Source of the DNA: Azolla caroliniana
Taxonomy: Eukaryota; Plantae; Polypodiophyta
DNA: 64,000 bases
Reading direction: 5' to 3'
Assembly (NCBI GenBank): GCA_043228905.1
Contig: JBHGNT010000018.1
Coordinates: 2,108,001-2,172,000, forward strand
In this document: positions 1 to 64,000 of the stretch, one piece after another
Position numbering within the stretch: the first letter of the stretch is position 1
How the letters are laid out: every line of letters begins with the position of its first letter
Position numbers and translations under genes: made by a program
Notes under the pieces: model-generated
What the model was told of the DNA's origin: nothing
The model's database searches: none
The model's input: the letters and a program-made list of their open reading frames with translations, nothing else

Positions 1-3000
1 GGAAGAGATCCAAAAACCGGATTGGAGGCACCCGGTGAGAACCAGAAGAGAAGACATATTTGTAAATATGTTTTGAGTAAGCCTATTGAGGCTATATTTG
101 TAAATAGCCCTAAGTTCATATGAGTATAAATATGACCTACGGCAATCACAAAAGTGTCATATTGTTGTATGTGCATAATTGTTGTATATATATAGAGAGA
201 GAGATATACAGAGTGATACTCTGTTGTAATCGCCGCTTGGCGAAGATATAGAGCTCGAGGTGATTGCATCCGAGTCTCTGATTGTACCTTTCTTATATAC
301 TGATAGTTTGGAGTCTGTGGACTCCCGTGGTTTTTCCCTATTAGGGTTTTCCACATAAACATCCTGTGTACTCTCTATTGTTCGTGTGTGTACGTGTACT
401 AATCTCCAACCCCATTTCTGTGTTTTATTCTCATTGAAGTGATTCAAGAATCGGTTGTGGCCAAGCAATATTCTGCGGTAGTTCCTTTTCAATTTGGTAT
501 CAAAGCAAACAACACAGGAAATGGAAGAATTGTTCGGCGACATGTTCAAGCTCACTGGCTCCAATTACATAGTGTAGAAGTCAAAGATGAGGGATATACT
601 GGTGGTTAAAGATCTTTGGTTGCTGGTTCAGTTCGGGGACAAGAGACCGGATAAGATCGACACCACAGTGTGGGAGGTGATGCACATGAAGACAACGACA
701 TACATCCGGTGCTTCATCGACATGAGTCTGTACAACAACTTCAATGAAGAAAGTAAGGCTCATGAACTCTAGGAGAACATCGGCATCACGTTCCAGAACA
801 AAAATGTTGTTAATCGGGTTTCGGTATTCTGGAAGCTAGTGAGGCTCCGGTACCAGGATGGCTCCAGTATGGCAGAGCACATGAAGGTCTTCCAGGGGCT
901 AATACACCAAGCAACCTCGTTGGAAGTACCCCTCGCCGATGAGATACTCGCATTGCTCCTGCTCGGTTCCCTCTTGGATAGCTGGGAGACTTTAGTTGTC
1001 ATGTTGGGCAACGCCGGGCTAGAAGGAAAGCAGTTGTCCCCAGCAAGGGTAAAATCAAGCTTGCTAGATGAAGAAGCTCGCCGAAAGGACCGGGATTCCA
1101 TAACCGATCCGAAGGCCTTGGTTACCGAAGATGACCACAACCGGGGAAGAGGCCGGTATCGGAGTCCCCAAAACTGGGACAAATTGGGGACAAGGTCGAA
1201 GTCAAGGGGGAGGCCCACTTGCTTCTATTGTGGGAAGCCGGGGAACTTCCAGAAGAACTATCGGCATTTCCAAAAAGAGAAAGGAACCGACAGTGCTGAT
1301 TCGAAGAAGGGTTCGGACCGGAAAGGGTCGGATCAGAAGGGAACGTCGGCAATCGCGACAAGTGAAGAAGAAATGATGCCCATTACTGAGGAGAATGAGT
1401 TAAACCTTGTCGGCGATGAGACAATGTGGGTTGTCGATTCCGGAGCGTCGTTCCACCTGACACCGGACCGAACATGCTTCTCATCCTACACAACTAGAGA
1501 TTACGGTTGTGTCCGGATGGGGAATGAAGGGACATGCCGAATTGTCGGCATAGGAGATGTGTTGTTGAAGACATCAACCAGATGCAAATTGCCGCTGAAA
1601 GAAGTCAGACACGTTCCGAATGTTCGATTGAACTTGATATCAACCGGTCGGCTAGATGATGAAGGCTACACAAGTAGCATCCGGAACGGAGTCATGAAAT
1701 TCAGCAAAGGAAGCCTAATTGTGGTTTGAGCCCAGAAGATCAACACCCTATATCTTATGCATGCCCGGATATGCCGGGAAGAAGTGAACATAGCATCCGA
1801 CACTACCGTTGAGTTGTGGCACAAGAGACTGTGTCATATGAGCCAGAAGGGGATGAGAAGACTTGCCAAAGAAAACCTCATTCTGGAGGTGAAAGATGTG
1901 CATCTTGAGAAGTGCACCGATTGCTTGGCCGGCAAGCAAAACCGAACCTCCTTCCGATCAAGACCACCGATGAGACGGAATGCACCACTGGAACTGGTGC
2001 ATACCGATGTGTGTCAAGTGCACACGAAGTCACATGTTGGATCATCGTACTTCGTGACGTTCATAGATGATGACAGCCGGAAGCTGTGGTCTCACCGTTG
2101 AAGACAAAGGATCAGGTGTTGTCCGTCTTCAAGGATCTGCACGCAAGAGTGGAAAGAGAAACCGGCCGAAAATTGAAGGCGGTTCGAGCAGATAACAGAG
2201 GAGAATATCGGGGGTAGTTCGAGAAGTACTACCGGTCAAAGGGAATCCGGCTCGAAATCACCGTGCCGAAGACGCCAAAACTGAACGGGCTGGCCGAACG
2301 GATGAACCGGACTATAATGGAGAGAGTCCGGAGCATGCTGGCACATGCAAAGCTATCCAAGATGTTTTGGGCTGAGGCGCTGATGATGGCGACGTATGTG
2401 ATAAATAGATCACCCTCAACAACCTTGGACAGAGACACACCACAGAGATTATGGACAGGTAAGGATGTGTCATACTGGCATCTAAAGATGTTCAAGTGTC
2501 TCGACAGAACCATTTCCGACTGGGAGTCTAAGAAGAAGGTGATGAACTTTGGATCATCCAATGAAAACCGGCTTGAGGACACAAGGACTTACTCGGTTGA
2601 AAACCGGATGTTAGTCGGTAACCGGATGACACTCGATGAACCGGCTGGATTCGGACAAGAAACCGAACCGACCGAAGAAGAAGAAGAAGAAGAAGACACC
2701 AGAACCGAACAAGATGTCGAATCGGATTCAAATTCGGAACAGACAGAGGAACCGATTGCCAAAGACCAAAGACGGAGATACCCTCTCCAAGAGAGAAGAG
2801 CCCCCCGGAGATTTCTGGATGCAGAGCATGTATTGCTAATCGATGAGGGGGAGCCGGAAAGCTTCGAAGAAGCAAAGAAAGACACCCATAGCCACAAGTG
2901 GTTGAGTGCCATGCAGGATGAGATGGATTCCCTGCATGAGAACCACACTTATGAACTGACGAAGTTGCCGAAAGGGAAGAGAGCACTCCGGAACAAGTGG

Positions 3001-4359
3001 GTGTACAAGTTGAAACCGGGAGATGCCAGAAACCCGCCGAGATACAAAGCCTGAAATGTAGTGAAGGGTTTCCAGCAGAAGAAGGGAGTAGACTTCGATG
3101 AGGTTTTTGCTCTGGTAGTAAAGATGGCATCCATCTAAATGGTATTGAGCATAGCGGCAACCATGGACCTCGAGGTAGAGCAACTAGACGTCAAGACAAC
3201 ATTCCTACATGGCGACCTTGAAAAAGAGATCTACATGCATCAACTGGAAGGATTTGAGAAGAAAACGAAGGAGCACCTATTGTGCCCGTTGAAGAAGAGC
3301 TTATATGGACTGAAGCAAGCTCCCCGGCAATGGTACCGGAAGTTCGACTCCTTCATGACCGACTAAGGGTACCACAAGACGCAGGTCGATCACTGCGTGT
3401 TTGTGAAGAAATTTGACGGAGGAGATTTCCTAATACTCCTCCTATATGTGGATGATATGTTGATCATCGAACGAAACCAAGGCAAGATTCAGATGCTGAA
3501 TAAGGCTCTGAACCGGACCTTATCAATGAAAGAGTTGGGTCCGACAAGATAGATATTGGGAATGCCCATCATCCAGGACCGGTCGAAGAAGTTGTTGTGG
3601 TTGTCACAGGAGAAGTACGTGACAAAGGTGCTTTAACAATTCAACATGTCAGAGGCAAACCGGTCAGATCAACACTTCTGGCAAACTGCAAGCTATCCAG
3701 AAAACAAAGCCCGAGGACAAAGACGGAGAAGACGGATATGATGAAGATACCATATGTTTCTGCCGTTGGGAGCTTGATGTACGCAATGGTATCGGATATG
3801 CAATTGGAGTGGTCAGTCGGTTCATGAGCAATCCCGGAAGAGAGCACTGAAACACAGTAAAGTGGGTACTCTGGTACTTGAAAGGCACCTTGAGTATGTG
3901 CCTCTAGTTCGGCTCTGGTAAACCCCAACTTGAAGGATTCACAGATTCGGACATGTCCGCTGATGCGGATACTAGCCGGTCTACATCCGGATATGTCATG
4001 ACTTATGCAGGGGGTGTTGTTTCATGGCAGTCGAGGCTGCAAAAGACAGTTGTGTTGTCAACCATGGAGGCGAAGTCCATGGCAGTTGTGGAAGCTGGCA
4101 AGGAGATAATAGGGATGAAGGACTTCATCGGAGAGCTAGGGATCCAACGGGAGGATTATCGGCTCTACTGCGATAGTCAAAGTGCCATCCACCTTGCGAG
4201 GAACACAGCCTACCATTCCCAGACGAAACATAACTAGCGGAGGTACCACTAGATCCAAGAGAGAGTAGAAGATCAAGAGTTCGTGCTGACGAAGATCCAC
4301 ACGGAGGAGAACGGGTCGAATATGCTGACCAAGGTGTTGACAACCGACAAGTTGGACAT
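1..4359 (+). mobile_element. Ty1/Copia LTR retrotransposon (Tork/Tto1-like), copy A1, 3'-truncated
   Basis: Partial 5' LTR 1-491 ending CA; PBS TGGTATCAAAGC (tRNA-iMet type) 495-506; gag-PR-INT-RT-RH order; colinear with the copy at 26819-32593; cut off at 4359 by a Gypsy LTR. Confidence 0.93.
521..4359 (+). pseudogene. Copia gag-pol polyprotein, disrupted
   Basis: ATG 521 (MEELFGDMFKLTGSNY); zinc knuckle CFYCGKPG; protease WVVDSGASFH; GAG-pre-integrase LWHKRLCHMS; integrase LVHTD and NGLAERMNRT; RT LDVKTTFLHG, KSLYGLKQAPRQWY, YVDD; RNase H YCDSQSAIHLA. Many stops and frameshifts; internal deletion near 2500. Confidence 0.93.
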
Positions 4360-5195
4360 TGTCGTGAAGAATTTCGTCCAGAGGCGGAAACCGGGGAATA
4401 TCGGCTATATCGGCGGAGTGCACCATGTGCGCTCACCCTCGTATAATTGTGTGGATAATAGGAGTTAAGTCGGGACGAAGAATCCCATGTAAATCGGGAT
4501 TTATCCCACATTGTAACGCATCCCTCTCCTTGTTCTATAAAAGGAAGGGATGGTCCCTTGTAGAGGGGTCATTTTTGTATTAGTAGGGTATACCGTTAGA
4601 TTAGGAAACGTCCTCTCTTTCTCCTTCCCTTCCTCTTGTTTAGGGTTTCGTTTTTCTTCTTCTTTCCTCTGCTCCTTCCTCTTCGTCGTTCTGTGCGTCG
4701 AGTCTTGGCATCTAGCGTTTCGGTTTTCTGCCCTGTACTCTGTGCAAGACCCCGCTCGGCGCGACAAGGCCGAGAGCTCCCCGACCGGCGGCTTGGCAGT
4801 AAACAACAGTTGTATCCTATGCGACCTAGGTCCGGCTCGAAGTCAGTGTTGAATCTCGTTGTCTTGTAAATACATATACATTTGGTTGTGCATATTCGTG
4901 TCTCTGTTGGTGTGCGTGTGTGTGTCTTAGTGTTTCTTTCTTGCTTATGTACATGAGGGTGCAAGTTGGGTCGGTGTTATGTGCGTGTGTGCGAGAGTCA
5001 ATGTTGCGTGCCTGCTCTCTCTCTCTCTCTCTCTCCCTTCGGTTGCTTCTGGTGTGTTTCTGGGACGCCCCGGAAATGGTGAAGCACGACTTCCTACACT
5101 CCGCCACTCCCTAGTCCAAGACCCCCGTGGTCCCGCCTTTCTCCACGCAAGCGCGAAACTTCGCGACATATTTGGTGAACCCGACATGAAAGGCG

Positions 5196-8100
5196 GGAAG
5201 GGAGGATGGAGTCGGAAGACGACGACCTCGCGGTGATGGTGGCCGAAGTGGTGTTGGAGTCGGCACGAGTGGTGATGAGGCGAGAAGCAGCGCAACAAGC
5301 GGTTGAGGCCCATCCGGAGGAGAGGCTCTGGAAGAGCTAACGCAAATGGTGAGCAATCTCCATATCGCGCAGGCCCGGAGAGAGAGCAGTGAACAGTCCC
5401 ACGACCGAAGGCCTCTGGCTGGGGAGTGGTGCATGTGGTGCGACGCGGTCGGCCACCCCCGGAAAGAGCGCGCGGATTTTGTAGACGCGCTTAGAAGCAA
5501 TGTGGTATACCTGTGGAACGGGCGGGTGCACACCGGTGACACCTGAAGACCCCTAGAGACGAATTTCGGGCGCGGCGGAATGAAGAGATTGATGGAAGAA
5601 GCAATGGCACGCCATACATAGGTCGTCCATTATTCGGCGTCGGCCGGGATCAGGGTCAGAAGCGACGAATGCCGAAAGACGGAAGACTCCAGATTCTGGC
5701 CGTTGGTGATAGAAGGCCTCACCAGCGTACGGATGAGGAAGGAAGAAGTGGACCGTGCGAAGAAGCGGATCCGAGAGGTTACCGGATGGGACAACCCAGT
5801 CGAGGAGAAAACCGGATTCGTGGAAGCGGCGTACCAGAACTATGAGGTTCTGGTAGAAGACAAGTGTGCGGGAAAAGCAGGAGGGGCCGGACCCAATTCG
5901 GGCGAAGCAAAATGATGCCGATAACCCCAACGCACCGGATAGAATGAAGCGGGCCAGTTACCGGCTGAGCACGGAGATTGAGAGGACGACGGACCTGCGG
6001 AAGGTCCTCGAGGAGCGGATTCTCGAAAACAAGGTGGATCTGTCACTGAGGGAGGTGCTCGGGATGCCAAGAAGGAGTTCCACGATTCTATCGTGGACTT
6101 GGTGAAGCGTAAACGGCTCTCGACGGAGCCGGAGCCGGAGAAGCCGGTGGAGGTGTGAACGACGCACCTGGAGGACGTGGCCATGGAAGACGAGTTGGCA
6201 GAGAGCCACTATTCGAGGTTGCACTAGGCTAGAGGCACTACGGAGACCCCCGTTCGGGTCGGAGACATCCAGGAGCCAGTGGTGGCGTTGATAGACCACG
6301 GTTCTGAGATTAACCTGATGTCCATGGACTTCTATAAGAAAGGGAAGTGGCCAATCAACACGAACCACGGGTGGAAGATACGCGCGGCGACACGCGCTAC
6401 GGAAGAGTTGCATGGGGCGTGAAGATTGGAGATGTCGAGATCGACCAACACTTCTTCGTGCAGGAGACGTCCTCACACCCAGTGATACTCGGCGAACCAT
6501 ACATTACGGCAGCACACATGGAGACCAAGGTGTTGGACAACGGTTCGGCGTACGTACGCGTGAAGAGCCAAGATGGACGACACTCCGTCCAATTCCTGAC
6601 CGTGCGACCGAACCAAAGCGTAACCGTGAAACTCTCGGCAACAATAGCTGAGGGGATTTTTAGAGAGGGCTATCAAGGCATGGGGCCGCGATAGTTCAGA
6701 CACCCCGGAGGAACCCCACACGTGTACTATAGGTAGGAAAATTTGGTTCTCCGACAATAGAGGTTGTACAATATCCGGCATTGGTGGCCGCGATAAGAAG
6801 GTAGAGGAGCGTCTGAGGGCGTGCGGAGCCCTCAGCCCCGACGAAGGGATTGGCGGCGCCGTGGAGGCCGCCTCTTTGGACGACACCTTGGGAGAGTTAG
6901 GGCGGGTGGTCAAAGAAGGCCTCAATGAAGATCAGGTTGTCCCGGTTATTTCCGTAGAGATGAACGAAGTCATTGCCCACTTCGGGGAGAGGGTCAGGTC
7001 GGATCAGACGGACTGCATAGATATGAAGTACAAGATTGTGGACCGGAAGGTGAGGCTAGTCACGGCTCCCTTGCCGGAGGGCAACGGGGAGCGGCAAAAA
7101 GGGGTCGAGTCAAACCCAAGTTTACGGAATCCAGTCGGGATAGGACACCGGTTCACTTACCATAACGCTACGGAGCTCATGGTTAGTAAGGGTGGCTTTT
7201 TACTGCTGGAGGAGTACCGGTTTCAGAGTATGCTCGGAAGGCAAGGGAGGGCCTTCACATTTGTGTTGGGGGAGATCGGGTGCGTAAACCCAATGATCGT
7301 GGAACGAATGGTGATCTTCACGATACCGCATGTGTCGTGGAATCTCAAGCTGATTCCGGTACCCAGAGCTCACATCCCGTTGTTGATGGAGCTACTAAAA
7401 CAGAAGGTGGAGATGGGCATCCTCTAGCCGTCGAGTGCCCTATATTTGAATCGGTGGTTTACCGTGCCAAAGAAGAATGGCACGTTGCGCTTCATTAAGG
7501 ACCTACAGCCGGATGGTCGGTCTGATACTTGCGTTCTGGCACTTGTGCAGGCCCTACAGCCGAAAATTGTCTCCGGCAAAGGTAGAGGCCATTTCCGCAA
7601 TGAAGGAAGACTACAAGTCGGTTACGCAAATCCGGAGGTTCTTGGGCGCATGTGTGTTCTACCACATCTAGATTCCGCACTACGCACACGCCGCTCTACG
7701 GGTTGTTGAAGAAAGGGCGCAAGTTCGAGTGGATCGGGGAACATACGGAATCGGTCGAGAGACTAAAAGAAGCGCTAACCACGGCGTCGGCACTCCGGAA
7801 AGCGGTTTACGGAAAGGGGATCCCGATTTACGTGACCATAGACACGAGCCCGACCGGGATAGGATGGGTGGTCAATCAAGAGGACAAAACCGGCACGAGG
7901 TTCCCCATCCGGTTCGGAGCGAAGGTGCTGAGTGAGCGGCAGCGAGGATACGCCTAAGTTAAACGTGAACTCTGGGGTATCGTTTCAGCAGTCAAGGCTG
8001 ATAAAGACTACTTGATCGGGATGGAGGTGATAATCGAGACGAACTGCCTACCGATCCTTGGTATGATATCCGGATGCACAACGGCGGACCTGGCGATGCT

Positions 8101-9980
8101 CAGGTGGATTGCGTACATCAAGTCCCTAAATCCGGAAATTCGGCACATATCCGGGAAAGACAACACCATGGCCGACATGCTTTCTAGAGCACGGTACGAC
8201 GACGAGGACGGCATGGTTTCGGAGGATGAAGAAGTTGGCGTGGACTTCTTCGAGTCGGCCTACGTGACAACGAGGGCAAGGAGCACCCCGGCACGTAACG
8301 AGTTCAACGAAGGTGAGTACGACGGGGAGTGGCTCCAAATCGGTAGGTTCTTAAAGACGATGAAGCCGGACGCAGCATGGATGAAAGATGAAGCTAACCA
8401 AATACGGAAGAAGGCGTACCGATTCTTCCTACGGGACGGGAACATATGGAAGAACCTGAAGAAGCAAGGCGGCGTTCCACTCTGCATAGTGGCAGGGAAG
8501 GAAGAGCAAGAGGCGTTGTTGACGGAGTATCACGAGAGTCCTTGGGCTGGACACTGCGGGACATGGGCCACATTCGAAAGGCTGAAGGAGAAGTATTGGT
8601 GGTCGGGGCTGTACAGGGACGTGCACCAGTTCGTAACAACGTGCGAGAGCTGCCAAGTGCACTCCACGATCCGACATCGGGACGAGCTGCACCCGACCTA
8701 CTCGCCGACCATCCACTTCAAGTGGATGGTGAACTTAGTGACGATGTCGATGGGGGTAGGGCAGATGCGATACCTAGTGCTTGCACAAGAGGACTTGACA
8801 AATCAAGTGGAGGGTCGTGCATTGCTGAACAAGAATGGAGTATCACGAGAGTCCTTGGGCTGGACACTGCAGGACATGGGCCACATTCGAAAGGCTGAAG
8901 GTGAAGTATTGGTGGTCGGGGTTGTACTGGGACGTGCACTAGTTCGTAACAACATGCGAGAGCTCCCAAGTGCACTCCACGATCCGACATCGGGACGAGC
9001 TTCACCCGATCTACTCGCCGACCATCCACTTCAAGTGGATGGTGGACTTAGTGACGATGTCGATGGGGGTAGGGTAGATGCGATACCTAGTGCTTGCGTG
9101 AGAGGACTTGACAAATCAAGTGGAGGGTCGTGCATTGCCGAACAAGACGACCGCAGTTGTGTGTCGGTTCCTGATCGAAGAGGTGGTATGTTAGTATGGG
9201 TGTGTAGGGAAGATCGTGGCTGACCGGGGAGAGTTGGATGCGCAGGAAGCCGAAGAGTTGTTCGACCGATTAGGGTTTAAGCTCTCCCTCACTACGGCGT
9301 ACCACACGAAGGCTAACGGGAAGGTAGAATGCAGGCACAAACCGATCGTGAAGGCATTAGTACGCGCATGTGAAGGTTAAATCGGGGGTTGGCCACGGCT
9401 CCTACCTTGCGCACTATGGGCGAACCGAACTACGCGCAGTTCAGTGACCGGGTTCATGCCAACGGAGCTGATGTACGGGTAGAAGCCGATCATGCCGATT
9501 GAACGGACGATCTCCTCATGAGCCGCGGTGGACTAGAGAGACGAGATGAGCCAGGAAGAGTTATTAGCAATGTGGATTCGACAACTCGAGCGAAGACCGA
9601 AGGACGTGGAACGGGCTAAGGAGAAGTTGCACGCGGCGAGGGCGAGGAACAAGGGCTGGTTTGACTGAACTCACCGACTACGGCCGAAGAAAATCGAGGA
9701 AGGTGTTTGGGTGTTTGTTTACAACAGCAGCTTCGACAATCAGCACAAGGCGAAGCGGAAGTTTGCGAGGAGGTGGTTCGGGCCCTACACTGTAATGAGT
9801 GCAAACGACAATGCTACTTACCACCTTGCGGAGCTCGATGGGACATGGATAGCGGTGCCGGTAGCCAGGAAGAGGATCAAGGCCTTCAAGAAGCGGCATG
9901 AAGACGAGCCAGACCCGGGAAGCGAGGACAACGATGACAACTGGTTCAGAGCGAATGAAGTTTCGGAGTGCGATGGGTGA
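5196..9980 (+). pseudogene. Gypsy gag-PR / RT-RH-INT, disrupted
   Basis: Protease ALIDHGSEINLMS near 6285-6320; WFTVPKKNGTLRFIKDLQP followed by deletion of the RT core near 7510; RNase H DTSPTGIGWV; integrase H-H-C-C (YHESPWAGH...CESCQ); C-terminal WFGPY. Confidence 0.88.
8522..9147 (+). repeat. Tandem duplication, 2 x 313 bp, inside the integrase
   Basis: 8522-8834 is repeated at 8835-9147; differences are mostly transitions. Confidence 0.9.
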
Positions 9981-11859
9981 ACACGAACCGGTTTTCTCCA
10001 GCATTTGTCCCTCTCTGGCGCATGTTGCTGGATGTGCGGTTTGGTGGGGGTGGATGTCGTGAAGAAAACCAGGCTTAGGCGGAATCGGTGAAAAAGGTGC
10101 ATGAACCGGCCCTTACGCGGAGAACAGGTAGGCTGATGAAAATATACTAGGTAGTACAGATTTATTAGCTAGGAAATCGATGTCTATCTCTGTCCGAAGG
10201 GACAGAGAATAAAGATGAAGTATTCGGGATGTGACGACCCTCCTCGACGACCGATAAAAGGAAAGGGGAGATGGCTAAAAGGGGATGGTGTTTTGGCAAG
10301 GACGAGGTGTTGTCGAATTGGGAACCGAGCTCTCTCCTCCTCTATCGTTGTTCTCTGTGGGTTTTGGGTCGGTTGCCTCTACTTTGAGGAAAGCCCTAGT
10401 GCTTCCAGTAGAGGCTCCACTATGTGCGTGTGTGGTTGTGTTGTCACCTATGGTGGGTCTGTTATCAGCTTACCGGTTGTAATCTTGCAATCTCTGTAAT
10501 TATTTCCGTCTCTCGGTGTTTTCTTGTGTGATTCCCTTTCATTATTGGGTGTGTGCACGTCTCTCTTTCTTCTACATACGCGGTCGTGGTTTATTCACCG
10601 GCCAGAATCTCTCTCTTCGATCTCTTGCACTCCTCGGTCCAAGGCCCCTGCGGTCCCGCCCTAGTTTCTCACGCATAAGCGAAACAACACAACATCGGTA
10701 CATCCACATATGCTATGCTACCGAAGATCCGAAGGTGCCTCAAATTCGGCTTCTGCCAGAAATATAGCTTATGTGCTGACACCTTGTCACCGATCCGGTT
10801 TTGGATGTAGACAGTCGTCTGAACCACCTCAGCCCAGTAGAATCTGGGCATGCTCTTCTCCTCTAGCATTGCCCTTACCACGTCGACAATCGACCGTGTG
10901 TATCAGCAGCTAAATTCTCTCCAAATTCCGTTATGTTGCAGATATCTGTTGAATTGGCCGGAAAAGTATTTTTTCCCGTCATCCGACCGCAAGCACTTTA
11001 TCTTCCTCTCTGTTTCCCTTTTGACTAAGCTTTGAAGGTTCCGAAAACAGTCGAAGACTTCGCTTTTCTTCTTTATGAGGTAGATCCACGTGTGTCGGCT
11101 ATAGTCGTAGATGAAGGAGACGAAATACCGACTCCCACCTAGACTAACGTTCTATGCCGGTCCCCATAAATCCGAATGGATTAGATCGAGCTCGTTACGG
11201 CTTCAGTTTTGTTTGGTGGGGAATGGAAGCTGGTGTTGCTTCCCGAGTTTGCAAGCTTCACATATTTGGGTCTTCCGGCGACTGAACTGTTAATGTTTTA
11301 GGGTTAGGGTTAATATTTATGATAATGATGATGATTGATGATGGATTAGCGATGGGGATGCAAATGGTGAATGTTACCGGCCGGCAAAGGAGTCCAGAGT
11401 GGGAAACGGAGAGTTATTTAAGTAGTAGGAATGTGGTTGTAATTAAGCTATGAGTGTGGACGGACAGACCGGAAACGGTATGCCGTTCCGGATCCGGACC
11501 GATCCCGAACAGGTGCGGATGGAACCGTTTTGTAATACAGACCGGAAACCTATTTAAAGGCCCAGATACAATGTAATCAAGGGCGGTTAATTAATGAAAG
11601 CTTAAGCGTTGTTATCTCTCTATGTTAATTGCCGTTCTATCTTAATTGTTATATCTTATACGTGTGTTGTGAAAGACGATCATAATAAGTAACTTAATCA
11701 AGTAGGATTAAGCGTTGAGGCAGATCCGGTTGCCGTAACACCCTTTGGGGAAGTGTCTTCCGTAGACACCCTGTGTTAGGCCATTGTCCGGCCCTAAGAG
11801 TTAACACAGTTTTTGTCGACCACGATTCCTGTTTTTGCAGCGAACGACGGCACGGATGG

Positions 11860-14800
11860 ATGTCTAGATCAACACACGACCTGGTTACAGATCGAACTTG
11901 ACGCTTTGCCGAAAGGCAAAGGAGACGCGAGGCTTTCCAGCAAGCGACGCAGGAAATTAGAGCGGATCGCTCATTTTTCAACATAATCTGGAGAGTAGCA
12001 GAGAACTCCCTCTGGTTACAGCAAACATCGCACCCGGACGACAGCAGCAGCCTAAGCAGCCTCCGGGAAACCGAATCCCTTCTCCACGCGTTGGCAAACG
12101 GAGAAGGCGAAGCAAAAGCCTTTTCAGCATATGAATCAGACTCCGAAGGGGAATACAGCGTGCACACGAACTACCGTAGCAGCAACGAAACCCCGGGCGG
12201 ACCGGAGGACGAAGGATCGGATACCTTACCGACACCGGAACCGGAAGTGCTAACGCTGGAACCCCCGAAACCAGCAGAGGAAGAGCGACCTCCGACACCG
12301 GAAGTCGAAGAGGAGAGGCCTTCGTCACCAAAGGAAGAGGAAAAACAACCGACGCCGGAAACAAATCGGGAAAGACCACCAACGCCGGAGAAAATTCCGG
12401 AACGAGCACCAACACTAACAGCCCGCGCACCGATACCGGACGACGACATGCCGTTCCAGTACTCCAAGTATAGAGATGATCCGGACGCGGAAGCTCATGT
12501 GCACGCCTTTGAACAGACATGGGAAGCCAACCATGTGTCCCAGCGATTGACCCCGGAGGAAGAAGAACGCTCTAAGATAGCGGAATTTGGCGTCACATTG
12601 GAGGGACCGGCAGCAAGATGGCGCCGGACGCAGGACCCGTCTACCATCAACACCTTTGCAGATTTAAAAGCTAAATTCTTGCATTTTTTTCAAAAGGAGG
12701 TGGACCAGACCATAATGGTAGGCTTATTTTATACCATCCGGCAAGAGGCAAGGGAGAGCATTCCCCAATTTGTCATCCGGTTTCAACGGATGCATAGTCA
12801 GCTTGCCCGCGCACCCCCGGAGGAATTACGGACTATATTCCTAAACGCGCTCCGGGAACCTCTACGCACGGTTTGCACGGTAATTGACTTCCGCACAAGT
12901 ACCATCGACTAGGTCATTGACCGGGTGAGAGAGATGGAAAAGACAAACTCCTGGCTCACATTGGGAGCACTTCAATGGGCATTACCGTCCGATGAAGACC
13001 TCCGGTTTCGGCAAGCAATACAGTGCACAACCTACTTGAATTCCGGACACTCAGCACTAGAATGCACTATGAGGACGCAATGTGTAATCTGTCAATCCAA
13101 GAGCCATACGACGGATAGGTGCGAGTATAATCTGTTGAACCGGCAAGCACCGCCCGTCCGACAAATTGAGCCACGCAACAGCCGGGATGAAGAAGACGAA
13201 CGCTGGCGGCGAATGGACCGCGACCGACCGGCACAGGATGTCCGGCATGGCGATCGACGGGAAAATGATGTCCGGTACGGTGATCGGCGGGATAACTATG
13301 ACCGGCATGATCGGTACCAGGGTTACAATAAACGATACGAACATTACGATCGGGAGCACTCCCCCGGGTATCGTCAGCAACGGGAGGAATACGGCAGATA
13401 TAACGGGCCACCCCGTCAAGAGTACCGTAATAAGAAGAGCTATAACAAAAAACGGCAATTTAAAAAAGGCGGCTACCCCCGGGATTCGGAACAAGGAGCT
13501 CCAAGCAACCAACCGGTACAAAACCCCGCGCGTACCGCAGGACCTGCCCCGGGTACAACAGACAATGCCAAATCTAGCAATACCCAGAAAGCCTACTGCT
13601 ACTACTACCGACAGGAAGGCCATTATAGTAACCAATGCCCGGTGAAGAGCTATGAAAAACGACCGGCGGTAAATATGGTAGTCCCTGAGGTGGCAGATCT
13701 GCAGCAGGTGACCACAAGGTCGAAGGGCATGACCAAGGAATGGGAGACGCAGGAGACCATCCGGAAACAAGCAACGGAATGGGTAAAGAAAGCAAACGAA
13801 CAGAATGTCACAGACTTACAGCGGCAAAAGGAGAACACCGTAGGGCTTGCCGGTTGTAGTCACTCCAAGAACGAGACATGGCAGGCGTTGCAAGAGTGCC
13901 AGATTACGTTGCCACTAGGAAGACTCCTACAACTCGTGCCAAGATTCACAGAAGGACTGAAGACGGCCATGACGGCAGGAGAACCATCACCGGCACCGGT
14001 ACTCTTCTCGAATCCAGAGGAGGGACCAACAGTGGTGGACACCAGCAGTCCGGTAATCACTGCCATTGTAAAAGGGAAAGAACTCCCCGGCACAGTTATA
14101 GACGGAGGCTCTGGGGTGAATGTAATAAGCCTCCGGACGTGTGATGCCCTAGGAATCCACGATTGGGAGCCATGTCCGTTCTGGTTGCGGATGACCGATA
14201 GAAGCTCAGTGTGGCCGACAGGATTAATACGGAAATTAGAAGTCACTGTCGGCGGTCATACATTTTACATCTCGGTCGTAGTGCTACAATTACAGGCACA
14301 AGGCGCATACCCGCTATTGTTGGGGCGGCCATGGTTGAAAACGGCACATATCAAACAGAATTGGCTGAAAAATATAATTACCTTCCGGCGAGGAAAAGCC
14401 AAGGTACGGGTACCAACACAGCCAAGGAGGAGCACTGGCAAGGAGTGTACACCGTTGTATGCGGAATGCGTCAACATGCTAGAAGGGTTAGCGGACGAAG
14501 AAGAAGCTCAGTACCTGCAGGAAAACCCGAAGATCATACCCCTCTTCGAAATTGCCATTGCCGAAGCAGTAGCACCATACTTACCGCAACCGGAAGAGGC
14601 TGAAGCAGAACCGGATAAAGACGCAATCCGGGAGTTACGGCAAGCGCAGGAAGCGTTGGAACGGGAAATGGCCGTTTCACAGCGCATGAAAGCGTCGCAA
14701 CTGGAAGAGGTGAACCTAGGCACCACGGACGAAGCAAAACCGGTGCACATCGCCAAGGAGATGAAGTCCGAAGACAAAACGGCGATGATCACACTTCTCA

Positions 14801-17478
14801 CGGAATTCCGCGATGTGTTTGCCTGGTCATACGAAGATATGCGAGGACTTGACCCTCAATTATACCAGCATCAGGTGCACTTGAGCAAGGACGCAAAACC
14901 AGTGGCACAAAGACGGTACCGGATGAATCCCAATTATGCCGCCAAAGTCAAGGAGGAAATCGACAAACTGCTAAGAGTTGGCTTTATCCGTCCGGTAAAG
15001 AAAGCGACATGGCTGAGCCCGATCATAGTCGTACCGAAGAAGAACGGAAAAATTCGAGTTTGCGTGGACTACCGGAAACTCAATGCGGCTACGGTAACGG
15101 ATGCGTTTCCACTTCCGTTCACAGATGGAGTGTTGGATGCCGTCGCCGGCCATGAGGTCTATAGCTTCCTAGACGGATTCAGCGGGTATAATCAGATCCG
15201 GATGCACCCCGACGACCAAGAGAAAACAGCATTCGTCACCGAATGGGGGGTCTTTGTGGCTGTGGTGATGATGTTCGGACTCAAAACGGCACCGGCAACA
15301 TTTCAACGAATCATCATGGAAATCTTTGGTGAATATATACCGGCTTTTATGCAGGTTTTCCTTGACAATTTCGCCGTCTATAGCCGGGAGGAGGACCATT
15401 TTCAGCACCTCCGTCTTTGTCTAGAAAAGTGTAGAGCGTACCAGCTAAGCTTGAATCCATCAAAGTGTGTATTTGGCATGTCCAGTGGAACTTTATTAGG
15501 ACATATTGTGAGCCAGGAAGGTATTGCAGTCGACCCGGACAAAGTGAAAGCCATATTAGAAGCACCGGCGCTAGCAATGGCAAAGGCATTAAGCCGGTTC
15601 TTAGTCCAGATCCGGTGGCACAGCCGGATGCTCCGATACTTAGCCGACCTGGCTACACCGTTGCATGCCGCCGTACATCGGACACCATTCCAGTGGACCG
15701 ACACCGAGGATAGAGCGTATAGGGCCCTTAAGGTACTATTGTCGCAGGCACCGGTAGTACAACCTCCGGATTGGAGTAAAGAATTTCACGTGTTCGTAGA
15801 CGCCTCCGACATCGCAATCGGAAGCGTACTTATGCAGCTTACGGAGCCAAAATGGTACCGGCCAGTGTACTATGCCAGCCGAAAGCTATCCCAAGCAGAA
15901 CGAAACTACTCTACCACGGAACGGGAAGCTCTAGGGATGATCTACAGTGTGACAAAGTTTCGGCATTATTTATTGGGAAGTTTTCCTTCCATGTAGATCA
16001 TTCGGCACTCCTTTACCTGGTGTCCAAAGCGTCACTCACCGGCAAATTGGCCCGGTGGACCTTACTGTTACAGGAGTTTGAGTTTGAAATATTCCACCGA
16101 CCCGGTATACAGCATGTTGTGGCGGATTACTTAAGCTGATTAGAGTCCGGAGAGACGGGTGACGGAGTAGCGGATGAGTTTCCGGATGCAGAGCTGTTTC
16201 GAGTCACTACGGAGACAGTAGCAGATGAGACAGTGGCACAGGAAGACAAATGGCTCACAAATATGCACCAGTTTCTGAGCACAGGACTGCCTCTGGAAGA
16301 GATGAACCGGGACGAACGGAAACGCCTGGCGGTGCAAAGCTGACATTTCTGCTTACTGCAAGACACACTATACCACAAGGGCGCGGGCGGCATATGGAGA
16401 CGGGCGGTGCGCAACGATGAAAAGGAACTGATACTGAGGGAAGCCCACTGCGGAGTTGCCAGAGGTCACTATGCCAGAGATGCGACGGCTAGAAAAATAT
16501 GGCAAAGTGGCCTATGGTGGCCAATGACATTAAGAGATGCGGTACGATACGCAAAAGAATGTGACCTATGCCAGAGAATGGGCCAGCCAACGGAGCAAGC
16601 TCGTATGCCACACCAGCCGGTACTACCACTCGAGCCATTCCAGAAGTGGGGGCTGGACTTTGTAGGACCCTTCAAGCCACCGGCAATGAGAACGGGTAAT
16701 CGGTACGTCATCGTTGCTACGGATTATTGCACGAAATGGGTGGAGGCCAAAGCATTAAGGGATAACACCGCTGCGTCAATGGTGAAGTTTCTATATGAGT
16801 ACATCTGGTGCCGTTACGAATGCCCAATTGAATTAATAAGCGACCAAGGGGGGCACTTTCTCGGCCAAGTAGTGGAAAGCCTGACGACATTCTATGCCGT
16901 TGTACACAAACGGAGCACACCTTACTATCCACAGGCGAACGGTTTAGCGGAATCAACGAACAAGACGCTCCAGAATATCCTTCGGAAGATCTTCAACGAA
17001 AACCAGACGGATTGGGACACAAAGCTACATAGCGCACTTTGGGCATACCGGACGGCATACAAAACGAGCATCCGAACAACACCGTTCCGGTTAGCGTTCA
17101 GACTAGAGGCGGTCATGCCGGTAGAATTCCAAGTACCCAGCTTACGGATCCAGCTACGGGAACGGTTGAACGAGAAGGAGTCGGAGGCAATAAGGTTGAC
17201 AGCGTTGTGTGAGCTCGAGGAACAATGACTGGCCAGCATCCTACATTTAGAATTGGAGCAACGGCGACGGAAAGCATTTGTCGACCGGCACAGGAAAGGT
17301 AACGAAAAAATGTTCGCAATCGGCAAACCGGTGTTAGTATTCCACACCCGGATGGGCAAGATGCTGGGTAAACTACGGTTTAGATGGACCGGACCGTATT
17401 GGCTAACACGGGAGTATAATGGGTCCTACCAGTTAGGGACACTTGCCGGCGAAGTGCTAGGCAAATGGGTCAACGGCG
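11860..17478 (+). pseudogene. Gypsy gag-pol single frame (gag, zinc knuckles, PR, RT, RNase H, DDE integrase), lightly disrupted
   Basis: ATG 11860 is in frame with ORFs 12091-12912 and 12925-15996; PR VIDGGSGVN; RT RVCVDYRKLN, FLDGFSGYNQI, VFLDN; RH VDASDIAIG; INT KWGLDFVGP, YYPQANGLAES; WTGPY. A few stops and one frameshift near 15980. Confidence 0.93.
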
Positions 17479-17838
17479 AAGTTCTCACACATTGTCAATT
17501 TGATTTCGCGTTGATGAGGGTTGCATCATTCTTCGCCGCGTATCATTCTTCGACTCCGTCTCCAAAGGGGGTATCCCATCGTGGTCACCAAAAGGTGTTG
17601 TACGTTTTAGGGTTAGGGTTTGATAATGATAAAGATAGGAATAGGGTTAGCAATGATGGTAGATTGATAATGAATGTGTGATGATGAGAGAGGACGTGAA
17701 GAACAAGACAACCATTGAGGGGTGGGGGGTGGTGCCTAGAATGGCTCCACCCCCCTCCCAAGGGGATTCAACGTTAAGGGGGAGAGAGAGAGAGAGAGAT
17801 GACAAGAGAGAGAGAGAGAGATTAAGAGAGAAAAAAAA
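17479..17838 (-). mobile_element. Captured fragment of a type-B element (R-U5, PBS, 5' leader)
   Basis: 17596-17838 matches the LTR-B segment at 11288-11371 plus 19286-19465; PBS TGGTGACCACGATGGGA 17574-17590; leader matches 21510-21560. Confidence 0.82.
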
Positions 17839-18295
17839 TCCGCCTGTGCCTTGTAATGCGTCAATTGCCTTTGATATGTGCTTTGTAATTTCTGCAATAT
17901 TGTTGACGCTCTCTCTTTGTCTTCCTGTTGCTGCCTCTGGAGCTCCATCCGGAACTTCTCCGCCTCGTCCAAGCGTCTTGTATTTTCCGCCCGTCGTCAG
18001 ATCAACGCACGGCTCAAGCAAAAGACGGATGATTTTGAGCACCTGCACCGGAACTACAAACGGCTGGAAACGGAGCATAAAGAACGGATGGCCGAGCTCC
18101 AGTAGGCAGTTGATCGGGCTGAGACGGCGATCGTCGACGAACGGGCGGAAATACAAGACGCTTGGACGAGGCGGAGAAGGTCCGGATGGAGCTCCAGAGG
18201 CAGCAGCAAGAAGACAAAGAGAGAGCGTCAACAGTATTGCAGAAATTACAAAGCACATATCAAAGGCAATTGACGCATTACAAGGCGCAGGCGGA
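17839..18295. repeat. Inverted repeat, arms about 160 bp, spacer about 135 bp
   Basis: 17839-17998 is the reverse complement of about 18136-18295, with a few mismatches. Confidence 0.9.
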
Positions 18296-18896
18296 GGACA
18301 ACGTCAAAATCATCAAACAACTGAAGGAGGAACGGCAAGCGGCGAAAACCAAATCGCAATTGGGAACGAGCCGGATTCAGTCCATCCTCCGGGCATGGCT
18401 GAATCAGACAAAACACTTGATTGATGAAAGCTCCGTAAAATGGTGGACAAAGTGGGCACAAAATGCGGCAGAACTCCAGTTGCTACGGGCGGATGTGGCA
18501 AACCGGCGGAAGGAAGGAGATGATTGTTATACGTTGACTTCCGAGGACTTCACCGCCATACGGGACGAGCTGGCCGATGACTTCCAAGTCCTGGCAGATG
18601 AACAGCTGGCGCAGGTCAGGCAGCTCGTAGCTCAGCTAGACGATGATAGGCTGGACGCTCAAATCCAGTTTGAAAGCTACGAGCGGTCCCGGGTGCGGGA
18701 AGAAAAAGCACGGGAAGCGGCAACGGTTAACCTTAGTGATGAGGAACCGTCGCCGGCTGAGGGCCAGCCGGGAACCAGTCAACCGGAGACCACTACGACG
18801 CAGGGAGCAACGACGGAGACGTCGGTGTCAGAGCAACAAACGGAGGAGCAGCCGCAACAACCACCAACGAACCCGCCGCAACAGACATCAACATAG
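17998..18896 (+). pseudogene. Extra 3' ORF of the Gypsy element, coiled-coil-like protein (N-terminus lost)
   Basis: ORF 18162-18896 (244 aa, E/Q/K/R/A-rich) extends upstream across one frameshift and one stop (INARLKQKTDDFEHL...). Confidence 0.6.
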
Positions 18897-19387
18897 CAAC
18901 AACAACAACAACAACCACTTCCAGATGAACCATTGGAGCCTCTCGAACAAAGCATTCTGGACAGATTTTGGCGACCACGAAACTGTGTTAACAATTAAGA
19001 TATAACAATTAAGACAGAACGGCAATTACACAGAGAGATAACAACGCTAAGCTTTTATTAATTAACCGCTATTCATTACATTGTATCCGGGCCTTTAAAT
19101 AGGTTTCCGGTCTGTATTACAAAACGGTGCCATCCGCACCTGTTCGGGATCGGTCCGGATCCGGAACGACATACCGATTCCGGTCTGTCCGTCCACACTC
19201 ATAGCTTAATTACAACCACATTCCTACTACTTAAATAACTCTCCGTTTCCCACTCTGGACTCCTTTGCCGGCCGGTAACAGTGAACGACATGATGGTGAG
19301 AGAGATCATGAAGATGTTCACAAGCGTTGAGGGGTGGGGGGTGGTGCCTAGAATGGCTCCACCCCCCTCCCAAGGGGGTTCAATGTA

Positions 19388-19438
<51 letters not shown>

Positions 19439-21039
19439 TGACAAGAGAGAGAGATTGAGAGAGAAATGATCCTTGTTTCATTCATTCCCCATAAGGGGTT
19501 AAATAGGTACAAAAGGGTAGATACACAAGGGTGCAAGCCCCTTGGTCATTCACACCTAGTCACTCACTGACACCTCTTTGTATCCACCACACTCAAACTT
19601 ACATTCACACTCATAATCGTATAACATTACACATACATATCAACGCATCACATCTTTCACCCTCACTTATCACACTTATCAATCACCCGTACATCTCGTA
19701 CGATAACACAATATGGCACGCCCGTGGGAGAGTGCCTTGCACATCGATCCCACATGCCTTGATTATAATCTTTCTTCGACCGGAACTTACATCGGTCGTC
19801 TCAACGATCGACTCCCTCGATCGGAGCGCTTGACTCGAACATCTCCTTCGGTCAGTGACTTCATCGACATGAACATTCCCATTCTGTCGTTTCACGAACT
19901 ATATCATGGGTCCAAAATCGCGTCGTTTGTATGTGTGTTCCTCCTTGAGTTGTTGTGAGTTGGGTGTTGATTGATTCCATTTCTTTTAGCTTCATGTGTT
20001 TTCGAAATTCCGTAGGTGCCCTTCGATTTTTAAATTTTAATTATGTACCCTTATGTTTATGAAATTTGCTCGTTATGTCCTTAGATTATTAAAATTTTCA
20101 GAATGCCATCATGTTTTTCGAAATTCTTCGGATGCCCTCAGGTTTTCAAAACTCCTCGAATGCCCTTATCATTCTCTTTTTCCCTCTTTTCTCTTTTCTT
20201 TTTTCTTCTTTTTCTCTTGCTTTTGTCGTTTCCCTCCTTTCTATTTGTCTGTCTCCTCCAATTCCTTCCTTCTTCTTATTCTTGTTTTCTTCTTCTTCAA
20301 CGTCTCTTTCCCTTCTTTTGTTTTGGTGGTAGCTTTGGGTCATCTTCCTATCTTTCTTTTCCTTTTCTTTGTTCTTCCACTGCTAATGGTGTTTTTCCTT
20401 CCTCTTCCTTCTCTGCCTATCCATGTTTCTTTTGTCTTTCTCTTCTTGATCTATTTCTTCTTGTTTCTTATTCTCTGTTTCTCACTGTCTTTTGCTTGCT
20501 TCCTCTTTATCCTTTCCTTGTACGGCGTCGTTTACCGTTCTTCGTCATTCATCACTTCGTTGTCCATCTAGGTCGACGTCTCTATCTCCATCACTGGCTG
20601 CTAATCCGTTGACGTTGGTGTCGCCTCCTCTCGGCCATTTGGCCCTGTCCGGTCGGTCTCTTTCCAGTGTTCGACCCTCGGTTTGGCCACCACTTTCCGG
20701 CCTCTCTAGCCTTTTCCGTCTATGTCTTGGCCATTGTCCCGTTGGCCTCTGTCACTGTCTCTGTCGGTTTCCATCCGTTTGAGTCCGCCTATGTTCGGCC
20801 CGTTTGACCCATCCTACTGTGTCTTGTGTCTTTTTGGTCTCCTTTGTCTAGTGCATCCGACCGTGTCTTTCTAGCGTTGTTGGTTGATGTCTGGTCTCCG
20901 TCTGCATCTCCATATCCGTCTTCTTCAACCCTTCAATGTTAACCGACTCGGGTTCCAGTTCCAATTCCGACTCTCTCCGCATTTCTTCTTCTCGAACCAT
21001 ATCTTGTGCATTCTCAGCACATCCTGCCGGCATCCACTC

Positions 21040-21213
21040 TGTTACAGGCATGACCATATAATATCCCGTGGTGAGAATTTACCGTAGCATTCTCACCACG
21101 GGAAGTAATCCTCCCCTTCTTTACACTCTTGTTTAACCCTCACACTTATCCACGTGTATAGAATGCTACGGTAAATTCTCACCACGGGATATTATATGGT
21201 CATGCCCGTAACA
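21040..21213. mobile_element. 174-bp foldback element with 54-bp TIRs, TGTTAC...GTAACA ends and a 5-bp TSD
   Basis: TIRs 21040-21093 and 21160-21213 (1 mismatch); TSD CACTC at 21035-21039 and 21214-21218. Confidence 0.85.
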
Positions 21214-23711
21214 CACTCCACACACTACTTCTTCCTCCGCAGTCTCCTGGTGGGCTTCTCTTTCCAGTCGTGTTGACACCGGTTCCCTCTGTGTCGTTGT
21301 TTGTCCAGTCATGCATTTTGCACCATGCTTTTGAAAACACACACATTGTCATTAACCGCACACTTGAACATACGTTTGTTGCGTATCCTTTTGTGATGTC
21401 CTCTCGCACAACATCACCGTGTTGCATTCCTCGACCTCGATGGCTTCCAATCAATATCACCATTTCCTACACATCGTTCATTTGATTTCTCGCACATTTC
21501 GTCATTGCCATGTCTTTGCCGCGTAGTAGTCTTCGACTTCGTCTCGAAAGGGGTGTCTCCTTAGTGATCGCCAAAAACTGTGTTGTTAATCCTGGCTGGA
21601 CAAGCCACTAACACAGGGTGTCCCTTTGGAACACTTCACCAAAGGGGTGGTACGGTAAGGAATGTGCAAACCGTAATACAAAACCTATCCTTCCCGGTTA
21701 CTATCCAGAAAGATTAACTTGATACACGCGTATGATAATCACATTAAGCACAAAACGGCATTAACAAGATAAACAATACGTAAATCCACAACACTTCTCT
21801 ATTAATTATCCGTTGTTAATTACATCGTTTCCGGATCCTTTTATAGGTATCCGGCTGTGTTACAAACCGGTGCCAACCGGCAACCGGCTACGAACCGGTC
21901 CAGATCCAGATCGGCATATCGATTCCGGGTCCGTCCGTCCGATCTTATAATTATCATAATTTATCTAATTACAACTCCCAAAACCGGCTCCCCGTTCATA
22001 CTCTAGCCTAACCGGCCAACATAAACTTCGGCAATCCGAACACAACTTGTTTCGATTGCAAATCTTGAAGCCTTCGGTAGTTGACGTGGCCGATACACTT
22101 ATGCCAGAGATCGATGTCCGATTCAATCTTTTGTACCTTGGCAAACATGGCAATGCCAACGTCATTTGTGTTGAGGATGAACATCCTCCCTTCTCTGCGC
22201 CCTTGCGCAATTATCCGGCCTTCTTCCTCGATTAAGCACCCGAGGTGCGTAAACTGCACCTGCATTCCTTGGTCGACTATTTGTCTAACCGATACCAAAT
22301 TCTTTGTGATAGTCGAAATGTGTAATATGTTCATTAGCTTTCACTTTTGTCCGACATGGCTTAAAGGGATTTCTCCGACATGCACAATTGGGTGAGGGGT
22401 GTCGTCTCTGGTTTCGACAATCCCCGGTTGTTCTTATTTCTCTAAAAACGAGAACCACTCTTCATGGCTCGTCATATGGTTAGATGCTCCAGAATCAACG
22501 TACCACACTTCCTCCGACCCGGTTCGGTCTTCTTCATCGAGTTGGCCTTGTGCTTCATCACAAAGGTTGGCCCCTTTCCGGTCTTCCGGGTTCCGGATCC
22601 TTCCGATCCTTCTGCGTAGTGCGAGCTTTGTCGATTTCCCTGTCTGGTCTTTGCCGAATCCCGATTTATCCGAATCGGCGCGCTTCTTCCAACACTCGCT
22701 TTCTCTGTGTCCTTTCATGCCACAATACCAACATTCCGTGTCGGCCTTTCCTTGCCGGTTTCCAGCACTGGCATGACTCCCCCTACTTGTGGAGTGTCCA
22801 GAACTGCTGTCTCTATGCCCTTGGTTCTGCTCTTGCCAGCCACCTCCACTGCATGCCGACCCACATCGTCCTCCACGCCCACAGGGCCGATCCGCCTCCG
22901 TGTACAACATATGTTTGTCCGATTGAGTGGTCCTTGACCCACTCCGTGGTTTTCTTCGACCATCAACATTGATTGTAAGTCGAAGAAGGACGGTGGCTTC
23001 TCCCGAGTGCAAATTGTCGTTCGGATTGGCCCGTACCATTGTCATAAACCACCGAGACAGATCTGGACCATCTCGTCTTCTTCCACCGTTACGTTGATGG
23101 ATCCTAGAGCATCGTAGATTTCCTTAATCTTGGTGGTGTAGTCCGTAACCGACATATCTCTCTGTCGGATGTTGTTCAGCTCTTGTAGGAGCTGCAACTT
23201 ACGGGATGTGGTACTTGCGGCGAAAATCTTCCGTAGATTTTCCCAGGCCTCCTTTGGCGTTTTTGCATCCTTGATGTAGCCGAGCATCTAATCATGCACA
23301 CAGGACACGAGGCAATACAATACTCGGCTCCCTCCTTGCTCCCATGCTGGGAATTCTTTGTGTGCCAACTCTAGAGCTACCTCGTTAGTTCCTTCCACAT
23401 AGCTCCAATATCCATGCCCTAGTAGGTACTGGTGCATCTTATATGACCAAGATGTATAGTTGCTCCGATCGAGCTTTTCTGTAGGAAGTGAACTTGCCAT
23501 ACCTCTGTCCATCTTTGGTTCTCTTCTGTTCTTCACTAGGTGTTAGGGTTTGTCTTCGGAAGCGTCTTTCGGCTGCAGAGGAGTCTCAACCCTCACGCTC
23601 TGATACCATGAAAAAGCTAGCATGCGGAAGCTTGACAAAACTGGTTTAGCCGTGCAGCAACAAAGAATAGAAAACACAGGTTCAATGGAAGCTTGAGAAT
23701 AGTTAGCATAC

Positions 23712-23742
<31 letters not shown>

Positions 23743-25445
23743 CATAAAACTCTATTCTAAAACAATAATCCTCTGTGTATATAGAATGTGCTCAAAGAGC
23801 ACTTTTATACAAGTCCATAAAGGACTAACAGAAGTACTAACAGGTACTTCAATGCTCATACCAGCGACTATCACTAACTCCCAAAAATATGCCTACGTAC
23901 TAGGCTAGATCCGTAGGCCTCTAGCGGCCTACCGGTTTCAATCCGATCCGGCTCCTGGTTCCGGATATCATCCAGACACCGATCTGGTTCTCCGTTCCGA
24001 ATACCGATCCGGCTTTGGCTTATTCAGCCAATTCGGATACGGTTGAGCTTGCTCGCTCAACACAATCTTCCTCGGATCCCGTAACATTGGTTCTTGCTTT
24101 ACTCTTTTGAGCCGATCTATGCTATCAACCGGCAATGGTTCCGCTACAGGTCGAACTTTTAGATCCACTGTCTTATATTTTGTATGGACATGAGCAACCA
24201 TATCCATCCAATTCAGAAATGTTGCAATTTCAGCATACATATCCACTGAATTGGTCGGAATAAAAAATGACTAACCTTCATTCACATACAAAGAGTTTTC
24301 GAGCTCCCCAATGGTATCCACAAAGGAAAATTCCTCCATAATTCCTGACACCTGCTCATCTGGTTCCAAAATCCATACTTAAGAAACATCACCCAAATGT
24401 CTTCCACATTTCCTTGCCTTTTACAACTTAAATCATCAACAAAAGAAAAGAAGAAAATGAGATCACTCTGGTATAAGCAACATAACCTTTATTATTTTTG
24501 GAAAAATTATTCTCATACAGGGACTTTTGTTGTCCTAGACTATTATAGCCCTATTTTACAATAGTCCTATCTAAAAATTTTGATTAGAGGATACATGTAA
24601 ACTATCCTTACTTCTTTCATGATTAGGTCAAACTATCTGAAACTGTATTGTCCCTCCACCATCCATATCTTTGATTCGAGCATAGGCCGATCCATCATCC
24701 AACACCTTTGTCTCCATACGGACAACAAGCATGAAGGGTTGACCCAATATAATTGGATATGTGGCTGAATCTTGAATAAAGAAATGTTGAAGCACAATAA
24801 CACCACCAATTGATACCACCACATCTGGGCAAGCTCCCGATAACTCCTCTAATGACTATGTTGTTGCTTCAATCCTCCAATGATGATCAGAAGTCATTGG
24901 CCACCCTCCTCGCTTGTAAACCTCTGAGGACATGAGGTTTATCTCTAAGCCACTATCAATCAAAGCCATGACTGTATCCGATAAACCACCAAGTCACACT
25001 TTTGTTTCTATAGTTGCCCGAGCCCATTGATTCCGAGTAAAGTGGCTATTCGGAATATTATCTTCATGCTTCAACACTTGTGTAGATCCTTCTTTCCATC
25101 CAGCCTCCTTTGCATACATTGTTGTATCAACCGGAATTCGCTTCCTTCGAACCTTCTCTAGTAAATCATCGTGTACGTCCTTTTTGTAGACCACCAACAA
25201 GTCTCCTAATGGAACCAAGATATATTGCTTTAGAACATAATTTTCAATGAAAGAGAAAGCATCTACCTCTTGTTCCAATTCAGTCCACGTCTGGAATGTT
25301 GGAGATTACTTCTTGGATGCATGTACAGGTTTTGGTTCAACCCTTTGTATCTCCAAATTTTGCGTTTCGGATGGAGGTAGAAAATCAATCCTCTTCAGAA
25401 CTCGTTCACGACCCAACTCTTCCTCTGTTCTCCTCTTCTCTTCTA

Positions 25446-25985
25446 CCATCACATCATAATCTGTGGGAATGGTTGGATCACTCCAACCAGTACTTAGACA
25501 ACCATCTTCAATACGAACAGTCTGAATAGTTGGATGTTGCTTTGGCATTTCAATTAGTCGAATAGCAACCGAAGTAGAATGGAAAATTGCTTGTGCATTC
25601 GAAGCTCTTCTTCCTCCAAGAGCTTTTTCATTCCTCCTCGCCCAAAATTTATTTGCAGTGGTTGGCGAGTCATAGATGAGTGGATCAACCAATCCTTGTA
25701 GAATATGAGGTTCTTCCATCACATCATAATCTGTGGGAATGGTTGGATCACTCCAGCCAGTCCTTAGACAACCACCTTCAATACGAACATTCTAAATAGT
25801 TGGATCTTGCTTTGGCATTTCAATTAGTCGAATAGCAACCGAAGTATAATGGAAAATTGCTTGTGCATGTCGAAGCTCTTCTTCCTCCAAGAGGTTTTTC
25901 ATTCCTCCTCGCCCAAAAATTTTCTTCAGTGGTTCAGGAGTCACAAATGAGTGGATCAACCGATCCTTGTAGAATATGAGGTTCT
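25446..25985 (+). repeat. Tandem duplication, 2 x 270 bp, in Gypsy gag
   Basis: CCATCACATCATAATCTGTGGG starts at 25446 and again at 25716. Confidence 0.85.
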
Positions 25986-26926
25986 TCTGCATAGCCTCTT
26001 GATGCTCCACACACTCCGATCTTCGATGCTCCAAACTGTCACACCATAAGCATAAAAAATCCCTACTCAGAAGAGTTCATTGCACTTGTGGCTGATGTTG
26101 CAACTTCGACATGGAAGAAATCTTCCACTCCATGAATTGTTTCACCAGCCTCTACGTCCCTTGGTTTTGTTTTCTCTATAGATGCCTCGATCCTTGTTCA
26201 TGTCCTTAAAGAGGAGGTCGGAGTAACATTTCCAGGTCCCTTCAAGCCTAGCCATGTCCGTCTTTTCTCATATCGAAGGCAGATGGACCGAATTCGGCTC
26301 CAGTCCTCCTCTAAACCTGTTTCGGATTCACCTTATTCCATCAGTTTCCCTAGCTCTACCCTATCTGCATAGGAAACCGAGCGAAGGAAGAGAACAACCT
26401 TCTCTGGTTAAAGCAAAGTTTGCTCCAAAACTTAGTGTTGTCAGAACTTTGCTTCAAAATTAGTAAGGGTCTCTAGAACTGACCCATGCTACTCCTCCGA
26501 CTCCACCCAAGCTTCAAATGTTCGTCGGGTCATCTTGGTGGAATCAACATAATTGAAAACACCAAGCAGATCACAACGGAATTCCTCCCAATCAACATCT
26601 TGCGTTTGAAGCTCTTCTATGATAGGAAGAATATCGGCAGCTACCACACGATGAAAGTTGGATTTCTTTAAATCAGCGAAAATATTGCAATGTAACATCT
26701 CCGCGTCAAACACCTGCAAAAATCGGGTCACATCCTTTCTAGTGAATGGACCTAACTTCTCTAATACCCCATCCACAGCTCGATCTAGGTTTAGACTCAT
26801 CTCCCTCCATGTGAGAAAGGTTGGGAGACAGGTCCCTCCGGATGGGAAGGGAGAAGAAGAGTGCTGATGAACATACTCGGTTGAGGCCAATAGGCCGAGG
26901 CCGATAGGCCGAGGCCGAAACCATAT

Positions 26927-27142
26927 GAGGAGTACCCGGCTACGGAGAGCCGGATGGTGCAGACCCGGTGAGAACCGGATGAGGAGTACCCAGCTACGGA
27001 GAGCCGAATGGTGCAAATCCGGTGAGAACCGGATGAGGAGTACCCGGCTACGGAGAGCCGGATGGCGTAGACCCGGTGAGAACCGGATAAGGAGTACCCG
27101 GCTACGGAGAGCCGGATGGTGCATACCCGGTGAGAACCGGAT
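26927..27142 (+). repeat. 54-bp tandem repeat x4 in U3 of the 5' LTR
   Basis: Unit GAGGAGTACCCGGCTACGGAGAGCCGGATGGTGCAGACCCGGTGAGAACCGGAT at 26927, 26981, 27035, 27089. Confidence 0.92.
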
Positions 27143-27681
27143 GACGAGTGCCCGGCAAGATCCGGATGATGCAGGCCCGGTGAGGAGCGCTCTCCGGATG
27201 AAGAGACATATTCGTAAATATGTTTCTGAGAGTCCATCGTGGCTATATTTGTAAATAGCCGAAAAGTCATATTAGTATAAATATGACTTAGGGCAAACTT
27301 TTGTGAGTGTTGTTGTTATTCTTGTCTACGCGAGATCAGAGCGCATAACTGTGTACATAGAGAGAGAGAGAGAGAGGAAGAGGTCGTTGCCTCAGTTGTA
27401 ACCGCCGCCTGTGGTGAAGATCGTGAGCACGAGGTCGTTGCCTCCGTGAACTCACTGTTGTACATTCTAACATAGTGATAGTTTGCATCCCGTGGGCTGC
27501 CGTGGTTTTTCCCTTAGTTTGGGTTTTCCACGTAAACATCCTGTGTACTCTTCTCTTCTTCGTGTCATGCATTCATTACCCGTTTTTCTGTGTATGATTC
27601 TAAGCTCGGTTGTGGTCGAGCGTTGTGCATACGGAGCGTTTAGTTCCCGTCAAGTGGTATCAAAGCGAAACGACACAGAAA

Positions 27682-30600
27682 ATGGACGATTCGTTGGGAG
27701 GCATGTTCAAGCTCACCGGCTCCAACTATTCGGTGTGGAAGTCGAAGATGAGGGACATGCTCGTGGTTAAAGACCTCTGGCTGCCGGTTCAGTTCGTGGA
27801 CAAGAGACCGGACAAAATCAACGCCGCAATATGGGAGGTGATGCACATGAAGACAACGGCGTACATACGGTGCTTCATCGACATGAGCCTGTACAACAAC
27901 TTCAATGAAGAGAGCAAGGCTCATGAGCTCTGGGAGAAGATCGGCATTATGTTCCGAAACAAAAATGTTGTCAATCAGGTTTCGATATTCTGAAAGCTAG
28001 TAAGACTCCGGTACCAAGATGGCTCCAGCATGGCGGAGCACATGAATGCCTTCCAGGGGTTGATCCACCAGGCAACATCATTGGAAGTACCTCTCGCCGA
28101 TGAGGTACTAGCGCTACTCCTGCTCGGTTCCCTCTCGGATAGCTGGGAGACGTTGGTTGTCACTTTGGGCAACACCGGGCCGGAAGGGAAACGGTTATCC
28201 CTAGCAAGAGTAAAGTCGAGCTTGCTAGATGAGGAGGCGCGTCGGAAAGATAAAGATACGAGCTCCGACTCCAAAGCGCTCCTTACCGAATCGGAACGCG
28301 GAAGACAAAGAAACCGTAGTCCCCAGAACTAGGAAAAGTCGGGGACACGGTCAAAGTCAAGGGGGAGACCTACTTGCTTCTATTGCGGCAAGCTGGGACA
28401 CTTCTAGAAGAACTGTCGGCATTTCCGAAAGGACAAGGAAACCGACGGTACCGATTCGAAGTGGATACCGGACCAGAACGGTAAAGACCGGAGGGGAACG
28501 GACCGGAAGGGGACGACGGCAATCGCGGCAAGTGAAGAAGAGTTCATGTTCATCACCGAGGAGAGTGAGATAAACCTTGCCGGCGACGAGATGACCTGGG
28601 TGGTCGACTCCGGAGCATCGTTCCACCTTACCTCGGACCGGAAATGCTTCTCATCCTACTCAGCCGGTGATCACGGCTGTGTCCGGATGGGGAATGAAGG
28701 AACATGCCGAATTGTCGGCATAGGAGACATGTGGTTGTCAACACCAACCGGTTGCAAGATGTTGTTGAAGCATGTCCGACACGTTCCGGAGGTTCTTCTG
28801 AACCTGATATCAGCCGGTCAGCTAGACGATGAAGGCTACATGGGTAGCATCCAGAACGGTGTTATGAAGTTCAGCAAAGGGAGCCTGATTGTGGCTCGGG
28901 CCTGGAAGGTAAACACGTTGTACTTGATGAATGCCCGGTTATGTCCGGAGGAAGTGAACGTGGCATCTGACACTACCGGTGAGCTGTGGCACAAGAGGTT
29001 GTGTCACATGAGCGAGAAGGGGATGAAGAGGCTTGCAGACGACAACCTCATTCCAGTGAAGAACGTGCACTTGGAGAAGTGCACTGATTGTCTGGCCGGT
29101 AAGCAAAACCGGACCTCCTTCCGACCGAGGCGACCGATGAGACGTAATGCACCACTGGAGTTGGTGCATACTGATGTCTATCAAGTGGACACGAAGTCAC
29201 ATGCAGGATCGCAGTACTTCGTGACGTTCATAGATGACCACAGCCGGAAGCTGTGGGCCACACCGCTGAGGACGAAGGATCAGGTGTTATACGTCTTCAA
29301 AGAGCTCCACGCAAGAGTGGAAAGAGAAACCGGCCGGAAACTGAAGGCGGTTCGAGCAGATAACGGAGGTGAATACCGGGGGCAGTTCGAGGAGTACTAT
29401 CGCTCGAAGGGAATCCGGCTCAATTTTTACCGTGCCAAAGACACCGGAACTAAACGGGCTGGCCGAGAGGATGAACCGGACCATAATGGAGAGGGTCCGG
29501 AGTATGCTAGCACATGCAAAACTACCCAAGGAGTTTTGGGTTGAGGCACTGTCGACGGCGACATATGTGATAAACAGATCACCCTCAGTACCCTTGGAAG
29601 GAGACACACCACACAGAGTCTGGACCGGTAAGGAAGTATCCTACCGGCATCTGAAGGTATTCGGGTGTCTCGCGTACGTGCATATAGCTAAGGACCGGAG
29701 AGGAAAGTTGGATCCAAAGACCCGTCCATGCATATTCCTCGGTTACGGCGACGATGAGTTCGACTACCGAGTGTGGGACCTGGTCGACAAGAAGGTATTC
29801 CGGAGTCGAGATATTATCTTCATGGAGGACAAGACGCTCGCCGACTAGGAGTCGGAGAAGAAGATAATGAACTCCGAGTCGACCGGTAAGCATCGATTCT
29901 ACGATGAGCAGACCCAACCGGCAAGAGACCGGTTAGCACTCGAGGAACCAGCCGGTTACGGTGAGATACCGAATCAGTAGAAGAAGAAGTAGAGGAAGCT
30001 GAAACCGGAACCGGTCAAGACCCCGAATCGGATTCGGATAAAGAGAAAATAGAGGAGCCGGTTACCGAAGCCCAGAGACGGAGATATCCTCTCAGAGAGA
30101 GAAGGGCCCCCCAGAGATTTCCGGATGCAGAGCATGTGCTGTTAACCAATGAGGGGGAGCCAGAAAGCTTCGAAGAAGCGAAGGATGACACCCATAGCCG
30201 CAAATGGTTAAGTGCCATGTAGGATGAGATGGATTCCCTGCATGAGAACCATACGTACGAATTGGTGGAGTTGCCAAAAGGAAAGCGGGCACTCCGAAAC
30301 AAGTGGGTGTACAAGTTGAAACCGGGAGATGCCGGCAACCCCCCGAGATATAAAGCCAGGATCGTGGTGAAAGGGTTCCAATAGAAGAAGGGTGTAGACT
30401 TCGACGAGATATTTGCCCCGGTAGTAAAGACGGTGCTGAGTATAGCGGCAAGCATGGACCTCGAGGTAGAGCAGCTACACGTGAAGACGGCATTCCTTCA
30501 CGGCGACCTCGAAGAGGAGATCTACATGCAGCAACCAGAAGGATTCGTGGAGAAAGGGAAGGAGCACCTAGTCTGCCGGTTGAAGAAGAGCCTCTACGGG

Positions 30601-31713
30601 TTGAAGCAGGCCCCCCAGCAATGGTACCGGAAGTTCGATTCCTTCATGGCCGATCAAGGGTACCAGAAGACGCAAGCCGATCACTGCGTGTTTGTGAAGA
30701 AGTTCGAAGGAGGCGACTTCCTGATACTCCTTCTGTACGTGGATAACATGTTGATCGTCGGACGGGACCAAGTCAAAATACGGATGCTGAAGAAGGCTCT
30801 CAACCGGACCTTCTCAATGAAAGACTTGGGTCCGGCAAGACAGATGTTGGGGATGCATATTATCCGGAACCGGTCAGTGAAGCAATTATGGCTGTCACAG
30901 GAGAAGTACGTGACAAAGGTGCGTCACCAGTTCAACATGTCAGATGCGAAACCAGTCGGATCGTCACTTCCGGCAAACTGCAGGTTATCCGGTAAGCAAA
31001 GCCCGAAGACGAAAGCAGAGAAGGCGGATATGATGAAGATTCCATATGCTTGTGCCGTCGGGAGCTTGATGTACGCAATGGTGTGTACCCGACCGGATAT
31101 AGGATACGCAGTCGGAGTGGTGAGCCGGTTTATGAGCAATCTCTGCAAGGAGCACTGGAACACGGTCAAATGGATACTCCAGTATTTGAAGGGCACTTCA
31201 AATATGTATCTCCGATTCGGCTCCGGAAAACCTCAACTTGACGGTTTCACCGATTTGGACATGTCGGCTGATGTGGATACCAGTCGGTCTACATCCGGGT
31301 ATGTAATGACATATGCAGGGGGAGCTGTTTCATGGTAGTCGAGGCTGCAGAAGACGGTTGCATTGTCAACCACGGAGGCGGAGTACATGGCGGCTGTGGA
31401 AGCCGGCAAGGAAATATTATGGATGAAGGACTTCATCAGAGAGCTCGGTATCCGGCAAGATGAATACCGGCTCTACTGCGACAGTCAAAGTGCCATCCAC
31501 CTTGCTAAGAATGCGGCCTACCATTCCCGGATGAAGCATATCCAGCGAAGGTATCACTAGATCCGGGAAAGAGTAGATGACCAGGAGTTGGCACTGACGA
31601 ACATCCACACGGCCGAGAACGGGTCAGATATGCTGACCAAAGTGTTGATACCCGACAACCTGGATGCATGCCGGAAGAGGATCGGACTAGTAAGACACCC
31701 CATGCCGGAGTGA
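27682..31713 (+). pseudogene. Copia gag-pol polyprotein, disrupted by stops and frameshifts
   Basis: MDDSLGGMFKLTGSNYSVWK; WVVDSGASFH; VRADNGGEY; CIFLGY; KTAFLHGDLEEEIYM; TRPDIGYAVG; STTEAEYMA. Confidence 0.93.
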
Positions 31714-31817
31714 AGGGGGAGTTTTTTGGGAGACAGGTCCCACCGTATGGGAAGGGAGAAGAACAGTGCTGATGAACATACTCGGCTGAGGCCGATAGGC
31801 TGAGGCCGAAACCGTAT

Positions 31818-32087
31818 GAGGAGTACCCGGCTACGGAGAGCCGGATGGTGCAGACTCGGTGAGAACCGGATGAGGAGTACCCGGCTACGGAGAGCCGGAT
31901 GGTGCAGACCCGGTGAGAACCGGATGAGGAGTACCCGGCTACGGAGAGCCGGATGGTGCAGACCCGGTGAGAACCGGATGAGGAGTACCCGGCTACGGAG
32001 AGCCGGATGGCACAGACCTGGTGAGAACCGGATAAGGAGTACCCGGCTACGGAGAGCCGGATGGTGCATACCCGGTGAGAACCGGAT
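31818..32087 (+). repeat. 54-bp tandem repeat x5 in U3 of the 3' LTR
   Basis: Same unit at 31818, 31872, 31926, 31980, 32034. Confidence 0.92.
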
Positions 32088-33099
32088 GACGAGTGCCCGG
32101 CAAGATCCGGATGATGCAGGCCCGGTGAGGAGCGCTCTCCGGATGAAGAGACATATTCGTAAATATGTTTCTGAGAGTCCATCGTGGCTATATTTGTAAA
32201 TAGCCGAAAAGTCATATTAGTATAAATATGACTTAGGGCAAACTTTTGTGAGTGTTGTTATTTTGTCTGCACGAGATCAGAGCGCGTAACTGTGTACATA
32301 GAGAGAGAGAGAGAGAGGAAGAGGTCGTTGCCTCAGTTGTAACCACCGCCTATGGTGAAGATCGTGAGCACGAGGTTGTTGCCTCCGTGAACGCATTGTT
32401 GTACATTCTAACATAGTGATAGTTTGCATCCCGTGGGCTGCCGTGGTTTTTCCCTTAGTTTGGGTTTTCCACGTAAACATCCTGTGTACTCTTCTCTTCT
32501 TCGTGTCATGCATTCATTACCCATTTTTCTGTGTATGATTCTAAGCTCGGTTGTGGCCGAGCGTTGTGCGTACAGAGCATTTAGTTCCCGTCAAGAACAA
32601 CTTCTAGAATTGATTGAAGTTGTGTTGCATCCATGTTTGAAAGAGATAAAATCCCAAAGAACTCGCTCTCCATGTCGCCTGTTCACATCGGGTTCACCAC
32701 ATGTCGCGTCAAAGAAATTGGCGTGTCCAGGTGGAACCACTAGGGTTCTGAACCAGGAGAGTGAAAATAAGAAGAAGGAAGGGAAGAGTAGGAAATCGAA
32801 CCAAAAGTATCCCAATAGCCACGAGTAGCTTGTAGTCATACCCGTGAAGACAAAAATCCTTGTATCATTCCACTGATGTAATGAAATTTAGTGTGCAGAC
32901 ACAGATTGGAAAGCCCTCAGAAAGAGATTTCCAATGAGCTATAGAGCGTCAAAAAGGGACGTCTGAATTAAGAGTTATGAATAAAACACCATACACAACT
33001 ACCCCTCAAGCACGGAAGAAGAAAGAATGCCAAATTGAAAATCTCTATTTCTCGAGAAGAAAAAAACCTTTACAAAATATGTCTCTTTGAATGTTCTAG

Positions 33100-33860
33100 C
33101 TGGGGGAGATCGGGTGCGTCAACCCGACCATCGTTGAACCGATGGTGATCTTCACGGTACCGCATGTACCGTGGAGCCTCAAACCGATTCCAGTGTCGAG
33201 AGCTCACATCCCAAAGTTGATGGTTGACATACGGATTCTAGAGCCACCGAGTGCCCTATATTCGAATCAGTGGTTCACCGTGCCGAAGAAGAACGGCACA
33301 CTGCGTTTCATTCAGGACCTGCAACCATCAATAAGGTGACCATTCAAAATGTAGGAGTCGGTCTGACAATCGAGGAGTTCACGGAGGCCTTAGCCGGAAC
33401 GTCTATCTACTCAGTCTACGACTTATACTCTGGGTATGACCAGTTCCAAATGCTCACCTTCTCTAGAGAGAAATCAGCATTTCGACAATCGGAGATCCTG
33501 GTGGTCGACCGCCTATGTGGAGCATACGACCGAAAACCATCTCTAGCAAAGGTAGAGGCCATTTCAGCAATGAAAGGAGTATGCAGATCAACCACTGAGG
33601 TTCAACGGTTCTTAGGTGCACATTGCAAAGCCACTATATGGCATGTTGAGGTTCAAGTGGAGAGAACAACACTCGAAGGTTGTCTGGAGATTAAAGGGGA
33701 TGCTGACGACGGCACCAGCTCTCTAGAAAGCGGCGTACAAGAAGGACACTCCAATTTACGTGATGGTCGACACGAGTCCGACCAGCTTTACCGGCTGCTT
33801 CGTTCAAGACCCCAGCGGTCCCGCCCCAGATCCTACACGTGCTTGCGGATTTTCGCGACA
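33100..33860 (+). mobile_element. Heavily deleted Trp-group Gypsy remnant (pol pieces plus LTR 3' end)
   Basis: VIFTVPHVPW, WFTVPKKNGTLRFIQDLQP, DLYSGYDQF, DTSPT; LTR end ...TTCGCGACA at 33860 followed by ACGT. Confidence 0.8.
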
Positions 33861-33864
33861 ACGT

Positions 33865-34716
33865 TGTCATGGGGAATCCTGGCTACAAGGAGAAAAGGGA
33901 TCGGAGAGCGCGGGAACGGGGGTGTGCACGGATGCACACCAAATTGTCTTTATGTACAAACATGTGTAAATAACATAATATTAGTTGTGTGTTGAGGAAT
34001 ACAAGTTCGAAGGGATTTGATAGGTCATTTATGGTCACACGAATAGAGGAATAAAGGTAATTAACTGGAGGAGATCGAGGAGAGAAGTAGGGATTGAAAG
34101 CGGTTGTCTTAATAGCCTGATGTAACGGTCTCTCCCTCCTTGAGCTATAAAAGGAGGGAGGGAAGACTGGGAAGGGGATCCACAATTTGGAGAAGGAAAT
34201 CCTACAGGGCAGAGCTCTACATATTTCTGTTTTCCCATACGTTGTTTTGGTAGTTGTGATGTGAGCCCTCCGTTTCGCACTTGTAGCCCATGTGCTCTCG
34301 ATCGGATGCTCGCTAGTGTGTGTGTGTGTGTGTGTGGAGCTTGTGGATCTGTTGTCGACCGTGTCTGGTTGTAATCTTCTGTTTCCTCTGATTAATCATT
34401 AGTTTTTGCTAAGTCTTTGTTCGTGTTCAGATAACTCCGCGTTGTTTCTGTCTTTCGTGTGTTTGTCGTGTCCAGAGCTTGTGATCTCATCTCTGTTCCG
34501 TCTCCGTTTGAATGTGTATGATCGGTGTGAGAACCTATAAGCTCATTGTTCGTTGTCCGACACAGCTCCGGAACTGATAACGCGTGTTGAGCCCATGAGC
34601 TCACCGTCAAGCATCCGGAGGCCAATCCAGATAATTCTCTTCACTTACTAGTTCCTTGGACTAGGACCCCGGTGATCCCGCCTCGATCTGACACAACCAT
34701 GCGGAAATTCACGACA
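33865..34716 (+). mobile_element. Solo LTR (852 bp) of the Trp-group Gypsy
   Basis: TGTCATG...CACGACA termini; TATAAAA near 34146; ACGT on both sides. Confidence 0.82.
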
Positions 34717-34738
34717 ACGTTGTCGCGTAATTGCACGT

Positions 34739-37700
34739 TGTCGCGTTGTTACGCGCGTGCGTGGAGAAAGGCGGGACCACGGGGGTCTTGGACTAGGGAG
34801 CGACGGAGCGTAGGAAGTCGTGCTTCACGGCTTCTGGGGCATCTCAGAAACACACCGGAAGCAACCGAAGGGGGGAGAGAGAAGAGAGAGAGAGAGCGTG
34901 CTTAACACCGACTCACGCACACACACGCACACACGGCCCGACCCAACTCACGCCCTTATGTACAGGAAACGCAGGGAAGGAGTGGAGCACCCAACACCAA
35001 CAAGACGCCAATATACACAGACAGACGCAAACGTATATGTATATATATATAGAGAGAATACACTCCCAGCTTCGAGCCGGACCAAGATGGTTTACAACAG
35101 TCGTCTGTTGTCAAGCCGCCGTCGGGGAGCTCTCGGGCTCGTCGCGCCGAGCGGGGTCTTGCACAGGAGACAAGCTGCAGCCAACCCTAAACGAACACGA
35201 AGGGGAAGAAGAAGAAGCAGAAGAACCCTAACCCTAAACCTACCGGTATACCCTCTAATCCAAAATGGGCAACCCCCACAATGGTGCCTTCTCTCTCCTT
35301 TTATAGCACAAGGAGGGAAGACCGCTTACAAAAGGTGAGACTAAAATATCCCCTTTCATTCAAAGGGGATATTTGCCTTGATTTGGGGGAGGGTGAGATT
35401 GATGGCCCCTTAACTCCCACCTCCTCAAAAACAACTAGGTACCTATGTACCGCATAGTACCTCTCTTCTCTCTCTCGCGCGCGTGGATGTGCGTACAACC
35501 ACATCACCTTTATACCTTTATTACTATTACAAATACATTATGTACGTGTGCAACGTTGCACATTGCTCTTTGGCTCTCGTTGCTCGGGTTTCCGCTTGTG
35601 GACGAAAATCTTCACAACATCCGCCCCCACCTAACCGCACATCCTCCGGTATGTGCCAAAACATAGGGGAGAGAACACGAGATTTTCGGCCACGACGACC
35701 GACCAAGTCCTTAGCGTCCTCGTGGGCCCGCCCAGCTTTGTCTTCCACTTCGAGCAAGACCACCCGCCGCCTTCCGGCCCACCATCCTCGCCGAATGGTC
35801 TCGAACCGTCGGCGCCATCCGATCCGCCACACTCGACGATGTTCGCCGAGTCGTTGCCTCCACCCGATCCGCCACGTCCACCGTGGGTCCTTGAACCACC
35901 GACTACATCCGACCCGCCGTATCCGATGCCCGTGCTTTCCTCCCCGTTCGGTCCTCCCGAACGCCGTCGCCGACCCAGTTGCTCTTCCTTTGTCTGCCTC
36001 GTATATCCTCCGGATGCGCTCCCGGTCGCATGCCGGATTCTGCCCTTTGCGTGCCGCACACCTCGGCATGCCGACTCTCTCCGCTCCGCGCTTGCCTTCC
36101 GTAGGGTTTCCCCGTATGTCGATGTTGCCCTCCGAACGCGTGCTCGTGCTTCGGTCCTTCGATGACCCGATCACGCGTTTTTCGCTTTCCCCTTTTTCGC
36201 CGTGCTCTCTCGTAGTAGAGCGTATCGTCATCCCGACCTCCGTGTCGGTGTCCCTCGAGGCTCTCGTTATCGCCTCGCCTCGATTTGCGCCCTCTTGGCC
36301 CGCTTGGCCTTGTATGCCCTCCGGGAAGCCGCCGCGCTTTCTCTTCCCGGTGTGTACCCCGTTGTTCTCCGCGCATCTCCTCCGTTTTCCTAGATACGAC
36401 TCTCCGCTCATGCCGATCGCGCTCGGCCCATGTCGTCGATCTTGGTGTTTCGCCGCGCCGTCCTTCGTCCCGCGCTTGCCTCTCGAAGGCTTGACCCGAC
36501 CGTCATCGTCGGTCAATCGTTGTCGCCCATCCGCCGTATGCATGCTTGTGTCTTGGCCCTCCACCGGCCGTATTGCATGCGTCTCGTGTCGTGCTTTCGC
36601 CGTAGACCCGACCTCCGCGTCGGTCTCCAACTTCTCGCCGCCACCCACCGCTTCTTCGTTCTCCTTTCGATCCGTGACCGCCGATGCCTCACGGGTAGGT
36701 GTGGAGGGTTCCTCCCACTCTTGGTTCACCACCAAGTCTTCGCCTCTCAAAGGCTCAATCGGTCCACCGTTTCCGGTCACTCGTTGACGCTCTCTCGGAT
36801 GCATGCTCGTTCTTGGGCCCTTCACCGACCGTAGTGCATGCTTCGTGTTACGCCCTTCATCCGCCGTAGACCCGACCTCCGCGTCGGCCACTTCTTCCTT
36901 TGTCACCGTAGCCCGTTCCGACCCGAGCTCGCCATCTTGGACCCGCTCGTCCATCATCTCATACCGGATACCCGCTCCGATAACTTTGTCCGCTTCGGTC
37001 TCCGACTCCTCGCCGCCACCCACCGTCTCTTCGGTCTCACGTTGATCCGCAACCGCCGAAGTCTCTAGAATGGGTGTGGAAGGTCCCTCTCGCTCTCGAT
37101 CTTCTAGCAAGTCGTGATCACCGTGCCCACTAGGCCTCCTTCTTGCTCTCACCGGCTCCCACCGTAACCGTACCCGGCCGGCTACAAATCGATCAAACAA
37201 TCCCGGTCTTGCCGGCTTCCTTCGGTTCGTGCCCGGTTGACCGGCCCCCGCTTCACTCTTCTTCCGCTCCACCTCCCGATCGGGTCGGATTACTAACCGG
37301 CTCATCTTTCGGTCGGGTCGGTTCCCGACTCGCTCCTCAATACCGCTCCGGACCTCTCCTTCGGTCTTTTCGCACGTGCCCACTCCGGGCCTCTCATCCT
37401 CACGGCCACCGCCCATCTCCCCGGTCTTATGTCCGCGCTCGGGCGCAACCGCCGAAGTCTCCGGCCCCGGTGTCGAGGGATCTCGCCTCCGTCCGCTACA
37501 AACCTCCTCTTCGTCATTTCAGTTGCCCGCCTTGCCACCGCCACCGTCCGTCTCTCTAGGTCTCACACCGGCTCTCGGGCCGGTTGCGGAGTCTCTAGGA
37601 CCACCGCCGCTCATCTCCTCTTCTTCCTCGATTTCGCAAGCCTCAAGTATGCTCGCGAAATCCTCGTAGAACGTTTCGGGCAACTGCGTCCCGAAACTTT

Positions 37701-40107
37701 CGCCCACTCTCGAAGTGGCGTCCATTGCTCCGTAGATATCAGCCTCATCCATGGCCGTCCTCTTTCCACAAGTCGAAAGGGTCGCTCGCTCCGCAACCTC
37801 TCCCACATCGTCGCCGTGGTCGTCCGCCTTGCCGCCGCCACCGTTCATTACCCTAAGTCTCACGCGGGCACTCGGGCCGGCCGTCGGGGTCTCTTGAACC
37901 GGTGCGTGTAAGGTAGCAACGCCGTCGCTCGTCGATGCTATGCCCGTAGCCACCTCCATTCGGACATCGTCGTCCGTGGCTACCCCGCCTCCGTATATGC
38001 AAGCATCAATTACGCTTGCCGCCTCCTCTTCCACGGTCTCCATACCGTTGTCTCGGTTGCCCGCCTTGCCGTCGCCACCGCCCGTCGCTCTAGGTCTCAC
38101 GCCGGCAATCGGGCCAACCGTCGGTGCCTCTAGGGCTGGTGTGTGTAAGGTCGTGGCACCGCCGCTTGTCTCCTCCTCCCTCGATGTTTCGGGCCGCCAT
38201 GTCCCGAATCCGTAGTTACCGGCCTCCATGGCCGTCCATTCGCCGCAAGACGAGAGAGTCGCTCTTTCCGCACCCTCTCCCACATCGTCGTCGTCGTGGT
38301 CGCCCGCCTTGCCGCCGCCACCGCCTATCACTCTAGGTCTCACACCGGCTCTCGAGCCGGTTGCCGGAGTCTCTAGGACCGGTGTGCGTAAGGTCTCGGC
38401 ACCACCGCTCGTCTTCTCCCCGCTCGATGTTTCGGGCCTCCGTGCCCGAACTTCCTCATGTCCGTTCAAATCGGCGATCGCCGCCTCACCGTCCCCGACC
38501 TCGTCCTCGGTCGATCTTTCTCCGCATGTCGAGAGGGTGGCTCGCTCCGCACCCTCTCCAGTGGTACCGATGTACCATTCTCTTTCGGCCTCCTCATCCT
38601 CCGATCGCCTCCGGCCCGAGTCCATAATAAGACCTTCTTCGGCTTCGATTTTCCCCTTCACAAGCTCGCATGCCTCCCGTATTAGTGCTTCTAGGTCGAG
38701 CTCCTCCGAACCGTTTTGCGTTGAGCTCTCTTCCGGCGGTAGTGCGTACCCACTCACCGCTCTCTCTTCTCCGCCTCTCGCGGGCCGTGTTGTGGCCGAC
38801 CGCCTCGCATCATGTTGCCGGCACACCCACCGATCGAACTCATGTCGACCTCTTCCTTCCGGTTCCGTGTACCCGTACGCCTCCAATAGGGCTCCCTCAA
38901 AGGACACCCACGACTCATGAGCTTCTCGTAGCTCCTTGACCTCCTTGTGCACCGATACGGCCGCCACTCGAGGAAAATACTCTAGCCGCATCGCCTCGTC
39001 TACGCCCCCTTTCGCCATCTCGGCCTTGTAGGCTCCCAAAAATCTTGGGACCTCATTCCCATTGAACCGGCCGACTCGATCGACCACCCATTCGACGGTT
39101 TGTTGAGCCGCATCTCGCTTCGCCATCTTCCGTCTGGCTTCCATCACGATTTTTGCCATCATCTCCTCGAAGTCGAAGTCTTCTTCCATCTCCATGCTCC
39201 CTTGCCGCCCTTCACGTCGGGTTCACCAAATATGTCGCGTTGTTACGCGCGTGCGTGGAGAAAGGCGGGACCACGGGGGTCTTGGTCTAGGGAGCGACGG
39301 AGCGTAGGAAGTCGTGCTTCACGGCTTCTGGGGCATCTCAGAAACACACCGGAAGCAACCGAAGGGGGGAGAGAGAGCGAGAGAGAGAGAGAGCGTGCTT
39401 AACACCGACTCACGCACACACGGCCCGACCCGACTTACGCCCTTATGTACAGGAAACGCAGGGAAGGAGTGGAGCACCCAACACCAACAAGACGCCAATA
39501 TACACAGACAGACGCAAACGTATATGTATATATATAGAGAGAGAATACATTCCCGGCTTCGAGCCGGACCAAGATGGTTTACAACAGTCGTCTGTTGTCA
39601 AGCCGCCGTCGGGGAGCTCTCGGGCTCGTCGCGCCGAGCGGGGTCTTGCACAGGAGACAAGCTGCAGCCAACCCTAAACGAACACGAAGGGGAAGAAGAA
39701 GAAGCAGAAGAACCCTAACCCTAAACCTACCGGTATACCCTCTAATCCAAAATGGGCAACCCCCACAATGGTGCCTTCTCTCTCCTTTTATAGCACAAGG
39801 AGGGAAGACCGCTTACAAAAGGTGAGACTAAAATATCCCCTTTCATTCAAAGGGGATATTTGCCTTGATTTGGGGGAGGGTGAGATTGATGGCCCCTTAA
39901 CTCCCACCTCCTCACAAACAACTAGGTACCTATGTACCGCATAGTACCTCTCTCTCTCTCTCTCTCTCGCGTGGATGTGCGTACAACCACATCACCTTTA
40001 TACCTTTATTACTATTACAAATACATTATGTACGTGTGCAACGTTGCACATTGCTCTTTGGCTCTCGTTGCTCGGGTTTCCGCTTGTGGACGAAAATCTT
40101 CACGACA
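34739..40107 (-). mobile_element. Non-autonomous, pol-less LTR element of the Trp group (5.4 kb)
   Basis: Near-identical LTRs 39233-40107 and 34739-35619; 18-nt Trp PBS 39211-39228; PPT about 35620-35636; TSD ACGT at 34735-34738 and 40108-40111. Confidence 0.92.
35527..39195 (-). pseudogene. Gag-like N-terminus fused to a long repetitive acidic/Gly-rich tail (about 1220 codons, one internal stop)
   Basis: ORFs 37519-39195 and 35527-37416 share one frame, separated by a single TGA at 37519-37521; the first ~125 aa match the gag of the autonomous copies (VGRFNGNEVPRFLGAY vs IGRFGGNNATSYLEAY). Confidence 0.65.
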
Positions 40108-43100
40108 ACGTACATGTAAGGAACGAAGGCGGGATCGCAGGGGTCCTGGACCAAGGTGTGTCAGAAAAGGGGAAAGGTGAAACAAAGAGCGCATGTCGGG
40201 CAAGCGTTGGACGTCGGCAAGCACAGAGCTCAATCGGCTCGGTCGAGATCAGATCGATGCAAGAGACAATTAGAAGAGAAAGAAACCCTCAATCTATTAA
40301 GAACAGATTACAACCAGCTCGCCAGTAACTGAGCCACTACACAGTCGACAACACACACACACACACACACACCAAAGAAGAGATACAATGTGGAGCCTCT
40401 ATCGGGAGCACCCGAGCTTCCCACACGAACAGAGGCGTCCGGCAAAAGAACTCCTGTAGAGAACACCAATACAAAACGAGCGCTCGGTCCCCAATCCGAC
40501 AGCACTCCGTTCTCTTCAAAAACGCCATCCCCCCCTCTCAGCCCTCTCTCCCGACCTTTATAGGTTCCCGAGGGAGGAGCCATCACATCCTATAATTACA
40601 TCATCTTTTTTCTCTGTCGCTTCGGACAGAGATTCGTTTTGATTTATTAATCTATTTAATGTGTCTATATCAAAGTTTGTCCACATCACGCCGACCTATT
40701 CTTAGACTATGTACAAATAATTTACAAATTCATGCATCTGTGTATGTTGTGGTTCACGCGCTCAGGTCTTTGTTTCCTCTAGTAGCCAATTTTCCTCACG
40801 ACATCCACCCCCACCAACCGCACATCCACTAGTATGTGCCGAGAGGGAGAGAGAGATATCGAGGGAAACCGGCCGCCGTCAACCTTCGCTCTCCAATCCG
40901 TCGCGCTCCCCGTCCTCCTCCGTTCCGCCTAGGTCGTTGCTTTCTTCCGCACACCCCGAATCCGGCTCGTCCTCGTGCAGTTTCTTGAGCACCTTGATCC
41001 GCTTTCCCACAACCAGTACTGTTATCCATGTCCCATCGAGCTCCGCGAGATTGTAGGTGGCGTTGTCGTTCGCACTGGTCACCACATAAGGCCCGAACCA
41101 CCTCCTCACGAACTTGCACGTTGCCTTGTGCTGATTGTCGAGGCTGCTATCGTAAACTAGAACCTAGTCGCCTTCCTCGATCTTCTTCGGTCTCAGCCGG
41201 TGCGTCCGGTCAAACCGGTCTTTGTTCTTCTCCCTTGCCGCATACAACTTAGCCTTTGCCCATTCCACGTCCTCTAGCCTCCGGACAAGCTGTTGATGTT
41301 GAATCCACGCCGTCAACAGCTCTTCTCAGCTCATCTCGTCCGTCCAATCAATTGCCGCCCAAGAGGAAATTGTCCGCTCCATCGGCATGACCGGCTTCTG
41401 CCCGTACATCAACTCTGCCGACATGAACCTGATCACCGAACTGTGCATAGTTTGGTCCGCCCACAACGCGTAAGGTAGGAGCCGCAGCCAATTCCCGACT
41501 TTCCCTTCGCACGCCCGTACTAACACCTTTACGATCAGTCCATGTCCGTGCTCTATTTTCCCGTTCGCTTCCGAATTGTATGCCGTAGTGAGGGAGAGTT
41601 TTACCCCTAACCGGCCGAATAGTTCTTCGACCTCTTGTGCATCCAGCTCTCCCCGGTCAGCCATGATCTTCCCTACGCAACTGTACCGGCAGATCACCTC
41701 CTCGATCAAGAACCGGCACACGGCCGCATTCGTCTTGTTCTGCAACGCACGGCCCTCCACCTGGTTTGTCAAGTCTTCTCGCGCAAGCACCAGGTACCGC
41801 ATCTACCCTATTCCCATTCGCATCGTCACTAAGTCCACCATCCATTTGAAGTGGATGGTCGGTGGGTGGGTCGGGTGCAGCTCGTCTCTGTACCGGATCC
41901 CGGAATGCATCTGGCAGTTCTCACAGGTCATCACAAACCGGTGCGCATCCTGATACATCCCCGGCCACCAATATTTCTCTTCTAACTTCTCAAACATGGC
42001 CCACGTTCCGCAGTGTCCGGCCCAAGGACTCTCGTGATACGCCGAAAACAGCACCTCCTGCTCTTCCCTCCTCACTACTATGCAGAATGGAACACCGTTA
42101 CGCTTCTTCGGGTGCCTCCATATACTCTCGTTCCACATGAAGAACCGGTCTGCCTTCTTCTGGATCCTGTTCGCCTCATCCTTCATCCGTGTCGCGTCCG
42201 GCGTTAACGTTTTTAAGAACCTGCCGATCCGGAGCCACGCCCCGTCGTACTCATTCTCGTTGAACTCACTGAGTGCCGGAGTGCTCCCCTCCCTTGCCGC
42301 TATGCGAGCCGACTCGAAGAAGTCTACGCCGACTTCTTCGTCCATGTCGTCCTCGTCGTCGAACTGCGCTCTCGAAAGCATATCGGCCATGGCATTGTCT
42401 CTCCCGGAGATGTGTTGTAGCTTCGGATTCAAGAACTTGATGTACGCGATCCACCTAAGCATAGCTAGGTCCGGAGTCGCACATCCGCAAACCATACCTA
42501 GGATAGGTAGGCAGTCCATCTCGATTATTACCTCCGTCCCGATCAGATAGTCTTTGTTAGCCTTGACTGCCGAAACGATACCCCAAAGTTCACGTTTAAC
42601 TTGGGCGTATCCTCGTTGCCGCCCACTCAATACCTTCACCCCGAACCGGATGGGGAACCTCACACTGTTCTCATCCTCCTGATTGATCACCCATCTGATC
42701 CCGGTCGGGCTCGTGTCCATGGTCAAATAAACCGCGACCCCCTTTCCGTAAACCGCTTTCCGGAGGGCCGGTGCCACGGCTAGCGTCTCTTTTAACCTCA
42801 AGACCGACTCCGCGTGCTCCTAGTTCCATTCAAACTTACGCCCCTTTTTCAGCAACCCGTAGAACGGTTCCGCGACGTGTGCATAATGCGGAATCCAGAT
42901 GTGGTAGAACGCACACACACCCAGGAACCTCCGGACCTCTATAACCGACTTGCATTCTTCCTTCATCACGGAGATGGCCTCCACCTTTGCCGGAGACGGT
43001 TTCCAGCCGTAAGGCCCGCACAAGTGTCCAACCACCAAGATTTTGGATTGTCCAAAAGCCGACTTCTCTCCGGAGAAGGTGAGTCGCGCACTCTCGAGCC

Positions 43101-44354
43101 TCCGTAGTACCTTCTCACAGTCATCAATGCGGTCCGCCATGAACCTCTGGCATCCGTCTGGCCTGACCGATTCATCCTTATCTTCCACCGGACATCCCTT
43201 GATCGGAATGTCGTCCAAGAATGGCATGGTGATGTCCGAGATGCAGTCCCTCAACACCTTGTTCATTGCATTCACCATGTGCGCCACCGAGTTGGTCCCC
43301 CCTTGCGGTAGGGTACACATCCGCACTAAGCCGAGGGGATTGTCATAATATCCCTATTCTCTATGGCTAGTTGGAATTGGTCATATCCTGAGTACAAATC
43401 GCCAACCGAATAGATCGACCTTCTAGCGAAGGCTTCCACAAACTCATCAATGGTCAACCCGATTCTCGTGCTTCGAATGGTCACTTTATTGACCGGCTGC
43501 AGGTCTTGAATGAAGCGCAACGTACCATTCTTCTTCGGCACCATAAACCATTGATTTGAATATGGGGCACTTGACGTCTCAAGGATGCCCATCTCCACCT
43601 TCTACTTCAGTAGCCCCATCAGGTTCGGGATGTGAGCTCTGGGTATCGGAATTGGCTTGAGGTTCCATGGCACATGCGGTACCATGAAGATAACCATCGG
43701 CTCCACGATCATCGAGTCCACGCACCCGATCTCCTCCGGTGAGAATGTGAAGGCCTTCCCATGCCTCCCGAGCATCCTCCAAAACCGGTCCTCCTCCGCC
43801 AAAGGTAGAAAGCCACCCCCACCAATCCTGAGCTCCCGTAGCGTCTCCTCGGTGAACCGGTGCCCTATGCCAGCCGGATTCCGCAAACTTGGGTCTGATG
43901 CAACCCCCTTCATCCGTTTCTCGCTGCCCTCTGGTAAGGGTGTCACGACTAGCCTCACCTTTCGGTCCATAGTCTTGTACCTGGTGTCCACACGGGCCGT
44001 CCGATCCAACACGACCTTCTCCCCGAAGTCCGCAATGACTTCGTACATTTCCACAGGACCGACCGGAATCACCTAGTCTTCACTCAGGCCTTCGTCGACA
44101 ACCTTCCCAATCTCTCCAAGGGTGTCGTCGAATAAGACCGCCTCCACAGCGCCGCTAATCTCATTGTCAGAGCTAAGGGCCCCGCACACCCTAAGACGGT
44201 CCTCGACCCTCTTCTTTTCCCGACAGTCAACGTTGGTTATCGTACAACCTTCCTTATCAAAGAACCAAAATTTTCTACCTATGGTACATGTGTGGGGTTT
44301 CTCCGGGGTGTCCGAACTATCCTGCCCCACGCCTTGATAACCCTCTCTAAAAAT

Positions 44355-44778
44355 TGTTGTCCAGAGGACAGAAATGTAAATTAGGAAATTAGTGAACGGC
44401 GGTAGTGTAACCGAGTAGGAAAGAACGCCAACGAGCGCCGAGTCCGAGTATCATGGGCCACTGACGACTCGGTTGTGTATTAGGGGAAACGTTATTTAAA
44501 CAAGGTCGAGTACCTCAGAGAGGGGGTAGAAAAAATATAGGCAGAAGCACTAGCAAATTCCATCATAATTAGATACTATTGTAAGGTCACCGGCCGTAGG
44601 CCGCGCTCTGTAACCCTTTTGTTGTCGCATTAATACATATATGTTATTGGGGCACCCATCTTGCTCCATGAGTCTGTGTTTTCTCTCATGTTTCTGAATT
44701 AAGCGTCGTCCACGCCTATCAAGATCTCACTAGTGTTCCATCTCGAATTATTTTCTACCTCACGACGCCTCTGTTTAC
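44355..44778. mobile_element. Unclassified insert of about 420 bp, solo-LTR-like
   Basis: Absent from the homologous site at about 6650; starts TGTTGT, has CACGACG near its end; no clean TSD. Confidence 0.5.
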
Positions 44779-44877
44779 GAGCCATTGTTGCCAAGGGTCT
44801 TGTGGTTGCACTCGTGGTTTGGTCATACTGTCAAAAATTGGACGGAGTGACGCCCATCCTAGCTCTTCACCCATGCG

Positions 44878-45564
44878 TAGCAATGGGCCCGGTTCGGTTT
44901 GGTTTCTTGGCCTTGAAACCAAACCAAACCATTTATTAATAATAAAAACCGAACCAAACTGTTTTAAAATTTATGAAGTCATTTAAACCAAACCGTTTAC
45001 GAAAAATTTAAAATCAAACCAAACCAGTTTATCATAAATCAAAACCAAACCAGACCAAACCATTTTTTATTGATATTAATCATCATACTTATTATAAATT
45101 TTTGTGAGAAAATCATCATAAATTTTGTCATCATACTCATCATAAATTTTGTCATCATACTTATCATAAAATTTGTCATCATACTAATCATAAATTTGAT
45201 CATTATACCTATCATAAATTTAATCATTATACCTATCATAAATTTGATCATCATAAATGAAAAGGAGACTCTACATATAATACATATAAAATTTAATAAG
45301 TTAAAATAAGAGTTTAAAATTGGAAGTTAAAAGTTAGAGCCTATAGAGAATATTTATGAGTATTTTTTAACCAATAAACCTTTAAACTGAATCATATAAA
45401 CAGAAACTAATAAACTGCTAAATCGGTCAATTCAAAATTGAACCGAAACTGATTAGTAACATTTGAAACCAAACCAAACCGTTTATTTATCTTTAAACCT
45501 ATAAACCGTTAAGCCACGGTTTTTCGGTTCGGTTCAATTTGAGCCGAAACCGGGCCCATTGTTA
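44878..45564. mobile_element. hAT-type MITE (687 bp)
   Basis: TIR TA(G/A)CAATGGGCCCGGTT; 8-bp TSD CCCATGCG / CCTGTGCG; subterminal AAACC(A/G) motifs; internal 24-bp minisatellite at about 45080-45257. Confidence 0.85.
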
Positions 45565-48500
45565 CCTGTGCGTATGCCAAACCGTTATCTAGCACCTTGA
45601 TCTCCATGCGAGCCGCCGTAATGTATGGTTCACCAAGTATCACCCGGTGCGAAGATCTCTCATGCACGAAGAAGTGTTGATCTATCTCGACGTCTCCGAT
45701 TTTAACACGCACGTTCGAGCATGCTCCATGTAATTCCTCTGTAGCGCACGTGGCCGCGCGTATCTCCCATCCGTGCTTGTTATTGATCGGCCATTTCCCC
45801 TTTATGTAGATTCAGTCCATAGACATCAGGTTTATCTCGGAATCGTGTTCTATCAACGCCACCACCGGCTCTTGAATGTCCCCTATCCGGACAGGGATCT
45901 CTGTAGTAGCCCTTGCCCAATGCAACTTCGAATAATGGCTCTCCACCAATTCGTCCTCCAAGCCCGAGTCCTCTAAGTGCGTTGTCCCGCACTTCCACAG
46001 GCTTCTCCGGCTCCGTCGTGAGCCTTTTACACTTCACCAAGTCCACGATGGAATCATGGAACTCCTTCTTGATGATTCCGAGCACTTCCCTCAACGGCAA
46101 CTCCACCTTGTTGTCGAGGATCCGTTCCTCGAGGACCTTCCGCAAAACCGTCGCCCTTTCTATTTCCGTGCTCAGCCGGTAACCTGCCTGCTTTACCTTT
46201 TCCTACGAGCCAGGACCGACAGCGTCATTTCTCTTCGGCGCGCTCCGCATCTTGTACTGGCCAGAGGGTCCGACCCCTCCACCCTTTCCCGCTCGCTTAT
46301 TTTCCACCAGAACTTCGTAGTTCTGGCACGCAGCCTCCACGAAACCGGTCTTCTCTTCAACTAGATCGTCCCATCCCGTGACCTCTCGGACCCGCTTCTC
46401 TGTGCGGTCCACTTCCTCCTTCCTCAGTCGCACTTCGGAGAGGCCTTCTAGCACCGATGGCCAAAATCCAGAGTCCTCCGTCTTCTGGCCGCCATCGCTT
46501 CCGACCTGGGTTCCAACCAACGCCGAATAGTGGATGGCTTCGGCGTGCCGCACCGCAGCTTCTTCCATCAACCTCTTCATTCTGACGCACCCGATATTCA
46601 ACTCCAGGGCTTTCTGGGTTTCTCTCGCATGCACCCACCCATTCTAGAGGTACACTACATTGCTTCTGAGTACCTCCGTAAACTCCACATAATCTCTTCT
46701 GTTGTGGCCAACCGCGTCACACCATATGCATCATTGTCCTGCCAGAGGCCCCCAGTCGTGCGTCTGTTCTCCATTGTCTCTCTTGGCTTGTGCGATCTGG
46801 AGATCACTTACCATCTACATTAGCTCTTCTAGAGCCGCTCCCTTGGATGGGCCCTTGATCACGCCAGTTGAGGTTGTGCCCAACTCAAGCCAACTTCGTG
46901 TCTCTTCGTATCGCGCCGGCAACAGCTCCTCAAACTTCCTTGCCGCTGCCGTTCTTGTTGTCAATGGACCTTCGTCGCTCCACTCACGCTGCTTGTCGAA
47001 ACGGCTACAGCCTAGTTGGTCGTGAGCCCTTCATCTGTCTCCAGTAGCAATGCCACCTGCTCCCAAACCTACACATCCATAGACTTAACGAATAGCAAGA
47101 CACGGCTCGTGTCGAGCATGGTCCTATCCAACGCCAAGAGCCAGGCAAACCGTTTCTCAAACTCCTGGAGGAGCACCGACGTGTTCCTCCCCTTCCCGAG
47201 GTCTCAACCCATTCCATGAATTCCCGTTTCGATAACCGAAGCGAGTCATCGAACCCATATCTCTCGAGGAGCCGTCCTTCGAACTCCTCCCAAGACTGAC
47301 AACCGGCCTGTACCTCGAGCACCTCTACATGGATGCTCGGCGTCACCACGCGAGGGAATCCCGACAGTTGTCTATCCTCTGGAATGTCCCTCATTATCAT
47401 TTCGGCATAGTAAGCCTCCAGATAACTCGTCGCATTATTCCCTCCAAACCGGCCTATCGTGCAGATGATTGTCTCAACAACCCTGCCAAGGGCACCCAAG
47501 CCCTCACAAGCATTCACTAGCCGGTCTACAGTTGTTGCCATGGCCTCAGCGAGTTCCGTCCCCCTCATCTTCAGACTCCTCTACCGCCTTGTTTCACGTC
47601 GGGTTCACCAAATTATGTCGCGTAATTACGTGTACGGGTAAGGAATGAAGGCGGGACCGCAGGGGTCCTGGACCGAGGTGTGTGAGAGAAGGGGAAAGGT
47701 GAAACAAAGAGCATGTGTCGAGCAAGCGTTGGATGTCGGCAAGCACAGAGCTCGACCGGCTCATTCGAGATCAGATCGATGCAAGAGACAATTAAAAGAG
47801 AAAGAAACTCTCAATCGATTAAGAACAGATTACAATCGGCTCACCTGTAACCGAGCCACTACTCAGTCAACAACACACACGCACACACCAAAGAAGAGAT
47901 ACAATGTGGAGCCTCTATCGGGAGCACCCGAGCTTCCCACACGAACAAAGGCGTCCGGCAAAAGAACTCCTGTAGAGAACACTGATACAAAACGAGCGCT
48001 CAATCCCCAGTCCAACATCACTCCGTGCTTCCCAAAAATGCGATCCCCCCCTCTCAACCCTCTCTCCGGACCTTTATAGGTCCCCGAGGGAGGAGCCATC
48101 ACATCCTATAATTCCATCATCTTTATTCTCTGTGGCTTCGGACAGAGATTCGTTTCGATTTGTTAATCTATTTAATGTGTCTATATCAAAGTCTTTCCAC
48201 ATCACGCCGACCTATTCTTAAACTATGTACAAATAATTTACAACTGCATGCATCCGTGTATGTTGTGGTTCATGCGCTCAAGTCTTCGTTTCCGCTCGTC
48301 GCCGATTTTCCTCACGACAACGTGTTCACACTTGTATGAATACAAAGTGGAAGGAGTCGGCCTTTTATGCCAACATTGTCAGTATTTCGATCAGTCCTTT
48401 TATGGATTTGTATAAAAAGGCTCTCTTAGCACAGTTGTATGTACAAAATGTTATTTTTTAATTTGAGTTTTCTATGTTCTGCTCTCTCTCTCTCTGTCTC

Positions 48501-51500
48501 TCCCGAGTACTCTGTATTCTCTATGTGTTCTCCATTGATTCTCAGTTTGTTTGTTGTTGTCCGGCTAAGCTGGTTGTGTCTGTTTCTTTACAAATTAGGG
48601 TTTAGAACGATTAGGAATAAGAGTACCATGATTTCGGTGGTTTTTACAAAATGGTCATATTATTAGAGCACAAAAGGAAAATGAAACGAATGGAATGGGA
48701 GGCAATTGAGTTTCCGGTGAAGGTGAGTCAAGTGAGCCATCGAGACCATGACTACTACCATTGGCTACGTTGCCTGGATGATGGTATAGTGTTTCCCTAT
48801 CACTTCTTCCTCCCTTCATTGACTAGAGTGCGAGGTAGCCTAACCCTTCTCTCAAAATAACCAACGTGTAGTGTTCTCCATTGCAAAGAAGAAGATTGAA
48901 CCTTCGAAGTAGAAGTAAATTGTTGGTAAGTAGCTTGAAAAGTTGAAGACGCTGCCAAAGAAGAATACCAATTAGAAACCCCAAATGGGAGAAGAAATTA
49001 GAACACTACTTGCAAAGAAGACGTATAATAAAACCCAAAGTCCTCAAGGCAATTGAGGAGGAGGGGGAGGAGAAGAAGTAAGAGGCAAAACCTTAAAGTT
49101 CGATGAGGAAGAAAAAAGAACGTAACGGTGCACTCTCCAATTACAGAACATCAAGTATTGATGTATTGGCCTAGACAATCAAGTAGCTAAGATTAATTGA
49201 GTTCGGTTTGAACATCAAGTATCTAACGAGCTAATTGACAATATAAAATAACTAATTAGTGAAACTTGCCTTAGCTAATATGAGCTTAGATAACGTACTC
49301 GTATTTAACTAACATCTAGCAATTGAACTTGTTTTCGGCATTATTTCGTTAGCTATTTTTAGCTATCAAACTTTGAGCCTCTTATATATTAGGCATTACA
49401 TAGATAATTAACTAATAGACTTCTGAGCATTTTGACTTATATATAAGTCATGACTTTAACTAGTTGTTAGATTTGTAGCTAATTAGCTATTTCTATGAGA
49501 CCTACGATGACTAAGATGTTGTGTCGTTAATCATAGATTCATGCTACTAGAACTCAAAGATATTCCTCACCTCCACTCTTCATTTTTTCTTTCCTCTAAC
49601 CCTATGTAAAGGGTTCGATGATTGATTTTATTAGGTTAAAGAAACATGAATAAAGTTTTGTGTATTAAAGTATATAAGGTCTTTATAGTATGAAAAATGA
49701 GGTTCTTAAAAGAAAATAATGATAATTACAAAATGTCTACATACAACTTTTAGTATGTATAAAATTTTGTATTAAGAGTGAATGAAATGGATAGTTTTAT
49801 TATCGCCCTTGAAGGTCAAATATAGTCTATGGTGCTTTGTGATGCATTGACTCTGTGTGTAGCTTTCACACATCATTACTAAAATAAAAATTATAAATAT
49901 AGGCCAATTTCTTTTTCAAAGAAATTTTAACAATGTGAATACGTACTTTAAGTGTTTCTATATACATATTACATTGAACATACATATTAAGCCGTACTAA
50001 ATTAAATATAATCTTTGTGTCTTCCCTTTTCTATGTATTTCTTGAAAACTATCACATTTCTCCATGTTCGAGATGGTTGCTCAACATTCAAGATAGATTT
50101 CATTTCTTTCCATGAAAAACATTTAGTTATTGCAATTGGATTGTTGTGCATTCATTGAATGAAATCATTCCTCTTACTTTTCAACAAAAAGGTCATAGAA
50201 TATTCTTCTACGTAGACACTTCAATTTGTTACCATACTAGGGATCAATTGTCACTTATCACCATGATATGAATCTATGTTGCTCAATAGTTCTTATGTAG
50301 GGTTATCACTTATAGAACAAGAAATTACCTTATCTTGTATTTAAGCAACCTACAAGTTTCTTATTAGAACAAGAAGAATGACAATTGAACGTTACATTTA
50401 TTCTGATTTTGTTTTCCCTGTCCCTTGATTCCAAGATTGTTTGCAATTGTGGCCAAGTGTATGTCTCTTATTTCTCGGCTAAACAAAGAGAACAAGTTAT
50501 TCATTATTCAAAAACTTAAAGTCACATCATAATTCGATTTGTCACTCCCAAAGGTACCACACAATCATAAACATCGCTATGATGATGAAGACCTTGACAC
50601 CAATTCGTCAACTTTATGTAAGTGGATACGCACATTTTATCAATAACATAGATCCATGTTTGATCATGAGATTTAAACATTTGTACAAAAGTACAAATTG
50701 CAAAAAGGCCTTACGAAATGGATTGTAAAATTATGAAAGGGGATATCTAAATGAAGTAACATTATTAAGTGTTTTAAATAGTCAACTTGTCCTTATGACT
50801 AGAAACTATGTTGTTTAACTTAGTCTAGTAGCTAGGAACTTAGGAGAAAGGATAGTTATCTTTTACGAATGGCAATGACTTCACATAGATTTTCAACTCA
50901 TGAAGGTATAATACTATGGGGAAACCAATTTTTTAAAAAAAGATTCCCTATTCCTACAAACTTTTGACATGTTCTTCCCAATTTCACTCCACATTTGATT
51001 AAATTTACAAAGAAGAATTCATTGTTGTTGGTAAATTTATCTAGGTAGGTGTTGATCTTTGATATGCGTAAATTCATGTATTCCATGTTACATCCACATG
51101 CTTAGTCTTTTATGTTGGTTCAATTGTGAGCTTCTCGATTATTCCATCAAAGTAGTTTCTTCTACTCCACACTAGATTCAAGCTCATTCCTCAAAATATA
51201 TGTATCGTACCAAGTGTTTGATTGAGTGTAGGTAGTTGTCTATTTATGGTCTACACCCACATGCTTACTCTGTTAGGTTGGTCCAAGTGTCAACTTCTCT
51301 ATCATTTCTACTCCACAATAACATTCAAGCACGTTCCTCAAAATATAGGGATCGTGCCATATGTTGATCCCCCATCCAATTGACTTTTGGTCAATCTTAA
51401 ATCTCTTAATCCCTCATATTACCAATGTACATAGGCACTTTGAAACAACCTACTAAGTTGATTAAGGTGTATTCATTGTCAACTTCTTCATATTCATTCA

Positions 51501-54500
51501 TAGCTAGTCGTTTACAGTCCTTTGCACATAGTTAGAGCTTGATAGATTTTCCTCGCTTTCATTAGATGGAATAGTTTGATTTAGATGATTCAACATTGTT
51601 ATTTTATTCAAAAAAATGGAGTTCCACTCTCAACAAACATTATGTTCCATGACGATGGCTTTATTGAGCCTTCTACCTCATATGCATTCTCTTCATCATG
51701 CCCATTCCATACATTATTGAAAATTTGATTTATGAGGCCATGCACATGCTCAATCCCCAAAAAATAATTTGAACAAAGCACTATTGGCTTCTTTGTTTTG
51801 GCAAAAGGAAAACACGTTGGTAAAAGTGATTTGAAATGTGATAGGTAGTTGGTAGGACCAACATTGATTGTGCAAAAGAACATCAAACTACACATGGTGT
51901 TAGACTTTGATTTTTGCAATTTATAAATTCTAGTGAGTAAAAGATGAGATTTTGCTCAAGTCATTTTATGGAACACAACTAGTGAGTCCATGCTCACATG
52001 TTTAAGGCTTACGGTGATACATATTTAATGTTTAAGGTCTAATATCCTTCAAATGTTAGTCTAGTGGTAAAGAGTGTGCCACTAGGAGCGTCGAAGGCTT
52101 GACCACATGCTTACATAGTTTCCCACAGGAAACATCAAAAATCTATACTTGGGTTGCTCAAGGAGGAGAATTTAAGTCCTGGGCAAGAGCAACGCTTGTT
52201 GGTTTCAATATAAAGATCTTGAAGGGTGGTTCTCTCTCCTTGTCTGTAGACTGCATTCCAAGTTTATGGGTTTCTTCTAGAACAAATGTTAGCAAGTTGT
52301 TGATAGTTTAACCTATTATTTGTGGCCATATGTAGACCGAATAGCTTTCATTAAAAAAGATGTGTTCCAAAACTAAATCTCACATCTTCATAATAAAAAA
52401 ATATAGCATCTAACTATTGAATTGACAACCAACTTCACATATTTAGTTGATTAAATTGTCGAAGCTGCAATGCTTCACTACACCTTGTCAAAATCTATAG
52501 ATGATGGAACGTAGAGTAGAATAAAGCACCATTCACAAAGTTTTCTTATATTTTAAATTTATTAAGGCCATTCAAGGATCATATAATGTACTTCATTTTA
52601 TTGACTACCATAACACTACATTCCTATCACATTGTGTTACATCTAAAATAAAAAAAGTTTAACGAATGTACACAAACTTTAATATATTGGAGTTATGCCA
52701 ACATTGTTTATCATAGCTAAGTAAAATGTAATTTTAATATGATTAAAACAGGCACTATACAAGAAGAAAAGTTTTTTAAGAGAAAAATATTAAGTATTGG
52801 GTCACAAAATCAATGTTTGACATCTAGGTTTTATCATTATAGGAAATATTTCTGAACATTTGTACAATGTCAAGCATGGGAATCCACATTGTAAGGCAAT
52901 GTGCATTGACAATGTAGTAGGTTTGGAATTTAAGTGTCATTTCGTAGGAGATAGAAGCCCTTATTAACCACCTAATCTTTAAAATATTATTGTGTTATGT
53001 TGCATTAAAGAATATCTAGCGTATTTAAAGGCGTGTCTCCAATATCAGAACCATATCATGACAAGGAATCAATTTATTTGTAAAACAATACAAACCTAAA
53101 GTAGTCAATAGGCCCATCTCATTATTTCTCCTAGTTCATAAGCATTTCATGTACCTTAGTTGGGTTGCTACATTCATGAGGTAAGTTGGTCATCTAGCTC
53201 ACTTTGTTATGATAGACCTCCACTCTTCAAGCTTGTCCTCCCATTATGGTCCATCTCGTTGAAATACACATTCATTGTTAGAGTTCATTTTGTTATAATC
53301 TATAATATATGAACAATTGTTGTTCTTCAAGGGTTTCTCCATCCTTGGGGAAACAAATTAAGGTACAATGTCTACCTATTTTCGTGAGAATGTCATACTA
53401 TGATGTTTCCTTTTTGGCTAGCACATGTCCCCATAAGTGACCTAGGAAGCCTAACCAAACCAATGGCAATCGACAATGAAACAAGAATTGTTACATAGTT
53501 ATTTCTTTTTCAACATTGATACAATGGTTTCTAGTTCCTTGCACACAATAAAGATGATGCAAATACCCGAATATGTTGATTGAGTGGATCATTTGTTTAA
53601 TGATAATATATGTTTTGTGGTTTATGTGCATTAGTATATTGCGATGTTCAATATAGTGCATTTCTACCTAGGAATGTGTATGAATTCAAATTGAAACATC
53701 TTTCTTCATTCTTCTTCACTCTGAAAGAATGATTTTATGGTTCATATATAAACATAACTAAACGTGTGTTCCTAATGTTGTGATTTGTTACTTCGATTGA
53801 AATGACATCATAACTAGATGATGACATCTTATTTTGTAATCATAATTGCTCCTAATGTTACCCACAATTGAAATTATATTTGAATGATCATGTGACATAT
53901 TCATTGGGTTTAAAAAACTTGAGATGGTAACTTAAAATGTCCTTCAAACATGATCTTTGGTAAAATCACAAAGTATCTAGATAAATGCACTACGCCATGC
54001 TTGGCACAACACAAATTTATAAATATTCATTACAATTAATCAATGAAGTTCTTGAAAATGTGTGTATGATGTGATATAATATATTTGCGCATTAGAATTG
54101 TGTCTTATGACATGAAACTTTGTGATAACTTATTTGGGAACTTTAATGAGTTGTCATGTTGTTGGGTATGCCTTGATAAGCTTGATATTAGGTAACAGGT
54201 TCTATTGTACACATTAATAACTATCAAACATGGTAATTTGCCATTCGTACAAGCAAAACTCTAGACCAATTTATTTGTGGCTGGTGTAAGAAACAATTGA
54301 AATTATTTTTGCAAGTTTTTTAGGCTAATATGATATATTTCTTTTGTTATCCTAATGTGACATGGGTATTAGGCTCAATTTATACAATAACTAGTGCATA
54401 CTTGATAAATGATACGTAATGATTAAGCAAATAGACATATAGTAAAATGAAAGAAATGAGTAAGGGCATTTTTCCTTCCAACCATCCCTGAGATAGATCT

Positions 54501-55999
54501 TAAACAACATATGTGTCCATACCATCAAATATTGCCTAAGATCATACCTTAGTTCCAATCCACACAATGTTATTATAGTAAGAGCCTCTCAACGACACGG
54601 ATGTCTCACAATGTTCCGATGGAGATATTTGTCTCTCCCCAATGATGTTAAGTACTCTTCATTTTCTACGTGCACCTTAGGTCCTCATGTTGGGTGTCAT
54701 GACCTTATATGAGTTACCTCAATTCCGAATATATCGTTAAAATAATTAGAAATTTACCTTTAAGTAATATATTGAGGTTATGCATGTAACGTAACTCCTC
54801 CCTTTAAAAAATTGCACTCTTGCAATGAAAAGGTAGGATAACATCTCTCTTCCTTCCAAGTGGCATCATGAATAGTTTGATATATCCATTTAAAATCAAA
54901 TTCTTGAATTGATTTAGAGTGCAAATTTTTAGACTTGGAATTGATAATGTGATATGCTTAGTGATCTCATCCTCTTCGACTTGACTATTGTTTGTTGCAA
55001 TCCTTTTTTGAAATAATATTGCTTCTTTGAAAGTTTGAGGAGCCTTGTCATGCACCATCGAACCGGAACTATGAATGACATTTAAGCAACAAGCAACAAA
55101 CCATTTCTCACACTCGAGTCCTAATTTATAGATTTGACTTTGCGCATGGTGCACGTAATCCTCGAGAGATGGAAATGGCCTATATTAAAAGTTGCATAGT
55201 ATTTTATGTTGCTTCCAATTTGTCCACATTGTGAAGTTCCTGCCTCCATTAGTTCAATCTACAATTACATTATCAACGTCAATTTCAAGTTGACCTTAAG
55301 ATATTTTAATCTCAAATATTTAGTGTAAGGTCATATTGAGTAAATTATGTCTCGAATGGATATCATAAATTGTTAGGTTAGGCCAATTGTTGTCGGGATG
55401 GTCCAGCATCATCATCCATGATTATAGCCATTAAATTAAAACTAATATTTTCACCATCAAATCATCCCATACTTTTACCACCTCTAGACATATGAGATGG
55501 TGACATTATTGTTACAAAGTAAAACATTACCTCAACCATTCGTGCATTTTGTTACTTGCCCACAAAAAGTAAAATGTTATCTCACATATTCATGCATTTT
55601 GTATCCCAAGAGACAAGTGCCCTTTGCGTATCTCAAAAAGATGAGTGACCTTTGGTTATCCAAAGAGATCATTTACGCATTGGGCATCCCAAATGATGGG
55701 TGTCCTTGGGGTAACGCAAGAGGCAAATGCTAATGTCAAAACTCAATAAAACTACCGGCTCATTGTTGAGCCAATATCTATATGCACCCTTAGAATCAAA
55801 TGTTTCATCATCCTACTCGTTCATACTAAATGTTTCATCAAATTTTCCAATTGATTTTGTTTTCTCCGTAATAATTAACACTAATTTATTATTGAGCTTA
55901 TGTGCTTGTAATAGGGCACATAATAACATAAGACTTAATATTGACCTTACTATTAAGATTAGGAAAATAATATTATGCATTAACACATTATATTAAATA

Positions 56000-56312
56000 G
56001 GGAAAAGTACTAGGATACCCCTGGAAGTTCGTCTATTTACCATAATGCCCCTGGAAGTTCCAAATTTACCAAACTACCCCTATGTCCAAAAAAATACACT
56101 TTATAAAGTAAGTACAAAGGACCCAAAGAATCTCTTAAGTAAAGAAATTTGTGTTTTAAGGGTATCCTGGTAAATAGGGCTTGTAGATTTGAGTGTATAA
56201 TTACTTTATAAAGTGTATTTTTTTGGACATAGGGGTAGTTTGGTAAATTTGGAACTTCCAGGGGCATTCTAGTAAATCGACGAACTTCCAAGGGTATCCT
56301 GGTACTTTTCCG
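56000..56312. mobile_element. Mutator-like MITE (313 bp)
   Basis: TIRs of about 112 bp (GGAAAAGTAC...GTACTTTTCC); perfect 9-bp TSD TATTAAATA at 55991-55999 and 56313-56321. Confidence 0.92.
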
Positions 56313-56688
56313 TATTAAATATTGTAGTCACTAATGTATTATAGGTTAATGATACTAACTCTTCGTGTTTTTGATAAAATATTACAAACAAGTTGGCACA
56401 ATAATGATTTATACAGCAAATTATGATAACATTAGTGATGGTTAAAGGGTTGGTTTATTTCATACTTATCATACATACCAGTTTAATGAAATGTATTTCA
56501 AACATGAATAATAATCGATTGACAAAATCATAAGATTAAACTGAAACAATTAAAAAAACATAAGAAATAGCCATGCAATCAATATTAATACATAAATAAC
56601 TACCAGAACTTGTGGTTGGAATTAGAATTTTTATCGCCCATAAAGAGGCCAATTTTAACCTATGGGACCAAAGTAACCAATTTCCTTC

Positions 56689-57370
56689 CTAAGAAGGGGT
56701 ATTCATACATTGAGGCACAAAGTTTCTATGTGCGAATAAAGCATACACATATGAGCTCAACCTTCTCAGTGGTGTCTTAAGTATGACACTTAAGTTATCA
56801 CTCCCTCTTAGTATGTCAACATACCTTGAACAAATTGCACTATATGTCGAGCATGTGAAGAGCAAGTGACTTTCATCCTCTACCATGCCTTCATTGCATA
56901 ATTTGCATGACTTCAAATTCATTACATTCTGATACCATGATGCAACTTCAATACCTAACTTGTGAGATCGAGTGTGAAGCAGTGTAAGGGCTCTACAAGC
57001 ATTACTACTCATATTGGTAATGAGATAAGGTTGGAGCGTGGCAACGTGGGATACTTACCTCTCCTAATTATGTAGCTCTGTGGGATTGTCCAAAGACCCA
57101 TCAAATATGGCAAAGTAGTTAAATCAAAACCGAACCATTGTTGATTCATACATAATAGTTTACTAACGTATTTACGAAACAAAATGGCATCTTACAAACT
57201 AATTGTCTCACTTAATTACATATTTGTAGTAGGCAACGAACACATAGAATATTCAAGCAATGACAATGATCGAGTTTAGTGCCACCAATCCTCAACCAAA
57301 TGCCTATGTTCATTATTATGCCAACTTTTTCTTTCAAAACACTAGACTTCAAACACTAACATCATCAACA
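56689..57370 (-). mobile_element. Non-LTR (LINE) ORF2 3' remnant
   Basis: HTRSHKLGIEVASW...CKLCNEGMVEDESHLLFTCSTY is a typical LINE C-terminal CCHC region; upstream boundary approximate. Confidence 0.7.
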
Positions 57371-60300
57371 CAATCTTGAATACAAAAAACATCATGGTCA
57401 TTCATTTTGAGTTGTAGAGAGCATCACAAAATATACAAAGTCGTTTGCATCACCAATCAATTTTGAATTTGCCCTTCGTTTTGTCTCTTATTTCGTTCAT
57501 CTCCGCATTTGTCCATGGTGATCCTTTTACCATGATCAACCAAGAGAGAGATTGAGAAGTTGATGCAATTCCTGAGTTTACTATTAAGAGTTAGCAACCC
57601 TATGAATTTTGTTATCATTCTCATACGTCAAATGTGACCTATGTGAGCACAAAACTAAACTAAATAGTGACTCTTGATGTTCAATAATGTAACAAATGAA
57701 TGATGCTACAGAGAGTGCACATTATGACAATGAGAAGATTATGTAAGGATTAGACCAAATCGAGAGTGTGTGAAAAGCTATCTGGAACGTGGTTGAAGGT
57801 AAAGCAGATGGACAAGCATGGAGAGGGCAGAATGCGGATGCCATGTATGAACTTATTTTAGCCATAACGGATTTCGTGTTGATGTTAATTCAACAAATGT
57901 CACAATCAATCCCTTGCTTTCCTTTGAAGAGGAAAGGCTATGGATGGCGATTTCATACTCACTCAAACATAGATCCTTCCAAAAAAAAATTGATGGAATG
58001 GAGAGAAGGCTGGAAGGCCAAAGAAGAATTCCAACAGAGTGTGCCAAAATCCAAAGCCAAAAGTTAGCTAAGAAGACCTCCGTGCAGCATTTGGCTATAC
58101 ACAAGAGGGTAGAGTTGCGGTTAGACTGGCACGAGGATGGTTTGAAGTCAACAAATCTTGTCGAGAGGTGCTCATGGGCATAGACACTTAACTGTTGGAT
58201 AAAGAAGTAGGCCAACACATAATGGGTCCATGAAGCTAGTTCTAGAAATGCCTCTTGAGTGACTGGAAGAAGTGCCTAGAAGATGTACTTTTTGTCCCCA
58301 AATCTTAGGAGATCTATTGTGAGATCTATTGTACATGCAGAGGCTGGTTGATGTTGAGTATGAAGAGGTAGTCCCCCACAAGTCAGGTGCAGAAAATCCA
58401 TGCCAACGCTTGACAGGAAGATGGGTTCCTTGTAAAAGAAAAGGCAATTTGTTCAAGCTAACTGCAGTAGTCACAGACGGGTGTAAGAGCATATTGGATA
58501 TGAAGTTCTGGCATCCACACTTTGAGCACAACTTTCTGAGACTGGTGTGCAACGGTTAAAGTCTTCCTAACATAAGGGTGACAGCGCAAATTCTCCTCCC
58601 AAATTGCGTCATACGGACCTCTAACAAAAGATAGGGAAAAGACATTTAGCAGATCTTCCATCTTCATCATCTGGATAGTAGATGATCGTAATAGACTAAT
58701 GCGGGTATGTTTTCTGAAAATGAAAAAGATTGAGGCTCTTAGAAAGCAGACTGATTGAGAGGAAGATTCATTCCCTCTTGAATCAGTTAGGAGCACACAG
58801 TGTTGGAAGGAAGCCAATTTGAACACCATGCTGACACCTAAAATTCATTGGCATCATATGATAGAAGGTAAAGTTGGAAATCCAATCAGTGGACAATAAT
58901 GTAGATCTTTTGTTGAAGACCTTGGGACTTCAAAGGATAAAGAGTTGATTGTCGAGAGTACCAGCAAGCAGAGGAATAAGAGCTAGTTGATGCTCAAATT
59001 CTCATTGGTATTCTCTTCTGTTGAAAGTTGGACTCTTGTAAATATCCAAGTTCCCACTTTTTATTATCCACCTTCGTAGTCTTAATCATTGTAGAATCAA
59101 TTGATTCAAATTTCTATAGTGGACATGATACTTTTCTTACTCTTACCATGAAATTAGTGTACTGATTCAAGGGAAAAACTCCAATTATAATCCTTCCACA
59201 CTAGCTCATTGGCCCACAATTCAAGCATGGGTACATCACCCACAAACAAATGCAGATAATATGTATGTATGTATCTTTGTTTTATTTCCCCAAATGCCTC
59301 TGGGCTTTCATTGTTTCTCCAAATGCCTTTATTTCCACTAACCGCAAGACACAGAAATACAGATGAATTGCCCATATAATTGCTTCTGCTGCAGTTGACT
59401 CAGGGCACCTATGAAAGCAACAAATACACAAGGGCATCGAGGGAAAAAATAAAAACTCAGGGTTATTCTGGGGTGTTAGGGTTTAGGGCTTACCTGATCT
59501 AATTGTACGTTCGTGCCAATATATTTAAGCTTTAACTTTAAACAACGAAAGTTCTACTTTTCCACAAGAAAAATACAAAATCCATCAATCAACAACATAT
59601 ATGTGGGAAAAAAAACAAGAATATAAATAAAATTTCAGAAGCAATTAATGGAAGAGAATCTGCAGAAAAATACCTGTTTTGGGTCATCAGTTTGGTGGAA
59701 GAAATTCTAGCTGCAAGAAAGCTGTGATTCGGTAAAGACATAATCTTGAAGATTGCCGTCTTTCTTGGGTAGAAACATAATAGTTTAGAACTCACGTTTT
59801 TATCAGCGGTCTAAAAATACATTTTCCATGTAACTTACTTAGAGCTTCTTGAGTGATAAAGATAGAAAATGATGAAGCACCAATCACTAAGTTACCATAA
59901 ACAGTAATTGCGTCTCTATTCTAGTCTCGCATACTACGATACAAAATTCGACCAAAGTTACAATAATTCAATCTTATACCAAAAAGAAAAAAGAATTACG
60001 TGATTAATTACTGCTCGCACAATCCATCCTTAATGCAAGGAATTGCTCTTAAAGATACAAGATAAATGCACTCAATTGGTCATAATTGATTGTATAAGAT
60101 TCAAAATCCTTTGAACAAACACATCAGGGATTTACCCCAAGTTAACCAAATGATGATTCATCAGAATATTTGTTATCCAAAACAACCGGATTTACCCCAA
60201 GTCAACCAAATGAAGTTTATGAAGTTTCGGACTAGTTCTCACTGAAAACTGAAGCATCCGTAGGAATGATTCATCAGACTATTTGTTGCCCAAAATAACA

Positions 60301-60981
60301 CAGCTTTTCCCAATAGAGTTCTTGGTTGAATGATTGATGGATATGGTCAATTTTACCATTACAAAATTAGAAGTAAAGAGAGGAAACATTTGCTAATTGA
60401 CCTGTAGTTTAGTTCTCTTTGTTCAATATAAGGAAACTATGAGGTCATCGATTGTCGGAAAATGAGATATGACATTTTGAGTTCATAGATATAAAGCCAC
60501 AAATACACATGAAATACGATACGCATTGTTCTAATAAAATACATGCAAATCAGACAGCCTTCCGTATGGTAAAAAGAGCAGTTGGAAATAGTTTTGGGAT
60601 TCTGAAAGATAGAATTTATAGTAATGAATTTATATGTAATAAAAATTATACATCAGAAGATTCTGTCTTGTTCAGATCTCTGGGATGATATACCTACACA
60701 TCTCCACTAGAAATCTTATCACTAGAGAGAAATAATACAGTGGAAAAAATATAGAAAACAAAAAGGGAAAGCAAGGAATCTGAAAGGGAAACCTTGCAAC
60801 CCTTTTCTGCTCCTTTTCTAAGTATACATATTATATATATGATGCCAAGATTGGATTTCCTTTCCTCCTTGGATTGGAGTTTACCAATGAGTTCCTCTTC
60901 TTTTCCGTATGATTCGATAATAATTTATTATTGATAAGGTAATATTAAAAGAATTTGTAATCGATAGAGAGAATCCATGAT

Positions 60982-61295
60982 TCATGTAAAGACTGCACTA
61001 ACAATGGAGATAGAGGCGCTTGAAGGCAAGGATTGTATGTAGATAAACACAAAGCTTTGCTTTGAAGCCAAGGATTTTATCCATGTAGGAAATGTATATG
61101 TCATCAAACCAGTCTTGGAAAGCCCCCATAGAGGTCCATGCACATCCATCACAAGTAGTTTAAGGGATTGCAATGTTTTGGCTGAATTGTTCTTGACTCT
61201 GACTTGGTACCTGTAATGTCTTTCACCTTTGAAGACCCAAGACGTAGTCATCTCTTGAGAGATGAGAATCTCCTGAGAAGAACTTGGAGAATCAA
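60982..61295 (-). CDS. GH9C: Last exon of the GH9C gene: CBM49 carbohydrate-binding module
   Basis: [27 protein letters not shown]...GPLWGL...[10 protein letters not shown]...FVFIY; stop at 60982-60984. Confidence 0.9.
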
Positions 61296-64000
61296 CTGCA
61301 ATGATCATCCAAAAGGTTAAATCACAACCAACATACATTGATCAATAAAGCAAACAAAGAAAATCACATGCCACATTGCTATAATCACACATACTATTCC
61401 TTATTAAGCAAAGAAGTTTGCATACATGCCACATTTCTGATACCACATACCAGAGCAAAGAATTTAACATGCCATGTTTCTTTTACCGCATACAAAACCA
61501 AAGAACATTGTATGTTACATTGCTACTGTCAAACACACATGTAACCGAAGAACTTGGCATGCTACATTGCGACCATGGTATGTTACATAGCTACTGTCAA
61601 ACATATAATCAAAGAACTTGACATGCTACATTGCTACCACCACATACGTAACCAAACAACTTGGCATGCTACATTATGACTGCCACAAATTGCTAATACC
61701 ACAAACATAAGGAAACAACTTTACATGCTACACTAAGCACATATTGATTAGCAAAGAAGTTGCCATGCCACATTGCCATTACCTATTTTACTTTGGGCAT
61801 AAGCATAAGTATTTGCTCCATGCAACCTTGCAAGCAGCCCGATCATGGGGCCACTATTGTAAGTAGTAGGTTCACTTTGGTCGAAATTTTCCCTGTCATC
61901 TGCATAGTTGTCATTCTCATCGGGACCTCCTACTATTGCACCAACATGGATATTAGGGTTACTAGAGCTCCTTGTATACCACGTCTGATATCCTTCCCTG
62001 CAAGGAACAAAACTTGGGTCCTCTTTGTACGAGATGATTGAGGCAGCACGATGATGAACCCTTTGTGGATAATTAGAACCAAGACCAACCATATAACTAG
62101 TTCCTCTAGGATTATTTCCCAGTATATAGTCAACCTAATACAAAGAACAGAACTTTCATGTTATCATATCCTTCGCATGATTGATATCTACACAGAACTG
62201 GATGCTAGCTCTACCTGAGATTTTGCCATATCAAAGAGCTCTGTGGATCCAACATGTCCAGCCGGGCAGACTATTTCCTTATTAGATTTTGAAAGATAGT
62301 CTGAATATACTGTCATGAGGAAGGATGCTCCAACCACATATTGCAAGTTGTTCCAAGCTCTTGTATATATCAAACCCCCTGCGTATATAAGGTACACTCA
62401 AGATATGATAAAAACAATGATGTCTGCCATAATCACATCCAAATATTAACATTCATAAACATGAAAAAGAAGATGGAGTCCTTCAAAGAATAGTATGTTG
62501 AGTACCTGGAGTCCGCCGAACATCTCTCCCATAATTTTTCTGGAGGCAAGCACACATGAAGTAATGTGCTTGAGCCTGATATTGCATCAAAATCTCTAAA
62601 TCTGAACCTCTTCCTTCCAATAAAATCTGCATTTTATGGAATACTCCCACTTAAAAAATGAAAGTGATTAAGAGAGCTTGCAATCACTAAAAAAATAATT
62701 ATCTAACCTTTGATGCAAGAACTTGGACACCAGCATACTTAACATCCCAGCTGAATTCTTTCACTGCCCAACTAGTTCCACCTAAACTATGAGCATTCTG
62801 GATAACATATTCAAGGTAATAATTGTCTGTTGTAGCCTCAAAGAGCCATAAAGCAGCCCAGAGAAGTTCATCCTGTCAAGTAAAGCATAAAATCTATTTG
62901 AATCAATGATATGGAAACCATTTAATCATTAATATTGTCTCTTCTCTTAGCTTACACCATAGCCACTCTCGGACAAATAGAAATTTCGGGCCACCCAAAT
63001 GCTGCTGTCATAATGACCCCGATAAGTATCCGCAAAAGTGAAGAGCTGAAATAAATGAAAAACGTAAGCGTGCTATTAGAAAGAAACCCTATCTCTGCAT
63101 TTACATACATATATATACTGAATGTGAACAATATAAGAGAGAAAGAGAGAGCCAACTAAAAGAATAGTATGGAAGAGAGATGAAAGATTATTATTACCTG
63201 CTTAGCATGTTCTAATAGAGTTAATGAATAAGATGGATCTGTCCTCGAGAAGACCATAGAGGCAGCTGCCATGGCTGCCGCAGTTTCTGCAGCCAGTTCA
63301 GATCCTGGGTTGTTCTCACTGATGCTGTAAGCTTGTCTTGACGTCGTCATATCCTCAGGCCTTTGCCAACAATAGTGGTCTGAAAATCCATCTCCAACCT
63401 TCATAGAATTTTATCATTATAATCATCATCAATTCGCCAATTCTAATAAGAGAAAACTTTTAAATAACACTGCACCATCCTTAATTTTTCAATCAGAACT
63501 ATTCCTGGAGTTCTAGAACGTACACCTACCACAAACAGCCGCTGTACTCCCCTCCATCATCAGGGATTGCTTATTTCCGATAATAATAATTTACAGAATA
63601 TCAGGAATGTGAAATCATTTGCGACCTTGAGAAAAACAGGTGATAGTATCTAGGCCTCTCAAACATCATTTGTTGTCTATTTACAAAAAAACTCTTCTTA
63701 GGAATCAAGAATGTAAACCAGTAGCAGTTATGATATCTACTCTCAACAATTCACCATATTCACTTTCTCAATAAAGCCTCAAACTTTGGGTTATATTCAG
63801 TAGGAAATACTCTAGGCATATCCATTCACGAAATTATTTTACCTATAGCAAGAGATATTGATTGATTCCAAATTTCCAATAACAACAGCATACCTCTCCC
63901 CACAGAAGATTGGGCTCTGGGTGAGCTTTGATGAAGTAATCTGTTCCCCACCTTATTGCTTCATGGACATGTTGGAGTTCTCCAGTAGAGGAAATGCGGT
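60982..64000 (-). CDS. GH9C: Endo-1,4-beta-glucanase, glycoside hydrolase family 9 class C (GH9 + CBM49); 5' part lies outside the window
   Basis: Phase-consistent GT-AG exons: >64000-63894, 63398-63198, 63045-62956, 62872-62708, 62626-62506, 62378-62215, 62134-61783, 61295-60982. Motifs [74 protein letters not shown]; no internal stops. Confidence 0.95.
61360..61780. repeat. Degenerate tandem repeat in the last GH9C intron
   Basis: Recurrent AACTTGGCATGCTACATTGCTAC-like units. Confidence 0.7.

Follow-up and report, generated by a model that had tools for sequence, protein, structure and literature searches.

Introduction

Ty3/gypsy elements of the OTA group (Athila/Tat; Phygy, Selgy) combine a gag-protease-RT-RNase H-integrase order with TG...CA ends, a primer-binding site (PBS), a target-site duplication (TSD) and a large 3' region with an extra ORF, and most plant non-chromovirus Ty3/gypsy elements have a polypurine tract (PPT) (Neumann et al, 2019; PMC6317226). 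In the template-switch complexes of Sabot and Schulman (2007; PMC1950507), a chimeric cDNA copied from two co-packaged RNAs is integrated as one unit with one TSD, so that the insertion has two internal regions and three LTRs; nowhere does that paper use the word "inverted". Defective HIV-1 proviruses also represent integrated aberrant reverse-transcription products, which include plus-strand strong-stop DNA that has switched between both genomes (Joseph et al, 2022; PMC9278108).

Inverted termini are found in other systems. Ginger1 has 40-270-bp inverted termini that start with TGT and enclose a Gypsy-type integrase; the chain of events from LTR to terminal inverted repeat (TIR) is called unclear, and two adjacent insertions in opposite orientation are suggested (Bao et al, 2010; PMC2836005). 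In DIRS-1, inverted repeats enclose the coding region of a retroelement (Malicki et al, 2020; PMC7192593).

Here we describe an element in a 64,000-nt stretch of Azolla caroliniana DNA (contig JBHGNT010000018.1; hereafter the window, whose numbering we use). The element is defective, derives from an ordinary direct-LTR Ty3/gypsy family and bears the U3 (left) end at both termini. We found no description of U3-U3 inverted insertions in the literature searched, which did not extend to older subscription virology and yeast papers.

Results

The window element carries a U3 end at both termini

Self-comparison of the window shows that the right arm is the reverse complement of LTR 1-287 (11372-11658), with 10 substitutions and 2 one-base indels over 287 positions and 4 substitutions in the outer 200 (Table 1). 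LTR 288-428 (141 bp) is absent from the arm, and the last 7 LTR bases plus spacer lie inverted at 18981-18992, directly 3' of a same-sense PBS at 18969-18980. The GTGAA repeats abut both termini as a perfect 5-bp TSD; from the observed flank composition, a single 5-bp flank match is expected by chance about once in 650. A first-pass annotation had described an inverted LTR arm with about 4 mismatches in its outer 200 bp, about 140 bp of missing U5, a perfect TSD, and a second PBS with an inverted spacer before the arm, and our measurements bear out each of these. The element's flanks are colinear neighbours in 11/11 aligned host-type LTR copies, so no target DNA was lost at insertion.

With its TG...CA ends, a TSD within 4-6 bp and the Pfam domain order gag-PR-RT-RH-INT (protease match weak, E 0.073), the window copy derives from a Ty3/gypsy family, yet it is structurally not a valid member, having inverted LTR ends and no 3' LTR in place of two direct LTRs. 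In gag-pol, a stop (12910-12912) and an RNase H frameshift interrupt the reading frame. Colinearity with normal copies runs to 17476; beyond that point the copy lacks about 2.3 kb of normal internal sequence. In the scanned frames of this copy, itself without that stretch after integrase, there was no match to a second RNase H family such as the extra archaeal RNase H that marks the Tat clade. We also found no Pfam match to a tyrosine recombinase, rve and H2C2 integrase domains being matched instead, and self-comparison revealed no internal copy of the termini that could represent an internal complementary region.

Table 1. Features of the window element and its insertion site.
Feature	Position	Strand
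Host: left part of family-B-type LTR, insertion target	11288..11366	-
Left TSD GTGAA	11367..11371	.
Complete left LTR, 435 bp, haplotype like L011	11372..11806	+
7-nt spacer and PBS for tRNA-Arg(TCG), one substitution in this copy	11807..11825	+
gag (PF03732), weak protease match (PF13975, E 0.073), RT (PF00078), RNase H (PF17917/PF17919)	11902..15996	+
Integrase: H2C2 PF17921, rve PF00665, GPY motif beyond stop at 17226-17228	16344..17476	+
Inverted piece of other LTR family (B)	17480..17834	-
Inverted 160-bp copy of the element's own 18136-18295	17839..17998	-
Normal 3' internal region, including tail of extra ORF (18123-18896)	17989..18964	+
Second, same-sense spacer and 12-nt PBS	18962..18980	+
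Inverted LTR 3' end and spacer, linked to arm via short slipped duplication	18981..18995	-
Inverted U3-R arm (LTR 1-287), second family haplotype (like L078/L145/L153)	18996..19280	-
Right TSD GTGAA	19281..19285	.
Host: right part of same family-B-type LTR, far end approximate	19286..19900	-

The window element is assembled from three sources

Two family haplotypes and an inverted piece of a different LTR family (B) are combined in the window copy. The left LTR has a TATA-like box at LTR 180 and AATGAA at 222 (U3/R/U5 borders are predicted), and the arm has its own TATA-like box, facing inward. The two arms are unlike at 5/7 linked sites; in 35 normal LTR pairs we counted 0 differences in 29 and 1 in 6, which points to two templates in one event. 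The block at 17479-17998 that the first-pass annotation called rearranged resolves into the family-B piece and an inverted copy of the element's own sequence. The family-B piece begins ~30-45 nt beyond the TATA-like box of the B LTR and takes in the 3' part of that LTR, followed by the spacer, the PBS and ~90 nt of leader. The usual family-B PBS is replaced (17573-17590) by an 18-nt copy of tRNA-Arg(TCG) plus one extra A; this 18-nt copy with A at position 19 occurs at 0/8 other listed family-B-type PBS sites; one of these eight represents a longer tRNA read-through. Stopping at tRNA position 58 is characteristic of reverse transcriptase. The 3' internal region departs from normal sequence ~68 nt short of the 3' LTR, at a PBS-like stretch, and the family PBS matches tRNA-Arg(TCG) genes over 13 nt. 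Overall, the fillers consist of LTR-end, PBS and tRNA-copy sequence, and a mosaic of two haplotypes with an inverted family-B piece bearing an 18-nt tRNA copy was likely assembled during reverse transcription.

The parent family has direct LTRs and a tRNA-like site in place of a PPT

Normal LTRs of the family are 435 bp and direct, as in 10/10 fetched siblings; in a random sample of 100 insertions, 40 had direct LTRs and 1 had inverted LTRs. The family as a whole has no PPT ahead of the 3' LTR. A pattern search picked out 46 pre-3'-LTR sites in fetched copies; at 33/46 the sequence is the same non-purine 20-mer (9 purines), a match to the 3' end of tRNA-Arg(TCT). The lack of a PPT noted in the first-pass annotation is thus real for the window copy and, being family-wide, not peculiar to it. 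One sister-family locus has 57 nt of mature tRNA-Arg(TCT) sequence fused to the U3 start, in support of a tRNA primer for the plus strand. From these sequences, the plus strand in this lineage is likely primed by tRNA-Arg(TCT) instead of a PPT, a property that the U3-U3 class does not need. Many internal inversions and deletions occur across the family.

U3-U3 insertions recur in two families

We surveyed pairs of outer U3 starts lying within 25 kb of each other, using 255 listed starts of family A and 274 of its sister family A'. Family A gave 7 facing and 0 back-to-back pairs and family A' 7 and 1, an overall ratio of 14:1 (p=0.001). Perfect TSDs bound 10/14 facing pairs (4/7 in A, 6/7 in A'); the four lacking one are on C19, C17 and C8 (C8:14144493 and C8:10081645). 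The random sample of 100 supplied an eleventh TSD-bounded element (C9:16176460-16187374). The two families thus hold 11 U3-U3 insertions including the window element, ~2% of insertions, with 11 different perfect TSDs, and in each the inverted end starts exactly at TG with the direct 5-bp TSD abutting. Cross-family facing pairs had no TSD (0/3). In family B, 100 of the 108 starts were covered and gave 1 facing pair, which has a nested copia and a TSD with one mismatch. A PPT-bearing control family, read by eye over the first 100 of 158 starts, gave 0 facing pairs within 25 kb where ~1 was expected, an uninformative comparison. The assembly is not free of doubtful inverted structures: at C17:13072472/13086412 there is an inverted duplication with 100% identity, and the junction of one of the 11 (C1:16319689) falls in a gap (N).

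No TSD-bounded U5-U5 element was found among 223 listed of 244 outer U5 ends; against 4/255 for U3-U3 this is a weak asymmetry taken alone (Fisher p=0.13). Candidates with U5 outward on C15, one duplicated structure, were rejected because they lack a TSD.

Arms match their own left LTRs and join at microhomologies

The inverted repeats measure 75-276 bp in most members other than the window element (287 bp). Two members are short overall, one on C8 (764 bp) and one on C6 (209 bp). Arm lengths cluster at 272-287 in family A and 75-149 in A', so no single stop site accounts for them, and the long sides end variously from LTR position 132 through the 3' LTR. In 6/6 A' elements the arm shows 0-1 differences from its own left LTR over 75-138 bp, and in one of these a private 8-bp deletion is common to both. 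In family A, arm and left LTR have the same haplotype at 7 linked sites in 3/4 tested elements. In tested elements other than the window's, the arms therefore appear to have been made together with the left LTR. Junction microhomologies, read by eye from alignments, are 1, 13, 7 and 4 nt at C3, C7, C8 and C9, and 11, 11, 5 and 3 nt at C2 (twice), C20 and C15. The two C2 copies use one 11-nt match, are 96.7% alike and show no excess of shared derived sites; on this evidence, the match was used twice independently.

A model in which arms stop at the RNA 3' end was suggested by family A, where an arm or partner end falls at LTR 250-287 in 6/6 junctions, downstream of AAT(G/A)AA at 222. We dropped it as a general rule since in A' the arms end upstream of the TATA-like box, at 75-149, and no LTR copy with a poly(A) tail was found.

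Discussion

The window copy departs from OTA Ty3/gypsy elements in that its U3 ends are inverted and a 3' LTR is missing, and its whole family carries a tRNA-Arg(TCT)-like stretch at the place of the PPT (PMC6317226). Like the complexes of Sabot and Schulman, it is a chimera of two templates within one TSD; unlike them it has no internal third LTR between direct outer LTRs, and the switch here reverses strand, so that a second U3 end replaces the U5 end (PMC1950507). For the HIV-1 proviruses, the forms described are direct LTRs with deletions and inversions of internal sequence, and none with U3 at both termini (PMC9278108). The window termini start with TGT like those of Ginger1, at 287 bp slightly over the published range; Ginger1 has a 4-bp TSD and no RT or RNase H and forms families, whereas U3-U3 elements have a 5-bp TSD, keep RT (with RNase H in the window copy) and are single copies, each from one event (PMC2836005). 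DIRS-1 encodes a tyrosine recombinase and has an internal complementary region, in contrast to the DDE integrase and 5-bp TSD of the window element (PMC7192593).

We consider it probable that the U3-U3 structure arises by a copy-back jump during reverse transcription and is then inserted by the element's own integrase via two U3 ends, in line with the first-pass proposal of an aberrant, template-switched cDNA. Inside the particle, a nascent plus strand starting at U3 would quit its minus-strand template after 75-430 nt, use microhomology of 1-13 nt to anneal to a plus-sense template, either genomic RNA or the top strand as it grows, and be extended as a minus strand; equivalently, a stalled top strand would copy a displaced plus-strand piece. 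The resulting linear DNA would have two normal U3 attachment ends and be integrated in the same way as other cDNAs. We predict that such a product is a dead end: lacking a 3' R, its transcript could not support first-strand transfer. We also predict that it is transcribed from either end or folds back on itself.

Microhomology and templated fillers are typical of host end-joining too, and because end-joining leaves like traces, the sequence by itself does not show that the joining took place in the particle. In a second route, the U3 ends that enter one integration complex come from two separate cDNA molecules; their concerted joining produces the TSD, and host end-joining fuses the free right ends with trimming and fillers. 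The short microhomologies, the window's arms of two haplotypes around a middle with fillers from a second family, and long sides that stop anywhere from LTR position 132 to the 3' LTR are all compatible with it. We still judge it unlikely, given that the arm matches its own left LTR in 9/10 scored elements and that the fillers are reverse-transcription intermediates (PBS, tRNA 18-mer) and not flanking host DNA; complete cDNAs should also yield U5-U5 as often as U3-U3 elements, weak evidence given the numbers above. Alternatively, a normal insertion could have been rearranged later in the chromosome, whether inverted, gene-converted or repaired by synthesis that copied the left LTR backwards. 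This would suit a family rich in internal inversions and deletions, and repair of that kind does occur in this genome: at C19:11594288-11605094 an inverted LTR is accompanied by ~270 bp of flank repeated in inverted form. That repair route leaves inverted flank and no TSD, whereas 11 elements keep a direct 5-bp TSD at the exact TG, and the window arm differs in haplotype from the left LTR; we regard such an origin as very unlikely.

A new TIR-bounded retroelement type replicating with inverted ends, alone or with a helper, was the other proposal of the first-pass annotation. The architecture is common to eleven elements, and two of them have the same junction, at separate sites and under different TSDs. 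Yet the genome search that the annotation had proposed found the window junction once, the other junctions all differ, direct LTRs outnumber inverted ones by 40 to 1 in the random sample and the copy is defective. Where two elements have a junction in common, it falls on 11 nt of microhomology that belong to pol itself (arm junction in 2/30 loci read, 2/100 listed places), and these two copies are 96.7% alike, against 1-3 base differences between the LTRs of a pair in this family; amplification of a U3-U3 element on C2 was rejected on these grounds, and we hold the TIR-bounded reading to be highly improbable. The annotation had also held that siblings with direct LTRs and a PPT would mark the window element as a one-off: the siblings have the direct LTRs but not the PPT, and ten other U3-U3 insertions, each independent and with a TSD of its own, argue otherwise. 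The window element is thus neither part of a new TIR-bounded family nor a one-off. Assembly error, which the C1 gap and the C17 duplication might suggest, is the explanation to which we give least credence: the 12 changes between the window arms follow real family haplotypes, the flanks are colinear target DNA, and 11 different TSDs are perfect. Among listed Logan contigs from five runs, compared with 17300-19500 and 18925-19070, none covered 18965-18994 or bridged the junction; a gap in such contigs proves nothing and no run contained half of the sequence words, so the comparison gives no verdict.

Should reads confirm these structures, inverted U3 ends would be present in a measurable share of LTR insertions, unseen by LTR finders that require direct repeats, and this integrase would be shown to accept two U3 ends in vivo. 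Copy-back would offer a one-step LTR-to-TIR route to the origin of TIRs around integrase, the step called unclear in PMC2836005, and the junctions would preserve reverse-transcription intermediates. More speculatively, and we think doubtfully, U3-U3 copy-back could be a regular output of LTR reverse transcription (~2% or more of insertions), raised in a PPT-less, likely dual-tRNA-primed lineage; copies keeping integrase would be ready-made Ginger-like TIR elements, movable again by integrase or re-copied with a helper, and short ones natural "killer" hairpin alleles silencing their own family. Inward promoters at both ends predict double-stranded RNA, as a hairpin or convergent transcripts, a possible trigger of family-wide silencing. 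Mu killer of maize is likewise a rearranged transposon copy with a hairpin-forming transcript, though it comes from a DNA transposon and its silencing is demonstrated, whereas the hairpin of U3-U3 elements is predicted from sequence (PMC8224964). The 764-bp member on C8 is predicted to fold into a long stem (z -13).

An inverted-repeat gypsy element integrated as a single unit

The defective Ty3/gypsy element at 11372..19280 of the window (G000:C18:2108001-2172000) shows Pfam matches in gypsy order (gag, RT, RNase H and integrase); the protease match is weak. As the first-pass annotation had claimed, the element ends in inverted repeats: its right end (18996-19280) reads as the left LTR's first 287 bp in reverse complement, apart from 10 substitutions and two indels (four differences in the outer 200 bp), and the target-site duplication (TSD) GTGAA flanks both ends. 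We also recovered the claimed second, same-sense primer-binding site (PBS; 18969-18980) 5′ of this right arm, followed at 18981-18992 by an LTR end and spacer in inverted orientation. The two flanks are adjoining parts of one host LTR from another family, B. Because they are contiguous in B-type copies (11 of 11 aligned), the window copy is a single insertion into intact target DNA. The reported lack of a polypurine tract (PPT) holds, but is family-wide rather than peculiar to this copy.

The suggested genome search with junction and LTR gave a divided answer. The PBS-to-inverted-spacer junction occurs only once in the genome, and 18880-19060 is spanned nowhere else among the 40 places scored; yet further insertions with the LTR left end (U3 start) at both termini carry TSDs of their own, so that the case is not a one-off. 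The window locus is a dead copy, but belongs to a recurrent, countable class of such "U3-U3" insertions.

The parent family has an ordinary layout

The parent LTR family, A, is ordinary in layout. The first 24 bases of its LTR occur exactly 495 times, all 10 siblings fetched have direct 435-bp LTRs, and full siblings measure ~9.9 kb. A random 100 of the 213 remaining outer LTR starts, with a second LTR sought within 10 kb, comprised 40 with a direct second LTR, 15 taken as TSD-flanked solo LTRs (though L071 among them is a 5′ LTR by eye), one with an inverted LTR piece, and 44 unresolved. The same 20-mer precedes the 3′ LTR at 33 of 46 sites located by pattern, and corresponds, one base short, to the tRNA-Arg(TCT) gene 3′ end.

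Individual family-A loci depart from this layout. At L088, L098, L104, L112, L132, L148 and L156, the 5′ LTR, spacer and 4-27 further bases precede a jump inward or to another LTR; these jumps are frequent mis-aimed second-strand transfers. Inversions inside copies L070, L076, L104 and L128 measure 65 bp to 3 kb. A family-B spacer follows the family-A LTR at L020, L092, L139, L145 and L146, at L020 with B PBS and interior as well; these are cross-family chimeras with one tRNA primer in common. An old sequence on the minus strand (window 21564-21940) is related to the family-A LTR and PBS at 68% identity.

U3-U3 insertions recur in two sister families

We listed outer U3 starts by preceding base: 255 in family A, leaving out TG-preceded starts, and 274 of 283 non-G-preceded starts in the younger sister family A′. 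Within 25 kb, seven pairs face each other in each family, against back-to-back pairs numbering zero in A and one in A′, a pooled bias of 14:1 (p=0.001). A perfect 5-bp TSD encloses four of the seven facing pairs in A and six of seven in A′; the chance of a match is ~1 in 650 per pair, and none of three cross-family facing pairs matched. The random sample of family-A starts supplied an eleventh element, C9, likewise with a perfect TSD.

U3-U3 elements identified in the A. caroliniana genome
Locus	Family	TSD	Remark
C18 (window copy)	A	yes	
C3:15033778-15038971	A	yes	
C7:17169515-17173158	A	yes	
C8:18213164-18213927	A	yes	764 bp
C2:8519563-8525311	A′	yes	
C2:13020248-13026009	A′	yes	
C6:16970900-16971108	A′	yes	
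C20:4916456-4923101	A′	yes	
C15:8962400-8972406	A′	yes	
C1:16319689-16340472	A′	yes	junction inside N gap
C9:16176460-16187374			from random sample

The smallest of these elements is a 209-bp hairpin, the largest a full element with added arm; they make up ~1.6% (A) and ~2.2% (A′) of listed insertions. Both shares are lower bounds because an exact match was needed at both ends; as a gauge of this loss, 18 of 35 normal elements have an exact second LTR start. TSD-bounded U5-U5 elements were absent among 223 listed of 244 family-A outer U5 ends, a difference from the U3-U3 count (0/223 versus 4/255) that is not significant (p=0.13).

A family-B facing pair (L202-L203, C15:3447010-3463631) has a TSD match of 4/5 and, 56 bp into its left arm, a nested copia element; it is a possible further U3-U3 element. 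On a short contig, L188 (C597:1-1613) joins a sister-family LTR end, an 18-nt PBS, a tRNA-Arg(TCG) 3′ half and an inverted LTR end head-to-head, with the junction polarity of the U3-U3 class.

Junctions and origin of the U3-U3 class

In all 11 elements both strands start at U3. The arm matches its own left LTR, by haplotype or near-identity, in 9 of 10 elements scored (C9 outside this count): six A′ arms differ at 0-1 positions, and three family-A arms share the haplotype. The C9 arm shows 14 changes in 428 bp against its 5′ LTR, rich in transitions. Microhomology at the junctions, judged by eye, is 1-13 nt; two non-sister copies used the same 11-nt match of U3 to the pol minus strand.

The simplest reading, and probably the correct one, is that a nascent plus strand would make a copy-back jump onto a plus-sense template, yielding a linear DNA in which both ends are U3 and which integrase would handle as a normal substrate. 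Integration of two molecules, the middle then being mended by host repair, seems unlikely. Later rearrangement of a normal insertion in the chromosome is very improbable: at C19:11594288-11605094 (L057-L058, L172-L173) an inverted LTR comes with an inverted duplicate of ~270 bp of its flank and lacks a TSD, a signature unlike that of the U3-U3 class. This C19 locus is likely a one-ended integration with repair synthesis. The first-pass annotation had proposed either a new TIR-bounded architecture or an aberrant template-switched cDNA integrated through two U3 ends; judged from sequence, its observation is confirmed and its interpretation partly supported.

Family-A junctions fall at LTR 250-287, which at first favoured arms ending at the RNA 3′ end. 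We rejected this as a general rule: A′ arms are only 75-149 bp long and no poly(A)-tailed copies were found, so LTR 250-287 is at most a family-specific hotspot. Element L059 (C17:13072472-13077678), whose junction also falls in this range, is in direct orientation with TSD CAAGG intact, and its U3-R-only left LTR (positions 1-264) joins the integrase region without microhomology; a 100% identical, 2168-bp inverted duplicate 14 kb away is a possible assembly artefact.

The window copy is a mosaic

The window copy is colinear with normal copies over 11372-17476 and again over 17989-18964, with ~2.3 kb missing between. The gap holds an inverted family-B piece (LTR 3′ part, PBS and leader; 95% to its best donor) and a 160-bp inverted copy of the element's own 3′ region. 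The B piece starts 30-45 nt past B's TATA-like box, close to where transcription is predicted to start. Its PBS consists of an 18-nt tRNA-Arg(TCG) copy followed by A, a form absent from eight other B-type PBS sites listed. Family-A PBS sites scored as 78 of the usual type, four of the 18-nt tRNA type and 11 others, so that the piece may have come from a donor already bearing such a PBS.

Left LTR and arm differ at five of seven linked polymorphic sites, whereas among 35 normal LTR pairs 29 agree at all seven and six differ at one; left LTR and arm therefore come from different family members. With two family-A haplotypes and a B piece, at least three templates met in one event, which would fit co-packaging.

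A tRNA trace at the plus-strand start

At C2:12.00-12.02 Mb, an A′ U3 start is preceded, through a TG link, by positions 20-76 of mature tRNA-Arg(TCT) with CCA, 57 nt in all (L176-L178, L207-L208; G000:C2:12004220, 12014872, 12017976). The segment is 98% identical to the tRNA-Arg(TCT) gene and contains the base missing from the element's own motif; the three near-identical copies represent one event. Such a join is the trace expected of a plus strand covalently attached to a tRNA, and is likely a fossil of a tRNA-primed plus strand. Priming of this kind would make both element ends symmetric in how they are primed, and U3-U3 products may arise more often as a result; the PPT control family (the element at window 34739-40107) is too small a sample for a rate comparison. 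At L174 (C1:21120471), L185 (C6:13330253) and L186 (C10:5731125), in three families, stretches of 35-54 nt from mature tRNA-Arg(TCT) or (TCG), CCA included, are joined to spacer and LTR ends, a read-through beyond the usual 18 nt.

Comparison with known systems

The window copy differs from DIRS elements, as excerpted in PMC7192593, by its DDE integrase, TSD and lack of ICR, and from Ginger1 (excerpts of PMC2836005) by its 5-bp TSD, RT and single copy. In mechanism it resembles the Sabot and Schulman template-switch chimeras (PMC1950507) and the defective proviruses described by Joseph et al. (PMC9278108); the excerpted portions of both describe no two U3 termini. We found no paper on the U3-U3 inverted class in the literature searched, whose scope excluded older subscription literature. 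The Ginger excerpts call the path from LTR to TIR element unclear and suggest two neighbouring insertions (PMC2836005); at U3-U3 loci a single event suffices to produce a TIR-type layout, and five of 11 (window, C9, C15, C20 and C1) retain the integrase region between the arms. The 764-bp C8 element is predicted to fold a ~65-bp stem from its left promoter (z -13), which would liken it to Mu killer as excerpted in PMC8224964.

Other elements in the window

Two minus-strand LTR elements have G-rich PPT-like tracts: 34739-40107, with 885-bp LTRs 97% alike, and 40110-48319, with a ~690-bp LTR match 90% alike. A copia-like element (26821-32595) has a PPT, 54-bp tandem repeats in its LTRs, and a PBS that we take to be of the initiator-Met type. 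Short inverted repeats at 55990-56322 and 21040-21213 (125-nt and 61-nt arms, 93-94%) are candidate MITE-like or fold-back sequences.

Follow-up and report, generated by a model that had tools for sequence, protein, structure and literature searches.

A reversed tRNA-Arg(UCU) site in the polypurine-tract position of a Ty3/gypsy lineage in Azolla caroliniana may load a second tRNA primer

According to the reviews cited here, LTR retrotransposons and retroviruses use a tRNA to begin the minus strand and an RNase H-resistant purine tract to begin the plus strand, and the cited parts of PMC5371799, PMC10886601, PMC13332604, PMC13191261 and PMC6317226 name this polypurine tract (PPT) as the plus-strand primer. 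For Ty3/gypsy elements, the passages used state a PPT before the 3′ LTR for most, not all, members. A 64,000-nt stretch of Azolla caroliniana DNA (contig JBHGNT010000018.1, positions 2,108,001 to 2,172,000), called the window throughout, holds an LTR element in which the PPT position before the 3′ LTR is occupied by a reversed tRNA-Arg(UCU) site (19714-19753). The canonical Ty3 and HIV-1 systems, as set out in the cited sections of PMC5371799, PMC13332604 and PMC10886601, are alike in having a tRNA-primed minus strand at the primer-binding site (PBS), the order RT-RNase H-integrase, TG...CA LTRs, a short spacer between the plus-strand primer site and U3, and tRNA primer copying that stops at ~18 nt. 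In those systems, however, an RNase H-resistant PPT serves the plus strand, whereas a reversed tRNA site stands here instead.

Two further systems come close in single features. The bipartite PBS of Ty3 and Ty1, in the account given in the cited part of PMC5371799, likewise splits the primer contact between acceptor stem and T arm, with one of the two parts in Ty3 lying near the RNA 3′ end; there, however, the RNA is complementary to a single minus-strand primer, whereas here the RNA is identical to the tRNA, and the plus-strand tRNA can differ from the minus-strand primer. The non-autonomous Helenus LTR elements also carry a tRNA-derived sequence, but in the cited part of PMC10886601 that sequence serves as a promoter within the LTR, the elements have a PPT and the author rules out a role in priming, whereas the tRNA-like stretch described here lies outside the LTR and the PPT is absent.

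No report of a tRNA-primed plus strand turned up in a literature search whose coverage left aside most subscription journals and the supplements of bioRxiv preprints. To our knowledge, other PPT-free routes (hepadnavirus primer transfer, tyrosine-recombinase elements) use no second tRNA.

The site and its element in the window

The site at 19714-19753 corresponds to the reversed 3′ 28 nt of host tRNA-Arg(UCU), minus one base, and is interrupted by a 13-nt hairpin. On the plus strand, the LTR terminus ...GATAACA runs to 19708 and is followed by the spacer CAATA (19709-19713) and by TGGCACGCCCGTGGGA (19714-19729); the motif of LTR end, CAATA and tRNA-like sequence that the earlier note had read on this strand is thereby found at 19708-19729. 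That note had also seen no purine tract just inside the 3′ LTR, and we find none before the 3′ LTR in the window, with purines at 8 of 15 nt and a longest run of 4 within 30 nt. An ordinary PBS sequence, TGGCGATCAC, lies on the minus strand at 21573-21564, at the opposite end and on the other strand as had been claimed, and an 18-nt PBS-like copy lies at 17590-17573. The parts of the site are as follows.

19714..19730, minus strand: inverted tRNA site, proximal block; its sense strand corresponds to tRNA-Arg(UCU) nt 59-76 including CCA
19731..19743, minus strand: 13-nt insert with a 4-bp stem, falling between tRNA positions 58 and 59
19744..19753, minus strand: distal block, corresponding to tRNA nt 49-58 (T arm), 9/10 matching in the window copy
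19709..19713, minus strand: 5-nt spacer from CCA to the LTR start (2 nt in coding families)

Compared with tRNA-Arg(UCU), the proximal block lacks tRNA C66, and it has C for G59 in the type B family. The features of the outer type B element and of the family A element nested in it are listed below.

19281..19708, minus strand: type B 3′ LTR, U3 side, with a TATA-like CCTATTTAA near 19500-19508
11288..11371, minus strand: remainder of the type B 3′ LTR (U5 end), detached by the nested element, with telomere-like repeats
19754..21563, minus strand: type B non-coding internal region, with two long open frames without a Pfam match
21564..21573, minus strand: ordinary 5′ PBS, 10 nt, tRNA-Arg(UCG/CCG) type, 7 nt from the 5′ LTR
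21581..22021, minus strand: 5′ LTR of the outer element, derived from coding family D, with no relation to the type B 3′ LTR
11283..11287, no strand: target-site duplication, left copy TGAAC
22022..22026, no strand: target-site duplication, right copy TAAAC, one difference
11372..11806, plus strand: nested family A 5′ LTR, sitting within the type B LTR
11367-11371 and 19281-19285: GTGAA duplication around the nested family A element
11814..11826, plus strand: family A 5′ PBS, 13 nt, tRNA-Arg(UCG) type, one substitution in the window copy
11902..17477, plus strand: family A gag-pol (gag, RT, RNase H, integrase), with stops and a frame break, truncated in the integrase end
17478..17838, minus strand: second type B fragment, comprising the U5 part of the LTR, a 5-nt spacer, an 18-nt tRNA-Arg(UCG) PBS (17590-17573) and leader
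17839..19280, no strand assigned: rearranged family A 3′ part, comprising a sense extra ORF piece and then an inverted, partly deleted LTR-A

The stretch 11288-22021 had been described as one minus-strand element. It is a single insertion, with TGAAC/TAAAC flanks, the halves of a copia integrase region on both sides and empty sites elsewhere, but BLAST finds no match between its two LTRs, which do not form a pair of copies, and the gag-pol inside it is that of the nested family A element and runs on the plus strand. The outer element is mixed, combining a family D 5′ LTR with a type B body and 3′ LTR, and the switch lies at the PBS. A second mixed D/type B element (L243/L353; C2, ~14.587-14.595 Mb) has an exact 5-bp duplication. 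Such elements with unrelated LTRs likely arose by plus-strand transfer between molecules at the PBS. As regards the LTRs alone, the same D/type B mix is seen at L039, L044 and L048.

The family A copy of the window has lost its own 3′ site, its 3′ part being rearranged (17839..19280). This nested element (11372-19280) has the U3 end of its own LTR at each border, inverted on the right, and contains a folded-back PBS junction at 18945-18995; similar head-to-head LTR joints flank a tRNA-Arg(UCG) copy at L190 and L193. RNase H motifs are legible in the window copy as VDAS and TERE in the translation and as HVDH and VADY from the DNA, and we take these to be the motifs that usually bear the RNase H catalytic residues.

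The type B LTR contains a G/C hairpin and a GA microsatellite, and its U5 end carries the plant telomere-like repeats TTAGGG/TTTAGGG (window 11288-11343 and 17596-17625). Type B leaders (window 17550-17572; L239, L240) have CCTTTGGA right behind the 10-nt PBS. This stretch is complementary to the anticodon-stem side of tRNA-Arg(UCG), with similar letters in the U5 of families A and D, and may extend the primer contact at the 5′ end as well.

Elsewhere in the window, another LTR family (34739-40107, 40110-48319 and 4740-10420) has the PBS TGGTGAACCCGACGTG, presumably of the tRNA-Trp type, and is possibly Phygy-like; it provides a control, in that G-rich tracts stand before its 3′ LTRs. The window also contains two related copia elements (11-4356 and 27156-32595), a short inverted-repeat element (55990-56322) and a 24-nt tandem array (45080-45247).

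Orientation and spread of the site

The window alone leaves the direction of the type B LTR open, and coding relatives were therefore fetched. The minus direction claimed by the earlier note holds, but it is gag-pol in the coding relatives that fixes it, the TATA-like box and the window being insufficient. Families A, D and F have sense gag-pol upstream of the site, an ordinary PBS at the 5′ LTR and 5-bp duplications at both ends. In addition, the distance from CCA to the LTR is fixed at 2 nt in the coding families despite their differing LTRs.

Family A shows the order LTR, spacer, 13-nt PBS and sense gag-pol in 30/30 loci, which were found by that junction. At the other end, 20 copies were chosen by their integrase end and were thus not selected for the site; 19 of them carry a 17-nt site core 2 nt upstream of the 3′ LTR with at most 2 substitutions, 14 of these cores being unchanged, and the twentieth is interrupted before the LTR. 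None of the 19 copies with the site shows a PPT before the 3′ LTR. Paired family A ends have a 5-bp duplication in 9/10 cases (7 exact), and the LTR pairs are 94.9-98.4% alike; the elements have therefore moved with the layout in which the site precedes the 3′ LTR.

The site recurs in the other families. Of the 30 family D LTR loci, 10 are preceded by the site and 17 are 5′ LTRs leading into a PBS; the remainder are two solo LTRs and one cut copy, and a PPT is found in none of the 30. In family F (pol DNA ~65% alike), four loci were fetched, and both of those reaching the 3′ LTR (L253, L255) carry the site. Two further non-coding families have it as well (L348, L352). All 30 loci found with the site-LTR junction carry the site with at most 3 substitutions, a circular count in that the query selected the set, and in all six type B elements recovered in full the site stands at the 3′ LTR. 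Across the 523-Mb genome, a pattern of site plus LTR start gives 3,365 exact matches, vs 0 for a reversed-pattern control.

Over 25 sites, purines account for 8-10 of the last 15 nt and the longest run is 3-4, which does not make a PPT. The question raised earlier of whether other elements with this LTR type have an ordinary PPT can be answered for the related elements fetched: none has one at that place. Distant relatives with both LTR ends visible (L275, L283, L309, L336) have ordinary purine tracts.

Outside the assembly, two metagenome contigs, L257 and L273, carry the site, one of them with a third stem variant. The host range beyond this genome rests on these two contigs, whose host may be the same species. 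Contigs from four DNA sequencing runs cover the site, without proof of it in other species, and no RNA run was listed among the holders. The site pattern has 0 matches in viral contigs, and a protein search of the viral contigs returned 1 distant element, which has a PPT.

The host tRNA and the case for a second primer

Host genes for tRNA-Arg(UCU), Arg(UCG) and Arg(CCG), called by ARAGORN, were found. The Arg(UCG) and Arg(CCG) tRNAs match the 5′ PBS over 10-18 nt. The first 11 nt of the site from CCA match tRNA-Arg(UCU) perfectly, comprising the whole 3′ acceptor strand and CCA, and 16-17 of 18 nt match with one bulged base; the host tRNA match of at least 10 nt including CCA on which the earlier note had made its proposal depend is thus present. 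On the sense strand, the site consists of tRNA nt 49-58, a 13-14 nt insert, and nt 59-76 with CCA, one base short. The insert falls at the 58/59 step, the border of the classical 18-nt PBS. No family has the missing base, and type B also departs from the tRNA at positions 54 and 59. Furthermore, families A, B and D, whose 5′ primer is Arg(UCG), and family F, whose 5′ primer is Arg(UCU), share a 3′ site of the Arg(UCU) type. Diverged tRNA-Arg(UCU) gene clusters lie on contigs C4, C11 and C22 (L169-L172, L180, L184-L186).

In the 4-bp stem of the insert, 7 cells are changed on both sides between families, a result reached in 0/500 shuffles (18 rows, kinship uncorrected), and the outer helix has no two-sided changes. 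We count the covarying inner stem in favour of tRNA priming. A different hairpin, formed in the sense RNA, can take up the last 10 nt, with 89% of cells paired and one-sided changes only. The sense RNA therefore has a structure of its own at the site, and we count this second hairpin against tRNA priming. A full tRNA mimic in the RNA was rejected, a 5′ acceptor-strand match occurring within 200 nt in only 2/25 sites, and pairing of the 5′ PBS with the 3′ site as its main role fits family F only.

The element RNA is identical to the tRNA, and therefore only minus-strand DNA can pair with the tRNA; on that strand, the tRNA 3′ end points into U3. Genomic fusions bear on whether a tRNA does sit there. 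CCA is added to tRNA post-transcriptionally (in the cited part of PMC6317226), and a genomic tRNA end with CCA beside an LTR therefore marks a copied mature tRNA. The tRNA-Arg 3′ patterns have 33 genomic matches, and the 14 that continue with CCA all reach a TGTT LTR-type end within 2-11 nt. Ten of the 14 are placed on the U5 side, the established position of the primer, by their flanks for some and by inference from the spacer or the TATA direction for others, while 4 loci, representing 2 events, are at U3. The three CCA-bearing Arg(UCG) copies are all at U5.

L163-165 belong to a tandem array and count as one event; here TG and an A-like LTR follow tRNA nt 20-76, with PBS and gag behind the LTR in one copy. 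At L176, tRNA nt 14-76 are followed by GG and an LTR start; 600 nt away, an LTR behind an ordinary site begins with a sequence 92% like it. A third event, L344, came from a further search and has exactly 18 nt (tRNA nt 59-76), including the base missing from the elements; here a partial U3 repeat, the tRNA, TG, 5′ LTR, PBS and gag-pol follow one another, and at its 3′ end this element carries an ordinary gapped site. RT copying a tRNA primer stops at m1A58, that is, after 18 nt, according to the cited part of PMC13191261. The three U3 fusions are independent events, all with true tRNA-Arg(UCU) and CCA and without the insert, among thousands of copies. L163-165 and L176 could alternatively come from a template switch of RT onto the tRNA in minus-strand synthesis, and L344 could come from such a switch plus transfer between molecules; on the template-switch route, too, the tRNA must pair with the site, but it need not be extended. 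A tandem array at L250-L251 (C2:12.00-12.02 Mb, 99.5% alike) has a type B body with a newly captured 57-nt copy of the tRNA as its 3′ site and may replay the origin of the site.

The DNA end has left a second trace. Two 5′ LTRs (L241=L340 and L339) have retained the spacer, but not the CCA, at their left end, which places the DNA end directly after CCA; at L241=L340, the 5-bp duplication lies outside the kept spacer. A strict search pattern for kept spacers gave 0 matches, and a looser one gave 4, of which 2 are real and 2 are mutated ordinary sites.

With the site at the PPT position and the match to tRNA-Arg(UCU) reversed, a second tRNA likely primes the plus strand. At a probability of roughly 0.7, we propose that this second host tRNA, tRNA-Arg(UCU), would anneal to minus-strand DNA at the site and prime plus-strand synthesis, and we hold equally firmly that a recently active plant Ty3/gypsy lineage would have dropped the PPT, with both strands tRNA-primed, a structured second site available only on minus-strand DNA, and fusions stopping at the m1A58 border. 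The proposal of a second tRNA as plus-strand primer, already made in the earlier note, is supported by the position of the site, the absence of a PPT, the tRNA match, the recurrence of the site in several families and the three U3 fusions, while the priming step itself we infer.

In the proposed course of events, tRNA-Arg(UCG), replaced in some families by tRNA-Arg(UCU), would prime the minus strand at the ordinary PBS. RT would copy U3 and the site after the first jump, and RNase H would remove the RNA. The tRNA-Arg(UCU) would then pair through the 10-11 nt at its 3′ end, and probably also over nt 49-65, with a DNA hairpin looped out at the 58/59 step. Extension from CCA would place the spacer, 2 nt long in coding families and 5 nt in type B, at the start of the DNA end, to be trimmed off at integration. 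The primer would normally be removed; where it is kept, RT would copy to the modified A58 or beyond, giving the fusions. The one-base gap and the hairpin would persist because the site is inherited via RNA and is not recopied from the tRNA.

A different primer is conceivable. RNase H could cut the element's own tRNA-like RNA after CCA, leaving a G+C-rich piece that primes like a PPT. RNase H must recognise the tRNA end anyway when it removes the minus-strand primer, the RNA sense strand is tRNA-like, a DNA end starting after CCA is predicted here too, and PPT selection in Ty3 depends on local hybrid geometry (cited part of PMC5371799). The sense RNA can also fold a 9-bp hairpin ending at CCA, but not while it is paired with DNA, and the rarity of a 5′ acceptor strand nearby argues against a full tRNA fold. 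The three U3 fusions, moreover, hold true tRNA sequence, with the missing base present and the insert absent, and the 3′ site keeps to the Arg(UCU) type whichever tRNA is the 5′ primer. We consider a primer cut from the element's own RNA unlikely.

It is less probable still, and in our judgement improbable, that the site is a captured tRNA piece with another job (packaging, RT pausing, RNA-end pairing) and that the plus strand starts otherwise, for example at a purine-rich stretch ~45-65 nt upstream. Short purine-rich stretches do occur upstream in A, B, D and F, and the family F 5′ PBS, being complementary to the 3′ site, could form a duplex with it; such pairing is limited to ~4 bases in A, B and D, however, and both the constant CCA-to-LTR distance in coding families with differing LTRs and the kept spacers that start directly after CCA speak against this reading. 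That the LTR direction is mistaken, with 19714 an ordinary PBS of an opposite-running element or an inversion relic, we regard as scarcely credible: the type B element in the window codes for nothing and the same tRNA is an ordinary 5′ primer in other families, but reading the type B LTR in the plus direction is rejected by the coding relatives A, D and F, with the site downstream of sense gag-pol, the PBS at the 5′ LTR and 5-bp duplications, and by the likeness of the family A LTR pairs, which marks the layout as one that moved. Priming by a second tRNA remains our preferred reading.

Lineage and consequences

The elements have the features of Ty3/gypsy. The domain order gag, protease, RT, RNase H and integrase was found by Pfam in window frames and the relative P0002, the protease weakly (E 0.07). 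Direct TG...CA LTRs with a 4-6 bp duplication are present in family A, type B and others, the outer element of the window with its unrelated LTRs being exceptional, and the PBS after the 5′ LTR matches host tRNA-Arg(UCG) or (UCU) over 10-18 nt. The nearest named relatives of the window RT are from liverworts and ferns. A quick tree of 51 RT-RNase H rows unites families A, D and F with four close metagenome contigs on a single branch (support 100), apart from the groups of contigs with Asp-type PBS and with Ogre/Retand-type PBS; this tree, with its deeper forks open, has no curated references and leaves out two rows for the window's other gypsy family, which had no usable RT match.

Families A and D have a long sense extra ORF after integrase (L142:343-3042; window 17988-18896), rich in charged residues and with no Pfam match above the cut-off. 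Neither a chromodomain nor an archaeal-type RNase H (aRH) had a Pfam match in the window frames, three relatives and three extra-ORF pieces, three short broken window pieces being unscanned. The absence of a chromodomain match is shared with Athila, Tat, Phygy and Selgy, the plant non-chromovirus Ty3/gypsy groups in the cited part of PMC6317226. The label Tat/Ogre given to the lineage earlier does not hold, no aRH having been found.

Judged by the table of PMC6317226, the lineage fits none of Athila, Tat, Phygy and Selgy in all features. Tat there (TatI-III, Ogre, Retand) shares the extra ORF and the 5-bp duplication but has aRH, and a tRNA-Arg primer as seen here is listed for TatIII, Ogre and some Retand. 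Athila is alike in the lack of aRH, the 5-bp duplication and the extra ORF, but has an Asp/Asn primer and an antisense extra 3′ ORF, in contrast to the Arg primer and sense ORF here. Phygy and Selgy have a 4-bp duplication, a tRNA-Trp or -Ala PBS and no extra ORF in the same source, whereas here we find 5 bp, Arg and an extra ORF.

The site is real and general in this genome, and it departs from the textbook PPT rule. For annotation, PPT-based filters will score such elements down, and PBS-based calls can misorient non-coding copies. With ~45 nt and one tRNA, the site also offers a short substrate for asking how RT picks and removes plus-strand primers. If the proposed priming is true, a tRNA can be loaded onto single-stranded DNA as a primer, and the PPT rule would be dispensable in a lineage of thousands of copies.

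What the first reader, a model, noticed from the sequence alone, without database searches (positions are those of the whole stretch)
33851..48323. Serial insertion of four LTR elements at ACGT with 4-bp TSDs
Seen: LTR end-ACGT(33861)-solo LTR-ACGT(34717)-full element-ACGT(48320), so three different family members share one target tetramer. A fourth sits in another ACGT 14 bp inside the LTR (34735 and 40108). Other family ends are flanked by ACAT (4356-4359, plausible CpG decay of ACGT) and TCGG (10695), consistent with a central CG. Known: plant LTR elements mostly make 5-bp TSDs with weak preference; 4-bp TSDs occur in Ylt1 and insect errantiviruses. Inference: a CpG- or ACGT-directed integrase that re-targets its own junctions and builds tandem arrays.
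Basis: partly seen in the sequence, partly recalled or inferred. Interest (0 to 1): 0.8.

Follow-up and report, generated by a model that had tools for sequence, protein, structure and literature searches.

The report
CG-targeting retrotransposons stacked at one site
Four related jumping genes sit back to back at copies of the same four bases because their whole lineage, likely the known moss Phygy group seen here in a probable fern, inserts only at CG-centred four-base sites and leaves that site intact for the next arrival, so the stack is an ordinary by-product and not a self-targeting system.

Summary
All five ACGT positions and the nesting are as described. ACGT is a true 4-bp target-site duplication (TSD), not part of the termini. 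Of 58 outer ends, 46 are NCGN, 11 are CpG-decayed, and only 11 are ACGT; 23 of 27 paired ends match exactly or but for one CpG transition. The preferred target is (A/C)CG(G/T). This rule is in print: Phygy elements have 4-bp NCGN TSDs and a tRNA-Trp primer site (PMC6317226). These elements share both, and lack a chromodomain and aRH; I could not run a tree against Phygy references. Tandem junctions occur genome-wide (41 places), about 3.4-fold above a uniform null. After weighting for tetramer preference they are no commoner than insertions 4-30 bp away (fold 0.9-1.3). Double insertion at a preserved TSD is a known route to tandems. The host is likely a fern, a small range extension. The scan reached a similar verdict elsewhere in this genome (e1-10618240). 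Whether the integrase reads methylated CG is untested.

The parts
33106..33860 (+). Element X: deleted remnant (RT/RNase H fragments, then LTR 3' end ...CGCGACA); left end lost
   Evidence: tblastn pieces 33106-33789 at 52-80% identity to pol of a same-genome copy; end sequence
33861..33864 (.). ACGT, shared TSD copy between X and the solo LTR
33865..34716 (+). Solo LTR, 852 bp, TGTCATG...CACGACA, U5 end at right
   Evidence: shared U5 motif; termini and ACGT on both sides
34717..34720 (.). ACGT, shared TSD copy at a tail-to-tail (U5-U5) junction between the solo LTR and element A
34721..48319 (-). Element A: decayed full-length Ty3/gypsy element, 8,226 bp net of B; LTR K2P distance 0.100
   Evidence: LTR pair 90%; RT, RNase H and integrase zinc-finger Pfam hits
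34721..34734 (-). Terminal 14 bp of A's 3' LTR, cut off by insertion of B
   Evidence: aligns with the intact 5' LTR end at 47616
34735..34738 (.). ACGT, left TSD of B
34739..40107 (-). Element B: non-autonomous, 5,369 bp; LTRs 34739-35619 and 39233-40107 (K2P 0.012); gag-like ORF, no pol
   Evidence: 34% identity to the gag N-terminus and no pol hit; no Pfam hit
35620..35636 (-). Polypurine tract of B
39212..39228 (-). Primer-binding site of B, complementary to the 3' end of tRNA-Trp
40108..40111 (.). ACGT, right TSD of B
40112..40803 (-). Remainder of A's 3' LTR
40804..40819 (-). Polypurine tract of A
40912..44327 (-). pol of A (RT-RNase H-integrase), broken by stops and a frameshift; no chromodomain
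   Evidence: 72-75% identity to an open-frame copy; Pfam
44878..45564 (.). AT-rich MITE inserted in A, with terminal inverted repeats and a decayed 8-bp duplication (hAT-like, name recalled)
   Evidence: a relative in L078
45680..47571 (-). gag-protease region of A, frameshifted
   Evidence: 61-77% identity
47594..47610 (-). Primer-binding site of A, tRNA-Trp
47616..48319 (-). 5' LTR of A
48320..48323 (.). ACGT, outer TSD copy of the array
4360..10694 (+). Same-clade composite: B-type 5' LTR (4360-5168, left flank ACAT) joined to an A-type body and 3' LTR (10055-10694, right flank TCGG)

Best explanation
The elements are chromodomain-less Ty3/gypsy retrotransposons, likely of the Phygy lineage, whose insertions carry 4-bp duplications centred on CG, and the array likely formed by ordinary serial insertion at a target that each insertion copies rather than destroys. 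Shown: LTR, PBS and PPT anatomy; tRNA-Trp primer site; 4-bp NCGN TSDs with preference for (A/C)CG(G/T); matching outer TSDs at other junctions; junction use no higher than use of neighbouring CG sites. Inferred: the integrase cuts with a 4-base stagger around a bendable CG step, as other 4-bp integrases do around YR steps, with added base read-out that narrows YR to CG. Each insertion leaves two copies of a site already chosen as good, so about 1% of ends get a second element, in any orientation and from any family of the clade. Here one ACGT was used three times (X, the solo LTR's parent and A, order unknown). The solo LTR was later reduced by LTR-LTR recombination (inferred). The younger B hit a different ACGT in the CpG-rich tip of A's LTR.
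For: TSD spectrum: 46 of 58 outer ends NCGN, 11 NCAN/NTGN, 1 other; (A/C)CG(G/T) in 70 of 90 NCGN ends against 27% in background. Pairs: 15 exact, 8 differing by one CpG transition and 4 mismatched of 27; none of the exact pairs extends to 5 bp (my reading). Phygy: 186 elements, 4 bp 100% (NCGN), tRNA-Trp 81%, no extra domain. PBS matches host tRNA-Trp(CCA) in 3 of 3 loci scanned. No chromodomain or aRH in 2 open-frame copies. Junctions: 41 places, 33 NCGN, 6 decayed, 2 other, reversed-pattern control 0; all three orientations occur, with matching outer TSDs in L051, L053, L055, L064, L067. Junction against ACGT 4-30 bp away: 39 of 3,730 versus 5 of 702, odds ratio 1.47 (0.58-4.8), p 0.54. All NCGN, preference-weighted: fold 0.93-1.32, p 0.37-0.88. 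Mechanism in print for Drosophila elements; central YR step for 4-bp integrases.
Against: Two-sided ACGT junctions are 12 places against 3.5 expected under a uniform genome-wide null (P 3e-4). Junctions exceed sites 104-130 bp away by 2.2-2.6-fold (p 0.012 by rows, 0.13 by places), so a very local hot-spot effect is not excluded. The ACGT inside the primer site was hit in 0 of the strict-U5 ends (about 43 in 100 of 3,089 ends are PBS-type) against 4 of 482 junctions, though a few such hits exist. ACGT is 19 of 33 NCGN junctions against 42% predicted. Confidence intervals allow up to about 2-3-fold junction excess. 4 of 27 TSD pairs mismatch. The TSD sample comes mainly from the first 15 Mb of one chromosome. 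No Phygy reference sequence was available for a tree.
Confidence: 0.82

Rival explanations
1. The integrase or a host factor recognises LTR ends or junction palindromes (GACA-ACGT-TGTC) and re-targets them, building arrays on purpose.
For: 3.4-fold excess over the uniform null; 2.2-2.6-fold over sites about 100 bp away; ACGT share at junctions 19 of 33; three uses of one site in this window.
Against: No excess over CG sites 4-30 bp outside the end. Only about 1% of ACGT ends are junctions (39 of 3,730). The base pattern next to the TSD (C and G depleted at the first and third outward positions) does not favour the TGTC context in particular. No long arrays were seen in 20 junction loci examined.
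Confidence: 0.07
2. The integrase prefers methylated CG, so it homes to already silenced transposon DNA; junction and near-flank excess both reflect methylated or otherwise favoured local DNA. This adds to the best explanation rather than replacing it.
For: Strict CG centre: 27 of 27 pairs have CG on at least one side. Insertion flanks are CpG-rich (5.2 per 100 bp, against 3.6 in background). 8 of 27 pairs show one-sided CpG decay, so these sites were methylated at some time (inference).
Against: Decay can follow insertion. CpG-rich flanks are expected from CG choice alone, since most CpGs lie in repeat-rich stretches. No methyl-reader domain was found. No methylation data were examined.
Confidence: 0.15
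3. The array came in as one concatemer, or formed by recombination between neighbouring elements.
For: Shared-LTR tandems from a single event are common in plants (PMC11899658). This region has deletions and a composite element.
Against: Four different LTR families in mixed orientation, a full TSD copy at each junction, no shared LTR, and different ages (K2P 0.100 and 0.012).
Confidence: 0.03
4. ACGT (or AC...GT) is an invariant part of the termini and there is no TSD.
For: At pure ACGT junctions the two readings give the same sequence.
Against: Paired ends carry TCGG/TCGG, CCGG/CCGG, ACGG/ACGG and CCGT/CCGT; inner LTR ends are followed by the PBS or preceded by the PPT, not ACGT.
Confidence: 0.01

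Closest known systems
Phygy clade of non-chromovirus Ty3/gypsy elements (Neumann et al. 2019, PMC6317226; passages and Additional file 5 seen)
   Same: 4-bp TSD of form NCGN, tRNA-Trp PBS, no chromodomain, no aRH, coding region filling most of the element, size about 7.3-8.2 kb here against 7.7-10.0 kb
   Different: Described from the moss Physcomitrella patens (the name is also used for a liverwort); the host here is likely a fern. The motif is refined here to (A/C)CG(G/T). Non-autonomous partners and tandem junctions did not appear in the passages read. Sequence-level membership is untested.
Double insertion at a preserved TSD (McGurk and Barbash, bioRxiv 10.1101/158386; passages)
   Same: A site preference plus a TSD leaves the target intact, so tandems carry the TSD at the junction and junction motifs are closer to the preferred motif than single insertions
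   Different: Shown there for P element, hobo, jockey and R1; LTR tandems were ascribed to LTR recombination. Here it is seen for LTR elements of different families and orientations.
TatI and Selgy clades of Selaginella
   Same: 4-bp TSDs; TatI also uses tRNA-Trp
   Different: TatI carries aRH (absent here); Selgy uses tRNA-Ala and is about 5 kb; no NCGN rule is listed for either.
4-bp integrases with a central YR step: prototype foamy virus and Drosophila gypsy-group elements (PMC4422553, PMC3276498; passages)
   Same: 4-bp stagger, palindromic target, flexible pyrimidine-purine centre or fixed tetramer
   Different: Those accept several YR steps or prefer ATAT/TATA; this clade is restricted to CG.

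Membership tests
Ty3/gypsy LTR retrotransposon | LTRs with TG...CA, PBS, PPT, domain order RT-RNase H-integrase | tested here: met
Phygy | 4-bp TSD | tested here: met
   15 exact and 8 CpG-decayed of 27 pairs; no 5-bp extension in the exact pairs
Phygy | TSD motif NCGN | tested here: met
   46 of 58 NCGN, 11 decayed, 1 other
Phygy | PBS complementary to tRNA-Trp | tested here: met
   pattern hits 62 places; 3 of 3 scanned are tRNA-Trp(CCA); PBS of A and B
Phygy | No chromodomain and no aRH | tested here: met
   no such Pfam hit at E up to 0.1 in two open-frame pol copies or in A's integrase tail; none in the domain column of 120 listed homologues
Phygy | Size 7.7-10.0 kb, coding region spanning the internal part | tested here: inconclusive
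   A is 8,226 bp net of B, about 7.5 kb without its MITE; L033 is about 7.3 kb: at or just under the published range
Phygy | Placement in the Phygy clade in RT/RH/INT trees | not testable with these tools
   the reference FASTA and element table of PMC6317226 could not be read; no hit labelled Phygy or P. patens among 120 listed homologues or 10 clusters looked up
Phygy | Host range (moss in the original description) | tested here: not met
   a host GH9 exon is closest to ferns, 83% Adiantum and 79% Ceratopteris; the survey named Phygy as specific to P. patens, so I file this as Phygy-like, likely Phygy
TatI | aRH domain | tested here: not met
Selgy | tRNA-Ala PBS, about 5 kb | tested here: not met
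Chromovirus (Tcn1, Galadriel) | Chromodomain after integrase | tested here: not met
Double-insertion tandem | TSD copy at each junction, same as outer TSD | tested here: met
   window (left outer copy lost with X); L051, L053, L055, L064, L067

The most novel reading that the evidence does not exclude
This clade's integrase reads CG (perhaps methyl-CG) directly, giving a chromodomain-free way to avoid genes in a host whose genes are CpG-poor (CpG observed/expected 0.34-0.50 in the genic part of the window against about 1.0 in the repeats). A glutamate, invariant in 74 of 74 parsed homologues at the position of foamy-virus Ala188, would be one candidate for base read-out, though that position contacts bases outside the TSD in PFV.
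Probability: 0.15. Interest if true: 0.6.

Novelty: new member of a known kind. Interest (0 to 1): 0.22.

Why it matters
The headline rule (4-bp NCGN) and the tandem mechanism are both in print, so the array itself is ordinary. What it adds is modest: the rule holds in a large, multi-family radiation in a probable fern (3,089 ends by one strict motif), the motif sharpens to (A/C)CG(G/T), and TSD re-use is quantified at about 1% of ends. A plant LTR integrase with a strict CG requirement is a good handle on whether sequence alone can steer elements away from CpG-poor genes, and on whether 5mC matters; that question is open in the papers I could search.

Tried and rejected
Junction-specific enrichment: tested three ways (ACGT near flank, all-NCGN near flank, far flank); only the far-flank and uniform-null comparisons show an excess. 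ACGT as terminus: rejected. A moss host: my first guess, dropped. A named Phygy or P. patens reference protein: not found; named hits were all from the liverwort Riccia sorocarpa at 52-67%. PMC7466625 has no passage on TSD or target site. PMC8282616 and PMC13469084 only list Phygy. Left TSD of element X: not recoverable. Rows dropped: 31 of 58 ends gave no usable partner end, including three 'solo' calls that were 3' LTRs or a false start (L031, L113, L128), the cleaned count drops 5 rows whose left end is a copia-internal look-alike, 2 duplicate rows and the window's own row (raw 26, cleaned 18; both reported). Earlier-findings look-ups by words and by sequence returned nothing. No structure was predicted.
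Full report
Observation. From left to right: a deleted remnant X ending in an LTR 3' end at 33860; ACGT; a solo LTR (33865-34716, + strand); ACGT; element A (34721-48319, - strand); ACGT. Element B (34739-40107, - strand) sits 14 bp inside A's 3' LTR with ACGT on both sides. A has LTRs 90% alike (K2P 0.100), a PBS, a PPT and a broken gag-pol with RT, RNase H and integrase zinc-finger hits. B has LTRs with K2P 0.012, a gag-like ORF and no pol. The four LTRs share only termini and short patches, so they are different families. X has lost its left end. The ends flanked by ACAT and TCGG belong to two different LTR types of a composite element and are not a pair.

Is ACGT a TSD? All families share a U5 motif, GGTCCCGCC, 22-30 bp before CRCGACA. 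It occurs 3,089 times in the genome, reversed control 0. From 61 fetched loci around the first listed places on one chromosome, a script found 58 outer ends: 46 NCGN, 11 with CA or TG at the centre, 1 TATA; ACGT 11, ACGG 11, CCGT 7, CCGG 5. NCGN is 3.6% of tetramers in 40 background stretches of 10 kb. Both ends could be read for 27 of the 58: 15 exact, 8 differing by one CpG transition, 4 mismatched; one of the four (L134) has a matching ACGG at a further 5' LTR. All 27 have CG on at least one side. So the TSD is 4 bp, varies between copies and is not part of the termini. Among 90 NCGN ends, 70 are (A/C)CG(G/T), against 27% in background. Genome-wide, 482 of the 3,089 strict U5 ends are followed by ACGT.

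What the elements are. The PBS is complementary to host tRNA-Trp(CCA). Two open-frame copies show RT-RNase H-integrase with no chromodomain and no aRH; A's pol is 72-75% identical to one of them. Neumann et al. 2019 (PMC6317226; passages; Additional file 5) state that Phygy elements have an insertion preference for NCGN and list 186 elements, 4-bp TSD 100%, tRNA-Trp 81%, 7.7-10.0 kb, no extra domain. Jedlicka et al. (PMC6911290; passages) also give 4 bp as the commonest TSD of Phygy. The element table and reference FASTA of the first paper could not be read and bear on sequence-level membership, which stays untested. Named protein relatives are from the liverwort Riccia sorocarpa. A host endoglucanase exon at 61751-62134 is closest to ferns (83% Adiantum, 79% Ceratopteris, about 65-70% seed plants and lycophytes), so the host is likely a fern.

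Are junctions re-targeted? CACGACA-N4-TGTCGYG occurs at 41 places: 19 ACGT, 8 ACGG/CCGT, 4 ACGC/GCGT, 2 other NCGN, 6 decayed, 2 other; control 0. In 20 junction loci examined, all orientations and many family pairs occur, and outer TSDs match where both ends lie in view. With about 1.0 million ACGT sites and 3,730 CACGACA-ACGT ends, a uniform null gives 3.5 two-sided places against 12 seen (P 3e-4). The local control removes this excess: 39 of 3,730 ends are junctions against 5 of 702 ACGT sites lying 4-30 bp outside an end (odds ratio 1.47, interval 0.58-4.8). With all NCGN targets weighted by the measured preference, 53 junction rows against 26 near-flank rows give fold 0.93 (0.57-1.54); cleaned counts give 1.3. 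Against sites 104-130 bp away (7 rows) the fold is 2.2-2.6 (p 0.012 by rows, 0.13 by places). The primer-site ACGT was hit less often than junctions. So there may be a mild local hot-spot effect, but nothing singles out the junction. At about 1% per end and 31 ACGT junction places, a three-element string is expected roughly once per genome (my arithmetic, inference). An insertion 14 bp into a U5 tip next to a junction recurs at L057; U5 tips are CpG-rich.

How it likely works. Integrases with a 4-bp stagger bend the target at a central pyrimidine-purine step (PMC4422553; passages); CG is such a step, and the strict choice of CG implies extra base read-out (inference). McGurk and Barbash (10.1101/158386; passages) state that a site preference plus a TSD is enough to make tandems, with junction motifs closer to the preferred motif; the rise of ACGT from about a third of NCGN ends (29 of 90) to 19 of 33 NCGN junctions fits this. 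Shared-LTR tandems of plants (PMC11899658; passages) are a different structure. The integrase has Glu at the position of foamy-virus Ala188 in 74 of 74 homologues that my pattern could parse, of 120; that position contacts bases three out from the joining point in PFV, so it is a lead only.

Novelty. Searches for 'retrotransposon + NCGN', 'Phygy + moss + LTR', 'Phygy + fern', 'double insertion + tandem + target site duplication' and 'integrase + CpG + gypsy + methylated' found the rule and the mechanism, but no report of the NCGN rule in a fern, of the refined motif, or of a methylation test; the library lacks most subscription papers. An earlier unreviewed note on other DNA of this genome (e1-10618240) also names Phygy and calls a four-element nest a local pile-up; I had reached that reading before seeing it. 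Verdict: real, well explained, a new member of a known kind; interest 0.22.

Noticed in passing
window 60985-63410, - strand: Host glycoside hydrolase family 9 endoglucanase gene; one exon is 83% identical to Adiantum proteins that carry GH9 and CBM49 domains.
   Followed up: partly
window 50001-64000 against 4001-48000: CpG observed/expected is 0.34-0.50 in the AT-rich genic part and mostly 0.85-1.3 in the repeat part; background stretches show the same two classes. This fits long-term methylation of gene regions (inference).
   Followed up: no
window 44878-45564: 687-bp MITE inside element A with terminal inverted repeats and an 8-bp duplication decayed at a CpG in opposite ways on the two sides; a relative lies in L078.
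   Followed up: partly
window 26821-32595 and 11-4356: Two related copia elements; the complete one has LTRs with a 54-bp tandem repeat and K2P 0.042 and interrupts another member of the CG-targeting clade (gag pieces 24064-26833, PBS and LTR at about 32680-33090).
   Followed up: no
window 11372-19432: A different gypsy element (gag and integrase hits, 25-27% to this clade's pol) with inverted repeats at 11372-11658/18996-19280 and 17839-17998/18136-18295; it may belong to the PPT-less lineage that other notes on this genome describe. Not checked.
   Followed up: no
G000:C1:23122694, L013, L028 and similar rows: Two LTRs facing each other with only PBS remnants between them, as if the internal parts of inverted neighbours were deleted.
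   Followed up: no
G000:C8:17796786-17823371, C16:4989495-5105657, C5:10105608-10112201: Clusters or arrays of sequences matching the tRNA-Trp 3' half, some at regular 1.2-kb or 0.87-kb spacing; the primer tRNA may be amplified.
   Followed up: no
L033:1054-1057 and 8360-8363: A copy with LTRs 99.9% alike but non-matching flanks (CGGC and ACGA), possibly an aberrant integration or recombinant.
   Followed up: no
L061:4397-5722: Perfectly palindromic junction of two same-family LTR ends around ACGT.
   Followed up: no
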